Shown: positions 1-60,408 of the stretch, piece after piece
Position numbering within the stretch: position 1 is the first letter of the stretch
Layout: each line of letters opens with the position of its first letter
Virus record (IMG/VR): IMGVR_UViG_3300045988_104258
Strand: one strand, 5' to 3'
DNA length: 60,408 nt
Origin: a virus
Program-made: the position numbers and the translations under genes
Notes under the pieces: model-generated
What the model saw: the letters and a program-made list of their open reading frames with translations, nothing else
The model's database searches: none
What the model was told of the DNA's origin: nothing

Positions 1-64
1 ATTGAGGGTATCCACATCTCCCCTGTCCCACGCAACCTCGATGGCGTGGCGGATGGCCCGCTCC
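1..64. repeat. Terminal direct repeat, left copy (identical to 60345..60408)
   Basis: 64/64 nt identity between window start and window end, read directly. Confidence 0.95.
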
Positions 65-183
65 ACGCGGCTGGCGGTGGTACCGTTTTTCTTGGCGATC
101 TCCGGGTACAGGCGCTTGGTCACGGCGTTGATGTACTCCGGCTCGTTCATGGTGAGCAGGATGGCATCCCGCAGGAACTGATA
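1..183 (-). CDS. 5'-truncated Spo0A C-terminal (DNA-binding) domain segment; frame continues through the terminal repeat into 60234..60408
   Basis: Minus-strand translation [60 protein letters not shown] contains the Spo0A recognition helix. Similarity stops near 183, there is an in-frame stop at 205-207, and the first ATG is at 150 without a Shine-Dalgarno (SD) sequence. Confidence 0.6.
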
Positions 184-184
184 T

Positions 185-212
185 ATAATAGGTAGGCAAT
201 AAATTCAGTCAA
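185..212 (-). promoter_or_regulatory. Sigma-A-like promoter TTGACT-16-TATTAT reading into the spo0A-like segment
   Basis: rc of 207-212 = TTGACT, rc of 185-190 = TATTAT, 16-nt spacer. Confidence 0.4.
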
Positions 213-300
213 AAATCTCTGTATTTATCGGTGTGCGTGCAAATGATTCATTATGCTGCCAGTATACGACTTCTACACTCAAATTGCAACATTTTCTAGG

Positions 301-368
301 GTAAAAATAAAAGACCCTGTAATTTTCATGGCAGCCCTAGAGGACCAGCATAAATATCACAGGGTCTT
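301..368 (-). terminator. Putative terminator of the late/lysis operon
   Basis: 10-bp inverted repeat AAGACCCTGT (311-320) / ACAGGGTCTT (359-368), followed on the minus strand by TTATTTTTAC; the loop is long (38 nt). Confidence 0.4.
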
Positions 369-511
369 TCTTCATCTTACCGGCCACTCCAATCTAAAAC
401 AGACCTATCGGGTCAGCGATGAGTGCCAGATGAAATTATTTCAGGCAGTCGGAGAAAAACATTCAGTCAGGATATTGTTCGCTCTTTTCTCTTCATCGCC
501 TCAAATATCAA

Positions 512-781
512 TTATTTCCCGTTCAGCTTCCGCTGGCGCTCGTATTCCACATCAGCGGCCAGAGCCTCCTGCGTGAACGAGTTGTTCTTCCACCAGGCCA
601 CGAGAGAAGCCACGGTCGTGATACCGACACTTACCAACTGCTCCAGCTGAGCACTTTCGATGGGAAGAACCGGCTTACCCAGAGCAGAAAGCACCTGGTT
701 GGTCAGGGCCAGCAGCAGAACAGCAGTTCGTGCGATGGTACCAGCCGAGATGCTGCGGTTCGTTACAATATGCGCATTCAT
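512..781 (-). CDS. Holin (phiLC3/LL-H-like)
   Basis: 89 aa, two hydrophobic segments, motif AWWKNNSFTQEA, charged C-terminus, adjacent to the endolysin. Confidence 0.65.
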   Translation of the reverse strand: MNAHIVTNRSISAGTIARTAVLLLALTNQVLSALGKPVLPIESAQLEQLVSVGITTVASLVAWWKNNSFTQEALAADVEYERQRKLNGK

Positions 782-784
782 ATG

Positions 785-1108
785 TTAGTCCTCCTTGATT
801 GGCAGCCCCTTGGCGCGGGTGTACAGTTCTGTACCAGTGCCGTTTCCGCCAAGAGCATGATAACTGTTATAAAGGTATTCCAGATTTTTCAGAGCCGCCG
901 TGTTGATGTACCCCTCTTTGAGAAAGAAGGTAGACATCTGATACAGCCGATCGTGCATGATGGCGAGCAAACCGTCCTTGATGTTCTTGTACTCGGTCAT
1001 CTTTTTGATGAGATAGCCCCAGCCAAAACTAAGTAATCCGATTGCCCATTCCATCCAGTGAGCGCTGATGAAGGAAAGAATACTCTGCATTGGCATCACC
1101 CCCTCCAC
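785..1108 (-). CDS. Membrane protein of the lysis cassette (possible second holin component)
   Basis: N-terminal TM segment, LEYLY..Y.ALGGNGTG motif, sits between endolysin and holin. Confidence 0.4.
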   Translation of the reverse strand: MEGVMPMQSILSFISAHWMEWAIGLLSFGWGYLIKKMTEYKNIKDGLLAIMHDRLYQMSTFFLKEGYINTAALKNLEYLYNSYHALGGNGTGTELYTRAKGLPIKED

Positions 1109-1512
1109 CGGCTCTTTTCTTTGCGTACATCCACGTGCACCCAGCCGTTCGCTCTGCCAAGGCCGGGAGGATAGATGCCCACGCCTCCCCTGCCCGCAAG
1201 CAACTTGTCCGCATAGGCATAGACCTGCTCCACGCTGATACCCTGCACCTGAATATCCGCTGCCTTACCATAGAGATGCTGACTGTACTTGGCGGCATTC
1301 TTCTGTTTAGCGTTCCAGCTTGCCGTGCGGAATGCACTCGTGATGGTCACAGGCTTGCTAAAGTGGGTACGAATTTTCTCCAGAATCTCCACAAGCTCTG
1401 TATCCACGAAAATCGGGTCAGAGCCGTCTCGACAATAAAACTCCCGAACTTTGAAGTGTTCCGAGAGTTTCAGGTTGCCGTTCTTCAGAAGAGAATATGC
1501 TTCGATGCTCAT
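1096..1512 (-). CDS. Endolysin, peptidase M15A (YcbK-like) family
   Basis: ITSAFRT..N......S.HLYGKAADI and WVHVD zinc-peptidase motifs; lysis-module position. Confidence 0.65.
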   Translation of the reverse strand: MSIEAYSLLKNGNLKLSEHFKVREFYCRDGSDPIFVDTELVEILEKIRTHFSKPVTITSAFRTASWNAKQKNAAKYSQHLYGKAADIQVQGISVEQVYAYADKLLAGRGGVGIYPPGLGRANGWVHVDVRKEKSRWRG

Positions 1513-1521
1513 ATGCCCTCC

Positions 1522-1797
1522 TTATTCCTCGGAGGTCACATCTGCTTCCTCACTTGCACCCTTAGCGTTGCTCTCGGTCTCCGCCGTAACAGGAACCTGA
1601 GGAGTCTCAGTAACCGGCGCGGCTGCCACGGCCACTTCTTCCTCTTTCTGTACGGGATAGCTTTCGCCGGTGATCTCCTCGTACTCGTACTCCGTGATCC
1701 AGCCCTGTTTCACGGCATTCACGACCTGCCGCTTCTTCCACATGTGGTACTTGTAGTAGGAACGCACATCGTTGAACTTCTTACTGTGATTTGCCAT
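1522..1797 (-). CDS. XkdX-family small phage protein
   Basis: MWKKRQVVNAVKQGWITEYEYEEITGE motif; SD GGAGGAG upstream of the ATG at 1797. Confidence 0.55.
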   Translation of the reverse strand: MANHSKKFNDVRSYYKYHMWKKRQVVNAVKQGWITEYEYEEITGESYPVQKEEEVAVAAAPVTETPQVPVTAETESNAKGASEEADVTSEE

Positions 1798-1810
1798 TTT
1801 GAACTCCTCC

Positions 1811-2119
1811 TTACAGTTCGGGGTCAACCATCATGCTCAGATAATCCAGCTGTGCCTTCAGAGCCATCTGCTCCAGCTCCTCTGCCGGAATATCCCGCAG
1901 GATGAACCACCACTCTTCGCCCATCTTGCTGATCTGCACCAGTTCCATGTTCTCATGCTTCTCGATGATGTCACCGCCCTCGATGGTCACTTCTGTCAGA
2001 TTGTCCTCGAACATCTCTTTGGTGACTTCGGTGGTACTGATGAAGTTGTTACCGTTCAGCTTCAGGCTGCCGAGGGATGTGCCATCAGCCAACGTAACCT
2101 TCCATGCCCTTTCTTCCAT
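1811..2119 (-). CDS. Hypothetical protein (XkdW-like position)
   Basis: 102-aa ORF between the DGR and the XkdX gene; overlaps the RT 3' end by 58 nt. Confidence 0.35.
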   Translation of the reverse strand: MEERAWKVTLADGTSLGSLKLNGNNFISTTEVTKEMFEDNLTEVTIEGGDIIEKHENMELVQISKMGEEWWFILRDIPAEELEQMALKAQLDYLSMMVDPEL

Positions 2120-3288
2120 GTTACACTCCTTCCGAACAGCTTCACGTACAGGCTGTTCATTTTATAGATTTGGTCGCGGCTCATATACTTGTAGTTCCCG
2201 CTGAGCCAGGAGCGAAAATAACCATCAATTTCTTCCATGGTTACGATTCCTTTGTCCAGCAGGCGCTTATAAGCCTTTAGTTTACGGCGTTCTCTTGTGA
2301 TTGCTTTTGGGTGAATCCGCCGAACAACGATTCCATTTTGAAGCAACGTGTACTTTACCTGAAGGTAACGGTAGTCGCTGGAAAGTTTGCAGATATGTGT
2401 CTTTTTCTCATTGAGAATCAATCCATACTCTGCTGCAATTTTCTTGATGCCTTCCAAAACTCCCAGAAGCACCTCTTTGCTTCGATGGATGATATGCATA
2501 TCGTCTGAATAGCGACCCTGGTGCTTCATGCCGCAGACGATTTTACAATAGTTGTCGATTCGGTAAGGAAATGTGATACCAATGTTTTGCGCCAGCTGGT
2601 TGCCGATATCGGCTCCCTTTGCCAGCATCTTTTCACCGGTCAAAAGCTCTTTCGGCACGCCCATGTTCATAAAAGGGTCAACCTTGCCATTCATCATGGC
2701 TTCAATGTCCTCGTCTGAGAATCGGCTGACATCCATCTCGAACGTCTTGAAAATCTCATCCATCAAGTCCTCGGTGATAAGCCGAAGTTCATCACTTAGA
2801 CCGCTCTTTTCGAGTAGCTCGTGAAGCACCACCTTACACGGTTCATGCTGAATGTTCGCATAATACCCGCTGAAGTCGATAAAAAGCACATACCCTTCAT
2901 TCGTACCTTCTTCGCGGTAGTAGTTACGCAGGTCATTTTCAAAACGCCTTCGATGAAATGCTACGCCTTTCCCCTTCTGAGATGCCGAATTGTCGTACTG
3001 TAGAAACTTTTGTAGATATGGAATCAGCACCTCGTCACAAATTACATGATTCACCGCCTTGTCAGGGGTCACGATGCTGGAAATGAGGCGTTCCTTTCCT
3101 CGCTCACGATATCGGAACTTCATACTCCCTTTCGGATGGTAAGTTCCATTTTGAAGTGCCTTCTGTAATTTTGCTGTGATGAGAAGCTGATTCAACTTAT
3201 AAAGTTTCGAAGCATACTTAAACTGGGAGCCATTCATTGCGCGGTCTCCCGCATCATAGAGAACGTTTGCGTCGTAATAAGGATTCAT
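2062..3288 (-). CDS. DGR reverse transcriptase
   Basis: RT motifs FIDFSGYYANI, IGNQLAQ (DGR-type [I/L]GxxxSQ with Ala in place of Ser) and RYSDDMHII; a TR/VR pair lies immediately upstream. Confidence 0.85.
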   Translation of the reverse strand: MNPYYDANVLYDAGDRAMNGSQFKYASKLYKLNQLLITAKLQKALQNGTYHPKGSMKFRYRERGKERLISSIVTPDKAVNHVICDEVLIPYLQKFLQYDNSASQKGKGVAFHRRRFENDLRNYYREEGTNEGYVLFIDFSGYYANIQHEPCKVVLHELLEKSGLSDELRLITEDLMDEIFKTFEMDVSRFSDEDIEAMMNGKVDPFMNMGVPKELLTGEKMLAKGADIGNQLAQNIGITFPYRIDNYCKIVCGMKHQGRYSDDMHIIHRSKEVLLGVLEGIKKIAAEYGLILNEKKTHICKLSSDYRYLQVKYTLLQNGIVVRRIHPKAITRERRKLKAYKRLLDKGIVTMEEIDGYFRSWLSGNYKYMSRDQIYKMNSLYVKLFGRSVTWKKGHGRLRWLMAHPSAA

Positions 3289-3428
3289 TTTGCCTCATAA
3301 ACTGCGCTGTAAGTTCATCGGTCGTAACCGGAACCGTCACAGTTATCATTCATCGGGTTATCTCCCGAACGGATAGCCTTTCCTTTCCCATTGCCGTGCA
3401 GGGAATCCTGTCCATAATGCACGGATGT

Positions 3429-3519
3429 GAAATCGGGACGAACGCCATTCTCATTCGAAGCGTTGTTGTAGTTCGCATTACCGTTGTTGTTCACATTCGC
3501 GAAGTACGTAGACGAAACT
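3429..3519 (-). repeat. DGR template repeat (TR), 91 nt
   Basis: Aligns to 4158..4251. Coding-strand translation is VSSTYFANVNNNGNANYNNASNENGVRPDF, rich in AAC/AAT codons. Non-coding position between avd and RT. Confidence 0.85.
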
Positions 3520-3542
3520 TTTCAAAGGCTACCCGATTGTTG

Positions 3543-4088
3543 TCATTCGGTCTTTGCGGCTGTCTGAATGTGCGGTAGGAAACGCCCGTTATCAGATTGC
3601 CGCAATTTTTTAATGAGGTTGAAGTCTTTCTCAAGCTTCAATACAATGCGCGTGTATTTGTTTTTGTCAGCAGGCAGAACTTTTGCAATATAGTTCAGTT
3701 CGTCTTGGAGCACATTGCAACATTCCAGCGCTTTGTCCAGTTGCAGTCTGCGCTCCTCAAACTCACTCATATTGACAGGACTGATCGTGTTAGCTGCCCG
3801 AAGGTGTGCCGATATTCCACGAGAAAGCCTCAGAACCTCGTCCCGCTCTTTCTCAATAAACCACATACTAAAGTCCTGATTAGTCTCCCGAAGTTGAGCT
3901 GCAGCTCGTTCCCGCAGCGCATCGTCCTGAATATAATCTGTGACTTTACGGATGTGCTGTTCCAGCCGTTTTTCGCTGTACCCGAAAGTCAGCATCAACT
4001 CCGTTGTAATTTCAGAGCGAATATTCTGGGCCAGTGCCAAAGCATCCAATGAGGTCGCTTTTCTCCTACTTTTAGGAATATTAGACAC
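3543..4088 (-). CDS. avd: Avd-like DGR accessory protein (helical bundle, N-terminally extended)
   Basis: Lies between the target gene and TR as in BPP-1. Helical, basic; RLSRGISAHLRAANTI and a C-terminal helix pattern resemble the four-helix-bundle Avd family. GTG start with SD GAAGGA. Confidence 0.5.
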   Translation of the reverse strand: MSNIPKSRRKATSLDALALAQNIRSEITTELMLTFGYSEKRLEQHIRKVTDYIQDDALRERAAAQLRETNQDFSMWFIEKERDEVLRLSRGISAHLRAANTISPVNMSEFEERRLQLDKALECCNVLQDELNYIAKVLPADKNKYTRIVLKLEKDFNLIKKLRQSDNGRFLPHIQTAAKTE

Positions 4089-4118
4089 GCAAAAATCCTT
4101 CTTTCTACAAAAAATAAC

Positions 4119-4135
4119 GGCAGCACAAGGCCGCC
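4119..4135 (-). terminator. GC hairpin plus U-run 22 nt downstream of VR (terminator and/or DGR target-recognition hairpin)
   Basis: Minus strand GGCGGC-CUUGU-GCUGCC, then GUUAUUUUUUG. Confidence 0.45.
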
Positions 4136-4145
4136 TGATGGTTGA

Positions 4146-5324
4146 TCAGCCGACGACGAAATCGGGACGAACGCCAAGCCCATCCGAAGCGCCGCCGTAG
4201 TAGTTCGCACCACCGCCGTTGCCCACACCCGCGAAGCACGTAGACGAAACTACATCTCGCAGCCAGAACCACTGGCGGTTCGAGATCAGATGCGGTGCAA
4301 GCTGGAACAGAGGCAGCTGGCTCTTCTCCACAGTATAGTTCGTGGGAATCGTGCTGCCGTCGCAGCCAGGGGCAAAGATGTGACTGCCGTAGACCATGTT
4401 CTCGTTCATCAGCTCCACATCACTATCGAACCATGCGCCGCCAGAAGGCTTACCGTTGGTCACAGCATTGGTCAGGTAGACACGATGGGTCAGCACATGG
4501 TCTGCACCAAACACTGCAACCGCCTTCTCCTTGGCCTGTGCCAGACCTTCCAGACGCATCAGGCTGTTGACATAGCCGCCCTCAGTCGTATTGGTTGCGT
4601 TCATCTTGTGGGTATACAGCTGGGTATCCGGCACGATGACTGCATGATGGCTTCCGAAGCTGGTATCGCCGCACTGCAGGTAGTAGTCAAAACCGCCAAT
4701 GCGATAGCTCACGCCGCCATTGGACCAGTAGTCACCCACGTACAGGTCGTCAAAGGTACCCGCCTTGATGGCTGCCAGCTGTGCCTCCGTGGGAGCAGAA
4801 CCCAAATTCTTGCTCCGGAAGATGCCGTTGTGTGCTGCAGCGGCAGCAGTCAGAACAGCGCTCAGACTGGTGGCCGCTTTTTCAGTTGCCGCCTGAGCCT
4901 TCCGTGCTGCATCTGCGCTTGCCTGCGTTGCAGCAATCAGCTGCTCCCATGTAGTGCTGCCCGCATCGGGAAGGTCTGCCATTTCGGTGCCGCTGTTCTC
5001 TCCAACAGTGTAGGGCACATCTGCACTGGTGACGATTACGCCATCGCGAATACCCTGGAAGGTCACCTTGCCCTCGCCAGAAATTGCGGTCACGATAGCC
5101 GGGACGTTTGCCACATTGTTGGCGAACAGGGTTGCCGGAGGCGTGATTTCCTTGTTCGGGGTGTGCCAGTAGGCGCTGATGGTCAGGTTTGCCCACTCAT
5201 CACGGGGCGAGATACGCAGAGCATAAACGCTCTTGTTGCCCTCATAGCCCATGTTCAGGGTGCTGCTGCCATCTGCCAGCTGTGCCTGACCATTCTTAGA
5301 AAGGATCAGATTCAATTCAGTCAT
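4146..5324 (-). CDS. DGR target protein: tail-fibre/receptor-binding protein with a C-terminal CLec-type variable region
   Basis: C-terminus ...WFWLRDVVSSTCFAGVGNGGGANYYGGASDGLGVRPDFVVG carries the VR; the gene follows the Dit/Tal tail-tip genes. Confidence 0.8.
   Translation of the reverse strand: MTELNLILSKNGQAQLADGSSTLNMGYEGNKSVYALRISPRDEWANLTISAYWHTPNKEITPPATLFANNVANVPAIVTAISGEGKVTFQGIRDGVIVTSADVPYTVGENSGTEMADLPDAGSTTWEQLIAATQASADAARKAQAATEKAATSLSAVLTAAAAAHNGIFRSKNLGSAPTEAQLAAIKAGTFDDLYVGDYWSNGGVSYRIGGFDYYLQCGDTSFGSHHAVIVPDTQLYTHKMNATNTTEGGYVNSLMRLEGLAQAKEKAVAVFGADHVLTHRVYLTNAVTNGKPSGGAWFDSDVELMNENMVYGSHIFAPGCDGSTIPTNYTVEKSQLPLFQLAPHLISNRQWFWLRDVVSSTCFAGVGNGGGANYYGGASDGLGVRPDFVVG
4158..4251 (-). 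repeat. DGR variable repeat (VR), 94 nt
   Basis: 17 substitutions relative to TR, all at TR coding-strand adenines, plus one extra TAC codon. Confidence 0.85.
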
Positions 5325-5554
5325 TGATAAGTTACCTCCTCTTCTTCGGTCTTATCTTCGGTTGTGGTCGATTGCGGAGAATAAACAAATTCTCCATTTT
5401 GAATTCTATACTGCAGGATGATGCCCCGGCCATCCGGTATCTCATCCGTGTACAGCAAGCCATCAGGCGGGTGCTCGCGGTCTACAGGGAAAGAATCGTT
5501 CACCTTTCCAATACTGGTAATTGTCCCATCCGCTTTATACGTAGTAACATACAT
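5321..5554 (-). CDS. Hypothetical protein (tail-tip module)
   Basis: 77-aa ORF, 4-nt overlap with the downstream gene. Confidence 0.4.
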   Translation of the reverse strand: MYVTTYKADGTITSIGKVNDSFPVDREHPPDGLLYTDEIPDGRGIILQYRIQNGEFVYSPQSTTTEDKTEEEEVTYQ

Positions 5555-5566
5555 AGCACCACCTCC

Positions 5567-7747
5567 TCAAAGAAATCCGTAAACAACGACTGGCACGCAG
5601 CACTGATTGTGAGCATTGAACTTTGCGCCGTATGTCACATCAGTCCACGGCCATATCCACTTGTCCAGTTTTTTGGTGTCGTAGTAGCCGCCCGGTCCAA
5701 AGGTGATTCCGTTTTTGCTGGCAGTTACCTTACGGGCACGAGGTTTATCCCACGCATAAGAACAACGTGCTTCCTTTCCATTCAGCACTACGATTGTGTA
5801 CTGGATCAGGCCGCCTTCTGTCGAAGCGCTATCAAATGGGCTTGTGTAATATTCCTGACAACCAATTGCAATTGCTACGTAAGATGCCAGACGCCCATCT
5901 GAACAGATAACTGTTCCTCCTGCCATACCGGATGTAGGATCAGCATTTTCCCAAAGAGGAACCAGATTACGGATGCCATTAAAAACCAGCCCCTCATCAG
6001 TCATGGTTACATTACTGCTTCCATTGGGACCGACCTGAACTCCACCTGCGCCATCTTTGATGTAATCTGTTGCTGTTTTTCCGGCTTCAATAGCTTTGGT
6101 GTCGTCGGTGTACTTCGATGCTCTCGCCCAATCACTTGCCACATAACTGCCGCTTTCACGATCGTGCTGACAGCACAAAATATCACCACTACCACCTTGT
6201 ACCCAAAGGTCACCAACCTCATACGGAGGGTACGGCTGGGCGCTGAAGCAACGCACTTTTCCATCCGCAGTAGACTGTGCCCGTGAGGCATCCTGCAAAG
6301 CCTGCTGAACTTGCTTGTCTTCGATAACATCCCAATAGTAACCCCCGCTATTCTCTGTCCAGCGGTATCCAATACCCGTTGACTTGTCATAGTACAGGTC
6401 ACCGATGTGAGCATGCTTTGCTTCAGGCGTTGTCCACTCAACAGCTGGATAGTTTTCTGCTGTAGGAACACCGGGATAAAACCATGAGCAGATACTGCTA
6501 TCTACTTGTGTTTGCAAAGAGTCCATACGGGTCATCGCATCGAGAAGGTCCTGTGTATTCTGATTGCCAATCTCCAGTGCGCTTTCCATTTTATACTGGT
6601 AGGTACGCTTGTAGGATGCAAAGCTACCGGACATGGTTTCAAAATCCAATCCGAACGTATACTCTGTATTTTCAAGATTATCGAGTGTGAATACAATCTT
6701 GGAACAAAGAAAGTCCGAACTAATTTCATGCGGCAGACTTACAACATGAACTTTGTCACCAAAATCAATTTTGTCAGTATTGACATTGATTCGATGCAGG
6801 TCGAATGCGCGAATCGTAATTTTAATCGCCATCTCAACAGCCTTATTCAGCATTCGTTGCCCGTTTGCTTTCAAAGTGTTTCGATTGGTTACATCTTCCC
6901 AGATAACTGATTTTTGGATTTTGCCAAAGAGTGCAATGGCACTATCAGACTGTAAATAGTTTTTTCCGCCATTTACAAGTTTGATATCAACACGGTTTCC
7001 TTTGCTGTCAGCTTTGCCAAGCGGAATGATCTGTGTGTAAACATTGGAAGCATCCACATACTCACTCAAATCCAGAAGATTTTTGCCAAATTCGATAATC
7101 TGGCTAGATGCTTTTCCAATGTCGTCCACAAAATCAATGTAAGATACGCCTTTTTCCCTTCGAATGTACAAATATCTATCGTAATCACTCAGGTCCACCT
7201 CGTCCTTGCCAACTTTACCGGTCGATGCACCAATAAGATTGCCGGAAATAAGATTCCAAACGTTCGTGTAGTCCGTTGTTTTTGGATAGATAAGCACATC
7301 CGTAAAGGCTCCTCGTACATTACCGAGTTTGATCATTCGCTCTTCCGAACATTCAGAAGCATAGTGCTCAATAAGCTTCTTGAAATACTCCCCCATTTTG
7401 ATCCCTTTTTTGGAATAATCATGTGGTTCATATTGAATATCGTTCAGAAAAGCCAGTTCGCCTTCACAAGTAACTGCCTTGGTGTTGTAAAAGTCTTTCG
7501 CGTCGTTTAATACACGACCTTTCCAGAGCACCTCGTCATCTTCTCGAATCGTAATGATCGTCTTCAGTTTTTTCAAGCTGGAGTACATCGGATTGATGGA
7601 TGGCAAATTAAACGTAAAGCTGCCTGCTTTATTCAGTTCAAGCGTTGCCTGAGGTTCTGTAATGGCATATCTCTCATCCAACAGTCGTGGCGAATAGAAC
7701 AGTTTGTCGTCAGCGTATACGCTAAACATACTATAACCATCCTCCAA
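5567..7747 (-). CDS. Tail-associated protein Tal / phage minor structural protein (prophage endopeptidase-tail-like N-terminus)
   Basis: 726 aa; N-terminus FSVYADDKLFYSP..., ...AGSFTFNLP... typical of siphovirus Tal; directly follows Dit. Confidence 0.65.
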   Translation of the reverse strand: MEDGYSMFSVYADDKLFYSPRLLDERYAITEPQATLELNKAGSFTFNLPSINPMYSSLKKLKTIITIREDDEVLWKGRVLNDAKDFYNTKAVTCEGELAFLNDIQYEPHDYSKKGIKMGEYFKKLIEHYASECSEERMIKLGNVRGAFTDVLIYPKTTDYTNVWNLISGNLIGASTGKVGKDEVDLSDYDRYLYIRREKGVSYIDFVDDIGKASSQIIEFGKNLLDLSEYVDASNVYTQIIPLGKADSKGNRVDIKLVNGGKNYLQSDSAIALFGKIQKSVIWEDVTNRNTLKANGQRMLNKAVEMAIKITIRAFDLHRINVNTDKIDFGDKVHVVSLPHEISSDFLCSKIVFTLDNLENTEYTFGLDFETMSGSFASYKRTYQYKMESALEIGNQNTQDLLDAMTRMDSLQTQVDSSICSWFYPGVPTAENYPAVEWTTPEAKHAHIGDLYYDKSTGIGYRWTENSGGYYWDVIEDKQVQQALQDASRAQSTADGKVRCFSAQPYPPYEVGDLWVQGGSGDILCCQHDRESGSYVASDWARASKYTDDTKAIEAGKTATDYIKDGAGGVQVGPNGSSNVTMTDEGLVFNGIRNLVPLWENADPTSGMAGGTVICSDGRLASYVAIAIGCQEYYTSPFDSASTEGGLIQYTIVVLNGKEARCSYAWDKPRARKVTASKNGITFGPGGYYDTKKLDKWIWPWTDVTYGAKFNAHNQCCVPVVVYGFL

Positions 7748-8429
7748 TCGCCTGTAAGCTCACTGTCCCATAGCCTTTCGCAACAATAGACGTCGTTTCC
7801 CCCGGTATCAGCATGATAATGGGATCAACCCATGTGCCTTTTGCAAGCGATGTTGTATACCGTCTGCTAGATGTTGTGAACTCGATGGACATAGTATTCC
7901 CAGAAGACAATTCGATGCCCAATTTCGGACAAATCGGCTCGCCCGTATAATTGCTGACCGAACCAGAGAAAATAGTAGCGCTGCCATTAACGGCAATTTT
8001 CACAACTTTCCCAATGTCTGCAAACTTGTGCTTATACGGGTTGAAGCTGTAGTTTATGGTGAGCATGGTGTGACCGTTGCTTTGTTTGGGATTGTCCACC
8101 CAGCATCGGCCTTCATAAAAATAGGCCGCATCTTCTTCCAAACTAACACGAAGTCGTTTGCCCTGAAGTGCGGCCATCACCTTGCTGTAGATCGTCATAA
8201 AGGGTTCGATGTCATTTTCTACATAAAAATCCCAGCTTCCTTCTCGCATGTTAAATACCGGGTAGCCCGTCAATGCTTGTGCTGCATCAATTACACCACT
8301 GCCACCCGGCAAGTCGATATTATGCGTTTTTTCGGTCGGAGGCACAACGATGGGGCGTTCTGCAGGCGTGAGGTGCCAATCAGACCACGTGTTGTACTGT
8401 CCAAAATTCACAGAAAACTCGCGTTCCAA
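7731..8429 (-). CDS. Distal tail protein (Dit)
   Basis: 232 aa immediately after the tape measure; N-terminus FGQYNTWSDWHL....PIV.PP..K...IDLPG is Sipho_tail-like. Confidence 0.65.
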   Translation of the reverse strand: MEREFSVNFGQYNTWSDWHLTPAERPIVVPPTEKTHNIDLPGGSGVIDAAQALTGYPVFNMREGSWDFYVENDIEPFMTIYSKVMAALQGKRLRVSLEEDAAYFYEGRCWVDNPKQSNGHTMLTINYSFNPYKHKFADIGKVVKIAVNGSATIFSGSVSNYTGEPICPKLGIELSSGNTMSIEFTTSSRRYTTSLAKGTWVDPIIMLIPGETTSIVAKGYGTVSLQAIGGWL

Positions 8430-11400
8430 TCAAATCACCCCTCTTTCTGCCAGAATGTTTCTTCCGCCCATGTTAGAATCGATTTTCGGTGCCAGTTCAC
8501 CAACAGTCTTTCCGCTGTCAAGCACAAGTTTCATTTTACTGATCGATTCTGCCATTCGGTCCACGCGATTGCCCAGCTGACTAATTGCGTTTACCACATC
8601 GCTATTGTCCGACTGGGACTTCATAAGGACTCCATTTTGATTTCCGCCAATTCTTTGTGCAAGCTCATTACTGCGATACACACGTTCCGCTGTTTCAGCA
8701 GAAGGCGTATATGCCTGTGTAGCTGCCCAGCTGGTCGGAGATGCATAGTCAGAAAGATTCAGCACCGGCGTAAAAATCGGTTCAGCAGTCTCCTGTCCGG
8801 TTGCAACATCATAGAGCATCTGGGCCGCATTCGTGGCGATGTCAAGTGCAGAGCTGGTCATATCATCCATGGAACGATTCACACCGTCCTCGGTACTGGT
8901 GATGCCATTTGCAAAGCCCTGTCCCATGTAAGCGCCCAGCTCAGCCATAACAGTCGAGGGAGAATGGATACCGAAAATGCTCTTAAAGCCATTCACGATC
9001 CAACTGCCCAAGCCTTTGATACCATTCCAGATGCCAGAGGCTACACTGGTCACACCATTCCAAAGACCCTGACCGATGTTCTTGCCGACTTCCCAGATTT
9101 TCTTGAATACATTGCCGATGCCTTCCACCAAGTTGGACACAAAGTTTCCGATGCCCTCAGCAATATTCTGGAACAGATTCGAGATCCATTCGCCAAAATT
9201 GGCAAACCACTCTTTTACCTTATCCCAGTTTTTGATAAGCGCAAAACCAGCCACACCAATAGCAGCAATCGCCAACATAATTAGTCCGAGTTCTGGTACC
9301 GTTATACCAATAACACCTGCAATGGTTGTCAGAACACCCATAACGGCTTCTCCAACGCCTGCCAATGCACCGCCTTCTCCAAACAGCCCCATAACAACCT
9401 TACCGATACCTGCCAGTAAACCGCCATCCTCAAAAAGTTTACCAATGAAAGATGCAATTTTCGGCATGTATGTCGTAAAGCCGTTCTTAACCGTATCCAT
9501 CAGAGTCTTTCCAAAGTCAGACCCAAGGAAATTCAGTAAGGCACTGATGGTCGAACTGATGGCTGTACCATAATCGCCATTCATGGCTGCTACAACAGCA
9601 GACATCGAAGCGGTAATGGTCTCCGCGGCACCGTCGCGCATATACAAACCAATGAAATTTGAGAGCTTCTGCGCAATTGCCGGATACGACTCCTGCACTT
9701 TGCCCCATGCTTTATTGAATCCGTTCGAGATGGACTTCCAGTTATCAGCAATGGCAATGCCAAGCTGCATGGTAACCTTCTTTGCATCATCACTCATATT
9801 AAGCGCATCAGCAAAAGCTTCCGCATACCCAATAAAGCTATAACGCTCGTCCTGTAGTTCATGGAGAGCTGCCAGTCCATCATCCGTATTCTGCGTTCCG
9901 GCCTGTACATACTCGTTATACTTGTCGTAAGCATTCGTGGTGCGCTTCAGCTGGTAGGACATATTTCGCAGAGCAGCACCCATGTTGATGGTAGAGGTCA
10001 CAACACCATAATCACCATCTTCAAACAGCTTCAGAAGAATGCTCTGCTGGTTGGAATACGTCTTCATCTCCAAAGCATAGCGCTCATTTTGTTTATCGAA
10101 CCTGTCAAGCTCAGCATTGTTCAGGCTGTTCACCAACTGCTGATACTCGATTTGCTCTTTCAAATACCGCGCATATGCCTCTTGGGTCTTACGGCTCTTC
10201 TCACCGAACGCATCCTTGGTTTTCGTGTATTCTTCTTCTGCCGTAGTCAGTGCTTTAGCCTGAATCCCGATTTTCTTGTTGATGAGTTCGATTTGTTTGT
10301 TCGACTTTTCTGCAGCAGTTGCTGTCTTTTCGTACTTGCTGCTCCAGAAGCTGTACTCGTTTTCAGCAGCGCTGCTTTCGTCATCGTACCGGTCAAACAA
10401 ATCGGAATATGTATCTTCGTATTGGCTTTTCTGCAGGTTTTCCAGCGTAGCCTGCTCGTCCATCAGAGTGTTGTAGGCTTCGCGGGTCTTATCATTGTTC
10501 TTGCCCACTCTCTTGAGAAGTTCGTCATATTGCTCCTGCGCAATTTTCACACGACTGGTTTGCCGAGTAATCTTTGTGCCGATATACTCACTTCTTTTCT
10601 GGGCAATTTGCTCATTGGTTGCAATATCGCCCTCGCGGGCTTCCCACAGAGAGTATTCCTTATCGGCCGCTTCCAACAAATATTTGTTGGCTTTCAGCTT
10701 CTTGGAATAGTTCTCGGCAATCTGCTCTGCCAGAGTTTTTCCGGTTTTCTTCGTTGGGCTGGTGCGGCCCGTCGTCGTGGGCTTTGTAGTCGTAGAACCA
10801 GAGCCACCCAGCGTTTTCAGAATATCCTCGGCTGTTGTGGTCGTTCCACCAAACACGCCGCTCAGGGCATCAACAATATTAGTAGCTTTATTCGTGACAT
10901 CAGTCTTGGTTGCATCCATGCCACCAAGAAGGGTCGAACGGATGCCACCATTCAATGCCAAGAGACTGTTCTGCACCCCATCTGTCTGGCTAAAGCCAAC
11001 ACACATGCCTGCCAGAATATTGCTGGCATCTCCCTGAGAAACGGTACTCGGGCTATGAATGCCCCAATAGTCTCTGAACTGGCTATTGATGGTGGAAGAA
11101 ATATTGCCGCACGCTGCCATAATAGCAGCCATACCAGCAGAACCTTCCATTCCCTGTGCCAGGCCCATATCCAGCCAGTAGCCGTTTTCCTCCATCATGG
11201 TGCTAGGGGAATTGATGCCAGCTGTTTCTCTGGTAGCATCCTCTACCGTTTTGGCCAGATTGACGCTACTTTCCCTAACATCCTTCTGGCTGTTATTCAT
11301 GCCTTCTGCCAGTTTATCACCAACAGATTTGCCATACTCGGTAGCATCACGTTCATCTGCTGCTTTGTTGGCTGCTCCGAATAGCCCGTCTAGCAAGCTG

Positions 11401-14400
11401 CCTTCCTTGAACCAATTTGCAGGGTTAAATTTCTCACCAATAAAGCTCGTAATGTTCGCCCACAAACTGCTTAAAGCACCCTTAATGCCGCCTCCTTCGC
11501 CGCCACCGCCATCCCAAGCCCATGCAATCAAGTCGATGATGGTCTGGATTGCTACAGTACCCAGCGTGAACAAAGCCTGTCCAATAGGCTCACTGCACTG
11601 CACGATAACGTTACAAACCGTCACGATAAGCTGAGCCAGTGCATTACCAATACTTGGTGCTGCCTGCGCAATGCCATCGCAAACTGCCGTAATAATAGCC
11701 GCAATAGAAGTTGCAATGGTCCCGGCAATCGTAGCCAGTCCTTTAAAAATACCAGCTACAAATTCAACCAGCAGCCATGCCACAGCCTTGATGTTGGCCA
11801 GGAACACCTGAAAGCTCAGACCATTCAAGGCGCTCAAGCTCTCGCCCAACCGTCCAAAGAAGTCCGCAGCGGTTGTAAGCGCCACCATCGCACCAACACT
11901 AACTGCCAGTGCGCTGATCGCAAGAGAAAGACCAATAACAACAGGTGCTACTGGAGCAAGTAACATTGCCGCAGCTCCAACCACACCGAACGCACCAGCA
12001 ATTGCCAGCAGTCCCGTTCCGATTTGTGCAAGGCTTAAATTGCCAAGTCCTGTCAGAGCCGGAACCAGAAGGTTGATTGCCACAGTCATGGTAGTCAGCG
12101 AAGCCGCTGAACCGAGGGTGCCCTTGGTCAAATTCAGCGCAAGGACGAATTCTGCAAGAGCGCCACCAATTGCAATGAGACTCTTTTTTATGCCCTCTCC
12201 GTCCAAACCGGAAATGGATTTCATGGCTCTGCTGAGAACGACCATGCTACTGGAAAGAATGAGCACGGAAGCCGAGCTGGCAAGCATTTTCTTTGAAAAA
12301 CCTGCAACAATTCCAAATGCTGCAAACTCAGTCAGCGCAGCGCCGACTGCAATCAATCCATTTTGAATCTCGTTCAAATTCATGCTGCCAAACTTTGCAA
12401 CTGCAGACTGAAGAATATTCAGAGCCGTTGCCAGCAGAATAAGCCCGGTTCCCTTCAGAACGCCGAGCTTGTCAAACTTGGATACTGCCAGAAAAGCACC
12501 GAGTTCAACGCAAAGAATGCCGATTCCAACCAGTCCACGTGCCAGTTCTTCCCAGCTCAGTCCGCTCATAGCATTTACAGCGCTCGCCATGATCCGAATA
12601 GCTGTTGCAAAGGCAATCATTCCGGTAGCGCCCTTCATAAACTTACCGCCAGTTTTGGAGAGCACGACCGAAGCCGCAGTAAGCCCGCCCATAATAGAGC
12701 CAAGAGCAACGATGCTCGAAACCAACTTTCCACTGTCAATAGATGCCAGTTTTGCAGCAGCTCCTGCCAGAATGAGGGCGCTCGATGCCATAGCAACCAT
12801 TGCCACTGACATTGCACCAAGCTTAGCGCTTTTCGTTTTTCCGCCAAATTTATCGAGCAGCAAAAATGCACCGACAAGTTCGCCAATTGTTGCAGTAAGT
12901 GCGCCAATCCCGCCAGCCAGTCGCTCTGGCTTGATCATGGATAGCACTGTCAAAGATGCCGCCATAATGGCAACAGCCTTTGCAATTGTCATCATTGTTT
13001 CGGCTTTCTTGGACTGCTTCCATGCATCAATTGCCTCACCAAGGGAGTTGAGCACATCTTTAATAGCATTAACGGTGTTTTTAATGCTTCCAATAACATC
13101 ACCTGCACTGGAAGTCAGCTCTTGCGCTCCCTTCAGGAAGCCCTTAACACCGGCAAGAATACCCACAACTAAGCCACTGTTGATAACATTTGCAAGTTTC
13201 TCGGTGTCAAGACTATTAAAGGCTTCTTTTGCACTTGCGCCAAACTCCTTGAAGATTTTATCCGCTGAAGAGCCAAATGTATAAAGCCCTGGTGCGATAA
13301 AGTTGATGAAAGACATGAACCACTCACCAAGGGTCTTTAACGGGTCGAACACGACAGAGACATTATTCGACACATTGGTCAATACCCCTGCAAAGGCTTG
13401 CATCCCTTCGGACACTTTTCCAATGATCCAGTGGATACCATCGAGAACGGTCTTAAATACGGTAGAATTGTTGACTGCATCGGCCATTTTGACCAAGCAA
13501 TCGCCCAGTGCTGCTGTAATGCTTAAAAAGCCGCCAGCAAGTGGAGATGCAGCATTGAATACTTCTCCAAGAACCTTGCCAACGGCTAAAAGTGCATTTC
13601 TTCCAACATTCAGCACTGCAAAAACGCCACTAAACGTTCGCTCGATTTTATCTGCAGTTTCATCACTGATGCTGAGCTTTGCAGTAAAGCTGTCAATTGC
13701 TTCAGCAATGCTGTAAATCTGTTCGGCATTGACAGGAGAAAACATCTTCTGCCATGCCTTCATCACAGGTTGAACAACTTTTTCGATAGCCTCAAAAATG
13801 TTCCAAATAGACTGAATCAAATGCTCTCGGCCAGAGAGTTCACCAATCTTTTTTGAATATGTATCCAGATTCAAACTGCCGTCAGCAATTTTCTGATTAA
13901 CTTCTTCAAAACTCTTTGCCAGAGCTTTAACCTGCGTCGGGTCAAGCCCCTTTGCCATGAGCTCCTTGTCGCTCAGTTTACTCAGTGCCTGCAACTGCTG
14001 GGTCGATTCATCCAATCCATTTTGAAGCTGCTCCGCAGAAACACCGCCCTGCTGCAAAGCCTTGGCAAAACTACCGGCATCATCGATCTGTTTTTGGCTG
14101 ATAGAACCATTTGCAAGCATGACCTTTTCCAGCATCTGACTATAAAAGTCAGCACTGTCGCCCAGTGCGGTGCGCAACTGCTGCCAGCCACTGTTCAGAC
14201 CGCCCTCCAGCACCGTATTACGGGCTTCGGACGACTTGTTGATCAGGTCTGAAAACACATCACTGAACTTTGTAAAAAGCTCCTTTGCCTCTTCAAAGTC
14301 ACCGATAACAGTCTGCCAAGTCTGGGTCCAGCCGGACTGCAATGCCTCTGCCAAGGTATCTTTCAGCTGACTGAAAGTTTTAACCTTCGTTGCAGCATCG

Positions 14401-15317
14401 TTTGCAGTCTTGCCCATCTCCATGATTTTCTTGATTTGCTCATCGGTATAGCCGATGGATTTCAAGGTTTCCTCATTGAGATCGCCGGTGAATTTCTGAA
14501 GCGTCTCGGTCAGAATAGAAGAAGTCAGCCATCCCTTGGACAAGGTTTCGCGGAAGGAGCCTTCTTTTGCAATCATGCTGTCAATAGCAACACCATGCAC
14601 ACGAGCCGTTTCTTTCAGCGCGTCTTGGAATACCTGACCGCCCATGCCTGCGTTGACCACAGAGTTCCAGTCCTGCAACTTCACAGTACCAGAAGCCAGT
14701 GCCTGAGAAAGCTGGTACATGGCGGTACTAGCCTGCTGGCTGGTCGAACCAGATACAGCTGCAAGGTTTGCAATACCCTTGATGGCTGCAACAGATGTAT
14801 CCAAATCAACACCTGCTGCTGTAAATGTACCAATATTACGGGTCATTTCCGTAAAATTGTAAATTGTCAGGTCAGCATAATGATTCAGCTCATCCAGTGC
14901 AGCATTGACCTGATCCAACGTCGTACCTTTGCTCGATGTGTTCGCCAAAATCGTCTGAACCGCATTGATCTGGGTTTCGTATTCCTGAAAGCCACTAATG
15001 ATGGGGTCAAGCGACAGAGCCTTTACGAGTCGTTCTCCGGTCGCGATGGCTTTGTTGGTAATGTTGGTCAGTGCCGTAACTGCAATTACATTAACGGCCG
15101 AAAACTTGCTCTCGATAGATTCCAGCGCTTTGGTCATTTCCGAAAAATCGACCTTTTGGGAGGCAGAGCTAATGCGCTCAAACCCTTTTTCTACGCCTTT
15201 GAACTGAAGTGACTGCTTCAGCTTTTCTAAGGTGCCCATGGTCTGTCGGGTGCCTCTCTCGAATTGCGCATTGTCAAATTGCATTTGAACAACACGCTCA
15301 TCGACTTCCCTGCTCAT
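8430..15317 (-). CDS. Tail tape measure protein (about 2295 aa)
   Basis: Very long helical/hydrophobic ORF, three (G)I(H/N)SPST motifs, sits between the chaperones and Dit; start taken at MSREV with SD GGAGG. Confidence 0.85.
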   Translation of the reverse strand: MSREVDERVVQMQFDNAQFERGTRQTMGTLEKLKQSLQFKGVEKGFERISSASQKVDFSEMTKALESIESKFSAVNVIAVTALTNITNKAIATGERLVKALSLDPIISGFQEYETQINAVQTILANTSSKGTTLDQVNAALDELNHYADLTIYNFTEMTRNIGTFTAAGVDLDTSVAAIKGIANLAAVSGSTSQQASTAMYQLSQALASGTVKLQDWNSVVNAGMGGQVFQDALKETARVHGVAIDSMIAKEGSFRETLSKGWLTSSILTETLQKFTGDLNEETLKSIGYTDEQIKKIMEMGKTANDAATKVKTFSQLKDTLAEALQSGWTQTWQTVIGDFEEAKELFTKFSDVFSDLINKSSEARNTVLEGGLNSGWQQLRTALGDSADFYSQMLEKVMLANGSISQKQIDDAGSFAKALQQGGVSAEQLQNGLDESTQQLQALSKLSDKELMAKGLDPTQVKALAKSFEEVNQKIADGSLNLDTYSKKIGELSGREHLIQSIWNIFEAIEKVVQPVMKAWQKMFSPVNAEQIYSIAEAIDSFTAKLSISDETADKIERTFSGVFAVLNVGRNALLAVGKVLGEVFNAASPLAGGFLSITAALGDCLVKMADAVNNSTVFKTVLDGIHWIIGKVSEGMQAFAGVLTNVSNNVSVVFDPLKTLGEWFMSFINFIAPGLYTFGSSADKIFKEFGASAKEAFNSLDTEKLANVINSGLVVGILAGVKGFLKGAQELTSSAGDVIGSIKNTVNAIKDVLNSLGEAIDAWKQSKKAETMMTIAKAVAIMAASLTVLSMIKPERLAGGIGALTATIGELVGAFLLLDKFGGKTKSAKLGAMSVAMVAMASSALILAGAAAKLASIDSGKLVSSIVALGSIMGGLTAASVVLSKTGGKFMKGATGMIAFATAIRIMASAVNAMSGLSWEELARGLVGIGILCVELGAFLAVSKFDKLGVLKGTGLILLATALNILQSAVAKFGSMNLNEIQNGLIAVGAALTEFAAFGIVAGFSKKMLASSASVLILSSSMVVLSRAMKSISGLDGEGIKKSLIAIGGALAEFVLALNLTKGTLGSAASLTTMTVAINLLVPALTGLGNLSLAQIGTGLLAIAGAFGVVGAAAMLLAPVAPVVIGLSLAISALAVSVGAMVALTTAADFFGRLGESLSALNGLSFQVFLANIKAVAWLLVEFVAGIFKGLATIAGTIATSIAAIITAVCDGIAQAAPSIGNALAQLIVTVCNVIVQCSEPIGQALFTLGTVAIQTIIDLIAWAWDGGGGEGGGIKGALSSLWANITSFIGEKFNPANWFKEGSLLDGLFGAANKAADERDATEYGKSVGDKLAEGMNNSQKDVRESSVNLAKTVEDATRETAGINSPSTMMEENGYWLDMGLAQGMEGSAGMAAIMAACGNISSTINSQFRDYWGIHSPSTVSQGDASNILAGMCVGFSQTDGVQNSLLALNGGIRSTLLGGMDATKTDVTNKATNIVDALSGVFGGTTTTAEDILKTLGGSGSTTTKPTTTGRTSPTKKTGKTLAEQIAENYSKKLKANKYLLEAADKEYSLWEAREGDIATNEQIAQKRSEYIGTKITRQTSRVKIAQEQYDELLKRVGKNNDKTREAYNTLMDEQATLENLQKSQYEDTYSDLFDRYDDESSAAENEYSFWSSKYEKTATAAEKSNKQIELINKKIGIQAKALTTAEEEYTKTKDAFGEKSRKTQEAYARYLKEQIEYQQLVNSLNNAELDRFDKQNERYALEMKTYSNQQSILLKLFEDGDYGVVTSTINMGAALRNMSYQLKRTTNAYDKYNEYVQAGTQNTDDGLAALHELQDERYSFIGYAEAFADALNMSDDAKKVTMQLGIAIADNWKSISNGFNKAWGKVQESYPAIAQKLSNFIGLYMRDGAAETITASMSAVVAAMNGDYGTAISSTISALLNFLGSDFGKTLMDTVKNGFTTYMPKIASFIGKLFEDGGLLAGIGKVVMGLFGEGGALAGVGEAVMGVLTTIAGVIGITVPELGLIMLAIAAIGVAGFALIKNWDKVKEWFANFGEWISNLFQNIAEGIGNFVSNLVEGIGNVFKKIWEVGKNIGQGLWNGVTSVASGIWNGIKGLGSWIVNGFKSIFGIHSPSTVMAELGAYMGQGFANGITSTEDGVNRSMDDMTSSALDIATNAAQMLYDVATGQETAEPIFTPVLNLSDYASPTSWAATQAYTPSAETAERVYRSNELAQRIGGNQNGVLMKSQSDNSDVVNAISQLGNRVDRMAESISKMKLVLDSGKTVGELAPKIDSNMGGRNILAERGVI

Positions 15318-15700
15318 TCTCTCTTTACCTCCTCCCATGCTCGCTGAGCGATTTTATCGAAAATCGGCTTCATCGCCGGATTGATATAGTCTGTTCCCTG
15401 CACATACCCGCCGTTTCGGGTGCCATGTCCGTATTGCAGAATTACCGCAATGGGTACACCGTCCACAATGTTCGAGTTCGACCATGTTATGGTGATAGAG
15501 CCCGTCCCCTTATGAACGGTATAACTCCAGCTGTTTGCAGTTGTTCCGGTGTCCTTCGGCGTTGCCGCACGCAATGCTTCCACACCTTCCTGACCATACT
15601 GATTCAGGATTGCATCCAAATTCAGTCTGTTGGCTCGTTTCAAAAAATCGCTCGTTCGCCTGAAATTGCCTTTTTGTCGAAACATCACCACTTTTGGCAT
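15314..15700 (-). CDS. HK97 gp10-like tail component
   Basis: 128 aa; ..ATPKDTGTTANSWSY...., ILQYGHGTRNGGYVQG pattern of the gp10 family. Confidence 0.5.
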   Translation of the reverse strand: MPKVVMFRQKGNFRRTSDFLKRANRLNLDAILNQYGQEGVEALRAATPKDTGTTANSWSYTVHKGTGSITITWSNSNIVDGVPIAVILQYGHGTRNGGYVQGTDYINPAMKPIFDKIAQRAWEEVKRE

Positions 15701-15703
15701 CGT

Positions 15704-16291
15704 TTATCCCCTCGTACCAAATTCCTTCAGGCGTTTTTCATTCAATGCACGCTGTCTGCTAAGAGCCTCGCTTTTGCTCATCTTCTTAGGCGGCTTCCGT
15801 TCCTCGTTGCAAACTCGAATCAACGTGAATAGACGGTTAAGATGCCACTTTTCGCATTCCAAGGGAATGTGGGCGGCAAACATACGCGCATAAATTGCCT
15901 CGCTTGTTAAGGCTTTTACTTTCACCTTAATCTTAGGGCGAGGCTTACTCTTCTGCGGTATTCTGGGCTCGCACGGTTTTGGCTCACCCGGAAACCAGGT
16001 TGCCGTCATCGGTTCGTCCATATATTTGTAAATGGCTGCCATGTTCGATTCTGTCAGTCGAAGATACACGCTCGGCTCAACACCTTGCGTAACCGTCATG
16101 CACCGAACATAATCGACCATCTGTTCCCTTGTCAGTGAATCGTTACCGAAAAAAGGAACATGCCACTTCATTTCCCATTTAGACAGGGAGACAAGCGAAT
16201 GCTCTAACCGGAGCGTTACAGCGTTCAGCTGCACGAATTCCTGCGTTCGTGCATCCCAATATTCCTGTTTAGGAATTGTGATTTTCAGCAT
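15704..16291 (-). CDS. Gp15-like tail assembly protein
   Basis: 195 aa between the chaperone and the TMP region; has its own SD GGGAGG. Confidence 0.4.
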   Translation of the reverse strand: MLKITIPKQEYWDARTQEFVQLNAVTLRLEHSLVSLSKWEMKWHVPFFGNDSLTREQMVDYVRCMTVTQGVEPSVYLRLTESNMAAIYKYMDEPMTATWFPGEPKPCEPRIPQKSKPRPKIKVKVKALTSEAIYARMFAAHIPLECEKWHLNRLFTLIRVCNEERKPPKKMSKSEALSRQRALNEKRLKEFGTRG

Positions 16292-16319
16292 TCTGCCTGC
16301 CTCCCTGTGCTGTTAAATG

Positions 16320-16742
16320 TTAGCCGTTAGGCAGTGCGATAGGCGCATTGCCTGCGATCTGAGGTGCGGGTTCAGCCTTCGTAGGCTTGGTATCGCACAG
16401 ACCATTGATAAAGGCAATTGCCTTCTCCGTATTGGTGACAAGCGACATATAGAAATCGCTATAGGCCTGAGTAGCCTCGAAATCTGCAAAGATCTCCGGG
16501 CTCTTCTCAAAGCGACGGCCGTCCTCGCTCTTCTTGCCGTAGGAAATGCGCAGAACATCCTGGAACAGCTTAACCAACTCCAGCTGGCTCTTGGCGTTCA
16601 CGATCTTCTTGATGTACGCCTCCATGCCGCCCTCCTTGGAAAGCGACAGGTTCAGCACTTCTGCCTCAGTCAGATTGAAATAGAAGTCTTCGGTACGCTC
16701 GGTACCGCCAAAGTCCACATAGGTCAGAGTTTCGGTAATCAT
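16320..16742 (-). CDS. Tail assembly chaperone
   Basis: 140 aa, acidic, directly downstream of the major tail gene. Confidence 0.5.
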   Translation of the reverse strand: MITETLTYVDFGGTERTEDFYFNLTEAEVLNLSLSKEGGMEAYIKKIVNAKSQLELVKLFQDVLRISYGKKSEDGRRFEKSPEIFADFEATQAYSDFYMSLVTNTEKAIAFINGLCDTKPTKAEPAPQIAGNAPIALPNG

Positions 16743-16783
16743 TTTTCTTTCTCCTTTACAAAGTCGATTCCATTTTGAATGGA

Positions 16784-17431
16784 TCAGGTGGTCATCAGCT
16801 TGATAACCTCATCCGGCAGCGGCAGATACGGGGTGGTGTTGGCAGTGCCGTACAGAATGTTCAGCAGCTTCTCCATCTTGGCCTGAGGCACCTTGGTGCT
16901 ATCCAGCTCCATATGGGCGGTGGGCTTATAGCCAGTCACCTTGACAGGAGTGGTATCGCAGTCCCAGCTGAAGGTCTCAGCGTCCGGGCTGTCATTGTAG
17001 GACTCGTGGCTGCGTTCAGAAGGAGATGCAGTTGCGCCCCACACCAGATGCAGGGTAAAGCCCAGTTCATCATCTTCATCGCTGCCAATGAGGGTCTGCC
17101 AGGTCAGACCAAAGGGTTTACGCTTCTGCTGGCTGATGGTCACGCCAGGAGCCACCTCCGCGCTGCCGTCGCACTCGCCGAACTCAGGCGGATAGAAGTA
17201 GGCCTCCGGGGTGAAGTTATACTTCTCGCCTGCACGGATGCTGCCGTACTTGATGTTATCGGCCCACAGGTCGGTAGCATCAGCGCCATCCGGGCTCTCC
17301 TTGATTGCGGTAATGCCGTTCCACGCCACACCCTTGGGGTAAGCGCCCTTGTCCTGCTTATACAGAGCAACATTGCTAACACCCAGCTGGTACTTGCGCT
17401 CGCCGGTCTTATCCCATTCGATTTTTGCCAT
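16784..17431 (-). CDS. Major tail protein
   Basis: 215 aa; MAKIEWDKTGERKYQLGVSNVALY... typical N-terminus; position. Confidence 0.65.
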   Translation of the reverse strand: MAKIEWDKTGERKYQLGVSNVALYKQDKGAYPKGVAWNGITAIKESPDGADATDLWADNIKYGSIRAGEKYNFTPEAYFYPPEFGECDGSAEVAPGVTISQQKRKPFGLTWQTLIGSDEDDELGFTLHLVWGATASPSERSHESYNDSPDAETFSWDCDTTPVKVTGYKPTAHMELDSTKVPQAKMEKLLNILYGTANTTPYLPLPDEVIKLMTT

Positions 17432-17447
17432 TCGAGTTTCCTCCTTT

Positions 17448-17768
17448 TTAGAAATAGATCGTTATAACGTCGTGGTACAGATTATCAGCCTTGTACGGCC
17501 GGTCATAGTGGCACTTAGCCATTTGCATAAGTGCTTTCGTTATTTTGGAATCCGGTCGTGAATCGATGACTGTCAGCTGATAAAAAATCCGCTGCAAATA
17601 AACTCTGTTATCGGCAGCGGCATTCTGTATTTTGGATTGTTCATAGCAGATACATGGGTAACTCATTCGCAGATTTGCCGGGGGTTGGTAGTACACATTC
17701 TCTTTACCACACGCATCTTTTACGATTTGGCGCAAAATAGCGTCAAGTTTCTGCCGGGGTTCCGCCAT
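17448..17768 (-). CDS. Tail completion / head-tail joining protein (position-based)
   Basis: 106-aa ORF upstream of the major tail gene. Confidence 0.35.
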   Translation of the reverse strand: MAEPRQKLDAILRQIVKDACGKENVYYQPPANLRMSYPCICYEQSKIQNAAADNRVYLQRIFYQLTVIDSRPDSKITKALMQMAKCHYDRPYKADNLYHDVITIYF

Positions 17769-18075
17769 TGTACAGTCCTCCCAGGGTAAGTGTCAGCCGC
17801 GGATAGTCGATCTGCACTTCTGTCACTTTCCATCTAGCACCCATAATCTCTGCATATTTAATGGAGTCAAAGTGCTTGTACAACGTCGGGTCGGCCAAAA
17901 TGCTCAAAGTATTTGCGATGGTTAGGTCGTCATTTACTTTGTCGGCAGTCTGGACACGTCGGGTATTCTTTAAAAGCTCGCCATAGCAATCATGCTCGGT
18001 CGCTTTTTCTTCAAAGATGCTCGGCTCCGTTTCAACTGTCTGCACCAGACCGATTTTTCCAAACCACTTGCTCAT
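17743..18075 (-). CDS. Head-tail adaptor / head closure protein (position-based)
   Basis: 110-aa ORF in the connector region. Confidence 0.35.
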   Translation of the reverse strand: MSKWFGKIGLVQTVETEPSIFEEKATEHDCYGELLKNTRRVQTADKVNDDLTIANTLSILADPTLYKHFDSIKYAEIMGARWKVTEVQIDYPRLTLTLGGLYNGGTPAET

Positions 18076-18129
18076 AGCATTTCACTCCATTTTGAAGTTA
18101 GATTATACTAACTTGATTTGCAAAAGAAA

Positions 18130-18405
18130 TCAGGCCGTTGCGGAAGCTGCCCATGCCTGGGTCTTCACAGTCTCGCCTGCGGTCACGGTCACAACGCCGG
18201 TGGTACCAAAGGCAACGGGCAGCAGGTAGTTTGCGCCCTCGACGATGATCAGGCGGCCCTTCTGGAACGCATCCTTAATCTCAGCCTCGGTCACGGTCTT
18301 CTTGAACGCTGCATCAGCGTACAGCTTGTGGTCTGCAGTCTTGCCGTAGGCCATGTAGTTTGCAACATGCAGGTCATTACCCTGCTCATAGAGCTTGTTC
18401 AGCAT
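18130..18405 (-). CDS. Hypothetical head-module protein
   Basis: 91-aa ORF directly after the capsid gene. Confidence 0.35.
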   Translation of the reverse strand: MLNKLYEQGNDLHVANYMAYGKTADHKLYADAAFKKTVTEAEIKDAFQKGRLIIVEGANYLLPVAFGTTGVVTVTAGETVKTQAWAASATA

Positions 18406-18422
18406 ATCGTTTTACCTCCTTA

Positions 18423-20228
18423 TCAGACCTTGGAAGAGTTGGCGGCATCCATCTCGATGGCCATTGCGCCATACGGAGTGGTCATTGCGCCGGAGCAGCG
18501 GGTCTCAATCAGGTAGATCAGCTGGTTGTAGTCGATGTTGAAGTCATCGAACATGTTGACCTCGCCGCCCTTATCGGCACCCACAGTATAGTCGGCCAGA
18601 TTGACCACGATGCCCAGCAGGTCGCCGCCCTTGGCACCCTTGCGGCCTTCCATGCGAGGAACAGTAACGATCTCCTTCACGCGCAGCTTCCGGGCCAGAG
18701 CAGCCTCGTCAGCGTACAGCGGATGGCCGATGCCGTCCTCCAGCAGCAGCATATCAGTCAGCACATCATCGGTGGTGTAGAAGGTCGGAGAGCCGGAGCC
18801 TTTGTACTCCTTACGGGCCTTGATGATGGACTTGATGGTTGCCTTGGCCTTGGCATCCTCGTTTGCATTGGTACCGGGCTGAACGACGACCTTGATGGTG
18901 TAGAAATCATCATCGTTGAAGATGGGACGGATGTTCAGCTCGTTGATCTTATCATCGCTGGCATCGTCGCGGCCGTCACCGATCAGGAAAGCCATACCAA
19001 GCTCCTCGTTCAGCTTGCCGCGCTGCTCCTTCTTGACAAAGCCGACCACATCCATGGTGGACATATCAACAATGTCGTCACGGTCGAAGCGCTGCTTCTT
19101 GTAAACGGTGGTCGGAGTGGTGGAACGCTTCAGCAGCTTGAACACCTGCTCCTTCTTGTAGTTGCCCTTGATGTAGCCCTTGGCGCGAGCCTCATCCTCG
19201 GTCAGGTCAGCAAACATGACCTTGACGCGGGCAAACGGCACATGATGGACGCTGTTCATAACCTTGTCAACCCAGGTCTGGTCACGATCCACAATGCGGG
19301 GTACCGTATCCAGATTGTGGTCATCCGGGAACAGGTAGTCCATGTTCTCGATGCTGTGGGCCAGCTCATCGCCGGTAATGCCTGCATCCAGGAAAGCATC
19401 GCGCAGAGTGCCGTGCTTGCTGGCAGTTGCGATAATGCCGTTGATGTCATCCAGACTGTGCTTCAGCACAGTGCCGCCGTTGTCGTTCTCAAAGCAGTGG
19501 TGCATAGTATTGTCCTCCTCGCCATCACCCTTGTTGTCGCTCTCACCGCCCTTGCCTTCATCCAGGGCAGAGCCGATAATAGCGTAAACCACGTTCTTCT
19601 GTTCCTCCGTCAGAGTATCAAATACCTCCTTGACGGTCTTCTCGTTGGCATCAGCCATTTTGCTTTCTCCTTTCTTATCCTTGTCGGTTTCGCTGGAATC
19701 ATCCGAATGCTCCAACGTTTCGTCCTCCAGCGGGTTATCGTCCGGGTCCAGCCCATGCTTCAGGCTCAAACCAGAATCGGTGTAAATATAGGCCTCGAAA
19801 CTGTCTGTTTCGGTGCCATCTGCAGTGTGCTTCACGACTTCATCGATCAGGGCACCGGGGTTGCATCCGGCAATTACCAAGCTCAGTTCCTTGATCATAC
19901 CGTGCATCACGGTTCGGCCTGTTTTCTGAATGCCGTTTGCGTAGATGGACATTGCGTCAATGTCACCGTTATCCACGCAGGCCTTGGCAGTCTGACCGCT
20001 GGATGTGTCGTTCAGCTTGACGTATGCGTACACGCCTTCCTTGCGGTTCTGCAGCAGTGCATGGCCCAGAACACTTTCGGGTGCGCTATGGTCATGGTTC
20101 CATACCACCGGAACCACCTTACCATCGCAGTCCTTGAATGCATTCGGCGCAATGGTCAGGCCATCAAAGCACTTCACATTGGCTTTGGTCGCCCAACCGG
20201 AAAAGTCATAATCGAAATTGATTGCCAT
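18423..20228 (-). CDS. Prohead protease - scaffold-like linker - HK97-fold major capsid protein fusion
   Basis: N-terminus VPVVWNHDHS...IDAMSIYANG is S78 protease-like, the middle is an acidic linker, the C-terminus is capsid-like; start MAINF at 20228 with SD GGAAGGAG. Confidence 0.65.
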   Translation of the reverse strand: MAINFDYDFSGWATKANVKCFDGLTIAPNAFKDCDGKVVPVVWNHDHSAPESVLGHALLQNRKEGVYAYVKLNDTSSGQTAKACVDNGDIDAMSIYANGIQKTGRTVMHGMIKELSLVIAGCNPGALIDEVVKHTADGTETDSFEAYIYTDSGLSLKHGLDPDDNPLEDETLEHSDDSSETDKDKKGESKMADANEKTVKEVFDTLTEEQKNVVYAIIGSALDEGKGGESDNKGDGEEDNTMHHCFENDNGGTVLKHSLDDINGIIATASKHGTLRDAFLDAGITGDELAHSIENMDYLFPDDHNLDTVPRIVDRDQTWVDKVMNSVHHVPFARVKVMFADLTEDEARAKGYIKGNYKKEQVFKLLKRSTTPTTVYKKQRFDRDDIVDMSTMDVVGFVKKEQRGKLNEELGMAFLIGDGRDDASDDKINELNIRPIFNDDDFYTIKVVVQPGTNANEDAKAKATIKSIIKARKEYKGSGSPTFYTTDDVLTDMLLLEDGIGHPLYADEAALARKLRVKEIVTVPRMEGRKGAKGGDLLGIVVNLADYTVGADKGGEVNMFDDFNIDYNQLIYLIETRCSGAMTTPYGAMAIEMDAANSSKV

Positions 20229-20301
20229 TTTGAATTTTTCACACTCCTTCCTGCTGATCTGCATAGTCGTAACCCTGCTCGTCAGCATAAGTTTCTTCGC
20301 C

Positions 20302-21501
20302 CTACATGGGCATCTTCTTGTCAGCCGAGGCAATATTACGGTTTGCAAGCTGGTCGGACTTCGGGTCCTTCGAGGGCTTCATGCCAATCACCTGCCGGAA
20401 CTCGTTCGGGGTCATGATCTCGTTGCGGGTGAACTTATCTGCCATCTCTGCAATCATGCTCACCGGTGCCAGACGGAACGGATCACGGAAGAACATGATG
20501 CTCTGACCCTGCGTCCGGGCAGTCTTTGTCAGGAACTTCCGCTTGAACTCATCTGCAATTGCCGATATGACTGGCTCAATGATGCGATTCATGTAGTTGT
20601 TCATCGTTTTCTCGTCCGCAGTACCATTCAGGATCTCCTGTGTCACACCCAATTGACTGTATACCATGTTCGTCAGGTATTCGATGGATTTCAGAATGTT
20701 GTTTTCGAGACTGCGATTCAACTGCACGATCCGCTCAGTGCCGTCCGTATAGGCAATACCGTACTTGGAGCCGGAAAGCTGCTGTTCGATGTCAGCCCTG
20801 CGCTGTTCAGCCTGTTCCCTTCGCGCCGGACTCTTGATGACATAGGGCAGCTGAATGATCATGTCCAGCTTTCCGCTGCCAGCCTGCTCATCCACCACAT
20901 CCAGCAAGGCCAGTTTTCGCACCAACTGCTGCATAGTAGAGTTCGGGGCATTCATGACTGCGTAAAACGGATTTTCAATCAGAGCCACCATCTTCTTCGG
21001 GAAAGTGATTTCCTCCTTCTGCCCGGTCAGCTCATTGAACAATCGCACACGCACATGATTCGGGTACCACTCCACAGGTACGCCAACGCGCATGGAGTAG
21101 ATTTCATAGCTGTTGCTGTAGCGCGGGTCAAAGTTTGTTTTCTCTGGCACAACTGCTGCAACGCCCTCTTCCAAAAAGGTCATCACGATATCCTGAATCA
21201 GCCCTCGACCGGTCTGGTCAGCATTGGCCTCAGTATTCAGGCAATAATTAAGGCCCGAATCAATAATCGAATCAAACCGATTATTTTCATCGAGCTTTAC
21301 GTGGTTGATCGTAATGGATGCTGCATCCAGCGCGATGCGGTTATAGATGGCATTGATGATGGTGCGCTCACTCCCACGGGAAAAGCGCATCCGATCAGGG
21401 CGATAACTGTAGCCACCCCCATAATACCTGCTTCCGGGAGGGTCCCGGTTGAGAAAGGCATTCCAGGCGTGTTTCAGCCTGGAGCCAATGTTCATCTCCA
21501 T
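20302..21501 (-). CDS. Portal protein
   Basis: 399 aa located between the TerL region and the protease/capsid gene. Confidence 0.55.
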   Translation of the reverse strand: MEMNIGSRLKHAWNAFLNRDPPGSRYYGGGYSYRPDRMRFSRGSERTIINAIYNRIALDAASITINHVKLDENNRFDSIIDSGLNYCLNTEANADQTGRGLIQDIVMTFLEEGVAAVVPEKTNFDPRYSNSYEIYSMRVGVPVEWYPNHVRVRLFNELTGQKEEITFPKKMVALIENPFYAVMNAPNSTMQQLVRKLALLDVVDEQAGSGKLDMIIQLPYVIKSPARREQAEQRRADIEQQLSGSKYGIAYTDGTERIVQLNRSLENNILKSIEYLTNMVYSQLGVTQEILNGTADEKTMNNYMNRIIEPVISAIADEFKRKFLTKTARTQGQSIMFFRDPFRLAPVSMIAEMADKFTRNEIMTPNEFRQVIGMKPSKDPKSDQLANRNIASADKKMPM

Positions 21502-21517
21502 TTTGAATTTTTCCTCC

Positions 21518-22573
21518 TTAACTCAAATAATCGCTCATCTTGCGTTCCATGTAAGCGGAGCACTCCGAAACCGTCTTGTTGCCCAGCTTGGAAACGTAGC
21601 CGATTGTGTTTGCTCCAACTTCTTTTGCAATTCGCTCGGCATTGTAGCGCATATACAGCTTGTCCACGACCTTCGGATTGGTCTCTGTCACCGATTGCAG
21701 GCGGACAGAATCTGTATCAAACACGATCATCGGGCGCTTTGCATGATAGCTGGAATAATCCTTGTCGTTATAATCCAGCAACGCATTGTAGCCTTTCTTA
21801 CTCAGCTCCGCATAGAAACGGCTCTGTGCCGCCACTTCCTGTGCGTTATGGTTTGTCAGAGAAAGGTTTAGAGCTTTATAGATAGCCACTTTTTCAGAAG
21901 CCGTCAGTGTGGTGGGGTCTTTCTTCAACGCATTCTCAGCTTGCTTAAAAAGCACCTGCTGGGTGGGTCTGCGCATCTTCTCTTTGGAATCCGCTATGGA
22001 TGCTTCAAGATTCTGCTTGAACTCTTTCTCTTTCAGCAGTCTAGCCGTAATATCACTTGCGTTCTCATCAGAAGGCACCTTCAGCTTCTTGACTGTTTCC
22101 AGTTTCAGCTGATAGACCTTCATGCTGTTGGCTTTATCGCGTAAAGCGGTGGCCGTTACTAAGTCAGCTTCGCTGCCGGAAGCGTTCGCCTGCTTTTCTG
22201 CCTGTTTGGCATCGTAATTGGCTCGTGTCATCAGATTCTTTCCGAAGAGCCCCATGTACTTATCACTGTCAGCCTTCTTATAGGTGGCGTAGAACGCGAA
22301 ATTCTCGAAGTCCTTGGAAGTCTGAATCCGAGAGAAAGTTGTGCCCTTCTTCAGGTATCCGTCAACATACTGCCGACCCGTCACCTGTGTGCGAGCAGTA
22401 TTCACACAGTCTTTTACTCGCATCTCCATTGTGGATGCCATGCGCTCCATTCGGCTTGCGTTCTGACTTACACCATAACGCTTCCGTCCTGCCGGGGTAT
22501 ACGTGCCGTCAGCATACTGGTAACGCCTTACGCCCCACTTCTGGCCTTTGATGCCGTGGTGATACAATTCCAT
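21518..22573 (-). CDS. Head-module protein with an N-terminal GIKGQKWGVRRY motif
   Basis: 351 aa; N-terminus MELYHHGIKGQKWGVRRYQYADGTYTPAGRKRY is shared with 22584..23105 and 26021..26500. Confidence 0.5.
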   Translation of the reverse strand: MELYHHGIKGQKWGVRRYQYADGTYTPAGRKRYGVSQNASRMERMASTMEMRVKDCVNTARTQVTGRQYVDGYLKKGTTFSRIQTSKDFENFAFYATYKKADSDKYMGLFGKNLMTRANYDAKQAEKQANASGSEADLVTATALRDKANSMKVYQLKLETVKKLKVPSDENASDITARLLKEKEFKQNLEASIADSKEKMRRPTQQVLFKQAENALKKDPTTLTASEKVAIYKALNLSLTNHNAQEVAAQSRFYAELSKKGYNALLDYNDKDYSSYHAKRPMIVFDTDSVRLQSVTETNPKVVDKLYMRYNAERIAKEVGANTIGYVSKLGNKTVSECSAYMERKMSDYLS

Positions 22574-22583
22574 TTTGAATTAC

Positions 22584-23105
22584 TCACCCCTCTCGCAACT
22601 TCTGAATTGCAAGAGCAATGCTTAACGCAGAACTGGTAATGGCGAGAACGCTTCCCGCAACCTCCAAAGTATCACTAACGGCTTCCCGGCCGGAATAGAC
22701 CTTCTTCGGATTGAACATGTCATCGTACTGTTTCTCCAGCATGGCCCGATTGATTCGTTCCCGCATCTCCTGGTCGGTCATCTTGCTTAAATCCATCTTT
22801 TCTGTCCTGCGAGACTGAATCTTCATGGACTTGTCGCTCAGTGTTTTCAGGTTACCTGCCATTTGGCTGCCAGCATCTGCGACAGATTTTGCCCGTTCAC
22901 GATCTTCACGAACCCAGTGATTCGGATCTTGCAAAGCATCCGCAGGCAGCTTATTATCTTTTTTCTTTTTGTCATTGGTCGTTACATCCCTGTCGTACCG
23001 TTTCTTGCCTGCATCCGTCAGGCTACCATTGGCATTCTGGTAACGCCGAACGCCCCATTTCATACCTTTGACGCCCCAGTGCCAAATCTGATTATTATAA
23101 TACAA
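22584..23105 (-). CDS. Small protein with an N-terminal GVKGMKWGVRRY motif
   Basis: 173 aa; IWHWGVKGMKWGVRRYQNANGSLTDAGKKRY; C-terminal hydrophobic segment. Confidence 0.5.
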   Translation of the reverse strand: MYYNNQIWHWGVKGMKWGVRRYQNANGSLTDAGKKRYDRDVTTNDKKKKDNKLPADALQDPNHWVREDRERAKSVADAGSQMAGNLKTLSDKSMKIQSRRTEKMDLSKMTDQEMRERINRAMLEKQYDDMFNPKKVYSGREAVSDTLEVAGSVLAITSSALSIALAIQKLREG

Positions 23106-23130
23106 GCTTCATCCTCCTTCTTTATAAGTA

Positions 23131-23162
23131 TTGCAAACATACCCCCCCCCCCGTGTTATACT
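23131..23162 (+). promoter_or_regulatory. Promoter of the plus-strand moron: TTGCAA - 20-nt spacer containing C11 - TGtTATACT (extended -10)
   Basis: TTGCAA at 23131-23136, C run at 23142-23152, TG at 23154-23155, TATACT at 23157-23162. Confidence 0.4.
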
Positions 23163-23204
23163 AGGCTATCCGCTTGTTTTTATGTGTGGAGGAGGTCTGA
23201 AACT

Positions 23205-24257
23205 ATGTCTGATTCTCAACTGCGTCCCGCAGATTTCAATTGCGAGATTGCGCCTTGTGAAACCCATCCTGATTTCGATGACTCAACCCGTTTTAAAAAG
23301 GTCGAGTTTCCAGAGCAGGCAGGGCTTGCTGCCAATTCGTTATTGCAACTGATTCCTGCGCAAGCTGCGGCTGACGCTGTTTCCAGCACGTATGTTCTCC
23401 GTTTTCCAAAAGGCATCCATGGCACATTGTTGAACTTAAATCAGGGCGGTCAGTCCACAACTATGGTAGATGCCACCGGACATTTTGCAGGCACTGCTTC
23501 TCTGTATAAGGTCGATCCTGCAGCAGTTGCCGCTTTTCAGATGTTCAGTGTTGCTTCTTTTGCCACCGGACAGTATTTCCTCGCAGACATCAGTTCCAAG
23601 TTAACAGAAGTCAATCGAAAGCTGGATGACCTTCTGGTATTTCTTCAGGCTTCCAAACGCACGGAATTGCTGTCTGAACTTACATTTGTTAAGTATGCAC
23701 TTGCAAACTTCTCGACCATCATGCTCAGTGAGCCGCAGCGCATGGCTACCATCGGCAACCTGCAACGTGCAAAAATCAAGGCTGTGGCTGACATGGAGTT
23801 CTACACGGAGCAGTTGGAAGATTCTGTTGGTGCAAAAACCAACGAAAATCAGGCCAGAACCGTATTGCAAAACAAACAGGGCATTGACCTTGCTTCCCAG
23901 CTGTATGCCATCAGTACCATTATGGAAGCTTACTATGCGCAAAATTGGAACAAGTCTTACCTTGCGAATATCAAAGCCGATGCGAAACCTTTGTTTGCTC
24001 TCAGTCAGAACCGCATGATTGGTGCGCTGAAAACCTTCTCTGATAAAATAAACAAGGAAATCGAAAGCAAAAAGAAAGGTCTGCTCAAAGGCGATGTGTC
24101 TGCAAGCGAGCACAAAATTCTGGAACTATCTGATGTATTGAATGCGCAGCCAGAGTCTCCGCTTCTTGTCTTGGTCAAGGATGCACTGGACAAGCCTTCT
24201 GCTCCTACGGAACTGTACCTTCGTCCGAACGGCGAAGTCTACCAAAAGGTCGTTTGA
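23205..24257 (+). CDS. Hypothetical 350-aa protein; the only plus-strand gene (moron)
   Basis: ATG at 23205 with SD GGAGGAGG. Largely helical sequence with no family recognised by eye. Its stop codon lies one nucleotide from the convergent TerL stop codon. Confidence 0.6.
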   Translation: MSDSQLRPADFNCEIAPCETHPDFDDSTRFKKVEFPEQAGLAANSLLQLIPAQAAADAVSSTYVLRFPKGIHGTLLNLNQGGQSTTMVDATGHFAGTASLYKVDPAAVAAFQMFSVASFATGQYFLADISSKLTEVNRKLDDLLVFLQASKRTELLSELTFVKYALANFSTIMLSEPQRMATIGNLQRAKIKAVADMEFYTEQLEDSVGAKTNENQARTVLQNKQGIDLASQLYAISTIMEAYYAQNWNKSYLANIKADAKPLFALSQNRMIGALKTFSDKINKEIESKKKGLLKGDVSASEHKILELSDVLNAQPESPLLVLVKDALDKPSAPTELYLRPNGEVYQKVV

Positions 24258-24258
24258 T

Positions 24259-26004
24259 TTACTCAAACGCTTCTCGATTCATCTTCCATGCAATGTAGGC
24301 ATCCATCATGGCAGCAACTGCATCAATCTTCTGGTCAGAACGACGCTTCAGCAGCTTGCGGTTACCGTTCGTGTCTTCCAGAACAATGCAGTTGCCCATG
24401 GCAAATTGCATAAGAGCTTCATCAAAGAGTAGTTTCCGCTGTTCGCTCAGCTTCTTCAGTTCACCCAACGGTACACTCTCGGTCTTTGCGCCCTGAATGA
24501 CCTTCTCTACACCAAACGGCGCATTCTCTGTACACCAGCGTTCTACAAAGTCCTTGGCATTATAAGGGTCATATCCAAAGCACCGGACATCATAGTCGTT
24601 CTGCTGAATGAAGTTATCGAGGTCATCATAGACCTGCATCATATCAAGCACCGTGCCATCAAACACCTGTAGTGTTCCTTCCTGCATGAACTGGTCGTAC
24701 TTCTGGCGCATGGCCTGTGGGAGCTTCGACAGTGTATAAGAGGTAATGTAATCTCTGGTTTTCACGCCAAAGAAGCCGTTCGCCATTGGGAACAGAAATG
24801 TAAACGCACAGAAGTCATCACCCTGTGACAAGTCTGCGCCGAGAGCACAAGGCATCTGCCAGTAATCTCGGTGGCGATGTGGCAGGGTTTCTTCATACGG
24901 AAAGAAGTAGGTATACCCCTCCATAGGAATGTTAAAGCGCTTGGCCAGAATGTCGTTTCTGGAGCCAGGCGCTTTTTCTGCGCGTTCTACATCCAGCTGA
25001 TACGTTTCGTAGCTGACAGTCTGTCCCAGATTTGGGTTTGCCTTCAGCCACATATCGGGGTTTGTAACTTCATCGATGGAATCCAACTTGTAGTACCAGA
25101 TGGACACATGGGGGTTGATGTACTCCCCTTTCAGGATGTCCATTAACTCCATTTTGATTGTATCACCACAACCATTACGGACGGTGCCTTCTGAACTGGT
25201 AGCTACAATCAGGTAGTCCTCGTTCTTCGATGCACCCTGTTCAAGTGCACTGATGGGGTCTTCCCGAATGTCGCAGCTCAACCATTCGTCAACGGTAGCC
25301 ACACGATCCCTTCGCCCCTGCAGCTTATCAATGGTCATCGGGCGTACTTCCAGCAGACTGTTTGTCAGGAAGTTCTCGATGCCCTTCTTGGTCGATGCCA
25401 GTTTCACTCGGTCTGCTTTTGCGCCAGTCGTGTTCTGTAAACTGCCCTCCGTCATGAACTTCAAAAGAGGTCCCTTCGACCGAGCCAGTGCTGTACGGAT
25501 CGGTGAAAGGACCTCTTCTGCTTGTTTCATGGTGGGCGCGGTAGTGCATTGCTGGGTAGTTGATACATCCACCGTCAAAAAGTAGCTCTGAATGAATGCG
25601 TCGTACATGGTCTTGGCGGCACCGCGAGGAATGATAAGATACTGCTTCGTGATAAGCCGTTTCTTGATACGCTTTCGCTCATAGTGACCGCCATGTCCTC
25701 CGGGATTGGGCACATAGATACTGCGGTCCACAAAGTAGTACCAGCCAAATATCTCTTCTGCCCAAAGCTTGAAGGAATCCAGCAGTTTCAGGTCTCCGCC
25801 GTCAGTAAGGGTCAGTTCATTCTCGCAGAACTTGACAAAACCTTCCACTGCTTTGTCATCATAGTAGATGCCTGGGTTTGCAATCAGGTCATCAATCCGG
25901 TTCATCTCCATGGAGACTTCTCGGCATACCGGAATTTCACCCCGAATCACGGCCTCTCGAAACCGGCCATAATAAATCGGCGTGGCCGTGTTTGAAAGTG
26001 CCAT
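24259..26004 (-). CDS. terL: Terminase large subunit
   Basis: 581 aa; Terminase_1-like ATPase (LIIPRGAAKT) and a C-terminal nuclease region. Confidence 0.8.
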   Translation of the reverse strand: MALSNTATPIYYGRFREAVIRGEIPVCREVSMEMNRIDDLIANPGIYYDDKAVEGFVKFCENELTLTDGGDLKLLDSFKLWAEEIFGWYYFVDRSIYVPNPGGHGGHYERKRIKKRLITKQYLIIPRGAAKTMYDAFIQSYFLTVDVSTTQQCTTAPTMKQAEEVLSPIRTALARSKGPLLKFMTEGSLQNTTGAKADRVKLASTKKGIENFLTNSLLEVRPMTIDKLQGRRDRVATVDEWLSCDIREDPISALEQGASKNEDYLIVATSSEGTVRNGCGDTIKMELMDILKGEYINPHVSIWYYKLDSIDEVTNPDMWLKANPNLGQTVSYETYQLDVERAEKAPGSRNDILAKRFNIPMEGYTYFFPYEETLPHRHRDYWQMPCALGADLSQGDDFCAFTFLFPMANGFFGVKTRDYITSYTLSKLPQAMRQKYDQFMQEGTLQVFDGTVLDMMQVYDDLDNFIQQNDYDVRCFGYDPYNAKDFVERWCTENAPFGVEKVIQGAKTESVPLGELKKLSEQRKLLFDEALMQFAMGNCIVLEDTNGNRKLLKRRSDQKIDAVAAMMDAYIAWKMNREAFE

Positions 26005-26020
26005 CTTCTGGCCTCCTCAA

Positions 26021-26500
26021 TTATCTTTGAACCAGATGTTTATCAAGATAACGTTTATACTCTGCATCGTATTCCTTTTTCGGATTACGAAGAAGGAGAA
26101 AGCTATCCTTAGTGTCAAGATTCAAGTCAAGAGTGGCATTAAACCGCTCTGCCTCTTTTTTAACTTTTTCCGCTGCTCTTTTTCCTTCTGATACAACCTG
26201 TTTGTCAATTTGGGAAAACCCACGTTTTCCAATTCGGCTCATCAGAGCATCCACTTTGGTACGTGCCTGCTTTTCATAGTATTTATTGTTATAAGAGTCC
26301 AGCGCAGAAATTCCCGTTGAATTAACTGTTTTAGACTGTTCGGCCAACTTTTGAGTATTTTTAATATTGTTATAGCTTTTTCGATATTTGCGCACTCCCT
26401 CTGGTGTCAGACTGCCATCAGCATTCCGGTAGCGCCGAACGCCCCATTTCATACCTTTGACGCCCCAGTGCCAAATTTCACAACTATTCATAATCATCAC
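26021..26500 (-). CDS. Small protein with an N-terminal GVKGMKWGVRRY motif
   Basis: 159 aa; EIWHWGVKGMKWGVRRYRNADGSLTPEGVRKY; 44 nt identical to 23044..23087. Confidence 0.5.
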   Translation of the reverse strand: MMIMNSCEIWHWGVKGMKWGVRRYRNADGSLTPEGVRKYRKSYNNIKNTQKLAEQSKTVNSTGISALDSYNNKYYEKQARTKVDALMSRIGKRGFSQIDKQVVSEGKRAAEKVKKEAERFNATLDLNLDTKDSFLLLRNPKKEYDAEYKRYLDKHLVQR

Positions 26501-26835
26501 CCTTTATCATGCTCCACATTCAGCCGCCACTCCATTTCGGATGCGGTATTCTGCAGAGCCTCTTTGGTCACGCTGCTTTGTGGTACATCGAAGCCCAGCA
26601 GCCGCACCTTGACTGCCACATAGGCTTTCACGGCTTCCACCTTCACCGGGTCAGCAATGAACTGGTTCCAAGTAGCGCTTTTGTCGGAGATAAAAAAGCC
26701 CTCTTTCGGTCCTACCCCCATCTGGGAAAGGATCATTAGCACAGTGTTGATGTACATGATGATATCCGGGTCGAATGCCTCATAGTCTGCAGGCAGACCC
26801 AACAGCTTTTTTACAGAAGTGAGAATGCTGTCCAT
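26497..26835 (-). CDS. gp6-like head-tail connector protein
   Basis: MDSILTSVKKLLGLPADYEAFDPDIIMYINTVL... is a typical connector N-terminus. Confidence 0.5.
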   Translation of the reverse strand: MDSILTSVKKLLGLPADYEAFDPDIIMYINTVLMILSQMGVGPKEGFFISDKSATWNQFIADPVKVEAVKAYVAVKVRLLGFDVPQSSVTKEALQNTASEMEWRLNVEHDKG

Positions 26836-26852
26836 AGTTGCTCCTTATAAAA

Positions 26853-26886
26853 TGAAAAAGCGCACCAGCCGCTAAGCCAGTGCGCT
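26853..26886 (-). terminator. Intrinsic terminator after the NACHT-like gene
   Basis: Stem AGCGCAC/GTGCGCT (26859-26865 / 26880-26886), then UUUUUCAUUUU on the minus strand. Confidence 0.55.
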
Positions 26887-26893
26887 AATTGAA

Positions 26894-29071
26894 TCAGTTC
26901 TTATTGCTTATTACCCACTTGTCAAAATCATGGAACGCCGAATCCATTAAAACAGTATCCATGCGTGACAATGCATTAAAAGAAATCCCCTTTTCCTGCA
27001 TCTTTGTTTCATCAATCTTATAGAGATGGGCTGAATTATAAAGGATTCCACAAGATTTCAAGTAATCCAACACCTGCTTTTTTACAGAGCTGTTGCTAAC
27101 TACAACACGATCTATCCTATCAGCAGTTTTAGCCAAAGTATCCTTTCTGTGTGTTCTGAATTCAACAAGGATACAATGCATTGCATGAATAAACTTTACT
27201 ATATCAAAATTCGAGCTGTCCTCAAAGTCGTATTTATAAGGAATTAAAGAATAATAATTTGTCAAATTTTCTGCATCGACTTTTAAGTCATCAGCCTTTG
27301 CAACATCAATTATTACTCCATCGCCTGCAAAGCCTTCATGAGCAACCAACAAGCAAGTTTCAGGTTTATAAGATTCTATGCTGATGTTCTGTGTTTCCCA
27401 AATCAGCTTTCTACAAATCACTGATGAATTATAAACCCTACAGTCAACGCCCTTCTTTCCAATATGGACATCAACACTAGGAGCATCAATGGAAACACTA
27501 ATCAACTGATCAAAAGCTATCAGCTCTCCGGTCATGCTGATTTCAGCAATATAGTCTTCTCTCTTTATAGCCTTCTTCTTCCCGGGAATCATCCCAAAAA
27601 CAGCCAAACACTTGCTGTCCTCCGTTTCGGATGCCGGAATCTCAGAGCATTCCAAATACGGACGTTCATACGCCGTTGCTTTAGCCTTAAAGGAATCATA
27701 CACATACGAAATGTGTTTAGGCTGAATTGTTTTCTCAGAGATTCTCATATAGCAATCAAAGAAAATCTGAGACGGGAAATAAGACTGACTCTGTAAAACA
27801 TCGAAATACAAATCAGCGGACGCTTCATGTTCTTTGTTTAAGATAATTTTCGTCAGGGTATAATCTCTAAATGCAGGACCCGTAAAATCAATCTTTTTCG
27901 ATAGTCCATTATTCTCGACACTATTACGTATAAATGGATGCTGCGGCAGAAACGCTTCCAGCACAGCCTGATATTCATTCACCAACTGTGGAGGCAAAAA
28001 GTCAAGCTCGTAGTTGCTATACTTACAATCCTGAAAAAGAATAAAGTATATAATCCTTACAAGTTGCTCTTCCGGTGAATAAACTTTTTCCCAATCAGAA
28101 AATTCAGGATGCGATGCCGCACATCTTTCCTTAAATGCAGGAATCACTTTTTCCGCCTGTTCACGATTCAACAGATCGTCCATTATCTTCATGATAATTG
28201 CTACACAGTCCTTCTGATTTGCAAGCTCGCTAATCAGTTTCTGACGGTTAGGAGATTCCTTTATATGTGCAGATATTGCCTCCAACACCGGTGCATAGCC
28301 CAAGAAAGATGCTCTTTCTTCAGGTGTGATATTGGTATTGACTACATCATAATACTTCTCTGCGCATGTAATGTCAGGCTTCGTTGGAGTATTCTTTCCA
28401 GCAACACTTCTCACAATAAAAGACTTTGCTGCAGTTTCATCGAAAAAACCGATTTCATAGTGAGCAACGGGAATTTTGTTTTCTGCGCAGAATGAAGCGA
28501 TATATTGGGCTGTTTCTGTTCTCGCTAGCAGGAACACTGTAGGCATCGTATGGTTTGATAAGCTTTCACTAATGTCGGCAATAAAGCTGTTCAACATTTT
28601 CCGCCCCGAAATGATCTCGGCTTCATCAAAAGCATCAATAACCAATAAAACATTACCCATGTTCATATCAGCTATAAACTCGGAATACTTTGGCGCTCCG
28701 ACAGCATTAAGAATTGAACCAGCAAAGCTGTTCGTACCAACTTTTACTTTTGCCAGATTCCAGTAGAGGGCATTAAACCGATGTGCAATATATTTAGCTA
28801 AAGAGCTCTTGCCCGCCGCTCCTGGTGCCGACAGCAAAACAAATTTCGGCTTCAGAGTAGACAGTTTTTTATCGGTTTTTACGTCACTGAAAGATGGCGG
28901 AATATAGAACGGCTCATTATCTATATAGCTAATGTAGTCCGCTACCGAATCGTTCAGCAAGTATCTCTTGCATTCGCTATATGAGCCAAGAATTCCTTCC
29001 AGAACCATTTGACTTCCTCCTATGATAGAGTCGATGTATTTTATTACATTATAATCTCTTATCGGTTTCAT
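26894..29071 (-). CDS. NACHT/STAND-like P-loop NTPase (candidate prophage-encoded defence protein)
   Basis: Walker A LLSAPGAAGKSS, Walker B LLVIDAFDEAE, long helical C-terminal region. Start taken at the ATG at 29071 with SD GGGGGAG (the ORF-track start at 29215 overlaps the HNH gene). AT-rich relative to its neighbours. Confidence 0.6.
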   Translation of the reverse strand: MKPIRDYNVIKYIDSIIGGSQMVLEGILGSYSECKRYLLNDSVADYISYIDNEPFYIPPSFSDVKTDKKLSTLKPKFVLLSAPGAAGKSSLAKYIAHRFNALYWNLAKVKVGTNSFAGSILNAVGAPKYSEFIADMNMGNVLLVIDAFDEAEIISGRKMLNSFIADISESLSNHTMPTVFLLARTETAQYIASFCAENKIPVAHYEIGFFDETAAKSFIVRSVAGKNTPTKPDITCAEKYYDVVNTNITPEERASFLGYAPVLEAISAHIKESPNRQKLISELANQKDCVAIIMKIMDDLLNREQAEKVIPAFKERCAASHPEFSDWEKVYSPEEQLVRIIYFILFQDCKYSNYELDFLPPQLVNEYQAVLEAFLPQHPFIRNSVENNGLSKKIDFTGPAFRDYTLTKIILNKEHEASADLYFDVLQSQSYFPSQIFFDCYMRISEKTIQPKHISYVYDSFKAKATAYERPYLECSEIPASETEDSKCLAVFGMIPGKKKAIKREDYIAEISMTGELIAFDQLISVSIDAPSVDVHIGKKGVDCRVYNSSVICRKLIWETQNISIESYKPETCLLVAHEGFAGDGVIIDVAKADDLKVDAENLTNYYSLIPYKYDFEDSSNFDIVKFIHAMHCILVEFRTHRKDTLAKTADRIDRVVVSNSSVKKQVLDYLKSCGILYNSAHLYKIDETKMQEKGISFNALSRMDTVLMDSAFHDFDKWVISNKN

Positions 29072-29132
29072 GTCAAATTCTCCCCCAAAGGTATCTGACT
29101 CAAAGTATACATCTTTTATAATTCTTAAATTG

Positions 29133-29591
29133 TCAAAAGCAAGTTTTTCTCCATGGGCAGGTGTCGCCCGGTCTTCGTTCTGTGAATACTGGCTCCAGAA
29201 TGCTGTCATCCCCATAATGGATTGCCTTATGTGTTCGATCGGATACGCAAATCACATTATCAGGGTCGAGTAAACACTCTCGGTGCTCCAGTACGTCTTC
29301 TTTTGTAATAGGGTTTATATGGTGAATGATGATACGTGGTCGGATAAGTTTTCCGTCTCGGACAACCCAGTCCGTAATCTCATGGTCAGGAACGCCAAGA
29401 TCGCACCCCATGTCTCGAACAATAATTTTGTCACGAAACATCCGCCACTCTCTGGACTGGTAAAAGTCTTGATTCAGGTATCGGTCAAAGCCGAATGTGT
29501 CATGCCCAACAGCACCATGCAGTTGTAAATAATGGAACCGGTCTTCAAAGGTCGAATACTGGCAAAGCTCAGAATATGTTCTCTGATTCAT
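29133..29591 (-). CDS. HNH endonuclease (packaging-associated)
   Basis: IIHHINPITKED...SDRTHKAIH is an HNH motif; adjacent to the small terminase-like gene. Confidence 0.7.
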   Translation of the reverse strand: MNQRTYSELCQYSTFEDRFHYLQLHGAVGHDTFGFDRYLNQDFYQSREWRMFRDKIIVRDMGCDLGVPDHEITDWVVRDGKLIRPRIIIHHINPITKEDVLEHRECLLDPDNVICVSDRTHKAIHYGDDSILEPVFTERRPGDTCPWRKTCF

Positions 29592-29922
29592 CGTTGTCTT
29601 CCACCCCGCCGTATTCCCGCATTGCCTTGATTGCCTCCTTGTAAAGAAGGGCGTTATCTTTGGCTGCTTGAATAGCATCTGCTTTTGCATGAAGGAGTGT
29701 ATTCTCTGCTTCCAACTTTTTCTTTTCCAGTTCTGACTTGACTGTGGCCAGTTTCAGAAAATGAGTCGTTTCAGCTGAAGATGCCGTTCCTTCTCGCAAT
29801 CGCTTCTCCACCAAATCCATTGCCAGGGAAATCATCTGGTTTTCTCGTACTTCTGGGGACAATGTTGGCCGCATGGGAGCCACGTCTTCAGAAGCAGCTT
29901 TCTTTGTCCTCATTTTTGTCAT
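29569..29922 (-). CDS. Putative terminase small subunit
   Basis: Basic N-terminus, helical ...GTASSAETTHFLKL...; lies upstream of HNH; assignment is positional. Confidence 0.35.
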   Translation of the reverse strand: MTKMRTKKAASEDVAPMRPTLSPEVRENQMISLAMDLVEKRLREGTASSAETTHFLKLATVKSELEKKKLEAENTLLHAKADAIQAAKDNALLYKEAIKAMREYGGVEDNDESENIF

Positions 29923-30104
29923 CCTTCTATTCTGTTTTGATTTGGTTTGTACTAGAATCTTTCCTGTTTCCCACACTTTTCAATGGCTTTTGTAAGAGTT
30001 TATGGGAGCCGGTCGTGGTGTCTTTCTAATCATTTGAAAGGAGAAGAAAAATGAACAAACGACAAATGGAGGTTGTTTGAAGAGAGCACCCTCCCATAAG
30101 CTCT

Positions 30105-30149
30105 TACAAAAACCACCGAGGCACAGTCTACACCCTGAAACCTCGGCAG
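30105..30149 (-). terminator. Intrinsic terminator ending the middle operon
   Basis: Minus-strand stem CUGCCGAGG/CCUCGGUGG (two G-U pairs), then UUUUUGU. Confidence 0.5.
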
Positions 30150-30249
30150 TAGTTAAAACCCAATTCTCAATTTTCCCTCCGGGGAAAAATCAAAGACCGA
30201 CGCGATTTGGGGAGGGGGTGTATTTTTCAAGCACCCCCCTATACCCCTT

Positions 30250-30519
30250 TTACACTGTTTGCTCTCCAGGAGCGTCATCTTTGATATCGAGTTTGAGTTT
30301 TTTGTAGATATTGAGCGGGTCATTGCCCACGATTTGGTCGATAGCCTGCTCAATTTCATACGCATTTTCTGCGTCCGTGAGCTGGTCAGAGGTGTAAGCC
30401 ATCCGCATCAGCAGCCCAGACGAGTTATAACCCTTGTCGGTGTCGAACCGATACCAGTCCTCAAACTGTTCATAAGGACTGTACGGGTTGTCAACAGTGG
30501 TTAAAAAGCATCGAATCAT
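30250..30519 (-). CDS. Hypothetical conserved phage protein
   Basis: 89 aa; FLTTVDNPYSPYEQFEDWYRFD motif seen in many Firmicute phages. Confidence 0.45.
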   Translation of the reverse strand: MIRCFLTTVDNPYSPYEQFEDWYRFDTDKGYNSSGLLMRMAYTSDQLTDAENAYEIEQAIDQIVGNDPLNIYKKLKLDIKDDAPGEQTV

Positions 30520-30534
30520 AGTTCAAAGCCTTTC

Positions 30535-33300
30535 TTACTTGTTAAGATTGTCATAAATCGTTGACTCAGGAACGCCACAAGCCTTTGCAATCTCTGCATA
30601 GCTATAGCCGTTTGCCAACATCGCTTGTGCTTTGCCTAACTTAGCAGAAGACAACGTTGTACTTGCTTTTGGCATTGCTCGTTTGATGATTTCATCCGAC
30701 TTTGACGAGTTCAGAATCTTCATCAGCTTGGAATCAGAGATTGCACCAGCTTGAACTGCTTCCCATTCACGATCTGTGAACGTAATCTTTGTCTTGCTGC
30801 CGCTTGCACCAACAGAATCGCGTGCGCGCTGCATCTCAACAGCGGCAATCTTCTTGATTTCTTTCTTGTCCTTCTTATAGTCCAAACCTTGAGCCTGTAC
30901 TTTAGCCTTAATATTCTCGTTTGCAATAATGGTAGCACGCCTTTCTTTCGGCTTGTTACCAATAACCGCATTGAGCTTAGCGTTAATAGACTCAACCTCG
31001 GCTCTATATTTTTCGGCAGCATCAGGGCTTTTCTGGATGCCCTTCATATTTACCGCCTCTTTCCGCGCCTGATTAGCCAAAGCCTTCAGTTCATTTGAAA
31101 AATCGGCATAGTAATTTTCTTGAATGGTGCCGGAGGATAGGTCTCGTGCGTTAGGGTACATGGAAATAAGACTTACTTCCGTCATAGCTTGTACTCTCTT
31201 GCCCGTTTTTGGGTCAATAAAAGTACGCCCAGACTCCTTATATTTTTTTTCGCCCGTCTCTTTATCGATTCGAGCACTTCCTTTGCGCTCAGGCACTCGA
31301 ACGGTCTGTTTTCTTCTGGATAAGAGCGTGGATGCACCGCCATATTTTTCAGTGCCGTCCTCTTGCACTCTGATTTGCCATTTTTGCTTCAGCTCCTGGA
31401 TACCATTTTCACGTTCAGAACGTTTATAGTCCAGCTTATGCTTTTCCGCATCAATAACGACCATGGAATGCTTGACGGCACGAGCAATATCGCCTTCAGG
31501 TGCGCCGCGAAGAGTCATGTCAGTAATAAGATTGGAAATAATCCCCATCTCTTTCTGCTTTTCCTCTTTCTTCATGAGGCGCACGCCATTGGGATTTCCT
31601 TCAGGCACAGCATATGCAATCTTGGGGTCGAAGTCTTTCAAATCCTTCAGAGCGGGGGTGGATTTAATATCAACTTTGCTCGACTTTGGAATCGCTACAA
31701 CCGTATCGCCATCAAAATCAGCACCAGACAAACGTTCTGCAACCTTTGCGTTGATGCCAATTGCATCCTGCACATTGCCGAGATTTCTACGCCCGGACAA
31801 ATTCTTGTTATTGACCGTTACAATAGGAATCTCAAAGGTTCCTGCATGAGGAAAACGAACCAATGCAAGCTGAGTGCCATCAGGATATGTAGGACAATAG
31901 CATTCTCTCTCTCCGATTTTGGACAGTGGTAAAATAACCTTTGTCGCCTGACCCGGGAAAGAAGATGCTTTCAGGGTCATCGAGTTGCCCTCGCAAGTAT
32001 CTGCGAAATCAAGCAACAGCTTTTTCCGAATCGTCGGATTGTCATACTGCATAATTTCGTCATATTCTGCCTTGCGGTCAGCAATAGTAAGATCTAATTG
32101 CTGTTTCAGAAGTTTGACCGGCTGTTTGGACAGAAACTGCGAAGAAAGGTTCTTTGCCATGGTGTCCCAATCGCCTTCTTCTTTCAGCTTATTGATGGGC
32201 GACAGATGTTCTTTTCCGTCCTCACCAATATAGGTGCTCTGACCATTTGCCTTGATAGATGCGCCGAAAGGATTATCGGGGTCATCTTTGATAGGCTTTA
32301 AGACCTTCATTTTCGGAGTGCCAGATTTCTTGTTGGTGTTAAACACCACATCATAACCTTTAGGAATATCGTCAGAATATACAGCCATGCCTTTCAGATA
32401 ATGACTGTCATCCACCATGATACGAACCTGCGCATAATGTGATTTTCCGAGGTTCAGGTCAGCAACACCTCTCCGAATTTCGATAACGCCATCCTTGTCC
32501 AGACCGCCTTCATCACCATAACGAATATAAACACGGTCAGAACTCATGCTACTGGGGCGCTGAAGCTTCTTGAACGTTTCACCGCCATCTTCAGAATGAT
32601 ACTCACCAAGAGACTGGATTTCATTCTGATGCTGATATGCATATTTCTGGTCATATTCCGGCTTTGCCAGAACAGTGATGTTGGTTTGCTGGTTAATATT
32701 TGTTGGCTGACGAATGCCAACGCCATAACGCTGATATCCGTGCTCTGCCTCTAAAACAAATATAGCATCGTCCAAATCACCTTCTGAAACGCCCAGAACC
32801 AGATTTGTACCTTCGGAAACATCGATCATGCCCTTCTTATCGACTTCCTTGCGCAGGGTCTCGGCAATTTCTTTGGTTCTGGTATATTTATCAGGTTTGT
32901 CGTTCTTCAGCATCGAACGAACCGTGGATTCAGATAAACCCATCTCACGACCGATTTCTGTGGGGCCGAGCCCATCCTGAGATAAGGCACGTGCACGGTC
33001 ATATTTGAGCTGCTGGCGTTCGTGAATGGCTCTGCGTTGTGCCATACGGAACTCGGTAGCACCCATCTTATATTCTTCGGGGAGAGAATCGTTAATGGTC
33101 TGGAGAATATCCTTCTCCTTCATGCCGCTCTTCTTCAGTTCCTCAACACGTGACAGAAAATCGCCTGAACGCTGATACGGATTCTCACCGGACCCCCACG
33201 GATATCTGCCCGAGTGGCGTTTGGTACCATAATGCTCCAGGATACTGTCTTCCGGCGCGATACCGAAATATCCTCGAATATCTCTTTCTACCGGATTCAT
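30535..33300 (-). CDS. YonO-like single-polypeptide two-barrel RNA polymerase with N- and C-terminal HTH domains
   Basis: LVRFPHAGTFEIPIV...IGINAKVAERLSGADFDGDTVVAIP parallels beta-prime NRAPTLHRLGIQAF...NADFDGD. SHYLKGMAVY may be a beta-like GNKG element. HTH sequences: GLGPTEIGREMGLSESTVRSML and YSYAEIAKACGVPESTIYDNL. Confidence 0.6.
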   Translation of the reverse strand: MNPVERDIRGYFGIAPEDSILEHYGTKRHSGRYPWGSGENPYQRSGDFLSRVEELKKSGMKEKDILQTINDSLPEEYKMGATEFRMAQRRAIHERQQLKYDRARALSQDGLGPTEIGREMGLSESTVRSMLKNDKPDKYTRTKEIAETLRKEVDKKGMIDVSEGTNLVLGVSEGDLDDAIFVLEAEHGYQRYGVGIRQPTNINQQTNITVLAKPEYDQKYAYQHQNEIQSLGEYHSEDGGETFKKLQRPSSMSSDRVYIRYGDEGGLDKDGVIEIRRGVADLNLGKSHYAQVRIMVDDSHYLKGMAVYSDDIPKGYDVVFNTNKKSGTPKMKVLKPIKDDPDNPFGASIKANGQSTYIGEDGKEHLSPINKLKEEGDWDTMAKNLSSQFLSKQPVKLLKQQLDLTIADRKAEYDEIMQYDNPTIRKKLLLDFADTCEGNSMTLKASSFPGQATKVILPLSKIGERECYCPTYPDGTQLALVRFPHAGTFEIPIVTVNNKNLSGRRNLGNVQDAIGINAKVAERLSGADFDGDTVVAIPKSSKVDIKSTPALKDLKDFDPKIAYAVPEGNPNGVRLMKKEEKQKEMGIISNLITDMTLRGAPEGDIARAVKHSMVVIDAEKHKLDYKRSERENGIQELKQKWQIRVQEDGTEKYGGASTLLSRRKQTVRVPERKGSARIDKETGEKKYKESGRTFIDPKTGKRVQAMTEVSLISMYPNARDLSSGTIQENYYADFSNELKALANQARKEAVNMKGIQKSPDAAEKYRAEVESINAKLNAVIGNKPKERRATIIANENIKAKVQAQGLDYKKDKKEIKKIAAVEMQRARDSVGASGSKTKITFTDREWEAVQAGAISDSKLMKILNSSKSDEIIKRAMPKASTTLSSAKLGKAQAMLANGYSYAEIAKACGVPESTIYDNLNK

Positions 33301-33857
33301 GCTGTCGCTCCTAACTTCAGTTCAGTAATGATTTTGTTGAACTCAATGATTTTGCTAATGATAGGATCGATGTCCTCGCAAGTCGGATTCACGATCCAAA
33401 TATCATCGTTCTGGTAGATGCGGTTTTCGATTTGAATATCGCGAGGCTTGACGCCATACTCCAAGCAGAAAAGTGCATCATAGATGAAGAGCTGTTCCAT
33501 GTGTGCCGGTACCAGACCGGTCTTCAAATCGTGGATGCGCAGGAAGTTGTTTGCAAAATGAATTGTATCGGCTGTGCCATAGCAGTTCTCTGAATAATAA
33601 AGAACTACTTCCGGGGTCATGCAAAAACCGATTGCATCGTTGACATAGGAGTTGAGCGTCTTCTTACTCCGAGGAAGCTTCTGTCCTAACGCAATGCTTT
33701 CTGCAGCATATGCATGAAGCCGTGTTCCTCTCTCCTTCGCCTGATAGTTTACAAAGGACTCTGCAATCCGGGCAGCATCATAATTGATCCAATGATACTT
33801 ACTCGCCCCCAGAAAAGCGTGCTGGCCTTGCAGTCGTGAATGATCGTTCCAGTTCAT
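33297..33857 (-). CDS. PD-(D/E)XK nuclease (YqaJ/Cas4-like)
   Basis: FLGASKYHW, GTADTIHF, LRIHDLKTG motifs; SD GGAGGAG. Confidence 0.55.
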   Translation of the reverse strand: MNWNDHSRLQGQHAFLGASKYHWINYDAARIAESFVNYQAKERGTRLHAYAAESIALGQKLPRSKKTLNSYVNDAIGFCMTPEVVLYYSENCYGTADTIHFANNFLRIHDLKTGLVPAHMEQLFIYDALFCLEYGVKPRDIQIENRIYQNDDIWIVNPTCEDIDPIISKIIEFNKIITELKLGATA

Positions 33858-34119
33858 CCAGTATCTCCTCCTTATTCTCAGGATAAATAAAAGAGGCATA
33901 GCTCATCTCGTTCATCTTGGCTACGTAGTAGTCTTGATTCGGACGATGCGATACCTTGCCTGTTTTCTTTCCTTCGAGTGCTGCCCATCTGTCTCGATAT
34001 AAAACCAAGAGATCCGGAATCCCTTGAATTTCATTCGGGTCAAGATGAACGACCATGCAGCCGGGAAAGCGTTTCTTCAGGTCTTTCACCAATCCTGTTT
34101 TGAATTTGTTCTCTAGCAT
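33799..34119 (-). CDS. VRR-NUC domain nuclease
   Basis: GIPDLLVLYRDRWAALEGKK motif. Confidence 0.55.
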   Translation of the reverse strand: MLENKFKTGLVKDLKKRFPGCMVVHLDPNEIQGIPDLLVLYRDRWAALEGKKTGKVSHRPNQDYYVAKMNEMSYASFIYPENKEEILDELERSFTTARPARFSGGE

Positions 34120-34139
34120 ACAAACCTCCAAAAATAAAA

Positions 34140-34199
34140 GAGGAACAGCATGTTTTTACGCACACTGTTCCTCCCATAAAAGAGCAAGAAATTTACGCG
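34140..34199 (-). promoter_or_regulatory. Motif copy K (CGCGTAAATTTCTTGCTCTTTTATGG, 34174..34199) followed directly by a 9-bp hairpin and a U-run (34129..34173)
   Basis: GAGGAACAG (34140-34148) pairs with CTGTTCCTC (34165-34173); the minus-strand U-run runs into the SD of the gene starting at 34119. Confidence 0.45.
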
Positions 34200-34284
34200 G
34201 GGATATTTGGTAATATTTGTCAATCTTTCAGAAGGGCAAAAATATAAGGACTGCCACAATCGTGACAATCCTCAAACTTTCACC

Positions 34285-34653
34285 TTACAGATACCAAGTA
34301 AAGGGAGCCTCCTCGTACATTTCAGGAGGACCTGCTCGCTTCTCTGCATTCGGATACATATACTCACCATAATCGTTTTTCAGGCCAGTCTCGTCATCCC
34401 AATAAGGCATGGGCCAGTCAATGTCGGAAATATCATAGACCTTGCCACAGATAGGACAACGCCACTTTTCCTGATTTCGTACCTTTCTCATCCTGACGCC
34501 ATTGCATTCGCACCAGGGCTCTTTCACATGAAGTTCTGTATCGCCATTGTAATAGCAGCGCACCAAATTATTTGCGCTGTCCAAAGTAGTCCACTCGTGA
34601 TAGCCAAACTCATTCTCATACTGGGCCATAAATGGAATTTCACGCTTTTTCAT
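34285..34653 (-). CDS. Zinc-ribbon protein, function unknown
   Basis: WRCPICGKVY; start MKKREI with SD GAGGTG. Confidence 0.45.
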   Translation of the reverse strand: MKKREIPFMAQYENEFGYHEWTTLDSANNLVRCYYNGDTELHVKEPWCECNGVRMRKVRNQEKWRCPICGKVYDISDIDWPMPYWDDETGLKNDYGEYMYPNAEKRAGPPEMYEEAPFTWYL

Positions 34654-34674
34654 AACTTTGCACCTCATAACTCA

Positions 34675-34703
34675 ATTATATAGTTTTTGTCGTTCTTTTA
34701 CAA
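34675..34703 (-). promoter_or_regulatory. Sigma-A-type promoter TTGTAA-17-TATAAT for the middle operon
   Basis: rc of 34698-34703 = TTGTAA, rc of 34675-34680 = TATAAT, 17-nt spacer. Confidence 0.5.
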
Positions 34704-34710
34704 GGTGAAA

Positions 34711-35024
34711 GTGGTGGCCCTCTTGGCCAATTCGAGCAGAAAACTCGCTGTGGCCAAAAACCCATTTTTATTTCCAACTACTATATATAAAATTTTTAAT
34801 TTTTTTATTAAATTAAGAAAAAAATTGGGTTTTTGGCCAAACTGCATATTTTTAACGTAGATACGTTAAAAGTTGTGGCCATTTTTGCAAAAATTTTTGG
34901 CCACAAAGTGGGTTTTTGGCCATAAAATCGCCATTTTTTCACGCATTGACAATTATTGACATAAATTCCACGAGAAAAAATGGCCAAAAATTCACACCGT
35001 GACAATCTTTGACAATTATTGACA
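34711..35024. repeat. Non-coding repeat-dense region (candidate origin or regulatory hub)
   Basis: Eight TGGCC(A/C) cores, three of them within GGGTTTTTGGCCA. An A/T-only stretch at 34781-34826. A perfect 10+2+10 palindrome at 34850-34871. TTGACAATTATTGACA at 34946-34961 and 35009-35024. Confidence 0.55.
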
Positions 35025-35025
35025 T

Positions 35026-35060
35026 CAAAAAGAAAAGGCCCTGAAATTGCTCCAGAGCCT
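35026..35060 (-). terminator. Intrinsic terminator ending the early/replication transcription unit
   Basis: Minus-strand stem AGGCUCUG/CAGGGCCU, then UUUCUUUUUG. Confidence 0.45.
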
Positions 35061-35067
35061 CCCTTTT

Positions 35068-35259
35068 TCAGCGGATGATTCCTAAATTTTCAAACATTGC
35101 CATGACAGAAACGTATGCCATGAGTGCTGCAAAGATGAGCAACATAATGAACAAGTAGCGTCTTCTCTCAGCTTCCTCTTCCTGCCGTTTCTTCTCTTTC
35201 AATGCCATGCGCATCATGATAATTTCCTTCAAGTCCTTAGAAAATCCCATCCAGAGCAC
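35068..35259 (-). CDS. Small membrane protein
   Basis: 63 aa with a C-terminal TM segment. Confidence 0.4.
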   Translation of the reverse strand: MLWMGFSKDLKEIIMMRMALKEKKRQEEEAERRRYLFIMLLIFAALMAYVSVMAMFENLGIIR

Positions 35260-35280
35260 ACCCTTTCCGTTCCAAGAATA

Positions 35281-35487
35281 TCAGTCTTTAACCATGATGT
35301 CAAGGTTGGTGATGTTTACCATCCGCTTGCAATGCTCATCCTTGTACCGGAAGACCACCGCTGCCATCGTTTCCTCATACGAAATCTCAGCGACAGGTTT
35401 CTGAATGGTCGGATTGGTACCACGAATACGTACCCAAACCTTGTCATCCTTGACGCTTTTCTCGTCAATGCCACAAATCCGCATCAT
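35281..35487 (-). CDS. Hypothetical protein
   Basis: 68-aa ORF in the operon. Confidence 0.35.
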   Translation of the reverse strand: MMRICGIDEKSVKDDKVWVRIRGTNPTIQKPVAEISYEETMAAVVFRYKDEHCKRMVNITNLDIMVKD

Positions 35488-35490
35488 AGC

Positions 35491-35829
35491 TTATTGCACT
35501 TCCTCCCGCATCAAATATCGCGCAGCGATATACAAAAACTGTTTCAACGGCATCGCCTGCCGAGGAGTATCGCCCAGTACCTCATAATAAAGCGGCCCAT
35601 GCGTCTGCTTCCGAACCACCGCATAGTCTACAGCCCGACGAAGGAGCCTGTCCATCGCAATGGCGCTCGTGTGATACTTCACGCACAGCTTTCGGTTAAT
35701 GTCCACAATGGTTGGCGATTCGTTGTTCTGTAGAGCGTTTTTGAGAATATCGATAGCATCGATGAGAGCATCAAAACCGCTCATCCAAACAGGTACACCC
35801 ATGCTATCTACAAATTCATATGTAGTCAT
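35491..35829 (-). CDS. Spo0A_C-like HTH protein
   Basis: MGVPVWMSGFDALIDAIDIL and KYHTSAIAMDRLLRRAVDYAV follow the GVPAHIKGY.YL..AI and [16 protein letters not shown] pattern. Confidence 0.5.
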   Translation of the reverse strand: MTTYEFVDSMGVPVWMSGFDALIDAIDILKNALQNNESPTIVDINRKLCVKYHTSAIAMDRLLRRAVDYAVVRKQTHGPLYYEVLGDTPRQAMPLKQFLYIAARYLMREEVQ

Positions 35830-36080
35830 TTAGCTTTCATCATCTTCTTTCGGTATTTTTCGCCAAGAGCTACTATGTGAATATAAGTCATGGGCGTAAA
35901 ATGCATACCCATCTCCTTATTGATTTCACAAATGGCGCTCCTGATTGAGCTTTCAACCTTCTGCGGCGGAATTTCATGCTTCCGAGCAATCATAACGTAA
36001 ATATCCGTCAGGCTTGCAGGCGTGAGTAAGCCAGACACCATCTGAACACCGATTTCCACAGCCTCGTCAAGGTAGGTCAC
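35826..36080 (-). CDS. Possible second Spo0A_C-like HTH protein
   Basis: IYVMIARKHEIPPQKVESSIRSAI resembles LYP.IAKK...T.S.VER.IR.AI. Confidence 0.35.
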   Translation of the reverse strand: MTYLDEAVEIGVQMVSGLLTPASLTDIYVMIARKHEIPPQKVESSIRSAICEINKEMGMHFTPMTYIHIVALGEKYRKKMMKAK

Positions 36081-36469
36081 GACCGCACCTCTACGTCCGG
36101 CAGAATATCCGTGTGGAAATAGAGCTTATAGTGGTATGGATCGGTATGAGTGCCGGTGATATCCTCAACAACATACATGGTGTACTCGTTCAGGTAAATA
36201 TAATTCTTCTTATACTCGTTCGGACCGGTCTTCACCGTACACACAAGTTCGTTGTTATCATTGTTCGAGATGGACATAGCACCTTCCATTTCAAGGATGA
36301 CGTTGTCTGTACGTGCGTTATAGACCGTGATCCGGCGCTCAGCTTCGAAGTAGTTGGCCTGCTTGGAAATGTTCCGATTCACCTTATCCGCTTCGGAGCA
36401 GCTGCACAGAACCACACAGCCAACAAGCATCATCAGAGATACGGCAAAACAAATAATACGATTTTTCAT
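36077..36469 (-). CDS. Lipoprotein
   Basis: Signal peptide with lipobox VVLCSC. Confidence 0.5.
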   Translation of the reverse strand: MKNRIICFAVSLMMLVGCVVLCSCSEADKVNRNISKQANYFEAERRITVYNARTDNVILEMEGAMSISNNDNNELVCTVKTGPNEYKKNYIYLNEYTMYVVEDITGTHTDPYHYKLYFHTDILPDVEVRS

Positions 36470-36471
36470 AG

Positions 36472-37158
36472 TTACTTCTCCACACTTTCTTTTCCCGTCT
36501 GGTCATCCTCAGGCCAGTACGTGTAAATATCATCGAACACCACCGGGATCTTGCTCTGCAGTTCCTTCAGCAACGGGCACATCAGCTCTCTCATCTGAGG
36601 ATGGGCCGCCACAGGAGTACGCAGCTTGAAGATATTGCGCCACTCACGGTAGTTGGCCGTTACCACGATCTCGGTCTTCAAGCACAGCGGCAGCACACAA
36701 CGGGCCTGTTCGGGACGATAGCCGTTCATAAGCATCAAAAAATAAGTTTTTTCTGCCAATTCGCAGGATTCTACCCATTTACGATAGAACAGGCGATTCT
36801 GTTCTTTATCGATATAAAACGGCTCCACAACGGTAATGCTGCCCTCAAACTTCTCCTTCGAGTAGTTGCAGTACCGGGTGCTCTCCTGTGCAAAGCTTGC
36901 AATGCGGTGCCGCACCAGCTCATTCGCCACACCACGGTCACAGGTAAACAGCACAGACAGCTGAGAATGCTCCAGCATAGCCTCATGCCCCTGCTTCACC
37001 AGAAAACCCACCAACTTCTTCGCCGACTCACCGTCCGGCGTGATCTTGTCCTCGCTCTTGTAGCAGACCCGCGCCACCCGCTCAATCTGCTGCAGCTCCT
37101 TGATGCCACCCTCAGAAATATCAGTGAGGATTTCGTACTTAGGCTCAACGATTTTCAT
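36472..37158 (-). CDS. thyX: FAD-dependent thymidylate synthase ThyX
   Basis: RHRIASFAQESTRY matches the ThyX signature RHRxxSxxxxSxR. Confidence 0.8.
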   Translation of the reverse strand: MKIVEPKYEILTDISEGGIKELQQIERVARVCYKSEDKITPDGESAKKLVGFLVKQGHEAMLEHSQLSVLFTCDRGVANELVRHRIASFAQESTRYCNYSKEKFEGSITVVEPFYIDKEQNRLFYRKWVESCELAEKTYFLMLMNGYRPEQARCVLPLCLKTEIVVTANYREWRNIFKLRTPVAAHPQMRELMCPLLKELQSKIPVVFDDIYTYWPEDDQTGKESVEK

Positions 37159-37339
37159 AATTAAATCTCCTTTTCATCAGTGAATCCACTATTTCGAGCT
37201 GACTGAGGCTCTTTCCGTTGCCCCTTTGTTGAACTATGTATCCGAGATGAGCCATTTGTTTATGGTCGCAGGATTTCACTTTGGGACACTTCTGGCATTT
37301 TGGAGCAAGAATTGTAATCGCTCCAAAGTCTTCGTTCAT
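37145..37339 (-). CDS. Hypothetical protein
   Basis: 64-aa ORF. Confidence 0.3.
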   Translation of the reverse strand: MNEDFGAITILAPKCQKCPKVKSCDHKQMAHLGYIVQQRGNGKSLSQLEIVDSLMKRRFNYENR

Positions 37340-37518
37340 AAACTATCCTCTCGCTTCAACTTGCACTCCCAGTCGCCGCAGATATCTCCGCAAGCGAACT
37401 TCTTCGCGGTCTTCATGCCTTTACGGATGGCCTCCTGCTTGTCGGTCGCCCTGACTTCAAAGGTCTGATGCACGCCGCCATTGTCCGTGCAGGAAAATAT
37501 AAAGGTGTACTTTCTCAT
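37336..37518 (-). CDS. Hypothetical protein
   Basis: 60-aa ORF, 4-nt overlaps with both neighbours. Confidence 0.35.
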   Translation of the reverse strand: MRKYTFIFSCTDNGGVHQTFEVRATDKQEAIRKGMKTAKKFACGDICGDWECKLKREDSL

Positions 37519-37736
37519 GCTTCTAACCTCTCAAAATTTAATGGATCATACACGTACCCCATCGGCCAGCCCAGGCGTTCCAGCCAGCACGGATAATAGC
37601 GAAACGGAAGCTCCAATCCGAACCAGTTTGCGTTCAGAATCATAGTTTCTTCACATACAGCAAGCACGAGATGGAACCTGAAATATTTTCTTGGTGCGGA
37701 TTCCACTCGGTAAAGTTCAAGTCCTGGAAAGCACAT
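37515..37736 (-). CDS. Hypothetical protein (start uncertain)
   Basis: 73-aa ORF. Confidence 0.3.
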   Translation of the reverse strand: MCFPGLELYRVESAPRKYFRFHLVLAVCEETMILNANWFGLELPFRYYPCWLERLGWPMGYVYDPLNFERLEA

Positions 37737-37747
37737 AAATAATCCTC

Positions 37748-38041
37748 CTAGTCCTCTAATACCATAACGATAAAGTCAATAATGCTGTTCAAAGCACCGA
37801 CGATTTTAAACAAAATATCTTTCACGAGATTCTGTCGTTTTGGGGTTATTACAGGCGCTTCATGCCTCCAAATATCTACGCTCGGGCTTTTAACGACGTA
37901 CTCTATCGGCGTATTATTTGCATACAATGTTTCCACTTCTGTGTATTTGTCAATCAAGGCCATGTATTCTCGTATCTCATTTGCGCTCACGCCGCCGTAG
38001 CGAATGCTTTGAAGTGCTTGATTATATAAATATTCCTCCAA
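37748..38041 (-). CDS. Hypothetical protein
   Basis: 97 aa; TTG start with SD GAGGTG. Confidence 0.35.
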   Translation of the reverse strand: MEEYLYNQALQSIRYGGVSANEIREYMALIDKYTEVETLYANNTPIEYVVKSPSVDIWRHEAPVITPKRQNLVKDILFKIVGALNSIIDFIVMVLED

Positions 38042-38052
38042 TGCTTCTCACC

Positions 38053-38190
38053 TCACAGCAAAATCCGAAATAGTGTGAACCAAATTACCTTCAGCGTAAC
38101 TGTAATGATTATCAGCCACGCACAGATAACCATGGTCAAAGCCAGCACATGTCCGAAAAATGTGCCAATCTTATCCCAAACATCATTCAT
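38053..38190 (-). CDS. Small membrane protein
   Basis: TM-rich; start MNDVW overlaps the upstream stop. Confidence 0.3.
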   Translation of the reverse strand: MNDVWDKIGTFFGHVLALTMVICAWLIIITVTLKVIWFTLFRILL

Positions 38191-38383
38191 CCTTATCAAC
38201 CCTTTCGAGACCTGTGAAATATCCGATGCCAATATGACCACCATCGCAATGATGAATTGGGCGGAACGCCATCAGACCGGCCAGATTGTTCTTCGCATCT
38301 TCGAGATTACAGTAGGGACTCCCATCGTTAAATTCCCTCTCGCAAAATCGGCACTTGTAAGTCGGATAATAAAACGTCTTCAC
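38183..38383 (-). CDS. Cys-rich small protein
   Basis: YKCRFCEREF...HHCDGGH; GTG start after SD GAGGAGG. Confidence 0.35.
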   Translation of the reverse strand: MKTFYYPTYKCRFCEREFNDGSPYCNLEDAKNNLAGLMAFRPIHHCDGGHIGIGYFTGLERVDKDE

Positions 38384-38589
38384 CCCACACACCTCCTCAC
38401 AGCATCCACCCGGCACTCTGCAGCGTTCAGCTCGAAAATAGCAGCATCCACAAATTCCGGGTCGCAGTTCTCAAAGTGGTTCCGAGCCACTTCCAAATCC
38501 CGCAAAGCCTCCCGCAGGATATTAACCGTCGTCGGAATCGGCTCCATGCGGAATATCTTTTTGACATGCTCAGCGATTTTTCGCAGCAT
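38380..38589 (-). CDS. Hypothetical protein
   Basis: Start MLRKIAEHV with SD GGAGGTG. Confidence 0.35.
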   Translation of the reverse strand: MLRKIAEHVKKIFRMEPIPTTVNILREALRDLEVARNHFENCDPEFVDAAIFELNAAECRVDAVRRCVG

Positions 38590-38947
38590 TTCTACACCTC
38601 CACATCTTTGTGACCTGACGAGCCGTGAGCCAGCCCTCAACATCATCATGGCCAAGTAGCTGCGCACCCATCACCTCGATAAGCCCTTGCTCAAAGCCAT
38701 AGGAACCCCAGCCCCAAATGCCATCCCAGATACGATTTCCAGCAGCATCATATGCAACGATTTGCTCACCACCATCATGCCGTCCGCCAGGAAGAAACTC
38801 CTGATTGTCCGGTCTGTCCATCTCTGGCCAACGGCGTCCATAAGTATGCAGGACCTTAGCGTGCTTCAGCAGAATATCCAGTTTCTGTATCTCGGTCATA
38901 TGGTTCCAAACCCGGAGCTTCCAGGTTTTCTTAGACATGTTTCTCAT
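38570..38947 (-). CDS. Hypothetical protein
   Basis: About 125-aa ORF, start MRNMSKK. Confidence 0.35.
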   Translation of the reverse strand: MRNMSKKTWKLRVWNHMTEIQKLDILLKHAKVLHTYGRRWPEMDRPDNQEFLPGGRHDGGEQIVAYDAAGNRIWDGIWGWGSYGFEQGLIEVMGAQLLGHDDVEGWLTARQVTKMWRCRNAAKNR

Positions 38948-39102
38948 TTCTGCATTTCCTTTCGTCAGCCTCCATGGTCTTTGCGATTTTATGCTGAATA
39001 TAAAGCACACAGCCAGCCTGACTATCACACCCGAATGAAGCCAATAATCCAGCAATAGCATTCAAAGAGTTCAAATCCTCTTCAACAAATATCATTTAGC
39101 GT

Positions 39103-39330
39103 TCACCGTTCCTCCTGATACTCTACAATTTTGGTCACTTCACTCTGAACCCGGCGTAAGAAATCACACACATCCAAGCAACCGCACTCCCTCAATGCCT
39201 CAGCGATATCGCCTAAACTATCCATGTCGGTTCTTGTGAGATTAACTTGAGGAATAACTTCAATGTTCTCCTCTGTGATAAATTGGGTATAGTCCCCACA
39301 ATGGCAACATTTAATGTTCATGCGTTGCAT
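39103..39330 (-). CDS. Cys-rich small protein
   Basis: Start MQRMNIKCCHCGDY with SD AAGGGAG. Confidence 0.35.
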   Translation of the reverse strand: MQRMNIKCCHCGDYTQFITEENIEVIPQVNLTRTDMDSLGDIAEALRECGCLDVCDFLRRVQSEVTKIVEYQEER

Positions 39331-39361
39331 ACGAGCATCTCCCTTCAATGATGAAAACAAA

Positions 39362-39385
39362 GAGCCATAGATTTCTCTACAGCTC
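39362..39385 (-). terminator. Conserved hairpin, divergent copy T9
   Basis: Plus strand GAGCCATAGATTTCTCTACAGCTC; loop core AGAAAU on the minus strand; a U-run follows. Confidence 0.4.
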
Positions 39386-39391
39386 TCTCGT

Positions 39392-39619
39392 TCAGAACGA
39401 CTCGCTTACTTCATCTGGTAAATAGGTTATAGTATTGAGATATTCGTCAGTTTTTGTCTCAATTCTGTCAATCATCTGTTTCCACTTAGCCGTTTTAGTT
39501 TTCAGCTTGAATAGATCCGAAGTACGCAAGTGTGCACTTGTGTACTCGATTTCCGTGTCAAGTTTTTCTAAAACACCTACCATCTCGCAAATCAACAGTT
39601 CTTCTTCAACTTTGTTCAT
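39392..39619 (-). CDS. Hypothetical protein
   Basis: Start MNKVEEE with SD AGGAGG. Confidence 0.35.
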   Translation of the reverse strand: MNKVEEELLICEMVGVLEKLDTEIEYTSAHLRTSDLFKLKTKTAKWKQMIDRIETKTDEYLNTITYLPDEVSESF

Positions 39620-39663
39620 ATCCATTTTCCTCCTAAAATAACAGTTAAATAACTTCCGTTCTT

Positions 39664-39689
39664 CCATAATATAGTCTGTTATTTTCGCG
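39664..39689 (-). promoter_or_regulatory. 26-nt promoter-like motif, copy I
   Basis: Minus strand CGCGAAAATAACAGACTATATTATGG, 44 nt upstream of the start at 39619. Confidence 0.45.
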
Positions 39690-39840
39690 TCTTCTCCTCA
39701 AACTTCACAGGTTTGACAGTACCCTCCCTCGCACACTCCGTCAGGCACTCGTTGCAGGGCTCGTCCGTCTCCAGTACCTTGAAGTTCTTGCACTTCGGGC
39801 AGTAGGTCGCATAGTCCACTTCGCGCATCCAGTCATTCAT
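39679..39840 (-). CDS. Zinc-ribbon small protein (53 aa, below the ORF-track cutoff)
   Basis: ATGA overlap with the upstream stop; YCPKCKNF...PCNECL. Confidence 0.35.
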   Translation of the reverse strand: MNDWMREVDYATYCPKCKNFKVLETDEPCNECLTECAREGTVKPVKFEEKTRK

Positions 39841-40528
39841 CTGATTTTACCTCTCGAATAATTGCGGTTTTCCCACAACGAGGACAAATTCCAACGTATC
39901 CGTCCATAATAGTAAGGCATTTTGCTCTTTCATTACGCCATTTCGTAGCAGGGATTCCGAAGTGAACTCCACATTCATTACAAACTACAGGAACGACTGC
40001 TTCACGGACAATTCCGTTATCTTCTTCAGGATCAGGCGGAAGAGTCCACGGATTATCGCCACCGCAAAGTGGACATTTAAATATAACTTCATGTTCGCCC
40101 ATCCGTTTTCCAGTAGCTCTAGCCCAGTGCTTCCCGCAATGCGCGCACTTACCATTGTAAGCCACCCAGTCATCACGATCCCCCTTAGTTACGGTGGACT
40201 TAATATTGAACCTATCATCCAACTCCGGGTGCGTCTCCCGCTGGTTCAGCGCCCAGAGCAGATTCCAGCAGGCAGCTCGCAGGTGGTCCTCATCATCCAT
40301 ACCGACCATGTACTTTGCCAGATGCCGAGAAGCACTGTCCAGCAGCGAATGCAGCGGGATGCCTTTGTCCACATTGTGCTCGCCGTATTTCAGCGCACCT
40401 TCCTCGCAGTGCTTGCTGACCTCCATAATGCCGTACCAAGGAAGAAGGTCCATTCTACCCTTCCCTGCGTGCATATCGCGCTTTGCACCGGTTTCAAATT
40501 CGGTGCGGTCTCCAGAGTCTTTAATCAT
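39833..40528 (-). CDS. MazZ/DUF5664-like dNTP pyrophosphohydrolase domain fused to Cys4 zinc ribbons
   Basis: DSGDRTEFETGAKRD...GKGRMDLLPW...ALKYGEHN...W N-terminal pattern; C-terminal CAHCGK, CPLCGG, CNECG, CPRCGK. Confidence 0.5.
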   Translation of the reverse strand: MIKDSGDRTEFETGAKRDMHAGKGRMDLLPWYGIMEVSKHCEEGALKYGEHNVDKGIPLHSLLDSASRHLAKYMVGMDDEDHLRAACWNLLWALNQRETHPELDDRFNIKSTVTKGDRDDWVAYNGKCAHCGKHWARATGKRMGEHEVIFKCPLCGGDNPWTLPPDPEEDNGIVREAVVPVVCNECGVHFGIPATKWRNERAKCLTIMDGYVGICPRCGKTAIIREVKSDE

Positions 40529-40701
40529 TTTTGCTCCTCCCAAGGATATTTTTCTGCTCTTGTTCCATCTGCTAAAATTTTGCAGTAGCACTTTTGGTCA
40601 GGTAATACACACTCACCAGCGTTCTCGATGTTGATATCGCAGTCTTTATATTCGCCGTAAATACTACGCTTGCAATCTGCGCAATAGTTAATCTCTCCCA
40701 T
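40525..40701 (-). CDS. Cys-rich small protein (58 aa, below the ORF-track cutoff)
   Basis: MGEINYCADCKRS...; its stop overlaps the next ATG. Confidence 0.3.
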   Translation of the reverse strand: MGEINYCADCKRSIYGEYKDCDINIENAGECVLPDQKCYCKILADGTRAEKYPWEEQK

Positions 40702-40718
40702 AAAACATCAATCCTTTC

Positions 40719-40967
40719 TTACTTAATGAGATTCACATGATGCTGGTAAACCTCAACAACATCTCGCGGATGGTTCTTTTTTCCAAAGAACATTGCGATA
40801 TGTGGGTAATTGTCTCGTCCATCGTTGCGGCAATACAATTTTGTGGGAACTTTGTAACGAGGCAACGCTTCTTCGGTATACATGATTTTTATAAGTTGAA
40901 TCTCATGATACGTCGCCTTCATCTTCTGAATAAGTTTCTTCTTGCTTTTTCGTGAGATATTTCCCAT
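40719..40967 (-). CDS. Hypothetical protein
   Basis: Start MGNISRK overlaps the upstream stop. Confidence 0.35.
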   Translation of the reverse strand: MGNISRKSKKKLIQKMKATYHEIQLIKIMYTEEALPRYKVPTKLYCRNDGRDNYPHIAMFFGKKNHPRDVVEVYQHHVNLIK

Positions 40968-41221
40968 CAGCAGAACCTCCTGATTCTCCCCTGCATAACC
41001 TTGTTGGGAATATCCAGCCACCGGATTTTGCATTTGTCCTTGTAGTCAGGGCGTAGCTTCTGCAGAATCATCTTTAATGGCTGCCTCTTAATTTCTTCAA
41101 TCAAGTCCATGAGACAAGCCGTTACTTTCTCGAAGCATTCTGCAATCGCATTTAAGACATCTGCTATTTTCTCACAGGTCGTCGCAGTAAGCCTTAAAGA
41201 ATCATAAATATCATGCTCCAT
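40967..41221 (-). CDS. Hypothetical protein
   Basis: 84-aa ORF. Confidence 0.35.
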   Translation of the reverse strand: MEHDIYDSLRLTATTCEKIADVLNAIAECFEKVTACLMDLIEEIKRQPLKMILQKLRPDYKDKCKIRWLDIPNKVMQGRIRRFC

Positions 41222-42437
41222 AGAATTTCCTTTCGTTGAACTGTTTCTTTTGCATCAATGCTCTGGAAATGGCCACATCGATACCACTACGACTCTTCAG
41301 GTGGTAGAACCAGAGATCCTTGAAAGGTGTGTTCAGCCGGTCGATGCGCCCGGCTGCCTGCTCCATGACCTTATAGGAGTAGTTCTGACTATAAAAAATA
41401 ATGGTATCTGTCTTGATACAGTTCCAACCTTCTGCTCCAGCGTTGTACTGTACAAGATAGACCCATTTATCCGTATCCGGTATCGGTTGATGCTTGTGTC
41501 CATTCCACTGAGCCACCTCCACGCCGTTGTCATAGGGCAGATGCAGGAGAATATCCAACTCATAGTCGAAGTTATAGAAGATGATAACTCTCGGGTGTGT
41601 CATGCAAATATCAAGCACTTCCTGTTGCCGAGATTCATCTGCATTGACCACCCTCCGCAAGCTGGAACAGAACTCACTTGCTGTTTCAATAGGCCGCCCT
41701 TCCCATGGATTCCACCGGCTCATGCAAATATCTTTGTACTTGCGCTGGTCGAACCCGACGTAGATGTTCTCATGATGCGGTATCGTCTTCCGCTCAAAGT
41801 CCATATCAACCAGAATCCGTTCCCGCAGACGTATCAGCCTGCCAGTGTTCAAATATCTGTCAATTTTGGGGTACTTTGAGAAACGACTATAAACCACGTG
41901 CTCATTATTGAATTGTGTCCGGTTCCGGTAGAATCCATTTGCAATGAACACCGGAATATAATCTGTCCAGCAATCGCCAGGCGTAGCGCTCAAGAGAATC
42001 CAGTCATTTTCCCTCGTAATGCGTAAGAAATCCTTCACCCACGAGCCATTGCCCACAACACGCTGTTCATCGAATATGAAGAACGCGCGTTTGACGCCAA
42101 TGTACTTGCCGATGTTATTCCAAGAATCGATTACGACTTTGTGGTTGTAAAGGTCAAGGTTCTCATCAGTAGACATGAAAAAAGGAGCGAGTTCTTCGTC
42201 CCACTCCCCTGTGTCACGTTTCCGTGCTGTTGTGATAATATAAAGGTCTTCGGGCTCAACCATCGGAATGTACTCTTCTGTGTTGAGCTTTCCATCGAAC
42301 ATCTGGTAATAAAATGCCAGCCCCGTTCTGCTTTTTCCGCTTCCCACCCCACCACACAGAATACAGCCTAGTCTCATTTTCTGGACTGCTTCGAGCTGGT
42401 AGTCGTAAAGCTGAACTCCCGCCATCAGAGCAATCAC
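41211..42437 (-). CDS. SF2 (SNF2/DEAD-like) helicase
   Basis: LYDYQLEAV, GGVGSGKSRTG (Walker A), FIFDEQ (DEAD-like), LLSATPG. Confidence 0.7.
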   Translation of the reverse strand: MIALMAGVQLYDYQLEAVQKMRLGCILCGGVGSGKSRTGLAFYYQMFDGKLNTEEYIPMVEPEDLYIITTARKRDTGEWDEELAPFFMSTDENLDLYNHKVVIDSWNNIGKYIGVKRAFFIFDEQRVVGNGSWVKDFLRITRENDWILLSATPGDCWTDYIPVFIANGFYRNRTQFNNEHVVYSRFSKYPKIDRYLNTGRLIRLRERILVDMDFERKTIPHHENIYVGFDQRKYKDICMSRWNPWEGRPIETASEFCSSLRRVVNADESRQQEVLDICMTHPRVIIFYNFDYELDILLHLPYDNGVEVAQWNGHKHQPIPDTDKWVYLVQYNAGAEGWNCIKTDTIIFYSQNYSYKVMEQAAGRIDRLNTPFKDLWFYHLKSRSGIDVAISRALMQKKQFNERKFYGA

Positions 42438-42601
42438 CTCATTTCTTCGTGAACATGAATGGCTTCAGGATAGCAATGATTCTCGTAGGCCAACAGGGCA
42501 ATTGTAGCTTCCTCTTCATCTGCGCCCTCGCCAAATATTGTGTATGCAAATATCTCTTTACCATTGTAAGTAAAGACTTTCCAACGTCGTTTTTCTTTCA
42601 T
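42434..42601 (-). CDS. Hypothetical small protein
   Basis: Start MKEKRRW with SD AAAGGAG. Confidence 0.35.
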   Translation of the reverse strand: MKEKRRWKVFTYNGKEIFAYTIFGEGADEEEATIALLAYENHCYPEAIHVHEEMR

Positions 42602-42639
42602 CCTGATACTCCTTTGTTTTATGTGTATTTTCGGACACT

Positions 42640-42695
42640 TGCAGGCCATACAGGATTCGAACCTGTCATGCTCGCCCTAGCGAATGACCCATATA
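42640..42695 (-). other. tRNA 3'-half-like fragment (T-arm plus acceptor 3' strand)
   Basis: Minus strand ...GCGAGCATG ACAGG TTCGAAT CCTGT ATGGCCTG CA; no matching 5' acceptor strand is present. Confidence 0.4.
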
Positions 42696-42698
42696 AAA

Positions 42699-42722
42699 GA
42701 GCCGCAGATTTCTCCACGGCTC
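42699..42722 (-). terminator. Conserved hairpin, copy T1
   Basis: Plus strand GAGCCGCAGATTTCTCCACGGCTC; minus-strand U-run TTTTATAT follows; lies 16 nt after the stop of the 42738 gene. Confidence 0.55.
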
Positions 42723-42737
42723 ACGAAATTATTGCGA

Positions 42738-43112
42738 TTACTGCTTCGGCTTCATACACACAATATATCTTTTACCGTCCTCGTCCTCAAGCAGACCATA
42801 GCAGCGGCGAAACATCCTGGTGTATTTCTCGATCATCTCAACCGAAAGAGAGCCAAAGTCATCTTCGGTCAAGCCTACAATCAGAAATGTACCAGCCACA
42901 TAGTCGTACATCTGAGCGTCAGCGTTATAAAGCGGCCGGTTGAACTCCAAGCCCATGAGTTTGCCCTCATCGTTGCAAATAAGAGCAACTTTGTCGTCCC
43001 ACGGGTAGGTTGCTTGAATCAGGCCGCCAACCTCTTTCTGCAGAGATTCCAACGAGCCATCAATGTCGATGACCTCCGGTCGGCACATCGGTTTGATACG
43101 CAATACTTTCAT
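42738..43112 (-). CDS. DUF3846-like protein
   Basis: 124 aa; ...IDGSLESLQKEVGG.I......D...LICNDEGKL pattern. Confidence 0.4.
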   Translation of the reverse strand: MKVLRIKPMCRPEVIDIDGSLESLQKEVGGLIQATYPWDDKVALICNDEGKLMGLEFNRPLYNADAQMYDYVAGTFLIVGLTEDDFGSLSVEMIEKYTRMFRRCYGLLEDEDGKRYIVCMKPKQ

Positions 43113-43236
43113 AGTTCTTCTCCTTTATTAAAAATATAAGTCTGAGCTGCTGCCTCTGAGAACGCCATTTGCGACGTGGGCACTCACCGGCTGGTCCATT
43201 CAACGGAAGACTAACTCCTGCACTCAGAAATATCAT

Positions 43237-43620
43237 TTAATAAATTTCGAGGTTTGCGAGGCGTGCATCACGACGCTTCTGCTCGATGATATCAGGAGCA
43301 ACGTAGCTGACATTCACCAGATAGGACGGGATGCTGTAGTTCTTTGCAGCGAGATTCTCGATGACGCAGCCACGATAGCCCTTGTCCTCATCGTAAATGC
43401 CGATGAAGCGATCTGCTTCCGACAGTTTCTTGATGCTCTCACCGAGATACCAAAGAGCCATGTTGGTGTTCTCAGGAGGATCATCCTCGAAATAAGTCGG
43501 GATAACTTCCAGTTCTTCGCCAAAGACAGCCTCTGCAATCTTGTGCATCTGCTCCATGGATGCTTTAATGGCGCATTCCGTGCGATTACGCATAGGAACA
43601 CTGATAAACAGTTTCTTCAT
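43237..43620 (-). CDS. Nucleoside 2-deoxyribosyltransferase-like (DUF4406-type) protein
   Basis: MKKLFISVPM...; start at 43620 with SD AAGGAGGAG; family call is tentative. Confidence 0.35.
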   Translation of the reverse strand: MKKLFISVPMRNRTECAIKASMEQMHKIAEAVFGEELEVIPTYFEDDPPENTNMALWYLGESIKKLSEADRFIGIYDEDKGYRGCVIENLAAKNYSIPSYLVNVSYVAPDIIEQKRRDARLANLEIY

Positions 43621-43630
43621 GTGCTCCTCC

Positions 43631-44146
43631 TTAGAACGGCAAATCGTTCGGATCGTTAGGCTCAGCCATCTCGCGCTGCTCATACTTAGCAGCATACGGG
43701 TCGGCATCTGCATCCTGCTCCACGTAGAGAATATCCGCGTACAGCGTGTACTGGCCAGGGTTGTTCCGGTTCTCATACAGGTTAGCCTGCAGGTTCACGT
43801 TCTTCACACGGATATAATCCAGCTGACCGATGTTCTCAGCGTTGCAGGCAACCTTGCGGCCAGTGGTGGTGATCCAGAAAACCTGCGGAGGCCACTTGGA
43901 ATCCATGTTGACCGTCACCGGAACGTAGAAGGTCGGTACGAACGGCTCATCGTAGGTGTAGTTGGGGTTCGGCTTGGTCTGCTTGACGTTCAGCCCCATT
44001 TTGATGAGCTGCTGAGCCTGCTCCTCCGTAGGGATGACCACGTTCACACGCCGCCGGGACGAACCGTAACGGTCGCGGTTCGGGTCGCCAGAGAAATTGG
44101 TGTCGAAAATAAACCGGGTATTGTCAATATTTACCTTTGCTTTCAT
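43631..44146 (-). CDS. Single-stranded DNA-binding protein (gp2.5/DUF2815-like)
   Basis: 171 aa with an acidic tail ending DPNDLPF, the SSB tip motif. Confidence 0.55.
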   Translation of the reverse strand: MKAKVNIDNTRFIFDTNFSGDPNRDRYGSSRRRVNVVIPTEEQAQQLIKMGLNVKQTKPNPNYTYDEPFVPTFYVPVTVNMDSKWPPQVFWITTTGRKVACNAENIGQLDYIRVKNVNLQANLYENRNNPGQYTLYADILYVEQDADADPYAAKYEQREMAEPNDPNDLPF

Positions 44147-44172
44147 AATAGAAACTCCTTTACTCTTTTTCT

Positions 44173-44658
44173 TTAGTGCATCGCCGCACTCATTTTTGCC
44201 AGCAGCCCCGCGATACCATCCTTGGTCTGCGCAGCCACCTGATTCAGCTCTTTCAACACCTTGGCATAAGCGCCAGCATCCTCGTTGGTTTCATCCGGCT
44301 TACACCACTTCTTAAAGACCTTATGGAACCGGGTATCGTTGCAAGCCATCTTTTTGCAAATGGCCAGAGCGAGGCCCTTTTCCTTATCGAAAATATCATC
44401 AGGCCCGCACTTCACCACCGTCTTGGTATTGTCAGACCAGAAGACAATCGTTGCCGGATCATTGAAGATGACTTTGCGGATGCTGACATTGCACATACCA
44501 AACCGCACAATATCATTCTTTTCAGCACGCTCCGTAGACTGGCGGGAGTAGTCAATTGCCATCGCAGTATAAATAGCCCTTGTGGGTTCATGATTGGACA
44601 TAAGCATCACTGGGGGCAACTCAGGGCACGCGTTCCAATTCCAAGCATCTTTTTCCAT
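44173..44658 (-). CDS. Hypothetical protein
   Basis: 161-aa ORF abutting the replicase. Confidence 0.4.
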   Translation of the reverse strand: MEKDAWNWNACPELPPVMLMSNHEPTRAIYTAMAIDYSRQSTERAEKNDIVRFGMCNVSIRKVIFNDPATIVFWSDNTKTVVKCGPDDIFDKEKGLALAICKKMACNDTRFHKVFKKWCKPDETNEDAGAYAKVLKELNQVAAQTKDGIAGLLAKMSAAMH

Positions 44659-47600
44659 TTATCTCACCTCATAATTTCTTGCAGCTTCGTCCTGAATATC
44701 ACCCCAGGGTAAATCAGGCTTCTGCCAAGGTGGCATTCCACCATCATCCGATACGAACCATTCCAGGTCGCCGTACTGAGCAATAGTGTCCGCCGCCTCA
44801 TCAACCATCTTGTCGAAATAAGAGCGGTCAATGCTATCCTCCAGATGGAGGTTATAGACCATCTCACTTTCCAACCAGCGGTAGTCTTTGGCTCCAGTGA
44901 CCGAATTGTATTTCGTCTCACCATCGTCTCGAACACCCGCTTCACGCATCAGCAGCGCTCCTCCGCATCCGGGTTTGATAGGACAGAACTGACCAACACG
45001 CCCCACGAAAATATAATTGTGCTCGTCTTCGGGCAGAGCCTCGTTTTTATCGAGGTAGATTGCGCCCTTAGATACCGACTTGGTTTCGCAAAGGTCGTCG
45101 AACACAATATCTTCGTGGGAGAAAAGTGTTTTAAACACATACGGCACCTGAAACTGAGCACCAGTCGCAGTCCAATGACCGCCCTTCTTCTCGTTCTTTT
45201 CAGGAATATAGCCGTACTGTGCCTTTGCTGTATCTGCATCGAGATACTTTGCAATATAAACGGCGTTGTTCACAAGGCACATTTTTTCGTATGTAGCCTC
45301 ATGCTCAAACGTGTACCCGTACTTTTTCGCAAAATCCATGCAGAAGTCGATGATTTCAGGCGTTGCATCCGGAATCTTGATAGAGTCCGTCTTGATGTGC
45401 GCCACCGTGAAACCACGCTGCTGCACCTCGTCCTGCAGAGTGCGCATAAATAAAGCCCCTCGAAGCGCCACAATGTTATTGGCGTTCTTGGGGTTGCGGA
45501 ATGGATTATCAAAGGTTGCACTGGTCAGGCCGTAAACCGAGTTGATAGCGATTTTCAGAGCCTGCGCCAACGCTTTCGCCTGTGCGGGGTCATCCAAATA
45601 TTTGGACAACTTACCGCCAAAGAGCTTCTTGGCCTTGTCGTACTCACCATGTTTTACATAGATACGTACATCCATCAGGTCATTGAAGTTCTTGGTGTAG
45701 TCGCCAAAGTAGTTTAGAGCGACGGCCGAGTGTGGGTGCAGAGAGGCAACGTCCAGCAGGGCGATGTTGTAGTACATACCGGGTTCGGCATAGACATAAC
45801 CGCCAAGGCCCAAATCAGTACCACGGAACATATTGTGCATTCGACCATCTTCGCCTCTGACCCACTCATAACCCGGGAAGGCGTTGATGATATTCTTGTC
45901 GGTCAGAATATCAGGCTCGACTTCTACCACCGAATCGGACTTACCCGTAGCTAAATCTGTATAGACTAGCTGAGGATGCTTTTCCTTGCCGAAAATAATG
46001 CGCGTGGTCAGGCTGTTGGTAGTGTCGTTGACGGTCATCCCAGCAACATCTGCCAGAATTTCACGCGCAACAAAGTCGGCCTTTCGATCTTTGGAGTTGA
46101 ACACTGCTTCGGTGGCGATAACGTCATTGTCGCAATACTCCGCGACCTGTTCCCATTTCTCTTCGGGCACCGGCTGGTTCCAAGGTAAGCCGAGTTCCTG
46201 ATGATGGATACCCAACTCAATCTCGAACTTTTTCAGGCTCTGTTTTTTCGACGAGAAGTCGAAAATATCCGTGTAGGACAGGTTATAGGCCTCACCAAAG
46301 AAGCCCATATGATCATTGATAATACGGTTCGACAGCGCGTACAACTGCTCCGTATTCCAGCCAAGCATACAGGCCCAAAGCATGTGGTTATCATATTTGC
46401 GGTTATTGAAACCAATCAGACGATACTGTGTCAGCTTCTCAATATCCGTAGAGCTAGGGTTGATCAACCGATTCACCGGCTTGTCCTCACCGGCAAATTT
46501 CCAGTTGACCAAAAAGAGATTCGGAAACACCTCACAGTCAAAAAATACGATGGGTGCTTTCTCACCGTCATCAACCTGCGATTCAACATCCTCTCTTGAC
46601 TTGAAGTGCATCTTTGCCGTAATCTTCAAGCAGGCATCGGCCTGGTTTGTGCTGTTTACAGCAAAGGCCAGAATCGCATTGCGCATATCGTCCACATTAT
46701 AGGGAATCCCACTCTCGTAGGCTTCATCCATAATATGAGCGATAAAGTCAATGCTGGGTTTAGTATAGGGACTGATTTCTTTTGCGAGGGCTTTCTTAAT
46801 GAGTACCCGCAGGTGCTTCTCATTTTGAATCTGCTTCACATCGACCATTGCTTTTTCTCCCTTCAACGGCAAGCCGCTGCTGATTTTGGCAACCGGAATA
46901 TCATTGCACTTGGTCAGCATTCTTCTCAGCGAAGAATTTCCGGTGAACACCTTGACCTCAATATGCTCATCGTATACACGGCTCAGTTTGCTTGCGTCCC
47001 CTGTGTAAATGTAGTGCAAGTGGATTCCTGCACCAGATTTACTCAGTTCTGCGTAGGTAGCAGGCCACTTGGACGCTGCCTCCAGATTTCGCTCAAAGCA
47101 TTTCTTGCCATCGTCGCCCGGAATGTCAAAGTCAATGACGATGTGGGTTTCAGGGACTTTGACATAGTGGAGCTTAGAAGTAAGAATATCTTTGAGCAGC
47201 GTTTTGACATTCTCCCACTTTTGCGTAGGAGTGCCATTTTCGTTCGCATACTGCGCAGGACAGTCCTTGCAAATATCATCAAAGAGAGAATGCTGTGATT
47301 TCAGATCAATCCATGACTTGGATGGCTCCTCCTTTGAAGCTGCTTCTGCAGGTGCGGGGTCGGCAAATTCTTTGAACTTGTCTGCTTTGAATCCACTGTA
47401 GTAGCTTCGCACTCGTTCGCCATTCACATCTTCTGCGCGTTCCTTGTAATCCGCAAAGTAGTTCATCAGCTCTTCACGGAATGCACGCATCGAATACGGA
47501 TAGACAACCTTTGCTCGCTGGTTATACTCGTCATACATCGCCCATGCACGCTTCAGGGAAATACCGTCTTCTTTCTTGAAAATATAATACCGGTCGAGCA

Positions 47601-48666
47601 TGAAGTTATAGAAGTCATTGGAAGCGCCAAGCATTCTTGTCGGAATATAATCATCATAGCGATGTTTATTCCCCTCATAGACCTCCTTGCAGTGCCATGC
47701 AATACCGCCAAGCTCGAAATCGGTCTTGGCATAGAGTTCAGAATATCTTTTCTGAGGGACTTTCTCACCTGTGGGCACCACATCGATCAATCGGCGAATC
47801 AAACCGGACTTCGCATCGGTGATTTTGACAGGCTTGTTTGTGGCGAGAATCAGGAAGCTCTTGAATTGATTGGCATAAGCACTGCGGAACTTCTCATTGA
47901 CCATCATGGTCTCATGAGACACCAATGAATTCAGACGAGTATTGTCCTCGATTTTGGACAGGTTACCTTCATGCTGAATTGCGATCAGAGGGTTCGCCTT
48001 GAAAGCTTCCAGTGAGAATGCATTGGATGCCGAGCCCAGTGCCTGAGAATCGAATGCTGCATAATATCCAGTAAAGAGCTTCTGGATGATGTTCAGCACT
48101 GTGGATTTACCACTACCGGGCGGACCATAGAGAACCATGAACTTCTGAATTGTCTTGGAATCGCCATTGACAATAGAACCGATACACCACTCGATTTTCT
48201 CTCGCTCCTCTGGAGAATAGAGTGTCTGCATCAGCTCATCATAGGCGTCAATGTTCCCCGGTTCCAGCACATAAGGGAGTCTCTTGGACGCATAGCTTTC
48301 CTTTTTGACCGGAGTGTTCGCAAATATCAGCTGTTCATCCAGCGTGTGATAGTTATCCCGCATCTGACGCTGACAATACTTGTGCCAGTTGTCAATCATG
48401 CCCGATTCAGCGTCCCACATATGGAGCACCCGGTAATTATCCAGATGCTCCTTGTGTTCGTTCGTGTAAATATCCAACTCATGGTCAATCAGTTGAAGTG
48501 CATCCTGTTCGTCAATGCTCCACAATCCTCGCTCTTCCAGCCAGATAGCGTAGAAATCAGAACCCCGAATCATCAAGTCCTTGGACTTTTTGATGATGAA
48601 TTTGGGATAGATTTCGATTACACCGCGTTTTCCCGTGCGCGTTGCAATCATCAGGAAATCAATCAT
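44659..48666 (-). CDS. Fusion replicase: D5-like SF3 helicase + AEP primase-like domain + family B DNA polymerase
   Basis: Walker A LYGPPGSGKST. AEP motifs HIVIDFD and SGAGIHLHYIY. PolB ExoI FFDCEVF, ExoIII YCDNDV, motif A LDVASLHPHS, motif B KIAINSVYG, motif C HIKTDSI. Confidence 0.75.
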   Translation of the reverse strand: MIDFLMIATRTGKRGVIEIYPKFIIKKSKDLMIRGSDFYAIWLEERGLWSIDEQDALQLIDHELDIYTNEHKEHLDNYRVLHMWDAESGMIDNWHKYCQRQMRDNYHTLDEQLIFANTPVKKESYASKRLPYVLEPGNIDAYDELMQTLYSPEEREKIEWCIGSIVNGDSKTIQKFMVLYGPPGSGKSTVLNIIQKLFTGYYAAFDSQALGSASNAFSLEAFKANPLIAIQHEGNLSKIEDNTRLNSLVSHETMMVNEKFRSAYANQFKSFLILATNKPVKITDAKSGLIRRLIDVVPTGEKVPQKRYSELYAKTDFELGGIAWHCKEVYEGNKHRYDDYIPTRMLGASNDFYNFMLDRYYIFKKEDGISLKRAWAMYDEYNQRAKVVYPYSMRAFREELMNYFADYKERAEDVNGERVRSYYSGFKADKFKEFADPAPAEAASKEEPSKSWIDLKSQHSLFDDICKDCPAQYANENGTPTQKWENVKTLLKDILTSKLHYVKVPETHIVIDFDIPGDDGKKCFERNLEAASKWPATYAELSKSGAGIHLHYIYTGDASKLSRVYDEHIEVKVFTGNSSLRRMLTKCNDIPVAKISSGLPLKGEKAMVDVKQIQNEKHLRVLIKKALAKEISPYTKPSIDFIAHIMDEAYESGIPYNVDDMRNAILAFAVNSTNQADACLKITAKMHFKSREDVESQVDDGEKAPIVFFDCEVFPNLFLVNWKFAGEDKPVNRLINPSSTDIEKLTQYRLIGFNNRKYDNHMLWACMLGWNTEQLYALSNRIINDHMGFFGEAYNLSYTDIFDFSSKKQSLKKFEIELGIHHQELGLPWNQPVPEEKWEQVAEYCDNDVIATEAVFNSKDRKADFVAREILADVAGMTVNDTTNSLTTRIIFGKEKHPQLVYTDLATGKSDSVVEVEPDILTDKNIINAFPGYEWVRGEDGRMHNMFRGTDLGLGGYVYAEPGMYYNIALLDVASLHPHSAVALNYFGDYTKNFNDLMDVRIYVKHGEYDKAKKLFGGKLSKYLDDPAQAKALAQALKIAINSVYGLTSATFDNPFRNPKNANNIVALRGALFMRTLQDEVQQRGFTVAHIKTDSIKIPDATPEIIDFCMDFAKKYGYTFEHEATYEKMCLVNNAVYIAKYLDADTAKAQYGYIPEKNEKKGGHWTATGAQFQVPYVFKTLFSHEDIVFDDLCETKSVSKGAIYLDKNEALPEDEHNYIFVGRVGQFCPIKPGCGGALLMREAGVRDDGETKYNSVTGAKDYRWLESEMVYNLHLEDSIDRSYFDKMVDEAADTIAQYGDLEWFVSDDGGMPPWQKPDLPWGDIQDEAARNYEVR

Positions 48667-48701
48667 TGGTAACTGACTTCCTCCTTTCTACGAGGTCTGT
48701 A

Positions 48702-48989
48702 TCAGACATCTTTTTTCGTGACACTCGCCTTGCCATCGCAGCAAATGTCCTTTTCAAACTGCATCTCTGCGAGTTCTGCTTCGGCAGCATCGGCGCGTTC
48801 CTTTTCAGCCTTGTGCTTCTTCTCGCTTTCATCCAGCATCTTGCAGGCAGTCCAGAACAGGCCAATGGTGCCTACCAGCAGCAGGTTCTTGCCGAAAAGC
48901 TTGCCCCTCTGGCGGCGAATCACCTTCTGGGCGGCATCCAGTGCCAGCTGAGTCTGTGCGAGTTCGTAATAAATGTTATTCATAGTCAC
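48702..48989 (-). CDS. Hypothetical coiled-coil/TM protein
   Basis: 95-aa ORF. Confidence 0.35.
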   Translation of the reverse strand: MTMNNIYYELAQTQLALDAAQKVIRRQRGKLFGKNLLLVGTIGLFWTACKMLDESEKKHKAEKERADAAEAELAEMQFEKDICCDGKASVTKKDV

Positions 48990-49139
48990 TTTTCCTCCAA
49001 TAATTAAGGTCTGCCAAAATCAGCCGACCAATGTGTTCGGTATTCCTACATGCTGTAATTCGCATCAAAACGACGGAATCATGGAGAACTTGCTCTATTA
49101 CACCTTCCATCGGGATGCATATTTTCGATACGTACACCA

Positions 49140-49691
49140 TCACATGTTGCTTTCGTTGAGATACGCCATCAGCTGATACCAAATATCTAACTGTCGCATA
49201 TCCACGTTCGGGCTTATTAAAGTAAAGAGCCCACCAGCTCCATTCGGCTGATAGGCTCTCTGATTGAAACGGTCGATGATAAATTGAGCGCGACCCTCGT
49301 TGAACCGAGCATCATCCATAGCTGCCAGCCCAAGACTAACAACCATGTTCCAGAACCATTGCCCCACTCGGTTTCCTGCTTCAGAATCTGCCATGATATG
49401 CTCTTCGATGCGGATGGAAAGCCCCACCATCATCTCCAACATGCTGCATGACATCCCGCTCGTTGCACTGTTCAACGCTGCATACGGGATACTTTTTTCC
49501 TGAGCGAATCGGTAGCGCAGGTCTCGCCCATCTTCAGCACGACTCGCATCCATCTCACAGGATGGAATAAAGTCTTGCTGAAATAAAAACGCAAGCAGCT
49601 TATGGAAAGAAAGATTTCTGGGCTCCCATCTTCCGCAAACTGTTTCACGCAGCCAGTCAAAATACTGACTGGTCATATCGTTAAATATCAT
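49140..49691 (-). CDS. Hypothetical conserved phage protein
   Basis: 183-aa ORF. Confidence 0.4.
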   Translation of the reverse strand: MIFNDMTSQYFDWLRETVCGRWEPRNLSFHKLLAFLFQQDFIPSCEMDASRAEDGRDLRYRFAQEKSIPYAALNSATSGMSCSMLEMMVGLSIRIEEHIMADSEAGNRVGQWFWNMVVSLGLAAMDDARFNEGRAQFIIDRFNQRAYQPNGAGGLFTLISPNVDMRQLDIWYQLMAYLNESNM

Positions 49692-50230
49692 TCATACTCC
49701 TCTCCGGAGTCAGGATACAAGTCCGCATACTTATTGCGCACCTTCAGAACTTCGTAGTCCTTCCGGTAGTTGTGATTGCGGACATGGACAAGATCAGGCT
49801 CTTCTGCTCCAAAATTATCCAGAGCCTTAGGGCCAATCACCTTTTCAATGTCCTCTACCCTGCTCCCATCACTATCATAAGTCAGGATGCCGTCTGCATA
49901 GTAGGTCAGGAAGCTGGTTTCGTAATCGTCCTCGTTACCGAACTCGTCGCTCGGAATAATCTCAATAGCCTCCATCGGCTCATGGGTCGGCTTCTCAGAA
50001 TCTTCCTCCTGACGATACGGACCGCTCACGAGATCGTACGCCTTTTCGTTCGACCGCTGCTCGATGGTCGTATCCAGTTCCTGCTCACGCTGCTTAAAAT
50101 GGTTCCGAGCGTCCTCGACCAGCACATCTGCCTGCTTCTTGTAAGTATCGCGCATCAGGAAGTGCATTGTGGCAACACCAGCAGCAAATCCGCCTACAAA
50201 TATCAAGGCATCACGCATCAGTTTTTTCAT
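49688..50230 (-). CDS. Membrane-anchored acidic protein
   Basis: N-terminal TM segment, acidic C-terminus. Confidence 0.4.
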   Translation of the reverse strand: MKKLMRDALIFVGGFAAGVATMHFLMRDTYKKQADVLVEDARNHFKQREQELDTTIEQRSNEKAYDLVSGPYRQEEDSEKPTHEPMEAIEIIPSDEFGNEDDYETSFLTYYADGILTYDSDGSRVEDIEKVIGPKALDNFGAEEPDLVHVRNHNYRKDYEVLKVRNKYADLYPDSGEEYE

Positions 50231-50381
50231 TGGCTTCTTCTCCTTTAATCGTCATCATGGTGAAGGCCAGTCCTCCAAAAAAGAGCGAAACACTCATGAG
50301 GACCCCTCCAACCAGATGCCGCTTTCGTTTCGTGTCGGTCAAATAATCGAGGAATAAAAACACCGATTCTAAACCGTCCAT
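50211..50381 (-). CDS. Small membrane protein
   Basis: Start MDGLESV with SD AAAGGA. Confidence 0.3.
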   Translation of the reverse strand: MDGLESVFLFLDYLTDTKRKRHLVGGVLMSVSLFFGGLAFTMMTIKGEEANEKTDA

Positions 50382-50504
50382 AAATATCCTTTCACTCAGA
50401 AAGGACTGCCAGACCGGATACGAAGCACACTCCGGCCATGGCTGCAAATACATAGGAAAGAGTCTTTACGTATCTGGTCATAGCTTGTCCCTCCAAAATA
50501 TCAG

Positions 50505-51473
50505 TTAGATTTTGTCGATGATAATGCCATCACAGTTGAAGTGCAGAATGACAGAACGCTCCTCGCCACGGAGGAAGCTCTTCAGTGCCTCATCGCTCGA
50601 TTCAAAGCTCGTGAGGCCGAAATCCACATGGTTGTGCAGCGAAGTGTCATTCGGATTGTATACCCAGCCAACGACCTGGCCAGTAGGAGTGCGCAGAGAT
50701 TGACCACCGTGCGTGCCAATCATGGTGAGCACCTCATTCAGGAACAGATGCCCCTGAGAACGCAGTTTCTTGTTCGCTGCAGACTCCATGAGGAGCAGAT
50801 AGTTCCGATTCAGGTCGGCATCCCGCTCCCACGTGTCCACAGTTTCATCGAAAATCAGAGTGCACGGATCATCTGCCTGCTCAGCGATATCCTTGTACTC
50901 TTTGATGACCTCCTCTACACCGTTCTCATCGACCTTCTTGGTTTCAACCTCCACGGCCTTAACGTTCTGCTCCAATTCATGCTGTACCCGCTCGCCAAAG
51001 CGGTCGGCGACGCGGTTCTTATAGCTGTTGAAAGACTGCTCCAGCGCGATGTAGGCAGCCGTCAGCGTTGCATTCCGCTTCGTCATGATATGATGACTGC
51101 CGAACATGCAACCGAGAGATGCTGCGCCCAGGCCAATCGCAGGTGCATACACCTTTGCAAGCTTCATACCGGTCTTAATGTAAGTCGTGGTGATGTCCTT
51201 CGTCAGGTCTTCCTTAGTGTAAGTCTCACCTTCCGACAGCTGAATTTCCCCGGAGTCTACCTTATCTTTAGTCTCGTGGATTTTCTCCACATTTGCCTTG
51301 TGCTCGGCCAGAATATACTGTGCCTTCAGGGTCGCCTTGCAGGCCAGAACGGTTGCAGTTACGCCACCGATTGCAGCACCAACCACCATGATGGTCGGGC
51401 TTGCTTTCTTCAGCTTGAATGCAGTCTTAGACAACATCTGCGTTGCCTTAGTCATGATTTCTTCCTTTTTCAT
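50505..51473 (-). CDS. Membrane-anchored paralogue family member (1 of 3)
   Basis: The N-terminal TM ...PTIMVVGAAIGGVTATVLACKAT.KA and ...APAIGLGAASLGCMFGS......RNATLTAAYIALEQSF..YKNRV are shared with 52869..53642 and 54149..54934. Confidence 0.5.
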   Translation of the reverse strand: MKKEEIMTKATQMLSKTAFKLKKASPTIMVVGAAIGGVTATVLACKATLKAQYILAEHKANVEKIHETKDKVDSGEIQLSEGETYTKEDLTKDITTTYIKTGMKLAKVYAPAIGLGAASLGCMFGSHHIMTKRNATLTAAYIALEQSFNSYKNRVADRFGERVQHELEQNVKAVEVETKKVDENGVEEVIKEYKDIAEQADDPCTLIFDETVDTWERDADLNRNYLLLMESAANKKLRSQGHLFLNEVLTMIGTHGGQSLRTPTGQVVGWVYNPNDTSLHNHVDFGLTSFESSDEALKSFLRGEERSVILHFNCDGIIIDKI

Positions 51474-51492
51474 AAAATATCAGTCCTTTCAA

Positions 51493-52098
51493 TTAGTTCA
51501 GAGGAACAGGTTTCGGAAATACGATAGTGTAACCGCCCGGAACACCCTTGATAGATGCAGGCCCAAGGTCATACCAGCCATACTTGCAGTCCTGATAATC
51601 ACGAGCATCACGGGTAATTCCCACAACATCGTAAAAATCAGCAATCGTGACCTGCCCGTATTCGTGGAGCGCATGGCCCATCTCGTTCAAAACATCATTC
51701 GCATCGGCATAGCTATCGAAGGTGATGTTCTGCCAGTCCAGCCGGTTCGGGCGATAGTTGTTCTGCGGAGGACGGCTCTGGTTTGCATTTGCGTAGTAGC
51801 TGCTATAGCTGTTACGCTGCTGAGAATATCCGCCCGTATTGGTGCGGGAACGGTCGACACCGAACAGTGCGATATTGACCGCAGAGCACACCATGTTCTT
51901 GATGCCGGGCAGAATATAATCCGTCCACAGCTTTTCGCGAATCGTCTGCAGGTCTTCTGCGAGAAAGTTATGCGCCAGCTTCTGGATCTCGCTCTCCTGT
52001 TTGATAGTCACCTTACCGGTCGTGACCTTCTTCAGCTGTTTCTTAGGCGGTTCGCCAGTGGAGTTGATGCTGCTGGAAGGCATTTCGATTTTAGCCAT
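51493..52098 (-). CDS. Hypothetical protein
   Basis: Start MAKIEMP overlaps the upstream stop. Confidence 0.4.
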   Translation of the reverse strand: MAKIEMPSSSINSTGEPPKKQLKKVTTGKVTIKQESEIQKLAHNFLAEDLQTIREKLWTDYILPGIKNMVCSAVNIALFGVDRSRTNTGGYSQQRNSYSSYYANANQSRPPQNNYRPNRLDWQNITFDSYADANDVLNEMGHALHEYGQVTIADFYDVVGITRDARDYQDCKYGWYDLGPASIKGVPGGYTIVFPKPVPLN

Positions 52099-52414
52099 TG
52101 GCCATACCCTCCTCTGCGTACTGGAGAATAGTTTCACCGATTTCCTTTGCGGTCTCAGGCAACCAGGCAGTGCCAAAGGTCTTGCCGGTCGTCTTGTCTG
52201 TAATGCTGATGATAACCTTTTTCACACCCTTGATAGTGGTTCCGGTGTCCACACGGAGCCGGTAATCCTTCAGAATATCCTGATAGTGCTTCTTAAACAT
52301 CACCTTGATGTAAGCCTTATCCCCGGCAACGCCAACAGCCACACCCGCAGCAAAGATGCCACCGATTACTGCAGCCTTTTTCCAGTTGAACTTTTTGTCG
52401 TTTTTCTTTTCCAT
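52091..52414 (-). CDS. Small membrane-anchored protein
   Basis: 107 aa with an N-terminal TM segment. Confidence 0.4.
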   Translation of the reverse strand: MEKKNDKKFNWKKAAVIGGIFAAGVAVGVAGDKAYIKVMFKKHYQDILKDYRLRVDTGTTIKGVKKVIISITDKTTGKTFGTAWLPETAKEIGETILQYAEEGMANG

Positions 52415-52440
52415 GGTAATTCTCCTTTATAAAAATAAAA

Positions 52441-52466
52441 GGAGCCGCAGATTTCCCCACGGCTCC
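52441..52466 (-). terminator. Conserved hairpin, copy T2
   Basis: Plus strand GGAGCCGCAGATTTCCCCACGGCTCC; minus-strand TTTTATTTTTATA follows. Confidence 0.55.
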
Positions 52467-52485
52467 CTTGCGGCTGTCCAACAGA

Positions 52486-52797
52486 TTATTCTTCGTCGGT
52501 TTCCACCACTTCGGTCACTTCTGCTTCGATGGGCTCGTCCTTCGCCTTCTTGCTGTCAATCCAGTTCTTTGCCTTGTAGCACAGCGGAACGAGTACGTGC
52601 TTGCAGAGCAGCTCAGCGCCCTTGTAAGCTGCGGCACCAGCCAGCATGAATACTGCCGTCTTGCCAAATCTACCAGATGCGCTCGAAATCTCCGCATGGT
52701 TCTCGTCCACACTGGGCACCAGGTTATCGACCTCCGGCATTGCATCCGTCAGGTTCTCAGTCATAGCGTCCATGTTGTTCATCATTTCGTTTTCCAT
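52486..52797 (-). CDS. Small acidic membrane protein
   Basis: 103-aa ORF with SD AAAGGAG. Confidence 0.4.
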   Translation of the reverse strand: MENEMMNNMDAMTENLTDAMPEVDNLVPSVDENHAEISSASGRFGKTAVFMLAGAAAYKGAELLCKHVLVPLCYKAKNWIDSKKAKDEPIEAEVTEVVETDEE

Positions 52798-52840
52798 AGT
52801 GATTCTCCTTTAATTAAAATATAAATGTTGGAGTATACCT

Positions 52841-52866
52841 CCATAACAGTCGGTGAAATTTTCGCG
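52841..52866 (-). promoter_or_regulatory. 26-nt promoter-like motif, copy A
   Basis: Minus strand CGCGAAAATTTCACCGACTGTTATGG, 43 nt upstream of the start at 52797. Confidence 0.45.
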
Positions 52867-52868
52867 AA

Positions 52869-53642
52869 TCAATAGCCCAGCCACTTCGGAGGCGTGCTGT
52901 AGTCCAGAACCATGCAAGGCATTCCGTCCTCGTCCAGCTTGGAACTGTAGAATGTTTCAATGGTCAGCGTGGAATCCGTATCCCAGCCCAAAAGGTCGCC
53001 GTTCTTGGTGTGCTCCAGTCCCAGATAATCGAACAGGTCATTCTGGGTCACACGAAAATCGCTCAGGAGTTGCTTGTTCAGGCCGTTCATCGCCCGATCC
53101 AGTGCATTTACGGTCGTCTTGAAATATCTTCCAGAGAAGCTTTCATAGCACTCGACCAGCTGGTCGTAAGATGCGTCGCGGGCTGCCGGTACAATAACCG
53201 GCGTTTCTTCCGGCTGCTTTGCCATCTTATCAAGGGTGATGGTCTGGCGAAGCTCTTTCTCCTTCTCCTCGCCGATGGTTTCCACGACTTTCTCCTGATA
53301 CTGCTTCAGGGCGCTTTCGCTCAGAGAATACGCGGCCGCCAGAGCTGCATTGCGCCGGTCGTTCTCATTCATGGCACCAATCATGCAGCCTGCAGATGCT
53401 ACCATGGAAATCGCCGTAGGAATATAAGCCGGAGCAGCCGTCTTTACGATGGTTTTCACATCCAGCTTCTCCGTGCCAAGTTCCTGCTTCTTCTCATCGA
53501 GCAGGATCATCGCCTTGGGAGTTGCCTTGACGGCGAAAACCACGCTCGTGACCATGCCCGCAATGCTGCCGCAGACCAGGATTTTGGGAAGGTTCTTTGC
53601 AATACCCTTTCCCACTTTCTTGCTAAATGTTTTCAGGTTCAT
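52869..53642 (-). CDS. Membrane-anchored paralogue family member (2 of 3)
   Basis: LPKILVCGSIAGMVTSVVFAVKATPKA ... AAPAYIPTAISMVASAGCMIGA...RRNAALAAAYSLSESALKQYQEKV. Confidence 0.5.
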   Translation of the reverse strand: MNLKTFSKKVGKGIAKNLPKILVCGSIAGMVTSVVFAVKATPKAMILLDEKKQELGTEKLDVKTIVKTAAPAYIPTAISMVASAGCMIGAMNENDRRNAALAAAYSLSESALKQYQEKVVETIGEEKEKELRQTITLDKMAKQPEETPVIVPAARDASYDQLVECYESFSGRYFKTTVNALDRAMNGLNKQLLSDFRVTQNDLFDYLGLEHTKNGDLLGWDTDSTLTIETFYSSKLDEDGMPCMVLDYSTPPKWLGY

Positions 53643-53672
53643 TTTTCATACCTCCGTAAAATATAAAAGAAA

Positions 53673-53696
53673 GAGCCGCAGATTTCTCCGCAGCCC
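53673..53696 (-). terminator. Conserved hairpin, copy T3
   Basis: Plus strand GAGCCGCAGATTTCTCCGCAGCCC; pairs on the minus-strand RNA with two G-U pairs. Confidence 0.5.
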
Positions 53697-53704
53697 TTTG
53701 CTTC

Positions 53705-53920
53705 TTAGTAGAGCTTATCCTCCGCACAATGGCGGTTTTTGTATGCTCCTCTCCTTCTTACCGGAGCAGGGTCATCCGTCAACCAGCTGTAGAGCCGAAT
53801 CGGCTGCAGGAGCAAGTACCAGATCAGCGCATCAAGTGCACTAAGCATCGCTCGCCCCAGCACCTTTAAGGCACCCAGCATCTCAGAATCCACCTGCTTG
53901 AAGTATTCGTGATCGAACAT
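53705..53920 (-). CDS. Small membrane protein
   Basis: Start MFDHEYF with SD GGAGGT. Confidence 0.35.
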   Translation of the reverse strand: MFDHEYFKQVDSEMLGALKVLGRAMLSALDALIWYLLLQPIRLYSWLTDDPAPVRRRGAYKNRHCAEDKLY

Positions 53921-53951
53921 AATTTTTACCTCCAATTCTTTTAGGATTTCT

Positions 53952-53977
53952 CCATAATAGCGTTGGAATTTTTCGCG
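53952..53977 (-). promoter_or_regulatory. 26-nt promoter-like motif, copy B
   Basis: Minus strand CGCGAAAAATTCCAACGCTATTATGG, 31 nt upstream of the start at 53920. Confidence 0.45.
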
Positions 53978-53978
53978 A

Positions 53979-54143
53979 TTAGAGGTTCTTTTCCGACAGC
54001 TGCTTGCGAACTTCTTCCTGAACCATATCCCGCAGGTCGTCCTCGGTCTTCTGGTCCTCGATCAGGTCATGCCCGAAGCCCATGATTGCGCTTGCTGCCA
54101 GCATCGCCATGGATGCAACTTTCCACCAGTTAATGTTCTTCAT
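53979..54143 (-). CDS. Small membrane protein (54 aa, below the ORF-track cutoff)
   Basis: MKNINWWKVASMAMLAASAIMGF...; translated by hand. Confidence 0.3.
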   Translation of the reverse strand: MKNINWWKVASMAMLAASAIMGFGHDLIEDQKTEDDLRDMVQEEVRKQLSEKNL

Positions 54144-54148
54144 AAATA

Positions 54149-54934
54149 TCATGCTCCTTTATAATCCAAATGCCGTTTCATAGCATCATAATCCAGAAAT
54201 TCTTTAATAGGTTCCTGAAATGCTTCTACATAGTAGACTTCCAGTCCATCATCGGTCGTCTGCTTATAATAGTTGAAGTCAATCCAGTAATACTCCCACT
54301 CATTGGCGAGGTATTCTGCGCACCACCCCAGTGTATCCCCTTCTGGCGTGAAGTCCAACCCCGGCAGATAGGAAGTGAAATCATTCATTGACAATTCGCC
54401 GTTTAATGCAAAATACCGATTTGCATTGTAAAAAGCGTCCGTCAATTCGATCTCGGTGGCATGGAAATATCTTTTTGAGATAGGCTCGTAGCAGAGCAGC
54501 TTCTCCTCTTCCATCTTTTCACGGACTTCCGGAAGCTTTTCTTCTTTGATTTGATCGTGAATCTCGGCTTCTTTTTCGATACCAAAATTCTCAATCACTT
54601 TCTGCCGATACTCCTGATACGCCTTTCCAAGTGCCATGTAGCCAGCGGTCAGGCTCGCAATCTGCTTCTTGTTCAGCGCATTGGAACCGAGGATACATGC
54701 GATGGTCCCCGCGCCAAGTGCCGCGGCAGGCAGATAAAACTTCCAGCAGTCCTGTATTTTTTCTTTCATGGTATACACAGGCTCTGCAGAGTTCATCTCA
54801 ATAAGCTTCTCTGCCTTGATACTCGCCTTACCCGTTTCGATGGCAGTCAACACCACTCCCACGGAAGCGCCAATTGCCAAGATTGTCCCGCCATTCTTTT
54901 TCAAGAACCGGGACGCGGATTTCATGAGGTTCAT
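54149..54934 (-). CDS. Membrane-anchored paralogue family member (3 of 3)
   Basis: GGTILAIGASVGVVLTAIETGKASIKA ... LPAAALGAGTIACILGS...KKQIASLTAGYMALGKAYQEYRQKV. Confidence 0.5.
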   Translation of the reverse strand: MNLMKSASRFLKKNGGTILAIGASVGVVLTAIETGKASIKAEKLIEMNSAEPVYTMKEKIQDCWKFYLPAAALGAGTIACILGSNALNKKQIASLTAGYMALGKAYQEYRQKVIENFGIEKEAEIHDQIKEEKLPEVREKMEEEKLLCYEPISKRYFHATEIELTDAFYNANRYFALNGELSMNDFTSYLPGLDFTPEGDTLGWCAEYLANEWEYYWIDFNYYKQTTDDGLEVYYVEAFQEPIKEFLDYDAMKRHLDYKGA

Positions 54935-54964
54935 AGGCTTCTCCCTTCAAATATAAAAGACAAA

Positions 54965-54988
54965 GAGCCGCAGATTTCTCCACGGCCC
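54965..54988 (-). terminator. Conserved hairpin, copy T4
   Basis: Plus strand GAGCCGCAGATTTCTCCACGGCCC. Confidence 0.5.
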
Positions 54989-54999
54989 TGAGCCTGTCA

Positions 55000-55247
55000 T
55001 CAACAATTTCTCATCTTTTCACCAAGGCTGGCGAAACAGTCTGTAAAGATTTCAAATACTTTCTGGTCACGCTTGCGATATTTGCTGTTGATTTTCGCAT
55101 TGATCGCATCTGCGGCCGCATAATTCCCATCCAGAACCATGTCGTTCCAAATATGGGCTATAGCATACGGACCGTAAAACGCATAATTTGATCAATAGCA
55201 CATAATACCGCCGTGCATACCAGAATTACTTTTACCATCTTTTTCAT
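55000..55247 (-). pseudogene. Small membrane-protein gene split by a 1-nt frameshift at a homopolymer
   Basis: MKKMVKVILVCTAVLCAIDQIMRF stops after 29 codons. The -1 frame continues YGPYAIAHIWNDMVLDGNYAAADAINAK... to 55000. One extra T in the coding-strand T4 run (plus-strand A4 at 55176-55179) would restore an 82-aa ORF. Confidence 0.4.
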
Positions 55248-55288
55248 AATTTCATGCCTCCAAAATGTAATTTTGAGATTTCATATCT

Positions 55289-55314
55289 CCATAAGATGGC
55301 ATGAATTTTTCGCG
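55289..55314 (-). promoter_or_regulatory. 26-nt promoter-like motif, copy C
   Basis: Minus strand CGCGAAAAATTCATGCCATCTTATGG, 41 nt upstream of the ATG at 55247. Confidence 0.45.
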
Positions 55315-55539
55315 TCAACAGATTCCTGCCTTCTTCAAAATATCCATGAGGTCGGCCTTCGGCATCTCAGCATCCAGTTCCAGATGAACATTCACCTTCT
55401 GCTCCTTATCAGACCATTCGGCTCGAATATCATCCAGATTGACCGTGATACCATACTTCTGTTTGGCAATCGCCTTGTTGATAGCCGAAGAAATGATTCG
55501 GCGCATAAAACTTGACCGGATAAGCATTAAGTCCTCCAT
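55315..55539 (-). CDS. Hypothetical protein
   Basis: 74-aa ORF. Confidence 0.35.
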   Translation of the reverse strand: MEDLMLIRSSFMRRIISSAINKAIAKQKYGITVNLDDIRAEWSDKEQKVNVHLELDAEMPKADLMDILKKAGIC

Positions 55540-55561
55540 GATGTTCTTCTCCTTTTATGAT

Positions 55562-55747
55562 TTATTCAACTCGCTTATAGTCGTGCAATTCCGGGCACTC
55601 GTCTTCTTCACAGTCCGTCACGGTCCATTCATCGCACCAATCGATGGTTTCTGTATCCTGACAATCTGCAATCTGCATTGCGTCTGCAGGAGTCGCGGCC
55701 TCAACCCAGATAGTGCCAGTTCTAACTACTGTAACTGCATATTTCAT
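55562..55747 (-). CDS. Small acidic Cys-containing protein
   Basis: Start MKYAVTV with SD AAAGGAGAAG. Confidence 0.35.
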   Translation of the reverse strand: MKYAVTVVRTGTIWVEAATPADAMQIADCQDTETIDWCDEWTVTDCEEDECPELHDYKRVE

Positions 55748-55922
55748 TGTTCTTCTCCTTTTAAGATATCGAAGTAAACTTCTATGGCTTTCCGAAACAC
55801 TTCTGATTTCGTTTGATCTGTTCATTCACTAAGATTTGTGAGCATTTCAGCTTCTTCGGCTGTAAGTCGTATTTTGAATGTCACATCCCGTGTAACCTCT
55901 TTGGGCGGTCTGCCTCTCATAG

Positions 55923-56285
55923 CTAAATCAAACTTCTATCAAACACTGTCTCCCAGCGTTCTTTTTTCAGTGGTTTCATTCGTAAGGCCCACATGATTTG
56001 CCGGACTGTGACGGTAGGATAGCAGCCATTCGCATCTTTCTTCTTTGCATGGTGGTCAAAATATTCCTTGAATCCAGCATGCAGATAGATTTTGTCGTTC
56101 AACCATGGGTCAATAGCGCTCCATGTGGTGGATTTCGTTTTCTCGTTAAAACGCTGCTGGATAACGCAAAGGCCTTTTTCATGGTCCAAATATAATGTAC
56201 TGATGCGATAGACCGGATGATTGCATCGGTACGTTTGACCATAGTAGTTTGTCCAATTTTCAGGTGGTAGATTATGGTATCTCAT
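55923..56285 (-). CDS. Hypothetical protein
   Basis: 120-aa ORF. Confidence 0.4.
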   Translation of the reverse strand: MRYHNLPPENWTNYYGQTYRCNHPVYRISTLYLDHEKGLCVIQQRFNEKTKSTTWSAIDPWLNDKIYLHAGFKEYFDHHAKKKDANGCYPTVTVRQIMWALRMKPLKKERWETVFDRSLI

Positions 56286-56295
56286 AAAAGAAAGA

Positions 56296-56321
56296 GAAGC
56301 TGCAGATTTCTCCGCAGCCTC
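56296..56321 (-). terminator. Conserved hairpin, copy T5 (compensatory stem changes)
   Basis: Plus strand GAAGCTGCAGATTTCTCCGCAGCCTC; CCG/CGG is replaced by CTG/CAG while the loop is retained. Confidence 0.5.
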
Positions 56322-56334
56322 TCCTGTCCCTCCT

Positions 56335-56760
56335 TTATACAGACTTTTTTCCGTAATCCTTGTAGATCATCTTGCCGTCCCGATAGCGGTCGTCGAACAC
56401 CTGCACACCGCCTGCCGAACAAATTGCCCAGAACCGGTCATGGTGAATCATCAGAAATGCCCCCAGAGCGGTCGATGCAATACCAGCTACGACTTTCGCC
56501 ACTTCGGTTTTCCAAGCCTTCTCTGCCTTGTCTGCTTCGATTCTGAGTTCATTTGTCTTCATCTGAAGCTCATCCTCTCGTGCATTCTTGTCAGCCAGGT
56601 TTGTTTTCTCCTTAACGCGAATTTCGTAGAACTTTGCAGCGCACTCGTAGGCAGCCTTGTACTCATCGCTTCCCGGTGTCAGATCCTTAATTCGTTCAAG
56701 CTCGTGCTTAATCGTTTCGTCCATCAACTTTTCGTTCTGGACTGCATTCAGTTCTTCCAT
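56335..56760 (-). CDS. Coiled-coil protein with a C-terminal TM segment
   Basis: 141-aa ORF. Confidence 0.4.
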   Translation of the reverse strand: MEELNAVQNEKLMDETIKHELERIKDLTPGSDEYKAAYECAAKFYEIRVKEKTNLADKNAREDELQMKTNELRIEADKAEKAWKTEVAKVVAGIASTALGAFLMIHHDRFWAICSAGGVQVFDDRYRDGKMIYKDYGKKSV

Positions 56761-56799
56761 TTTGATTATCTCCTTTTAAGTCAATATTTGGAGTTTTCT

Positions 56800-56825
56800 C
56801 CATTAAACAGAATGTTTTTCTCGCG
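56800..56825 (-). promoter_or_regulatory. 26-nt promoter-like motif, degenerate copy J
   Basis: Minus strand CGCGAGAAAAACATTCTGTTTAATGG, 39 nt upstream of the start at 56760; overlaps the 3' end of the upstream ORF. Confidence 0.35.
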
Positions 56826-57063
56826 GCTTCAGTTTACTCACCTTGTTCACTTTGAGAATAACATACTGTTTATCGGCAAAGTCTACGGATTCCCCACCCA
56901 AGTTCAAGAACAGACTTGGGTTCTCGTTCTCGTCTGCCTGAGCAACGATAAGGGAGCCAATCGTTTCGGCCTCGTAGTCAATCTTCCACCGAACAGCAGA
57001 ACCAACCACGAAGCCAATGGTCGCACAGATAAGCCCCAGACCAATGATGATGTACATTTTCAA
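56803..57063 (-). CDS. Small membrane protein
   Basis: 86 aa with an N-terminal TM segment. Confidence 0.4.
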   Translation of the reverse strand: MKMYIIIGLGLICATIGFVVGSAVRWKIDYEAETIGSLIVAQADENENPSLFLNLGGESVDFADKQYVILKVNKVSKLKPREKHSV

Positions 57064-57119
57064 ATCTCCTTTGTAATAGAATAATGGATAAACCGGTCGT
57101 ATGCGTGATGAAAATAAAA

Positions 57120-57145
57120 GGAGCCGCAGATTTCTCCACGGCTCC
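57120..57145 (-). terminator. Conserved hairpin, copy T6
   Basis: Plus strand GGAGCCGCAGATTTCTCCACGGCTCC; minus-strand TTTTATTTTC follows. Confidence 0.55.
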
Positions 57146-57153
57146 CTTACGCC

Positions 57154-57387
57154 TTAAATGTCGTTTCTGATCAAGAACAGGTCGTTACGATTGCAAGCAG
57201 GTCTCACAATCCCTTTTGCCCGAATCAACGCGATTGCATTGGCATAAGCCGCGCGTGCACTTTGAGCGTTCTTGTACTCGCCTGTATCAATGTACATGAC
57301 TTTCTGGTTGCTCTCGATGAATACGCGGATCTTGTCCATTGCGTTCACATAGCCTCGATCATAGGTAGTCTTTACTCGTTTGCTCAT
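57154..57387 (-). CDS. Hypothetical protein
   Basis: Start MSKRVKT with SD AAAGGAG. Confidence 0.4.
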   Translation of the reverse strand: MSKRVKTTYDRGYVNAMDKIRVFIESNQKVMYIDTGEYKNAQSARAAYANAIALIRAKGIVRPACNRNDLFLIRNDI

Positions 57388-57423
57388 AATAAATTCTCCT
57401 TTCAATTTTCAGAAGACATCCTT

Positions 57424-57449
57424 CCATAATAGAATACGAAAAGTTCGCG
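57424..57449 (-). promoter_or_regulatory. 26-nt promoter-like motif, copy D
   Basis: Minus strand CGCGAACTTTTCGTATTCTATTATGG, 36 nt upstream of the start at 57387. Confidence 0.45.
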
Positions 57450-57471
57450 TTGGCTAACCTAGAATAAAAAA

Positions 57472-57541
57472 GAAAGAGAACGGGAATCGAACCCGTAACC
57501 TCTGCATTCCAGCAGCGCTCTACCAATTGAGCTATCTCCTT
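57472..57541 (-). tRNA. tRNA-like gene with a defective or short anticodon arm (70 nt; possible pseudo-tRNA)
   Basis: Acceptor AAGGAGA/TCTCTTT (one G-U), D-arm TAGCTCAATTGGTAGAGC, T-arm ACGGGTTCGATTCCCGT. Only 20 nt lie between the D and T stems where 23 are expected. Best pairing is CTGC/GCAG with a 6-nt loop TGGAAT. Confidence 0.45.
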
Positions 57542-57567
57542 CCATAAAAGAAGATGAAAATTTCGCG
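57542..57567 (-). promoter_or_regulatory. 26-nt promoter-like motif, copy E (abuts the tRNA-like 5' end)
   Basis: Minus strand CGCGAAATTTTCATCTTCTTTTATGG. Confidence 0.45.
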
Positions 57568-57594
57568 AACAAAAAGCAGAGGGCGTGTTTTAAT

Positions 57595-57768
57595 TTACTT
57601 ATTGCTCTTTGTCTTGTCAGAATCCAAATTTTCTCTTGCCTTTTGCAGCTTGATGTATGCCACATATGCTTCCATGGTTGTCGCCACCAAGCAAATTGCA
57701 GCACTGCCAGCTTTCATAAAAGGTACAGTCCCTAAAAGTTTCTTTCCAATGACATATCTAGCTTTCAT
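57595..57768 (-). CDS. Small membrane protein
   Basis: Start MKARYVIG with SD GGAGGATG. Confidence 0.35.
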   Translation of the reverse strand: MKARYVIGKKLLGTVPFMKAGSAAICLVATTMEAYVAYIKLQKARENLDSDKTKSNK

Positions 57769-57797
57769 AGTATCATCCTCCAATATGCCCTCTACTT

Positions 57798-57823
57798 CCA
57801 TAAAGGAAAATGAAAATTTCACG
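57798..57823 (-). promoter_or_regulatory. 26-nt promoter-like motif, copy F
   Basis: Minus strand CGTGAAATTTTCATTTTCCTTTATGG, 29 nt upstream of the start at 57768. Confidence 0.45.
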
Positions 57824-57840
57824 AACAGGCAAAAAATAAA

Positions 57841-57864
57841 GAGTCGTAGATTTCTCCACGGCTC
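57841..57864 (-). terminator. Conserved hairpin, copy T7
   Basis: Plus strand GAGTCGTAGATTTCTCCACGGCTC; minus-strand TTTATTTTTT follows. Confidence 0.5.
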
Positions 57865-57872
57865 TCTTTCCA

Positions 57873-58061
57873 CTAGCAAGAAAGTTCTACCCAACAGTGG
57901 TACTGCCCACAAGGTAAAGCGTCATGCGAAGGATGCTTCATCTTATACGGACACGCCTCGCAATTCCTAATATTATCTGGGTCTGCGAGGAATTCTCGTA
58001 TTAGTGCATTATCACTTCCATCACGTTTCCATTGTATATGCTTCCACTTTTCATTAGGCAT
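57873..58061 (-). CDS. Cys-rich small protein
   Basis: 62 aa; CEACPYK...CGQYHC. Confidence 0.4.
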   Translation of the reverse strand: MPNEKWKHIQWKRDGSDNALIREFLADPDNIRNCEACPYKMKHPSHDALPCGQYHCWVELSC

Positions 58062-58073
58062 AACTAATCACCT

Positions 58074-58099
58074 CCATAAAACACCCTGAATTTCTCGCG
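58074..58099 (-). promoter_or_regulatory. 26-nt promoter-like motif, copy G
   Basis: Minus strand CGCGAGAAATTCAGGGTGTTTTATGG, 12 nt upstream of the start at 58061. Confidence 0.45.
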
Positions 58100-58111
58100 T
58101 CCAAAAAGTAA

Positions 58112-58135
58112 GAGTCGTAGATTTCTCCACGGCTC
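58112..58135 (-). terminator. Conserved hairpin, copy T8
   Basis: Plus strand GAGTCGTAGATTTCTCCACGGCTC. Confidence 0.5.
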
Positions 58136-58144
58136 TCGCCTTTC

Positions 58145-58450
58145 TTAGTAAACGAGATAATTCGTATACTGCTTCTTTTCTACTTGCTTGATCACACCTG
58201 CTTTTTTCAGCAGCTCAAAATCACGGATGATCTCGCCCATGCTGAATGCCTCAAATTCGACATTGAAGTCCGTGCGCTTCTTCTTTCCATCTTCGTAGGT
58301 TCTGATCGAATAGACCATCTGGCTAACCAGCCTCGGGTCCATCTTACAGTTCCGACGAACGACTTCCATCATCAGCTCACGTCCTTCATAGTCGTCATCT
58401 CTGACACCCTTCACGATAACGGTCATGTGATTTACTTTGCTATTAAACAT
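58145..58450 (-). CDS. Hypothetical protein
   Basis: Start MFNSKVNHM with SD AAAGGAG. Confidence 0.4.
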   Translation of the reverse strand: MFNSKVNHMTVIVKGVRDDDYEGRELMMEVVRRNCKMDPRLVSQMVYSIRTYEDGKKKRTDFNVEFEAFSMGEIIRDFELLKKAGVIKQVEKKQYTNYLVY

Positions 58451-58489
58451 ATTGTGTTCTCCTTTGTATTTAAACAGTGAATATTCGTT

Positions 58490-58515
58490 CCATAAAGGAA
58501 CCTGCAATTTTCGCG
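58490..58515 (-). promoter_or_regulatory. 26-nt promoter-like motif, copy H
   Basis: Minus strand CGCGAAAATTGCAGGTTCCTTTATGG, 39 nt upstream of the start at 58450. Confidence 0.45.
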
Positions 58516-58516
58516 T

Positions 58517-58939
58517 TCACTGCCGTTCCTTACTCAGGAGCCAGAAGAAATAATGGTAAAACTTATAGTATGTTTTTCTGCAGCATGGGCACCCATTGGC
58601 TCTCAGTGCATCATAGCACACCTCTTCCGTCACACCTCTTAATACGTATGGTGCAATAGCAGGTTCTAGCTTTGCTACACAGCGGTCGATAATATCAATG
58701 TGCATCGAATAGTAGGCTCGTATCATAGCCTGCCGCTCTGTCGAGCTTTCTGGGAGGCTTCCTCTTATAATTCCAGAAACCTCGTGGCTGCTCGATTCCC
58801 ACCCGTTGACTTGTTCTAAAGCCTTTTTCCAGTCCGGGTACTGCAAGCAAAAGTTTTTCAGCTCGTAGTAGCGGTATTTAGTTATGTAGAAGGAGCTTTT
58901 CTTTGAGAGTTCTGGTTTTTCATTCCGCAATTTTTTCAT
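58517..58939 (-). CDS. Putative phage transcription regulator (RinA/ArpU or sigma region-4-like); first early gene
   Basis: 140 aa; YYELKNFCLQYPDWKK ... YVLRGVTEEVCYDAL... pattern; first gene after the integrase; family call is tentative. Confidence 0.35.
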   Translation of the reverse strand: MKKLRNEKPELSKKSSFYITKYRYYELKNFCLQYPDWKKALEQVNGWESSSHEVSGIIRGSLPESSTERQAMIRAYYSMHIDIIDRCVAKLEPAIAPYVLRGVTEEVCYDALRANGCPCCRKTYYKFYHYFFWLLSKERQ

Positions 58940-58987
58940 GGACAGGGATTTCCTTTCTAATTTTGTTCAGAAAGGATAATACTGTCC
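58940..58987 (-). promoter_or_regulatory. Nested inverted repeat covering the SD of the regulator gene
   Basis: GGACAG (58940-58945) / CTGTCC (58982-58987) and CCTTTCT (58952-58958) / AGAAAGG (58969-58975). Confidence 0.4.
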
Positions 58988-59011
58988 AAAATGGTCGTGT
59001 GCGTGCCCCTT

Positions 59012-59040
59012 TTAATATTCTTACTGATGAATTATGCCAA
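59012..59040 (-). promoter_or_regulatory. Sigma-A-type early promoter TTGGCA-17-TATTAA
   Basis: rc of 59035-59040 = TTGGCA, rc of 59012-59017 = TATTAA, 17-nt spacer. Confidence 0.4.
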
Positions 59041-59086
59041 GGCGAAGCAAATCGTTTAACCTAGAATAGAATTTGATTGGCAAAAA

Positions 59087-60049
59087 TCAGATAATTTTGC
59101 TAAGAGGACTATGCTTTCGGTACATTTCAGCAAGGTCATTTTGAGTGATGTCCAGATATGCTTGTTCTGTCACAGTCACGCTACTATGTCCTAATAACCT
59201 ACTAAGTGTGTAAATATCCCCACCACTCATAAGAAAGCGCTTTGCAAAGTTGTTTCGGAAAACATGCGGGTGAATGTCATTTAGCCCTATCCGCTGAGCA
59301 TACTTGCGAACATTGGCCTCGAAATTGCTCACCTGTATTCTCTTACCTTTATTCGTGCAAAAAAGGAAATCGCTATCACGGTAACGGTCTTTATACTTTA
59401 TCCACCGTTGAAGCTGTGTTGCCATCTTATCCGAGAAAAACACATAGCGCGCTTTCTTGCCCTTTGTGTTGTCTGCTGGTAGGCTAATGCACCGCTTCAC
59501 CATATCTAAATCTGTCACTTCAATCAGCAAGCACTCATTTACTCTCATGCCTGTATCGAGTAGAAGCTGAATGATGATGGAATCGCGGTATTCGCTAAAG
59601 CTCGCACTATTCATGCTCTTCAGTAGTCGCTTGAAATCTTCATCCGAAACGAACTCCAATGGCTTTCGTTCTACTTTAACAAAGTCGCCTTTCTTCACAG
59701 GTGAACGGAGAATCAGTTCCTCTTCCACGCACCAATTGAAGAAAACTCGCAGGTTCCGCAGATAGTTGTTGATCGTTACGTCCGACACTCGCTTTCCAAA
59801 ATCAACTCTCCGATCCGGATAGTTTCCGCTGTTCGGATTCGTAGTAACTGTATACTTTCCGCGTTCCTTAATGCTCTTTATGTAGCCCTGTATCGCAAGA
59901 TGGGTGATTTTCTCAGTCAGTAAAATCCCCTGCTCGTCTATATACTGCATGAAGAGCCTAAGTGTCTGTTCGTAGCTGTTGATGGTTTTCGTGCTCAGCC
60001 CTTTCAATCCACAGTGCTCAATGAACATTTCAATATCTCTTGCCAACAT
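59087..60049 (-). CDS. int: Tyrosine recombinase / integrase
   Basis: HPHVFRNNFAKRF...LLGHSSVTVTEQAYL (R-H-R-Y catalytic region); start MLARDIE with SD AGGAGG. Confidence 0.85.
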   Translation of the reverse strand: MLARDIEMFIEHCGLKGLSTKTINSYEQTLRLFMQYIDEQGILLTEKITHLAIQGYIKSIKERGKYTVTTNPNSGNYPDRRVDFGKRVSDVTINNYLRNLRVFFNWCVEEELILRSPVKKGDFVKVERKPLEFVSDEDFKRLLKSMNSASFSEYRDSIIIQLLLDTGMRVNECLLIEVTDLDMVKRCISLPADNTKGKKARYVFFSDKMATQLQRWIKYKDRYRDSDFLFCTNKGKRIQVSNFEANVRKYAQRIGLNDIHPHVFRNNFAKRFLMSGGDIYTLSRLLGHSSVTVTEQAYLDITQNDLAEMYRKHSPLSKII

Positions 60050-60101
60050 AAAAGAAAACCTCCTGTACACATCGGGCACTACACCCAATAAATACAGGAG
60101 A

Positions 60102-60169
60102 TTTATCGCCATTCGTTTGACTTATTTATCGCTATGAGAGCATAATTCTACATTTTTTATAGCGATAAA
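60102..60169. repeat. Three copies of TTTATCGC(C/T)AT (two direct, one inverted) upstream of int
   Basis: 60102-60112, 60125-60135 and the inverted copy ATAGCGATAAA at 60159-60169; the last two form an 11-bp perfect inverted repeat with a 23-nt spacer. Confidence 0.6.
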
Positions 60170-60233
60170 CAAAAGTCACGATTCCAAAGATTCCAATTTA
60201 TGCCTTTAAATATCACCTATATACGTCGTATAC

Positions 60234-60408
60234 TTACCCCACCCTCTGCCGCTTATCCAGCCGCATCTTATCGGCGATCATCGCGATGAACTCGCTGTTC
60301 GTTGGTTTTCCGCGCAGGTTATGGATGGTATAGCCGAAGTAGCTATTGAGGGTATCCACATCTCCCCTGTCCCACGCAACCTCGATGGCGTGGCGGATGG
60401 CCCGCTCC
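60234..60408 (-). CDS. 3' part of the spo0A-like ORF (continues from 1..183 through the terminal repeat)
   Basis: Minus-strand translation ...[36 protein letters not shown], the typical Spo0A C-terminal end; stop at 60234-60236. Confidence 0.6.
60345..60408. repeat. Terminal direct repeat, right copy (identical to 1..64)
   Basis: 64/64 nt identity with the window start. Confidence 0.95.

Follow-up and report, generated by a model that had tools for sequence, protein, structure and literature searches.

What is a large, AT-rich ATPase gene doing inside the packaging module of a temperate phage? The gene lies in a window of 60,408 nucleotides (the whole stretch of DNA analysed here, IMG/VR record IMGVR_UViG_3300045988_104258) that represents a temperate phage of gut Clostridia with a tyrosine integrase and a YonO-like RNA polymerase. 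A first-pass annotation, made from the letters alone, had placed the gene between HNH and connector/TerL genes, and matches to phrog_4321 and PF24829 confirm this position (Table 1).

A moron in the HNH–connector slot

The borders of the insertion were defined by blastn against three sister phages (L012–L014), whose flanking DNA is 95–97% identical at the nucleotide level. Homology is lost at window position 29145 and regained at 26847. In L012, the counterpart of the intervening cassette measures 265 bp and contains an 87-aa DUF6275-type gene. The HNH–connector distance in all three sister phages is 277 bp, with the DUF6275-type gene alone in between, and other relatives have HNH–connector gaps of only 15–60 bp. 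In close relatives, in other words, the two flanking genes are direct or almost direct neighbours and the cassette is absent. Among TerL-related IMG/VR loci showing both flanking genes, the ATPase gene is missing from 64 of 64, including phages with a 99–100% identical TerL.

The cassette also differs from its surroundings in composition. Its G+C content is 39.1%, compared to 47.4% for the window (standard deviation 2.9% for windows of 2297 bp), and this sliding-window analysis ranks it lowest of 1163 such windows within the 60 kb, bearing out the AT-rich island described in the first-pass annotation. GC3 is 39% in the ATPase gene, compared to 58–70% in the TerL, connector, portal and capsid genes. 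Upstream of the gene lies the only perfect TTGACA-17-TATAAT site of the window, where 0.02 would be expected by chance. This predicted promoter is retained as TTGACA/TTGACT-17-TA[TC]AAT 5′ of the homologs in L001, L007, L091, L092 and L094, and it is conserved in five unrelated contexts, one of them L091. Downstream of the gene, the terminator annotated earlier at 26853..26886 was recovered at 26886..26859 as a hairpin (12-bp stem) plus T-run. The L001 homolog is followed by an essentially identical hairpin, the L091 homolog by a different one of 12 bp. Because the lowest G+C content coincides with a predicted promoter and a predicted terminator of its own, the cassette corresponds to the classic definition of a moron. 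We conclude that it is a moron, put by recombination between the HNH endonuclease and connector genes of a temperate Clostridia phage. The earlier proposal of horizontal acquisition is thus supported by its absence from sister phages, its own signals and deviant composition, and the shuffling of alleles described below.

[quoted passage not shown] That length is reached from a methionine codon at 29071 (Met1), which falls within the predicted promoter at 29076..29048. The true start is most likely Met22, giving a protein of 704 aa: query position 22 is the exact first residue of many cluster representatives of the family, a methionine occupies the equivalent position in 131 of 146 longer gene calls, and in L091 the Met1-equivalent codon is ATA, with a stop codon after it. 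A Met1 start with GGGGGAG as Shine–Dalgarno sequence was rejected on these grounds in favour of Met22 with AGGAGG at 29021..29016, which is invariant across the aligned L001, L002, L004, L007 and L008 loci. The gene does have a Shine–Dalgarno sequence of its own, as annotated, but neither that element nor the start codon is the one originally named. Read in this way, the 21 'codons' upstream of Met22 are the conserved predicted promoter. Residue numbers in this text (for example K88, D146, H378 and F638) follow Met1 numbering, with Met22 as the proposed start.

The insertion site carries different genes in different phages. In the sister phage L026 the slot is occupied by AbiLi and AbiLii (PADLOC E values 1e-84 and 5e-16), and in at least 60 relatives it contains other cargo or is empty. 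The HNH–connector slot is therefore a cargo hotspot of temperate gut phages that form an abundant lineage and encode a YonO-like RNA polymerase.

Table 1 Features of the cassette and its flanks, in window coordinates
Feature	Position	Strand	Basis and remarks
HNH endonuclease gene	29133..29690		phrog_4321, E 5e-61
Whole inserted cassette (promoter, 5′ UTR, ATPase gene, terminator)	26848..29144	minus	2297 bp; blastn against L012–L014
Predicted sigma-A/sigma-70 consensus promoter, TTGACA-N17-TATAAT	29048..29076	minus	12/12 match; predicted TSS ~29041
Shine–Dalgarno sequence AGGAGG	29016..29021	minus	Sequence read; 7 nt upstream of Met22 codon
CDS, NACHT-like STAND ATPase	26894..29008	minus	704 aa from Met22; ATG 29008..29006; stop 26894..26896
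N-terminal extension	28847..29008	minus	54 aa; AF2 model; 17% median identity
Nucleotide-binding domain (NBD)	28388..28846	minus	Walker A, Walker B, sensor-1 R184; hhalign to bNACHT covers domain
Walker A, SAPGAAGKS	28805..28831	minus	Motif; SAPGAAGKSS in full ORF reading
Walker B, LLVIDAFDEAE	28616..28648	minus	Motif; NACHT-type DAFDE
Helical domain 1, winged-helix subdomain and helical domain 2	27677..28387	minus	AF2 secondary structure, conservation, Foldseek
Beta-rich domain, ~11 strands	27257..27676	minus	Residues 466–605; AF2, pLDDT mostly 80–97
C-terminal winged-helix-like domain	26897..27256	minus	Residues 606–725; AF2; weak Foldseek matches; 25% median identity
Predicted intrinsic terminator	26849..26886	minus	12-bp stem, 4-nt loop, T-run
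Connector gene	26497..26835		PF24829, E 2.5e-34
TerL gene	24259..26004		Downstream of connector, with DUF7211 gene

NACHT-type motifs and domain architecture of the ATPase

To assess the class of the protein, we scored conservation across 83 diverse homologs with 21–71% identity and compared an AlphaFold2 (AF2) model (pLDDT 86) to known structures. The protein has a Walker A motif of the form GxxxxGK[ST] and a Walker B motif of the form hhhhD with acidic residues after it. Five residues of these motifs (G87, K88, D146, D149 and E150) are invariant, as is Arg184, the sensor-1 arginine of STAND proteins. In a profile alignment, the LARTET segment of the family pairs with TTSR/TTTRPG of bNACHT proteins, a TSR-type motif after strand β4. 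The Walker B region reads D146-A147-F148-D149-E150, with A147 conserved in 93% and the acidic residues in 100% of homologs, and one family member (P0249) has DGLDE at this site. Such D[GAS]hDE sequences in the Walker B region have been named as the distinguishing motif of NACHT proteins (Kibby et al., bioRxiv 10.1101/2022.07.19.500537). The NBD is followed by a four-helix region containing the GxP motif G258-Y-A-P261 (G258 conserved at 98%, P261 at 95%), assigned to helical domain 1, and then by a helix plus β-hairpin unit at residues 333–410, assigned to a winged-helix subdomain (WHD) that includes H378-P-F and F401. The model, the conservation and the spans of the Foldseek alignments thus agree on a helical domain 1 with GxP and a winged-helix domain attached to an AAA+ core. 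His378, in the motif Q-H-P-F of the predicted WHD, is 98% conserved. The segment F396-T-G-P-A-F-R-D-Y, matched by eye to F-L-H-K of bNACHT proteins, appears to have a glycine where the FxHxxFxEY pattern places the canonical WHD histidine. In NACHT proteins, the conserved WHD histidine (equivalent to NLRC4 H443) contacts ADP.

The best fold matches in the PDB were the NLR proteins NLRP3 (8swk), NRC4 (9cc8) and NAIP5 (7rav), with E values of 1.6e-5 to 2e-4. Alignments to these proteins span 430–630 columns, compared to 220–280 for classical AAA+ proteins, but even the best E value (1.6e-5) is modest and classical AAA+ proteins are mixed into the match list. Among the 50 Foldseek matches listed, none is described as the bNACHT11 chain (PDB 9ORF), and a search of viral structures in BFVD returned generic AAA+ proteins only. 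At the profile level, hhalign of a diverse family alignment (A4) against the first ~400 aa of six experimentally tested bNACHT proteins (bNACHT01/02/04/11/12/22, from Table S2 of the preprint) gave a probability of 91.6% (E 8e-7, 157 columns), and against the bNACHT11 sequence by itself 74.7%. This lies above the AAA+ background, given that the controls reached 17% for DnaX (32 columns, P-loop only) and 0.6% for an ORC-CDC6-like protein.

Curated resources were less informative. No STAND model of Pfam or NCBIfam reaches its threshold: the bit scores are 18.1 against 24.8 for NPHP3_N, 13.7 against 26.7 for NACHT, 13.2 against 27.2 for nSTAND3 and 13.9 against 1000 for EruA. The same weak model matches reappear in distant family members. 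None of the PADLOC families matches the ATPase at E ≤ 1, and profile searches of PDB sequences with a close (A1) and the diverse (A4) alignment yielded P-loop-level or spurious matches only (E > 0.4). Taken together, the DAFDE motif, sensor-1 Arg184, the GxP motif, the NLR fold matches and the alignment to bNACHT proteins support the first-pass reading as a NACHT/STAND-like ATPase, and more specifically as a probable single-gene NLR-like NTPase of the NACHT clade.

The regions flanking this module are more divergent. The N-terminal extension has the consensus M-x-[LIV]-[DE]-[SG]-I-[LVI] in 89 members, and no effector domain was recognized in the protein with Pfam models, PADLOC or Foldseek of the C-terminal part, in agreement with the earlier reading. 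The C-terminal region, described earlier as long and helical, is modelled differently by AF2, as a beta-rich domain followed by a winged-helix-like domain. The beta-rich domain is the most variable part of the protein (median identity 14%, compared to 34% in the NBD), and we propose that it may be the sensor. A Foldseek search with the last 267 aa alone found no PDB fold match for it at E < 0.03. The winged-helix-like domain contains a moderately conserved F638-R639 motif and weakly resembles the DNA-binding domains of Sso10a, MarR/OhrR and CRP (E 0.09–0.7); the winged-helix call is a weak one because the same 267-aa search gave nothing below E 0.03.

Mobility of the family and its candidate role

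The family comprises 1188 cluster representatives at 50% identity from many phyla and is patchily distributed across at least 10 of them. The sampled database names of its members are all 'hypothetical protein'. It is a large, previously unannotated family that is missed by current Pfam, NCBIfam and PADLOC models. None of 50,697 deposited phage genomes matched the ATPase in a tblastn search, and 36 IMG/VR loci carry the gene. Its G+C content is below that of the flanks in 35 of 36 viral loci, and by 6–23 points in five of five metagenomic loci. Alleles are shuffled relative to phage backbones, as seen in L147, where TerL is 99% but the ATPase 71% identical, and in L136, where TerL is 83% but the ATPase 95% identical. 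In a Mu-like phage, Mor and gp27 flank the homolog; elsewhere it follows the lysin gene at the end of a prophage or lies alone among housekeeping genes. Full-length copies also stand alone in bacterial chromosomes, distant from phage genes. No conserved partner gene was found beside distant homologs, whose adjoining genes encode a prolyl-tRNA synthetase, a GNAT protein, a pilin-like protein and an ORC-CDC6-like ATPase. A two-gene system was rejected because these adjoining genes are heterogeneous. The 150 neighbouring proteins at 28 chromosomal or MAG loci include three AbiL/AriA-like ATPases, one RloB, four DNA methylases and three integrases, the remainder being housekeeping proteins. Since this enrichment of defence genes around the 28 homologs is only weak, it was not used as main evidence for defence. 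One family member has an N-terminal HipA/CtkA-like kinase domain, located where STAND effectors normally sit.

Because a known abortive-infection system occupies the same site in a sister phage, the cassette most likely encodes a phage-borne NLR-like immune sensor directed against rival phages, a role that is plausible by analogy. We give a probability of roughly 0.6 to the complete explanation, namely a moron with a NACHT-clade single-gene NTPase that acts in defence of the lysogen. Counted in its favour were AbiL in the same slot, the varied contexts, the patchy spread, the stand-alone gene, the fast evolution of the beta domain, the kinase domain at the N terminus of one member and the precedent of bNACHT clade 14. 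Counted against it were the sub-threshold scores of all curated models, the modest Foldseek E values, the lack of a recognizable effector, an N terminus other than MDPIT/MEPIS, the apparent glycine at the WHD histidine site and the weak defence-gene enrichment.

A possible working mode can be drawn from bNACHT and Avs proteins. In the lysogen, the consensus promoter would drive constitutive transcription by host RNA polymerase as far as the cassette terminator, and the protein would rest as an inactive monomer, presumably bound to ADP. Binding of a protein of a superinfecting phage to the variable beta-rich domain could then trigger nucleotide exchange and oligomerization of the NACHT modules. 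Once clustered, either the short N-terminal extensions or the winged-helix domains at the C terminus might then signal abortive infection or exclusion and thereby protect the lysogen population. More tentatively, the family may constitute an undescribed type of effector-less NLR-like receptor, with a new beta-rich sensor fold and an output through clustering of M-x-L-[DE]-[SG]-I-L termini or winged-helix engagement of DNA, that has spread among gut Clostridia phages with its own promoter; we regard this as possible rather than probable.

Three other functions were considered. A core packaging, replication or assembly ATPase of the HNH–terminase module would fit the position between HNH and connector/TerL, and a weak PHROG match to a clamp-loader family (E 0.058) points the same way. 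However, the 64 loci that lack the gene and its occurrence at other positions in unrelated phages and in chromosomes contradict a core function, which is highly improbable. A packaging or replication ATPase, the non-STAND outcome that the first-pass annotation had set against its own reading, was rejected on these presence/absence data and on the DnaX alignment, which is confined to the P-loop. The gene could also be a STAND regulatory switch of the MalT/AfsR/GutR kind, whose NOD detects a small-molecule or protein ligand and whose C-terminal winged helix binds DNA and regulates transcription, for example of prophage maintenance or host genes, with no killing or exclusion of phages. This would account for the resemblance of the last ~100 residues to DNA-binding winged helices and for the better conservation of the winged-helix domain relative to the beta domain. 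Within the STAND class, non-defence clades whose members regulate transcription are scattered between the defence clades (PMC13581612), and Kibby et al. (bioRxiv 10.1101/2022.07.19.500537) count wHTH domains among the adaptor effectors at the C terminus of bacterial NACHT proteins. Yet no target gene or operon is conserved nearby, neighbours differing in every context; near-identical phages do without the gene; the winged-helix matches fall short of significance (E ≥ 0.09); and AT-richness, patchy spread and residence in a hotspot suit conflict genes better. We therefore consider a regulatory function unlikely.

We likewise give little credence to a conflict gene working for the phage itself in another way, whether through counter-defence, as a decoy titrating some component of host immunity, or as an addiction-like selfish cassette spread by recombination without protecting the host. 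Carriage by the many phages behind the 36 IMG/VR loci, a position just upstream of essential late genes, and the high mobility of alleles between backbones are all in line with such a gene. They are offset by the full-length copies that stand alone in chromosomes, by a predicted promoter of the consensus host type, which suggests expression outside the lytic programme, and by the fact that the characterized prokaryotic NACHT and Avs proteins cited here (Kibby et al., the bNACHT11 study and PMC13581612) all act in defence.

If the defensive role of the immune sensor is correct, a large family of 1188 clusters joins the NLR-like repertoire of bacteria, and a second NACHT protein, besides bNACHT clade 14, would signal without a recognizable effector. 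This second case would differ from clade 14 in its sensor fold and its C-terminal winged helix. The other unannotated genes of the HNH–connector slot, and those of the TerL–portal slot, are candidates for a similar role. At 2.3 kb with its native promoter and terminator, the cassette is compact and could be cloned as is for phage challenge.

Comparison with known defence systems and STAND proteins

The closest known relatives are the proteins of bNACHT clade 14 (bNACHT01/02/11/12), which lack a recognizable effector and have only an N-terminal extension of ~45 aa, together with a C-terminal sensor that evolves fast (bioRxiv 10.1101/2024.12.17.629029). Both are single-gene systems (609–639 aa there, 704 aa here) that combine a short effector-less extension and a D[GAS]hDE NACHT module with a fast-evolving, non-repeat C-terminal sensor region. 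They align at 91.6% hhalign probability over the NBD and share eukaryotic NLRs as best structural neighbours. Unlike clade 14, the ATPase has no PADLOC match at E ≤ 1 and lies far below the Pfam NACHT threshold. Its N terminus, M-x-L-[DE]-[SG]-I-L, only loosely resembles the MDPIT/MEPIS of clade 14. Its C terminus of ~260 aa consists of a beta-rich domain and a winged helix. Clade 14 proteins carry a C-terminal SNaCT domain; the bNACHT sequences compared here cover the first ~400 aa. The hosts also differ: Clostridia and their phages here, Enterobacteria for clade 14.

A wider survey of defence-associated STAND proteins distinguished 589 clades and describes Avs and other sensors that recognize conserved phage proteins (Lee et al., Nature 2026, PMC13581612). 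The ATPase shares with Avs/AVAST and these clades the effector–NOD–sensor logic and the frequent carriage by prophages. In contrast to Avs/AVAST, it matches no Avs family model, has a beta-rich putative sensor of ~260 aa rather than TPR-like repeats of at least 400 aa, and lacks an N-terminal nuclease, protease or other enzymatic effector. The NOD modules of the eukaryotic NLRs NLRP3, NAIP5 and NRC4 resemble it over NBD–HD1–WHD and beyond and in the Walker B signature, but sequence identity is only 10–14%, TM-scores are 0.25–0.32, and the ATPase has no LRR, PYD, CARD or CC domain. Regulators of the MalT/AfsR type have the same order of NOD module, sensor and C-terminal DNA-binding-type domain; they differ from the ATPase, which has a NACHT-type Walker B, no LuxR or SARP domain and no conserved target operon, and is encoded by a mobile, AT-rich gene.

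As a genetic element, the cassette resembles the classic lambdoid morons, reportedly defined by Juhala, Hendrix and colleagues, in having its own predicted promoter and terminator and a deviant composition, and in separating two genes that lie side by side in relatives. Its slot is comparable to the defence hotspots of P2 and P4 phages (Rousset et al., PMC9122126) in that it holds alternative defence cargo, here AbiL in L026. Unlike those hotspots, it lies between the HNH endonuclease and head–tail connector genes of YonO-RNAP phages of gut Clostridia.

The ATPase cassette and its boundaries

The ATPase was found in 0 of 80 IMG/VR loci fetched through TerL (78–100% identity), and it is missing even where TerL is 99–100% and the RNA polymerase 99% identical. 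In blastn comparisons with the closest loci (L012–L014, flanks 95–97% identical at the nucleotide level), homology extends to 29145 and resumes from 26847. This delimits the cassette as 26848..29144, which departs from the first-pass annotation by no more than a few bases. In L012, the interval measures 265 bp and contains an 87-aa gene; the corresponding gene of related loci carries the annotation DUF6275. Across relatives, this slot between the HNH endonuclease and connector genes is empty (15–60 bp), holds a small DUF6275-type gene (about 260–330 bp) or carries other cargo; further members of the phage lineage hold the ATPase there. The cargo of L026 (2666..4887) comprises AbiLi (456 aa) and an AbiLii/RloB-like protein (294 aa), with PADLOC E values of 1e-84 and 5e-16; AbiLi and AbiLii form a known abortive-infection system. 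Opposite-strand zinc-ribbon membrane proteins occupy the slot in L016 and L041, and a 217-aa protein with no assigned function occupies it in L018. ATPase alleles are incongruent with the phage backbones. Relative to the window, L147 has a TerL 99% and an RNA polymerase 95% identical, yet its ATPase is 71% identical, whereas the ATPase of L136 is 95% and its TerL just 83% identical. This pattern indicates exchange of alleles between backbones through recombination.

A sliding G+C calculation bears out the AT-rich island described earlier: the cassette has 39.1% G+C against 47.4% for the window, the lowest among 1163 windows of equal length. GC3 is 39% for the ATPase gene and 58–70% for the TerL, connector, portal and capsid genes. 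The gene is AT-richer than its surroundings in 35 of 36 viral loci, with the largest gap (23 points; 38–39% versus 58–62%) in L156–L160 and L169.

The sole perfect TTGACA-N17-TATAAT in the window (29076..29048, minus strand; 0.02 expected by chance) overlaps Met1, the originally proposed start. Five unrelated contexts show this predicted promoter ahead of the homolog, in the form TTGACA (TTGACT in the prophage locus L094)-17-TA[TC]AAT. At L091, in a Mu-like phage, ATA takes the place of the 'Met1' codon and a stop follows, yet the promoter motif is still present. An invariant AGGAGG (29021..29016, minus strand) lies 7 nt before ATG 29008. Position 22 of the query is the exact start of many cluster representatives, and Met occupies the equivalent position in 131 of 146 longer gene calls. 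Together, these features indicate that the ATPase most likely starts at ATG 29008 and comprises 704 aa, not the 725 aa counted from Met1. The gene does have its own Shine–Dalgarno sequence, as had been stated, but the start is most likely Met22. The seemingly conserved Tyr7-Asn8 would be the TATAAT box and not protein sequence. Sequence prediction likewise bears out the claimed terminator, with a stem of 12 bp and a T-run behind it. With its predicted promoter and terminator, deviant composition and absence from close relatives, the cassette fits the classic definition of a moron, in line with the horizontal acquisition suggested at first.

Features of the window and domains of the ATPase (residues numbered from Met1)
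Feature	Position	Strand	Remarks
Reverse transcriptase	2062..3288	-	RVT_1, E 4e-13
Template repeat	about 3429..3519		Adjoins reverse transcriptase
Variable repeat	about 4158..4251		Inside ORF 4146..5324; 82% identical to template repeat
TerL	24259..26004	-	After DUF7211 gene; portal farther downstream
DUF7211 protein	26021..26500	-	After connector
Connector protein	26497..26835	-	PF24829; directly downstream of ATPase ORF
Predicted terminator	26886..26859
HNH endonuclease	29133..29690	-	Directly upstream of ATPase ORF
Two small conserved proteins	Between RNA polymerase and HNH endonuclease genes	-
YonO-like single-subunit RNA polymerase	30535..33300	-	phrog_4291, 1168 bits; transcribed first among listed neighbours
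Tyrosine integrase	59087..60112
Short N-terminal extension	Residues 22-75		Terminal motif M-x-[LIV]-[DE]-[SG]-I-[LVI], moderately conserved
Nucleotide-binding domain (NBD)	Residues 76-228		AlphaFold2 model
HD1, WHD, HD2	Residues 229-465		AlphaFold2 model
Beta-rich domain, about 11 strands	Residues 466-605		AlphaFold2 model
Winged-helix-like domain	Residues 606-725		AlphaFold2 model

At 26894..29215, the minus strand carries one long ORF, oriented like the flanking phage genes. The predicted tyrosine integrase shows the phage to be temperate. In a lysogen, host RNA polymerase would express the ATPase gene, and the phage's YonO-like polymerase would read through the terminator hairpin of the cassette. 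In SPbeta, YonO is responsible for transcribing the late genes as a single operon. It lacks most conserved domains of multisubunit polymerases; a domain of this kind, the beta flap, is linked by the same authors to hairpin-dependent termination (PMC5467207). The polymerase of the window (921 aa) has the motif GADFDGDT and HTH domains at both ends; its gene immediately precedes the late and packaging genes and is 45–99% identical across related loci covering that region.

Identity and distribution of the ATPase family

Curated libraries returned sub-threshold matches only (NPHP3_N, 18.1 bits; NACHT, 13.7 bits; nSTAND3; NCBIfam antiphage EruA), which all point in one direction, and a PADLOC search of the protein gave no match. 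Both nucleotide-binding motifs are present as first quoted, Walker A as SAPGAAGKSS and Walker B as LLVIDAFDEAE. Among 83 diverse family members (21–71% identity), G87 and K88 of Walker A, D146, D149 and E150 of Walker B and R184 of sensor 1 are invariant, and the GxP motif (G258..P261) and H378-P-F in the winged-helix region are 95–98% conserved. These are the defining positions of a STAND/NACHT module. Where the canonical WHD histidine would be expected, the family apparently has Gly, as judged by eye; the near-invariant H378 is found 20 residues closer to the N-terminus. DAFDE matches the motif D[GAS]hDE, which separates NACHT from other STAND NTPases (Kibby et al., bioRxiv 10.1101/2022.07.19.500537).

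A confident AlphaFold2 model from 36 homologs (pLDDT 86, pTM 0.83) gave NLRP3, NRC4 and NAIP5 as best PDB matches over 430–630 columns; classical AAA+ proteins were interleaved among the matches but aligned over just 220–280 columns. We also compared the ATPase profile with an alignment of the N-terminal ~400 residues from six bNACHT proteins that have been tested experimentally (Table S2 of the Kibby et al. preprint). The match reached a probability of 91.6% (E 8e-7) over 157 columns, running from Walker A via sensor 1 to strand beta5, and bNACHT11 alone gave 74.7%. The controls gave 17% (DnaX, P-loop only) and 0.6% (an ORC-CDC6-like ATPase). Motif conservation, DAFDE, the NLR fold matches and the bNACHT profile match thus uphold the initial assignment as a NACHT/STAND-like ATPase.

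The C-terminal region had been described as long and helical; the model instead shows the beta-rich and winged-helix-like domains. Modelled separately (pLDDT 88), the C-terminal 267 aa had no PDB match below E 0.03, and the last ~100 residues weakly resemble DNA-binding winged helices in a PDB fold search. Median identity is highest in the NBD (34%), followed by the winged helix (25%), the N-terminus (17%) and the beta domain (14%), a pattern that fits a rapidly evolving sensor together with a conserved module at the terminus. As first noted, no enzymatic effector domain was identified in the ATPase. In the family member P0168 (1059 aa), a 354-aa HipA/CtkA-like kinase domain precedes the NACHT-like module (Pfam HipA_C E 5.7e-6, below threshold; DRHxxN and APxFD catalytic motifs aligned to CtkA), at the N-terminal position where STAND proteins normally bear effectors. 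This single case could reflect either a genuine fusion to an effector or an error of assembly.

A word-indexed search yielded 610 proteins at E <= 0.001 among the candidates scored. Clustering at 50% identity gives 1188 representatives, of which 522 have E <= 1e-30; almost all measure about 700 aa and align over their full length, and all sampled members are named "hypothetical protein". Homologs occur in Bacillota, Bacteroidota, Chloroflexota, Acidobacteriota, Planctomycetota, Myxococcota, Desulfobacterota, Actinomycetota and others, and on 36 IMG/VR contigs, some from phage types unrelated to that of the window. Examples lie between Mor and gp27/terminase (L091), directly after the lysin at a prophage end (L094) or alone amid housekeeping genes (L092). 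No conserved partner gene was found next to homologs, and the encoded protein is invariably close to 700 aa long. Defence or mobile genes occur near chromosomal/MAG homologs without predominating: 150 neighbour proteins from 28 loci included 3 AbiL/AriA-like ATPases, 1 RloB, 4 DNA methylases and 3 integrases. In the actinomycete Lentzea (L130, 8400..9914), an ORC-CDC6-like ATPase gene (PF24389, E 1e-15) precedes a distant homolog and its end overlaps the homolog's start; the pair may represent a version of the system with two ATPases.

Other features of the phage

A diversity-generating retroelement spans 2062..5324. Mismatches between the printed repeat copies fall nearly all at plus-strand T, that is, coding-strand A. 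A 392-aa gene adjoining tail genes contains the variable repeat at its 3' end. The DUF7211 gene (159 aa) between connector and TerL is a second AT-rich indel (G+C 40%, GC3 37%). It is missing there in L012–L014 and also in L138, L151 and L152, which bear an identical ATPase. Its 25-aa N-terminal motif recurs in a 351-aa protein (21518..22573) and in the slot cargo of L032. Between the TerL gene and the DUF7211/portal genes, the opposite (plus) strand carries a gene for 348 aa (23211..24257), whose product has no match in Pfam, PHROG or PADLOC. Relatives carry differing opposite-strand genes in this TerL–portal slot, zinc-ribbon proteins included. The slot has the appearance of another hotspot for cargo. 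Finally, 39833..40591 and 50505..54934 encode a PF18909 protein (E 5e-18) and three tandem paralogous DUF6353 genes. PF18909 is the N-terminal domain of dATP/dGTP diphosphohydrolases, which hints at nucleotide-pool manipulation or base modification.

Function and relation to known STAND systems

We favour, at a probability of roughly 60%, a single-gene NLR-like sensor that is borne as a moron and would defend against competing phages. A core packaging ATPase is very improbable, being contradicted by the presence/absence data among relatives. A regulatory switch resembling MalT is doubtful, and we give equally little weight to a conflict factor that benefits the phage itself. For the sensor, the C-terminal winged helix could itself be the output module; Kibby et al. 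list wHTH domains among C-terminal adaptor effectors (bioRxiv 10.1101/2022.07.19.500537). Family size, invisibility to current models, a sensor fold without a PDB match and the lack of an effector make the family a reasonable experimental target.

The closest precedent is bNACHT clade 14, which has no recognisable effector; its roughly 45-aa N-terminal extension causes plasmolysis after heptamerisation, and its fast-evolving C-terminal domain senses several phage proteins (bioRxiv 10.1101/2024.12.17.629029). The ATPase family differs from this clade in its N-terminal motif, its C-terminal fold and its C-terminal winged helix. A 2026 survey distinguished 589 STAND clades, 198 of them defence-associated (Lee et al., PMC13581612). 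Prophage-encoded STAND sensors are already well established, and the previously unannotated family described here therefore extends a known class and does not constitute a new one.

Follow-up and report, generated by a model that had tools for sequence, protein, structure and literature searches.

A phage single-chain two-barrel RNA polymerase with terminal helix-turn-helix domains and a candidate promoter motif upstream of early and middle genes

We find that a 921-aa protein encoded in the window (the whole 60,408-nucleotide stretch of viral DNA that we analysed) is a member of a large, catalogued phage family of single-chain two-barrel polymerases (QDE-1/YonO-like, the 'phage 1706' family). 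Taking its sequence, its structural model and the analogy with characterised phage enzymes together, we consider it probable that this family polymerase drives sigma-free, DNA-dependent transcription of early and middle phage genes from a recurrent sequence motif. This polymerase architecture has been recorded before: phage FP_oengus and RefSeq entries carry the annotation, and it is described in a 2021 preprint that reports the same RdRP-like core with HTHs at the N- and C-terminus (bioRxiv 10.1101/842583) and in a 2010 review that has the phage-1706 family in its list (PMC2919709). Our literature search found no experimental study of any phrog_4291 or phage-1706 family member.

30535..33300, minus strand: single-chain two-barrel RNA polymerase, phrog_4291 family (921-aa ORF, ATG start)

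The phrog_4291 profile matched the protein with E=0 and 1168 bits, aligning residues 17-920 (counted from Met = 1; residue numbers in alignment A2 and in the AF2 model are shifted by -1) with profile positions 8-906 of 909. This full-length match takes in an N-terminal tag, an N-terminal HTH, the core and a C-terminal HTH. FP_oengus gp55 (YP_009797581 / AUV56548), annotated as a 'putative RNA polymerase', is 74% identical over its full length, and the other phrog_4291 phage orthologs are 38-47% identical, also over full length. By tblastn, at least 97% of the query was covered in 249 of 250 records. A core-only search at E<=1e-30 returned 743 clusters (50% identity); nearly all of the best 150 of these are 870-1030 aa long and carry both terminal extensions, as here. 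Pfam RdRP (PF05183) matched 19 of 35 family members at sub-threshold scores (best E=7.6e-4), and HHpred has matched an ortholog to PF05183 with 95.7% probability (bioRxiv 10.1101/842583). The first-pass annotation, made from the letters of the DNA, had proposed a 921-aa single-chain two-barrel polymerase, and the full-length phrog_4291 match, the sub-threshold Pfam matches and a leading Foldseek match to QDE-1 (below) bear this out. All the motifs that the annotation quoted are found in the translation.

We located the catalytic residues in two alignments, one of 35 sequences from Faecalibacterium and actinobacterial phages (44-95% identity) and one of 6 sequences that includes Lactococcus phages. 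Two barrel blocks were apparent.

31681..31893, minus strand: beta-prime-like barrel, residues 470-540, with R482-x-P484 and the predicted metal-binding D528-F-D530-G-D532 (from invariant columns and the translation)
32326..32517, minus strand: beta-like barrel block, residues 262-325, with DG..IR.G..DL, YAQVRI, HYLKGMAVY and FNTNK (from invariant residues and predicted strands)

In the beta-prime-like region, LVRFPHAGTFEIP includes R482-x-P484 (R482-F-P484), and bases 31705-31719 encode the GADFDGD aspartates D528, D530 and D532. R482-x-P484 and all three aspartates are invariant in both alignments, and the AF2 model of this region runs strand-helix-loop-strand, with DFDGD between helix and strand. 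R482 lies 46 residues from D528 and, in E. coli beta-prime, R425 lies 35 residues from D460; the beta-prime signature, which had been read as matching in order and spacing, is thus kept in order and only approximately in spacing. The distance in QDE-1 is closer, at 45 residues from R962 to D1007 (PMC2919709). The reference residues are Rpb1 R446/P448 and Qde1 R962/P964 for R-x-P (PMC2919709), and Rpb1 D479/481/483 and Qde1 D1007/1009/1011 for the metal-binding loop.

The beta-like block contains invariant D270, R276, D281, R293, H300, Y301 and K303. R293, within YAQVRI, and K303, within SHYLKGMAVY, sit on neighbouring predicted strands, and this invariant beta-hairpin block fits the earlier suggestion that SHYLKGMAVY is the beta-like barrel element. 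R293 and K303 would be the counterparts of the basic pair of the beta-like barrel (Rpb2 K979/K987; Qde1 R738/K743), and D270 and D281 are two candidates for its acidic residue (Rpb2 D837; Qde1 D709). The roles of R293, K303 and D270/D281 are putative, assigned from invariance and predicted strands.

The AF2 model of the 921-aa protein has a pLDDT of 71.9. Foldseek ranked QDE-1 first (probability 1.00, E=5.2e-7; also 1.4e-5) and RDR2 second (E=4.5e-3), followed by significant matches to RNAP largest subunits only (~45 chains); in the viral library it matched a phage 'RdRP' (E=6.9e-5) and P23-45 A7XX94 (E=2.1e-3). Structure comparison, which the first-pass annotation had proposed as a check, therefore gave significant matches to two-barrel polymerases only. 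The QDE-1 TM-scores are low (0.25-0.28), and the fold call comes from local cores and match ranking rather than from global superposition. These matches support a predicted two-DPBB polymerase fold, from a model of pLDDT 71.9 with low TM-scores.

Public records give the family two other names, which taken literally would make it a true RNA-dependent RNA polymerase (RefSeq/PHROG) or an HTH DNA-binding protein with a dead core (SEA-PHAGES). The closest solved folds are indeed RNAi-type RdRPs, and QDE-1 is reported to have both activities (PMC9508822). However, the phage has a dsDNA genome and no RNA template is known for it, the RdRP name was transferred from Pfam PF05183, and the catalytic residues are all invariant across phyla at ~40% identity, which argues against a dead enzyme. 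We regard a literal reading of either name as highly improbable, and both labels are probably misleading.

An HTH flanks the core on each side, as had been noted.

32896..33018, minus strand: N-terminal HTH, sigma region 4 / LuxR-like, residues 95-135 (Pfam Sigma70_r4 E=9.5e-5, GerE E=6.5e-4)
30538..30789, minus strand: C-terminal helical predicted DNA-binding region, residues 838-921, with an HTH_23 / sigma-r4-like HTH at 892-918 (Pfam)

The N-terminal HTH (~109-133) scores 22.3 bits against Sigma70_r4 in this protein, just under the cut-off of 24.1; of the 35 family members, 25 have a Sigma70_r4 match here, the best with E=2e-8. Its helix MGLSES(S/T)VRS is kept in 6 of 7 aligned phages and is divergent in Lactococcus phage P162. 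The C-terminal HTH is above the Pfam cut-offs for both HTH_23 (E=3.5e-10, 39.8 bits, cut-off 24.6) and Sigma70_r4_2 (E=6.8e-9, 35.7 bits, cut-off 25.7). Within its GVPxST recognition helix, S913-T914 is invariant and G-V-P nearly so in the 35-sequence alignment; once Lactococcus phages are added, only G..ST remains invariant.

The phage also carries a 27-nt motif, CGCGAAAWTTYC-N8-TTATGGA, with 10 matches against 0.06 expected, all intergenic and all on the minus (coding) strand. Copies precede early genes, middle genes and the operon that holds the polymerase.

34173..34199, minus strand: variant motif, CGCGTAAATTTC-N8-TTATGGG, before the nuclease-polymerase operon
39663..39689, minus strand: motif copy in the middle region, 2 mismatches
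52840..52866, minus strand: motif copy, exact consensus
53951..53977, minus strand: motif copy
55288..55314, minus strand: motif copy
56799..56825, minus strand: weaker motif copy
57423..57449, minus strand: motif copy
57541..57567, minus strand: motif copy, exact consensus, abutting a tRNA-like gene (57471-57542)
57797..57823, minus strand: motif copy
58073..58099, minus strand: motif copy
58489..58515, minus strand: motif copy

FP_oengus shares the motif, with 11 copies where its early region starts. Gordonia phage Avazak has a related upstream half, CGCRnAAATTACA, in 11-13 copies, and Lactococcus phage 1706 has an analogous motif in 11 copies; the two halves are 8 nt apart here and 5 nt apart in Avazak and 1706. 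The structural arms that we scanned (Avazak 1-20 kb, 1706 1-24 kb, window 1-30 kb) had no copies, and host-type sigma-70-like sites were not enriched in the early region (27 found versus 24.5 expected). Because late genes have no preceding copy, a second transcription system would be needed for them. Conservation extends to the TAT-G junction, ~20-40 nt before start codons, which looks typical of phage polymerase promoters, and the copy that abuts the tRNA-like gene suggests a transcription start inside TTATGGA.

In our preferred reading, the enzyme would be DNA-dependent, like YonO, crAss gp66 and P23-45 gp64, although its database name says RNA-dependent. The motifs would serve it as sigma-free promoters: its HTH domains may bind the element CGCGAAAATTTC on the upstream side, and the G that follows TTAT would be the first base transcribed, an arrangement that resembles T7 promoters. 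Early and middle phage transcription would thereby be freed from the host polymerase, and the polymerase's own operon would be gated by the variant promoter and then by a leader hairpin. Precedents for DNA-dependent activity are YonO (PMC5467207) and P23-45 gp64 and gp96, which each have a promoter motif of their own (PMC10770324). Motif and polymerase are linked by correlation, and shared phylogeny accounts for part of it.

The motifs might instead belong to something other than the two-barrel enzyme, be it the host polymerase working with a phage regulator or an HTH repressor or activator that acts as a dimer, in which case the two-barrel enzyme could be tied to the nucleases and replication, for example in priming or in making RNA for recombination or replication. 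The upstream half of the motif includes a near-palindrome, GAAAATTTC, so the motif could be an operator for a dimeric regulator. Yet this phage's DNA polymerase gene already has a primase-like region, the conserved TAT-G junction points to promoters of a phage polymerase, and the characterised phage two-barrel enzymes are all transcriptases (PMC5467207, PMC10770324). We judge this alternative quite improbable.

The polymerase gene sits in an operon with a nuclease pair upstream and a small gene downstream.

30250..30519, minus strand: partner gene, 89 aa, phrog_4303 (E=4.5e-31), directly downstream of the polymerase gene
33297-33899, minus strand: Cas4-like exonuclease, upstream in the operon (phrog_93 / phrog_3953 matches for the nuclease pair)
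33799-34131, minus strand: VRR-NUC-like endonuclease, upstream in the operon (same pair of matches)
34138..34175, minus strand: leader hairpin and T-run directly after the 34173 motif, a possible attenuator (15-pair stem, then TTATTTTT)

A small gene of similar size directly follows the polymerase in Camille, P162, Avazak, ReqiPoco6, 1706 and FP_oengus. Camille, Avazak, ReqiPoco6 and FP_oengus keep the order endonuclease-exonuclease-polymerase, whereas Lactococcus 1706 and P162 have lysis and other genes that separate exonuclease from polymerase. FP_oengus has a TTATGGG-ending variant motif at the same place, Avazak and ReqiPoco6 have analogous variants, and in all three the motif is likewise followed by a leader hairpin and T-run. 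The first-pass annotation placed the gene at the head of the late half of the genome. This stands on a circular map, but in relatives with mapped ends the polymerase is the final large gene of the right end, immediately ahead of cos. As a difference from its closest relatives, the window has a 773-aa moron that separates the polymerase block from the packaging genes.

In one alternative, the enzyme is a host-expressed middle-gene product which, like YonO, stays out of the virion. It would then transcribe the structural and lysis genes that lie downstream, reading through the closed cos junction in long operons. The SPbeta late operon is transcribed by YonO from a single start site (PMC5467207), and on the circular map our polymerase gene lies directly upstream of the late genes. 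The phage is temperate, with an integrase and many chromosomal copies, a life cycle that favours host-driven expression, and the variant motif with its leader hairpin could time a long late transcript. However, the strong motif copies are all early or middle, and the 30-kb structural half lacks them; the polymerase operon is followed, at ~30130, by a hairpin with a T-run; and our search before the operon gave no convincing host-type promoter, the best candidate overlapping a terminator. We consider this alternative unlikely.

A different proposal refines our preferred reading and is compatible with it: the polymerase may be made late, packaged and ejected with the DNA to read the early 27-nt promoters, as suggested by analogy with N4 vRNAP, crAss gp66 and P23-45 gp96. 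Its candidate capsid address is the N-terminal tag.

33187..33243, minus strand: N-terminal tag, residues 20-38 (ILEHYGTKRHSGRYPWGSG), nearly invariant and predicted disordered (pLDDT <50)
26021..26500, minus strand: DUF7211-tagged protein, 159 aa, upstream of the large terminase (Pfam PF23847 E=1.4e-8)
22584..23105, minus strand: DUF7211-tagged protein, 173 aa, between large terminase and portal (Pfam PF23847 E=1.6e-8)
21518..22573, minus strand: DUF7211-tagged protein, 351 aa, adjoining the portal gene (PF23847 E=2.2e-5, under cut-off; motif HHGIKGQKWGVRRY)

The tag, of which residues 21-38 read LEHYGTKRHSGRYPWGSG, is nearly invariant across Faecalibacterium, Lactococcus, Microbacterium, Gordonia and Rhodococcus phages. 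The MKWG motif that had been seen in three head-module proteins proved real, as Pfam DUF7211 (PF23847, a 25-residue HxGxKGMKWG motif) in three ORFs. The weak resemblance claimed between this motif and the polymerase N-terminus held in part. In a tag search of 1,373 ORFs, DUF7211 proteins made up 6 of the 12 best non-self matches, and in Avazak the first halves of the two tags are nearly identical. Still, the polymerase tag is under the DUF7211 threshold: the window protein gave no DUF7211 match at E<=10, and the Avazak polymerase reached E=0.03 and 14.2 bits (cut-off 27), with the first half alone aligned. The window's own DUF7211 proteins were absent from the cross-matches of the 1,373-ORF search. 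By sequence, then, the likeness is faint, yet non-random.

Other observations also bear on packaging. The original GenBank record of phage 1706 names the ortholog orf75 a 'structural protein', where its homology-based calls say 'putative'; the ReqiPoco6 ortholog repeats the label, and 1706 orf7, a DUF7211 carrier, is also labelled 'structural'. The same label falls on the small replication-region proteins orf62 and orf71, however, so carry-over in the 1706 proteomics is possible. In 1706 and P162 the polymerase follows the endolysin, a late gene, and the circular map puts it beside the packaging genes in all relatives; the disordered tag resembles those of the DUF7211 proteins encoded between terminase and portal. 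Phage-specific motifs precede the first early genes and a motif of the same type precedes the polymerase operon, which creates a bootstrapping problem. On the other side, in a temperate phage, induction must express the polymerase by a virion-independent route. We conclude that the motifs, the 1706 label and the tag likeness favour a packaged enzyme that reads early promoters, as indirect support and not proof, and we hold packaging tentatively, as possible though short of probable.

A broader scheme joins these elements. Sigma-4-like and homeodomain-like HTHs would replace a sigma factor at a ~27-nt promoter whose upstream half would be conserved from Firmicutes to Actinobacteria phages; a short DUF7211-related tag would direct proteins to the capsid generally in this phage supercluster; the enzyme would leave the capsid along with the DNA and set off early transcription; and a conserved variant promoter and a leader attenuator would control its operon. 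That a self-sufficient, HTH-guided, promoter-specific polymerase, the capsid tag, ejection and an attenuated operon all hold jointly seems to us somewhat doubtful.

The RNA polymerase universal to cells has minimal relatives in the single-chain two-barrel enzymes, of which only a handful have been studied (YonO, crAss gp66, P23-45 gp64/gp96 and QDE-1). Members of the family analysed here are carried by Faecalibacterium phages and prophages that abound in the human gut, by dairy Lactococcus phages and by hundreds of easily grown SEA-PHAGES isolates. If its HTHs do read the motif, it would offer minimal two-barrel promoter recognition without sigma or TFIIB-like factors and, possibly, a compact orthogonal transcription system.

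Among known systems, N4 vRNAP, a T7-like right-hand enzyme rather than a two-barrel one, is similar in function only. The best structural matches are QDE-1 and plant RDR2 (PDB 7y7t, 5fsw, 7eu1, 7rqs; E=5e-7 to 1e-2), at 11-13% identity and TM-scores of 0.25-0.28. QDE-1 has a similar R-x-P to DxDGD spacing (45 residues versus 46 here), but these are eukaryotic RNAi enzymes without HTH domains or phage context, and QDE-1 is dimeric. Phage-encoded and sigma-independent, crAss-like phi14:2 gp66 and P23-45 gp96/gp64 have their own promoter motifs upstream of (pre-)early genes, and fused HTH domains are not reported for the P23-45 enzymes (PMC10770324). P23-45 A7XX94 is a structural match to our protein (E=2.1e-3), although gp66 (~2,180 aa) and gp96 (fused to a tape measure protein) differ from it in sequence family and size; gp66 and gp96 are virion polymerases, whereas the present family is a candidate for packaging.

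YonO, from the Bacillus prophage SPbeta, is likewise a ~100 kDa single-chain two-barrel enzyme of a temperate siphovirus of Firmicutes. It shares the DxDGD loop and few other conserved residues; we saw no direct YonO sequence match for the 921-aa protein, and YonO belongs to a different PHROG and sequence family. To our knowledge, YonO has not been reported to carry HTH domains at its ends. It serves one late operon whose promoter is not known, whereas ~11 candidate promoters lie in the early and middle regions here. YonO is also a proven DNA-dependent transcriptase of phage genes (PMC5467207).

The closest relatives are FP_oengus gp55 and the phrog_4291 orthologs of Lactococcus phage 1706 (orf75) and of Streptomyces (BI), Gordonia (DJ), Arthrobacter and Rhodococcus phages, which share its N-terminal tag, its HTH at each end and its catalytic motifs; our protein differs from them in sequence only. 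Actinobacterial and Faecalibacterium relatives also keep the same neighbours (endonuclease, exonuclease and small downstream ORF), and the Lactococcus relatives keep the small ORF, with lysis genes in between. The integrase gene runs in the direction of the other genes here, whereas it is divergent in FP_oengus.

The candidate polymerase gene is present as an ATG-initiated ORF of 921 aa (30535-33300, minus strand), and every peptide that the first-pass annotation quoted from it was found. Residues are numbered here from Met = 1; alignment A2 and the AlphaFold2 model omit the first Met, so numbers in them are one lower. The segments discussed below are:

LEHYGTKRHSGRYPWGSG, polymerase residues 21-38, within the N-terminal tag (residues 20-38)
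SHYLKGMAVY, holds K303
LVRFPHAG, holds R482 and P484
GADFDGD, bases 31705-31719, holds D528, D530 and D532

The PHROGs family phrog_4291 ('RNA-dependent RNA polymerase') matches the polymerase end to end (1168 bits, residues 17-920). By tblastn against 50,697 phage records, we found homologs in 250 records, with 80% or more of the protein aligned in 249 of them. The closest is gp55 of the Faecalibacterium phage FP_oengus (74% identity; annotated 'putative RNA polymerase' or 'RNA-dependent RNA polymerase'). The rest, at 38-47% identity, come from Arthrobacter, Gordonia, Streptomyces, Microbacterium, Curtobacterium, and Rhodococcus phages and from Lactococcus 1706-like phages, and are usually annotated 'helix-turn-helix DNA-binding domain protein'. 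A search with only the core (residues 141-840) yielded 1,444 clusters at 50% identity, 743 of them with E<=1e-30; among the best 150 of these 1,444 clusters, nearly all measure 870-1030 aa and have the core at the same position. Many close relatives sit on 0.2-1 Mb Faecalibacterium contigs and are therefore prophages. The family has been noted before: 'phage 1706' is among five families resembling YonO, the SPbeta polymerase (PMC2919709), and the gene has been termed a signature gene of the phage supercluster (Koert et al.). A family with DFDGD in the supplement of the P23-45 paper, 'Cyano_RUMTOR_01356', may or may not be this one. We found no experiments on the phrog_4291 or phage 1706 polymerase family in the literature, and neither polymerase nor repeats come up in the genomics papers on Gordonia, Arthrobacter, and Rhodococcus phages. 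PADLOC returned a generic helix-turn-helix (HTH) match to the polymerase and nothing more.

Pfam matched only HTH domains in the polymerase, and searches of PDB sequences, with the single protein or a profile, likewise returned HTH matches and no polymerase. Homology to polymerases is visible only through the fold or sub-threshold profiles. The fold was tested on an AlphaFold2 model made with an alignment of 35 sequences (pLDDT 71.9 overall, 75-88 in the beta-rich cores). Its top Foldseek match in the PDB is QDE-1 (E=5.2e-7, 3.6e-6, and 1.4e-5; probability 1.00), with Arabidopsis RDR2, another eukaryotic RNAi-type RdRP, also matched (E=4.5e-3 and 1.2e-2); every lower-ranking hit is the largest subunit of a cellular or poxvirus RNA polymerase. 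Matches in the viral library include a phage 'RdRP' (E=6.9e-5) and A7XX94 (616 aa) of Thermus phage P23-45 (E=2.1e-3, probability 0.99), a phage encoding two characterized two-barrel polymerases (PMC10770324). Of 35 family members, 19 match Pfam RdRP (PF05183) at sub-threshold scores (best E=7.6e-4), in agreement with the 95.7% HHpred probability for this family given for an ortholog (bioRxiv 10.1101/842583). Because TM-scores are low (0.25-0.28), the fold claim concerns fold class and active-site cores, not global superposition. At that level, the fold matches and the full-length phrog_4291 match bear out the earlier proposal of a single-chain two-barrel polymerase.

Eight residues are invariant in all two-barrel polymerases (Ruprich-Robert and Thuriaux, PMC2919709), and family alignments of the polymerase contain invariant candidates for all eight: D528, D530, and D532; R482 and P484; R293 and K303; and D270 or D281. 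The first five assignments are secure. The first-pass annotation had seen the beta-prime signature here in both order and spacing. The order holds, with R482-P484 followed by an invariant DFDGD, but the spacing is only approximate: R482 and D528 lie 46 residues apart, which fits the 45 of QDE-1 and not the 35 of beta-prime. Its suggestion that SHYLKGMAVY is the beta-like barrel element is plausible, as the invariant K303 and R293 fall on two adjacent predicted strands; R293, K303, and D270 or D281 would then be the residues of that barrel.

An HTH does lie near each terminus, as first proposed. The C-terminal one (residues 892-918) is well over the Pfam threshold (HTH_23, E=3.5e-10; Sigma70_r4_2, E=6.8e-9) and the N-terminal one (~109-133) slightly under it. 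The recognition helices rank among the most conserved parts of the polymerase, with MGLSES(S/T)VRS kept in six of seven aligned phages and the G..ST core of GVPxST invariant in all seven. A role for the C-terminal HTH in binding cos, in the manner of a small terminase (Terminase_5, E=5.7e-6; phrog_309), was judged unlikely, the similarity probably being generic to HTHs.

Bases 1-64 of the window are identical to 60345-60408, and the window is therefore a closed (circular) phage genome of ~60.3 kb. Its genes lie almost entirely on the minus strand, in this order of transcription:

59087-60112 (-), tyrosine integrase, first in the transcription direction
59-52 kb, short early genes
then DNA polymerase/primase, helicase, and other replication genes
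then, consecutively, VRR-NUC endonuclease, Cas4-like exonuclease, polymerase, and phrog_4303
then a 270-nt gap with hairpins
then phrog_4259, HNH endonuclease, 773-aa NTPase-like apparent moron, virion protein, and a DUF7211 protein
finally large terminase, two more DUF7211 proteins, portal, protease-capsid protein, and tail genes

The integrase shares the strand of all other window genes and is divergent in FP_oengus; no repressor gene was identified in the window. The block of endonuclease, exonuclease, polymerase, and small ORF is kept in Camille, Avazak (Gordonia), ReqiPoco6 (Rhodococcus), and FP_oengus, and, in those of them with mapped ends, it is the last before the right cohesive end. 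In the Lactococcus phages 1706 and P162 the gene order again closes with the polymerase and small ORF, with lysis and other genes separating exonuclease from polymerase. Since the block comes last before the mapped right end in relatives, the position first assigned to the polymerase, at the head of the late half, is true on the circular map only and not as a linear position. The small ORF directly after the polymerase gene (phrog_4303, 89 aa; 30250-30519, minus strand) has a similar-sized counterpart in all six relatives examined, which is the last gene where genome ends are mapped. It could encode an accessory factor.

Several other genes drew our attention. A reverse transcriptase (phrog_1423; 2062-3288, minus strand) adjoins a template-like repeat (3429-3519), and a copy ~82% identical (4158-4251) lies at the 3' end of a neighboring tail-region ORF (4146-5324, minus strand). 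At most of the mismatched positions the template copy has an adenine, and the whole is likely a diversity-generating retroelement. The 773-aa P-loop NTPase-like ORF (26894-29215, minus strand) lies in a low-GC stretch (0.41), had no PHROG or PADLOC match, and has no annotated counterpart at the same position in FP_oengus. Its 5' end contains a perfect sigma-70 consensus, TTGACA-17-TATAAT (29076-29048), and a strong terminator comes just after the ORF (26886-26859); it has the look of a moron and may be expressed from the prophage. A 641-aa ORF (18423-20348, minus strand) matches both the 'head maturation protease' phrog_3270, at full length, and a major head protein family, which suggests a fusion of protease and capsid protein like the one annotated in 1706 orf10.

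The 27-nt promoter-like motif reads, in coding orientation, CGCGAAAWTTYC-N8-TTATGGA. It occurs ten times with at most three mismatches, against 0.06 expected, and once more as a weaker copy. All copies are intergenic and on the coding strand, and 10 of the 11 have an RBS and ATG 11-53 nt downstream. They lie at 34173, at 39663, and, for the other nine, within 52.8-58.5 kb. The structural half of the window has no copy, so the late genes would need another transcription system. The early region shows no excess of sigma-70-like sites (27 against 24.5 expected). One exact copy of the promoter-like motif directly adjoins a tRNA-like gene (57471-57542, minus strand; no standard anticodon by ARAGORN), which suggests that transcription starts within TTATGGA, in a T7-promoter-like layout. 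The early region is also enriched in hairpin terminators. Eight terminator-like hairpins after early genes have a near-identical stem and loop, GAGCCGTGGAGAAATCTGCGGCTC followed by a T-run; sequence conservation of this kind is unusual in intrinsic terminators.

Alike hairpins (minus strand): 42699-42722, 52438-52469, 53670-53699, 54964-54989, 56292-56325, 57117-57148, 57845-57860, 58116-58131

Comparable motifs accompany the polymerase in relatives. In FP_oengus the window's own motif recurs in 11 copies where the early region begins. The early region of Avazak (polymerase identity 42%) holds 11-13 copies of CGCRnAAATTACA-CGTCC-TATAATGAGACCCC, a sequence absent from bases 1-20,000 of that genome; its upstream half is recognizably the same element as the window's. 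The phage 1706 genome carries TTTTACA-N5-CTATAGTAGAAAG 11 times, with bases 1-24,000 free of it. From this correlation we infer that the polymerase recognizes these motifs as promoters by means of its HTH domains.

A variant copy of the motif, followed directly by a hairpin and T-run, precedes the nuclease-polymerase operon in four phages (coordinates for relatives count within local stretches of their genomes):

Window, 34138-34199 (-), variant motif and hairpin/T-run
FP_oengus, L001 ~11095-11165, same
Avazak, L004 ~3050-3095, same
ReqiPoco6, L005 ~3040-3090, same

This leader layout is thus kept between Firmicutes and Actinobacteria phages, and its hairpin may work in attenuation or be a target for antitermination. 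In 1706, a 450-nt gap before orf75 (L007 2634-3083) contains four copies of ATCACGAAAAAACTTCGGG(AAAACTTCGGG).

The MKWG motif that the first-pass annotation noted in three head-module proteins is Pfam DUF7211 (PF23847). Proteins bearing it are:

Window, 26021-26500, 22584-23105, and 21518-22573 (-)
Avazak, L011 5915-7474, 9262-9645, 9658-10500, and 10522-10998
1706, L006 2501-3889
FP_oengus, L001 23545-24192

DUF7211 (HxGxKGMKWG) marks proteins around terminase and portal genes throughout the phage supercluster, usually at the extreme N-terminus, and may be a capsid-targeting or processing tag; a literature search for DUF7211 or its motif string found nothing. The three window proteins surround the terminase and portal genes, and Avazak has three in the terminase-portal interval plus one upstream of terminase. 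The resemblance first seen between this motif and the polymerase N-terminus is faint, though more than random: the tag falls below the Pfam DUF7211 threshold, but six of the 12 best non-self hits of a tag HMM among 1,373 ORFs are DUF7211 proteins, although the window's own are absent from these cross-hits. The tag is nearly invariant across phyla and predicted to be disordered, and in Avazak the first halves of tag and DUF7211 are almost identical (DxFLAHHGV against EDYLAHYGI).

These features bear on whether the polymerase is packaged in the virion. In the original 1706 record (EU081845), orf75, the polymerase ortholog, is labeled 'structural protein', a label given without qualification to orf6, 7, 11, 12, 13, 17, 20, 21, 62, 71, and 75, while homology-based names bear 'putative'; orf7 carries the DUF7211 motif internally. 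With the portal, capsid, and two tail proteins these make 15, matching the 15 structural proteins reportedly found by SDS-PAGE and LC-MS/MS in the 2008 phage 1706 paper. However, the label also falls on small replication-region proteins, and the window phage is temperate, so expression of the polymerase independent of the virion must be possible. On balance, packaging is a serious prospect that we nonetheless lean against.

We propose that the polymerase would act as a DNA-dependent transcriptase with no need of a sigma factor. The upstream promoter element would be bound by its HTH domains, with the two-barrel core initiating at the TAT-G junction; it would transcribe the early and middle genes and, from an attenuated variant promoter, its own operon. 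The core finding of the first-pass annotation was real and correctly interpreted, but not new. The polymerase is a new member of a known, uncharacterized family, already described and annotated, to which we add a cross-phylum promoter-like motif, a conserved leader hairpin, a virion label, and a tag that together give a specific, testable model.

Follow-up and report, generated by a model that had tools for sequence, protein, structure and literature searches.

Eleven copies of a motif with fixed geometry precede early and middle genes of an Oengus-type Faecalibacterium prophage (the window, a stretch of 60,408 nucleotides), and these repeats probably serve as promoters for a single-polypeptide, two-barrel-type RNA polymerase that the phage itself encodes, a 921-aa protein with a GADFDGD loop. 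The occurrence of the same layout in phages of gut Clostridia, in Lactococcus phage 1706 and in phages of soil Actinobacteria (Streptomyces, Microbacterium and Arthrobacter) points to a self-contained, previously undescribed transcription system.

Motif copies in the window

The relevant features of the window, all on the minus strand, are as follows.

58517..58939, minus: 140-aa first gene (phrog_11237)
58490..58515, minus: motif copy 1 (43.6 bits), 1 nt past the stop codon of the 140-aa gene; 39 nt to the next start codon downstream
58074..58099, minus: motif copy 2, preceded by a GAAA-loop terminator; its GGAGG (positions 25-29) is the ribosome-binding site of a 62-aa gene with its start codon at position 39
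57798..57823, minus: motif copy 3, a CGTGAA variant lying after a terminator
57542..57567, minus: motif copy 4; its last G (position 26) is the first base of the tRNA-like gene
57471..57542, minus: tRNA-like gene whose anticodon loop has 6 nt; a T run comes after it
57424..57449, minus: motif copy 5, found by exact pattern and matrix
56800..56825, minus: motif copy 6, degenerate (TTAATGG), 31.3 bits, overlapping the stop codon of the upstream ORF
55289..55314, minus: motif copy 7, exact pattern and matrix
53952..53977, minus: motif copy 8, exact pattern and matrix
52841..52866, minus: motif copy 9, exact pattern and matrix
39664..39689, minus: motif copy 10, in the replication module; counterpart of FP_oengus copy 22540
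34174..34199, minus: motif copy 11, putative promoter of the VRR-Nuc / Cas4-exonuclease / polymerase operon
34138..34175, minus: terminator-like leader hairpin plus T run, starting at positions 25-26 of copy 11
33799-34131, minus: VRR-Nuc-like gene of the polymerase operon, kept in all lineages
33297-33899, minus: Cas4-type exonuclease gene of the polymerase operon, kept in all lineages
30535..33300, minus: 921-aa RNA-polymerase-like protein, candidate reader of the motif
30250..30519, minus: 89-aa gene, directly after the polymerase gene
52438..58137, minus: seven GAAA-loop hairpin terminators of the CCGTGGAGAAATCTRCGG type, alternating with motif copies (58103-58137, 57831-57866, 57117-57148, 56292-56325, 54964-54989, 53670-53699, 52438-52469)

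The pattern CGCGAA-N14-TTATGG has seven exact matches in the window, all on the minus strand, against 0.00 expected from 100 dinucleotide shuffles. With up to two mismatches 17 matches are observed versus 4.6 expected, and the degenerate copies at 57798, 58074, 56800 and 34174 are all among these 17. A weight matrix built from relatives alone, with the window excluded from training, recovered exactly the 11 sites, with scores of 30-44 bits, every one on the minus strand and none on the plus strand; it found no further site of at least 12 bits on either strand of the window, and the maximum in shuffled sequence was 6.9 bits. The preliminary description had listed these 11 copies from the letters alone, and every one of them is confirmed at its place on the coding strand, where chance would produce none. 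Its spacing of 12-54 nt between motif end and start codon is likewise borne out, as is the contact of one copy with a tRNA-like gene (57542-57567 adjoining 57471-57542, the latter an ARAGORN call with an Rfam tRNA score of 55.9 bits). The late genes of the phage lack the motif. Several genes sit after terminators without a motif copy of their own, and hence read-through must also occur.

Conservation and architecture of the motif

In about 30 related viral contigs there are 258 matches on the coding strand versus 0 on the other. Among prophage loci of diverse Clostridia, 72 of 78 (65 unique sequences) carry a copy upstream of the polymerase gene, mostly 900-990 nt from its start, and a copy at the position of copy 11 is also present in FP_oengus and Camille. 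The number of copies per phage is about 14 in FP_oengus, 8 in Camille, about 10 in 1706, 6 in HotFries and 7 in Arcadia. The polymerase gene is absent from MT835485, but this record represents a truncated prophage and so is no clear case of the motif without the polymerase.

These sites share a fixed layout: C1-G2-C3-R4, seven A/T-rich bases, C12-A13, five bases and a TATnnT-like hexamer at positions 19-24, with a purine run beginning at position 25. Conservation reaches past the 26 nt (G-1, A0, A27, R28, A31), and the 7-11 downstream bases are conserved as GAGACCCCTAC, AGAAAGA or GAAGAGA. No -35 element is present; this, the strand specificity and the conservation in every relative examined back the original proposal of a phage-specific promoter distinct from the standard sigma-A type. 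The GAA-N3-TTC palindrome that had been singled out is not a conserved feature, because C12 and A13 are conserved and TTC is not.

The motif is asymmetric, multi-copy, intergenic and aligned with transcription, as might also be expected of a repressor operator resembling the stoperators of Cluster A mycobacteriophages; furthermore, it has a CGAA core in common with the Spo0A 0A box, and the prophage adjoins host spo0A. We nevertheless consider an operator or a host Spo0A binding site extremely improbable, and the distribution of the motif has largely refuted such a reading already. The motif is present in phages without integrase or repressor (the virulent 1706, and Camille, listed as lytic) and missing from late genes. 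The previously noted likeness to the 0A box dissolves on comparison: CGAA is the only match and is not kept between clades, sister clades reading CGCAGAA, CGTAAAA and CGCACGT. The phages of Actinobacteria that bear the motif also speak against the 0A-box reading, as Actinobacteria are not known to have Spo0A.

The transcript 5' end

From three kinds of sequence clue we infer that the RNA begins at or near positions 25-26, which are the GG of TTATGG. 1) The tRNA-like gene starts at position 26 in the Oengus clade, and a different tRNA-like gene in a second clade starts at position 28; about 25 related contigs keep the tRNA-like gene of the window with its offset unchanged. 2) A ribosome-binding site that starts at positions 25-31 was called in 41 of 135 units; for the second clade the figure is 8 of 26 units, and a few of these automatic calls are tRNA-like artefacts. 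3) Of 46 unique leaders, 38 have a hairpin whose pairing opens at position 25 or 26, and related loci conserve the hairpin structure with differing sequences. The start geometry thus read appears T7-like and not sigma-A-like, and it conflicts with the earlier assignment of the last two variable bases plus TTAT as a -10 element, which would put the start about 7 nt further on. Together with copy 4 and the T run, the tRNA-like gene 57471..57542 appears to make up a minimal promoter-RNA-terminator unit.

Strand specificity and placement upstream of start codons would also fit an RNA-level element in 5' leaders, either a processing site or the target of a translational regulator, and the purine run does overlap ribosome-binding sites. 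Such an element is very unlikely: neither covariation nor excess folding energy was found within the motif (candidate pairs 39-76% complementary, mutual information <=0.14, mean z -0.6), copy 4 is the sole plausible promoter of the stand-alone tRNA-like unit, and several copies come after strong terminators, so that re-initiation is needed.

A further scheme, which we judge unlikely, invokes host RNA polymerase with sigma-A: the hexamer at 19-24 would be the -10 element, transcription would start near position 31, and a phage protein bound to the box would replace -35 recognition. The box would then be centred at about -25 to -30, an arrangement known from the middle promoters of T4 (MotA box plus TAnnnT), and in one variant the injected HTH protein could itself be the activator. 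This scheme draws on hexamers that read TATAAT (L029, Arcadia) or TATnnT (Camille), on the conservation of A31 at the place expected for a sigma-type start, on a box-hexamer spacing that resembles the MotA-box geometry of T4, and on intrinsic terminators between units, which suit the host enzyme. Given A31 and the good TATAAT or TAnnnT hexamers of the Arthrobacter, Microbacterium and L029 lineages, use of host RNA polymerase is possible. Against it, the hexamer in Clostridia lineages is mostly YTTTAT or TTTTAT and is missing the essential A: 102 of 141 unique sites have T at position 20, making TATTAT a minority form, and TTTTAT is almost invariant in the polymerase-operon copies of the Clostridia loci. 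Phage 1706 retains the suboptimal TATAGT in all copies. A start at 31 would truncate both tRNA-like genes, cut the leader hairpin and cost about 30% of units their ribosome-binding site. Moreover, no small DNA-binding protein is conserved in all lineages, and the nearly identical promoters of the Lactococcus and Streptomyces phages 1706 and HotFries (CGCAYGTTTTACA-N5-TATAGT), whose hosts belong to different phyla, are hard to square with host-specific factors.

Candidate readers of the motif

The preliminary description had named three candidate readers, of which the ADFDGD polymerase stands, as it tracks the motif, and the 140-aa protein and the Spo0A_C-like proteins fall on account of their narrow distribution. 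The Spo0A_C-like proteins were found only in the Oengus clade.

The 140-aa product had been regarded as sigma- or RinA-like, and such a factor, made from a host-type promoter, would steer host polymerase to the motif. Its gene is the first after the integrase, motif copy 1 begins 1 nt past its stop, and the motif variant shifts between clades whose proteins are 100-56%, 43-45% and 32% identical. We hold this role to be highly improbable. Motif arrays are present in 1706, Camille, HotFries and Arcadia, where the homologue is not detectable; indeed no homologue was found outside the gut Clostridia group, and a protein with so narrow a range is not the shared reader. The L109/L111 clade has motif copies ahead of the 140-aa gene itself, and MT835477 has a distant homologue with no accompanying motif array. 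The protein has no Pfam or NCBIfam match, and its PHROG family is of unknown function. Its model is confident (pLDDT 84) and all-helical, and a fold search returned no significant match to these types or to any other known fold (best sigma matches with E above 3 and TM <=0.38). A possible role of the product is to start the lytic programme from the prophage.

The GADFDGD polymerase is the only one of the three that co-occurs with the motif across all lineages. Eight non-structural genes are common to the four lineages compared, encoding a 227-aa protein, a DUF6353 protein, DNA polymerase, helicase, VRR-Nuc, exonuclease, the RNA polymerase and the 89-aa protein; in a scan of these other than DNA polymerase and helicase, the RNA polymerase alone showed HTH domains. 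Of its two HTHs, which are sigma-region-4-like, one is N-terminal (aa ~105-130) and the other C-terminal (aa 892-918), and its recognition-helix residues are invariant across phyla, the motif box being likewise conserved. We infer its RNA polymerase activity from the DFDGD loop (an invariant SGADFDGDT), the PHROG name and a published HHpred match; the description of the protein draws on preprint 10.1101/842583. The AlphaFold model has a pLDDT of 54, and a PDB profile search gave HTH matches only, with no sequence similarity to solved structures beyond these. The 89-aa gene invariably comes after the polymerase gene, an order shared by Camille, HotFries and 1706; family searches with its product gave no match, and it is possibly a cofactor.

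Proposed mechanism

In the mechanism that we favour, the upstream box would comprise two sub-boxes, C1-G2-C3-R4 and C12-A13, about one helical turn apart, bound by the two fused HTH domains of the polymerase. The A/T-rich hexamer at 19-24 would be the melting region, and RNA synthesis would begin at purines 25-26, with conservation running into the first transcribed bases. The copies would drive the array of small early genes and the tRNA-like RNA, many of these units being bounded by hairpin terminators, as well as a few middle genes and the polymerase's own operon, which has the terminator-like hairpin at its start. Because the homologue in Lactococcus phage 1706, orf75, is termed a 'structural protein' in the depositors' record (a single annotation), the infecting virion probably delivers the polymerase with the DNA. 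If it is injected, early transcription would be independent of host sigma factors.

The polymerase operon carries the same promoter as the early genes, which counts against the polymerase reading for a start from the prophage, where no virion protein is supplied.

Comparison with known systems

YonO of the Bacillus prophage SPbeta resembles the 921-aa protein in being a single chain of about 100 kDa with a DxDGD loop, from a temperate Firmicutes phage, encoded just upstream of the late genes. In contrast to the present system, a 50-kb SPbeta stretch including yonO has no motif copy, and the hhalign comparison of the two proteins is not significant (probability below 1%); none of 250 homologue-bearing records found by BLAST is a Bacillus phage. 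For its late operon YonO relies on a single start site (PMC5467207), and no promoter sequence is known for it. This characterised relative transcribes late and not early genes, an observation that sits uneasily with the polymerase reading.

The virion polymerases of N4 and crAss-like phages are injected enzymes that serve a small set of conserved early promoters independently of host sigma, a comparison that for the present protein depends on the one annotation of 1706 orf75. Those enzymes are giant, and N4 promoters are hairpins, whereas none is conserved within this motif.

T4 middle promoters similarly have a box about 12 bp upstream of a TAnnnT-like hexamer, but the hexamer here is often not sigma-compatible, and neither MotA nor AsiA was found among the proteins tested. 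In T4 PeSL (promoter-early stem-loop) cassettes, small early ORFs have a conserved promoter on one side and a conserved stem-loop on the other, and cassette sets vary among close relatives, as do the promoter cassette sets here; this likeness is one of organisation only.

Thermus phage P23-45, a siphovirus, has two single-polypeptide two-barrel polymerases, gp96 in the virion and the non-virion gp64; AT-rich and GC-rich promoter motifs, one for each enzyme, lie upstream of early genes (PMC10770324). The parallel lies in a single-polypeptide two-barrel-type polymerase with its own early-gene motif, one P23-45 enzyme being virion-borne. Unlike in the present case, gp96 forms a fusion with the tape measure protein of P23-45; the motifs are unrelated, and a text search of that paper found no mention of helix-turn-helix domains (PMC10770324).

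The T7/T3/SP6 class differs in its enzyme, which has the Pol I fold instead of a DFDGD two-barrel-type architecture with fused HTH, and in that the box here lies 5 variable bases from a predicted start region. Their promoters are nevertheless alike: many genes are preceded by a copy of one strand-specific conserved sequence, about 25-30 bp long, in which an upstream part for recognition and an A/T-rich part just ahead of the start are joined by a conserved purine-rich transcript start, and it is conserved between related phages whatever the host. The start regions read CTATAG-TAGAAAG in 1706, TTAT-GGAAGGA in the window and TATA-GGGAGA in T7.

Distribution of the motif in the prophage genome

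The prophage is a relative of Faecalibacterium phage FP_oengus, to which its replication module is 81% identical at the DNA level. On the minus strand, the 3' end of a spo0A-like host gene is followed in order by a tyrosine integrase, a 140-aa gene, a small-gene array, the replication genes, an operon of a VRR-Nuc protein, a Cas4-type exonuclease and a 921-aa RNA-polymerase-like protein (hereafter the polymerase), a cos-like region and the structural genes. Within the small-gene array, copies of the 26-nt motif CGCGAA-N14-TTATGG (positions 1-26) alternate with GAAA-loop hairpin terminators. The principal features of this arrangement are:

58517-58939, minus strand: 140-aa gene, the first early gene
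52438-58137, minus strand: early terminators, a distinct family in sequence (GAGCCGTGGAGAAATCTRCGRCTC, GAAA loop)
57471-57542, minus strand: tRNA-like gene
50505-51473, 52869-53642 and 54149-54934, minus strand: three DUF6353 paralogues of the early/middle region
35491-36080: Spo0A_C-like proteins
34174-34199, minus strand: motif copy heading the polymerase operon
34138-34175, minus strand: terminator-like leader hairpin of the same operon
30535-33300, minus strand: polymerase, 921 aa

Seven exact matches to the motif were found in the window, all on the minus strand, which carries all genes in the motif-bearing part, and none in dinucleotide shuffles; when two mismatches were allowed, the four degenerate copies named in the preliminary description were also recovered. 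A weight matrix trained on related contigs alone, and then scanned against both strands of the window, returned exactly the eleven minus-strand sites of that description with scores of 30-44 bits, against a best shuffled score of 6.9 bits, and nothing further above 12 bits on either strand. The coordinates likewise agree with its placement of the copies 12-54 nt before start codons, with one copy abutting the tRNA-like gene. The late genes of the window and of FP_oengus have no copies. The small ORFs framed by the putative motif promoters and the terminators vary in number and order among near-identical relatives, and the early array is organized in a way that recalls the mobile promoter-stem-loop cassettes of T4-type phages.

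Conservation of the motif in related phages

FP_oengus has about 14 motif copies on its coding strand, and in the 29 viral contigs retrieved through the 140-aa protein a loose pattern gave 258 matches on the coding strand against 0 on the opposite one. The layout was kept in every relative that we opened: more distant clades retain the geometry with some bases changed, and in Camille, 1706, HotFries and Arcadia the copies again lie on the coding strand, in a small-gene array beyond the tail genes.

Table. Versions of the motif in related phages and contigs
L109/L111 (contigs of a second clade): ttCGCAGAA-N4-CA-N5-TATTATGGAG
L029 (related contig): TTCGTAAAATTTACA-N5-TATAATGAAG; 17 copies, most immediately 3' of a T run
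Camille (Microbacterium): CGCGTAAAnAACA-N5-TATGRTGAGAACC; 8 copies
1706 (Lactococcus): CRCATGTTTTACA-N5-TATAGTAGAAAG; about 10 copies
HotFries (Streptomyces): CGCACGTTTTACA-N5-TATAGTGAGACCCCTAC; 6 copies
Arcadia (Arthrobacter): CGCGTAAATTACA-N5-TATAAT; 7 copies
Clostridia polymerase loci (65 unique sequences): consensus CGCGAAAAAAACA-TnCCC-TTTTAT-GAAGAGA

The Clostridia were surveyed by scanning one genome per bacterial species and retaining the best 80 polymerase loci (48-99% identity). A motif copy was present in 72 of the 78 loci with enough upstream sequence, mostly 900-990 nt before the polymerase start, a spacing that places it before the VRR-Nuc/exonuclease/polymerase operon; the window copy at 34174-34199 occupies the same place. 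Motif and polymerase gene co-occur in FP_oengus, 1706, Camille, HotFries, Arcadia and these 72 loci, and both are lacking from the examined stretches of SPbeta and MT835477, including 50 kb of SPbeta that contain the YonO promoter region and show no motif copy. MT835485 has motif copies and a homologue of the 140-aa protein, and no polymerase gene was matched in it; its record is a prophage truncated where the scaffold stops, bordered by host genes at the opposite side and devoid of structural genes. In MT835485 (28237-32421) and in L109 (2488-5226) a reverse transcriptase adjoins a large tail-fibre-like ORF, which in MT835485 holds collagen-like repeats, and this points to diversity-generating retroelements in the two relatives.

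A logo of 141 unique sites revealed further conservation at G-1, A0, A27, R28 and A31, and nearly invariant C12 and A13. The TTC of the supposed GAA-N3-TTC palindrome is not conserved, and hence that palindrome is not under selection. The motif is multi-copy, strand-specific, positioned upstream of genes and far above chance in both the window and its relatives. It is a real and ancient element, and very likely a promoter.

Comparison with host promoters and operators

The preliminary view that this is not a standard sigma-A promoter holds. A TTGACA-like -35 element 16-18 bp above the -10 amounts to at most 0.5 bit at the expected positions, and a sigma-A consensus scan recovered none of the 11 copies. 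The hexamer at positions 19-24, earlier read as -10-like by joining two variable nucleotides to TTAT, has T instead of the essential A at motif position 20 in 102 of the 141 sites, which makes TATTAT a minority form; nearly all polymerase-operon copies have TTTTAT. The A is missing in the Clostridia lineages, and hexamers with both A2 and T6 are present in the Arthrobacter, Microbacterium and L029 lineages.

Several other identities were considered and either rejected or judged unlikely: 1) Sigma-54, for which GCACG-N4 recalls TGGCACG-N4-TTGC; on inspection the box lacks the invariant GG and GC, and Actinobacteria are not known to have sigma-54. 2) TTTACA inside the box as a -35 element, as the hexamer is only 5 bp away. 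3) An RNA hairpin pairing positions 16-19 with 25-28, which shows no covariation; an RNA-level element in general is unlikely, there being neither covariation nor excess folding within the motif. 4) The Spo0A 0A box (TGNCGAA), to which the box core had been likened; only CGAA is shared, and sister clades have CGCAGAA, CGTAAAA or CGCACGT. 5) A stoperator or repressor operator, as the virulent phage 1706 has the motif and so does Camille, a phage listed as lytic. Neither a repressor site nor a Spo0A site is likely, because lytic phages and phages of hosts without Spo0A carry the motif.

Predicted start of transcription

A sigma-A -10 element at positions 19-24 would put the start near position 31. 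Three independent features argue instead for a start at positions 25-26. Firstly, a 72-nt tRNA-like gene starts at position 26 in about 25 Oengus-clade contigs and FP_oengus, and a different 77-nt tRNA-like gene starts at position 28 in the L109/L110/L111 clade; both are followed by a T run and then by the next motif copy. Secondly, 41 of 135 Oengus-clade units and 8 of 26 second-clade units have a ribosome-binding site whose first base falls at positions 25-31, mostly 25-29, as in TTTTAT-GGAGGTGATTAGTT-ATG; these calls were automatic and a few are tRNA-like artefacts. Thirdly, the leader of the polymerase operon folds as a terminator-like hairpin; in 38 of 46 unique sequences its pairing begins at position 25 or 26, a T-rich tail is present in 34 of the 46, and the mean z-score is -2.3.

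These sequence constraints argue, indirectly, against a sigma-type start 6-8 nt past the hexamer. Host polymerase helped by a box-binding activator, in the manner of T4 MotA, would accord with the good TATAAT hexamer of some lineages and with the conserved A31; we regard this arrangement as a less likely alternative. The conservation, in every lineage, of the bases downstream of the hexamer, the lack of a -35 element and the loss of the -10 A in the Clostridia lineages favour the start at positions 25-26 as well. As judged from sequence, the architecture appears T7-like, in that a box for recognition is followed by an A/T-rich segment for melting and a transcript with a purine-rich start.

In the leader hairpin it is the structure that is conserved and not the sequence (46 unique leaders; the same place in the related loci L123-L202). 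The hairpin sits right at the predicted +1. This suggests that the polymerase operon, perhaps together with the late genes, is controlled by attenuation or antitermination, comparable to lambda PR'-tR'. The tRNA-like genes (window; L001 2935-3006; L109 13416-13492) have abnormal anticodon arms, with a 4-5 bp stem and a 6-nt loop (TGGAAT, TTGATT or TTAATT) in the Oengus clade and a 6-bp stem and a 6-8-nt loop in the 77-nt gene of the second clade. The window gene has an Rfam tRNA score of 55.9 bits. The RNAs probably do not decode, and might instead serve, for instance, as primers or as decoys for anticodon nucleases.

Candidate readers of the motif

Three proteins had been put forward as readers, and only the polymerase, which co-occurs with the motif, retains that standing. 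A comparison with Camille, HotFries and 1706 places the 140-aa gene and the Spo0A_C-like proteins in the Oengus clade only, so neither is the common reader. The 140-aa protein, an unlikely reader, had been described as sigma/RinA-like. Its confident model (pLDDT 84) is all-helical and has no significant PDB fold match (Foldseek, best E = 2.3); Pfam and NCBIfam gave no match, and its sole PHROG family is of unknown function. These searches showed no similarity to sigma regions 2/4 or to RinA-ArpU-type proteins. The family comprises at least 404 proteins, with C31, C119, W37 and W133 among the invariant residues.

A local comparison of all window ORFs found eight non-structural genes common to the window, Camille, HotFries and 1706, encoding a 227-aa protein, a DUF6353 protein, a DNA polymerase, a helicase, the VRR-Nuc protein, the exonuclease, the polymerase and an 89-aa protein whose gene always follows that of the polymerase. 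Camille and HotFries both have DUF6353 homologues, one of which recurs in 1706, and so the family is among the few outside replication kept across the whole phage group. Full-length homologues of the polymerase, about 44% identical, were found in 250 phage records from hosts including Arthrobacter, Gordonia, Streptomyces, Lactococcus and Microbacterium, and at least 8000 database proteins match the family. It has already been noted as the signature gene of a cross-phylum phage group, in a study that did not analyse promoters (10.1101/842583).

A catalytic DxDGD loop is present in the 921-aa protein, and an R-x-P-H segment precedes it by about 45 residues; both SGADFDGDT and RFPH are invariant across 7 sequences representing 5 host genera, and they align with their YonO counterparts. 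Its PHROG match is phrog_4291, 'RNA-dependent RNA polymerase' (E = 0), and a published HHpred search gave a match to PF05183 at 95.7% (10.1101/842583). Placement in the two-barrel family is predicted from the loop, the PHROG assignment and this HHpred result. An hhalign comparison with YonO was not significant (probability below 1%), a PDB sequence search gave HTH matches only, and a PDB profile search added just the AR9 beta' chain at E = 1.5. The AlphaFold model (pLDDT 54, catalytic core below 50) is unusable, its alignment being shallow, with relatives at 75% identity or more only from two database searches.

The C-terminal HTH exceeds the Pfam Sigma70_r4_2 threshold and the N-terminal one matches sigma-70/ECF region 4 more weakly; in both, the residues of the recognition helix are invariant from Faecalibacterium through Streptomyces phages, in parallel with the conservation of the sub-boxes C1-G2-C3-R4 and C12-A13, which lie about one helical turn apart. 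We infer that these domains contact the sub-boxes. On the whole, the phage's own polymerase, with its HTH domains, most probably uses the motif as its promoter.

A possible scheme for early transcription

The homologue of the polymerase in virulent phage 1706, orf75, is labelled 'structural protein' in the depositors' GenBank record, a label that reportedly came from virion mass spectrometry. If particle-borne, the polymerase would transcribe the early array upon entry, together with its own operon; N4, crAss-like phages and P23-45, which carry a polymerase in the particle, are the proposed analogues for this phage group. In a prophage the first molecules would have to come from a source other than the virion, and candidates are read-through from the host-type promoter region ahead of the 140-aa gene and weak host recognition of the hexamer. 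Speculatively, late genes might be reached by read-through from the polymerase operon over the joined cos site.

More tentatively, a single polypeptide could possibly form a complete host-independent system, in which a two-barrel catalytic core fused to two sigma-region-4-like HTH modules, reading a bipartite box one helical turn apart, would be delivered in the virion and start at the GG of TTATGG. Enzyme and promoter would then travel together, so that the same promoter persisted in phages of Actinobacteria and Firmicutes. If true, such a unit may have let the group cross phylum boundaries, and would account for members' G+C content often being far from that of their hosts.

Other features of the genome

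Further regions of the window, all on the minus strand, are:

60102-60169: three copies of TTATCGCTAT/ATAGCGATAA, two forming an inverted repeat, between the host spo0A-like gene end and the integrase gene, reminiscent of an operator or of one arm of an attachment site
30168-30239: region separating the polymerase operon from the late genes and probably the cos site, because GGGGGGTGCTTGAAAAATACACCCCCTCC...CGCGTCGGTCT / TTGATTTTTCCCCGGAGGG matches the physical ends of the Arcadia, Camille, HotFries and 1706 genomes
29987-30112: 22-nt inverted repeat TTTTTGTAAGAGCTTATGGGAG ... CTCCCATAAACTCTTACAAAAG around about 80 nt, just past a hairpin and T run (30107-30149) and ahead of the first late gene; the same arrangement is seen at 31.8-32.0 kb of FP_oengus, Rfam gave no match to the region, and it may be a structured leader or regulatory DNA element
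26859-29076: perfect sigma-A consensus TTGACA-17-TATAAT (29076-29048) before a 773-aa ORF (26894-29215), with a strong terminator after it (26886-26859); the ORF has no Pfam, NCBIfam or PADLOC match, is missing from FP_oengus, and looks like an independently expressed cargo gene inserted where the structural module begins

Significance and relationship to known systems

Few phages of the human gut are as prevalent as those of the Oengus type, which were detected in up to 40% of virome samples (PMC5883640). The motif offers an explanation for expression of their early gene arrays, and it can serve as a signature by which early, middle and polymerase operons could be annotated across hundreds of genomes. 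Because the promoter is defined, at about 31 bp, and its start site predicted, the enzyme can be assayed directly in vitro. Confirmation would make this the first known promoter of this single-chain two-barrel branch and an example of promoter recognition by sigma-4-like domains built into a polymerase; the system would also be a candidate for orthogonal expression in Gram-positive bacteria of two phyla.

The Oengus, Microbacterium, Arthrobacter, YonO, P23-45 and shared-ancestry papers do not describe the motif (the 1706 genome paper lay outside the search), and no description of the family's activity or promoter was found in the literature searched. The nearest characterised Firmicutes enzyme is YonO, which drives a single late operon, and the 50 kb of its phage SPbeta that were scanned are without this motif. 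Among known systems, the nearest are promoter classes read by phage-encoded polymerases, in particular those of the two-barrel enzymes of P23-45.
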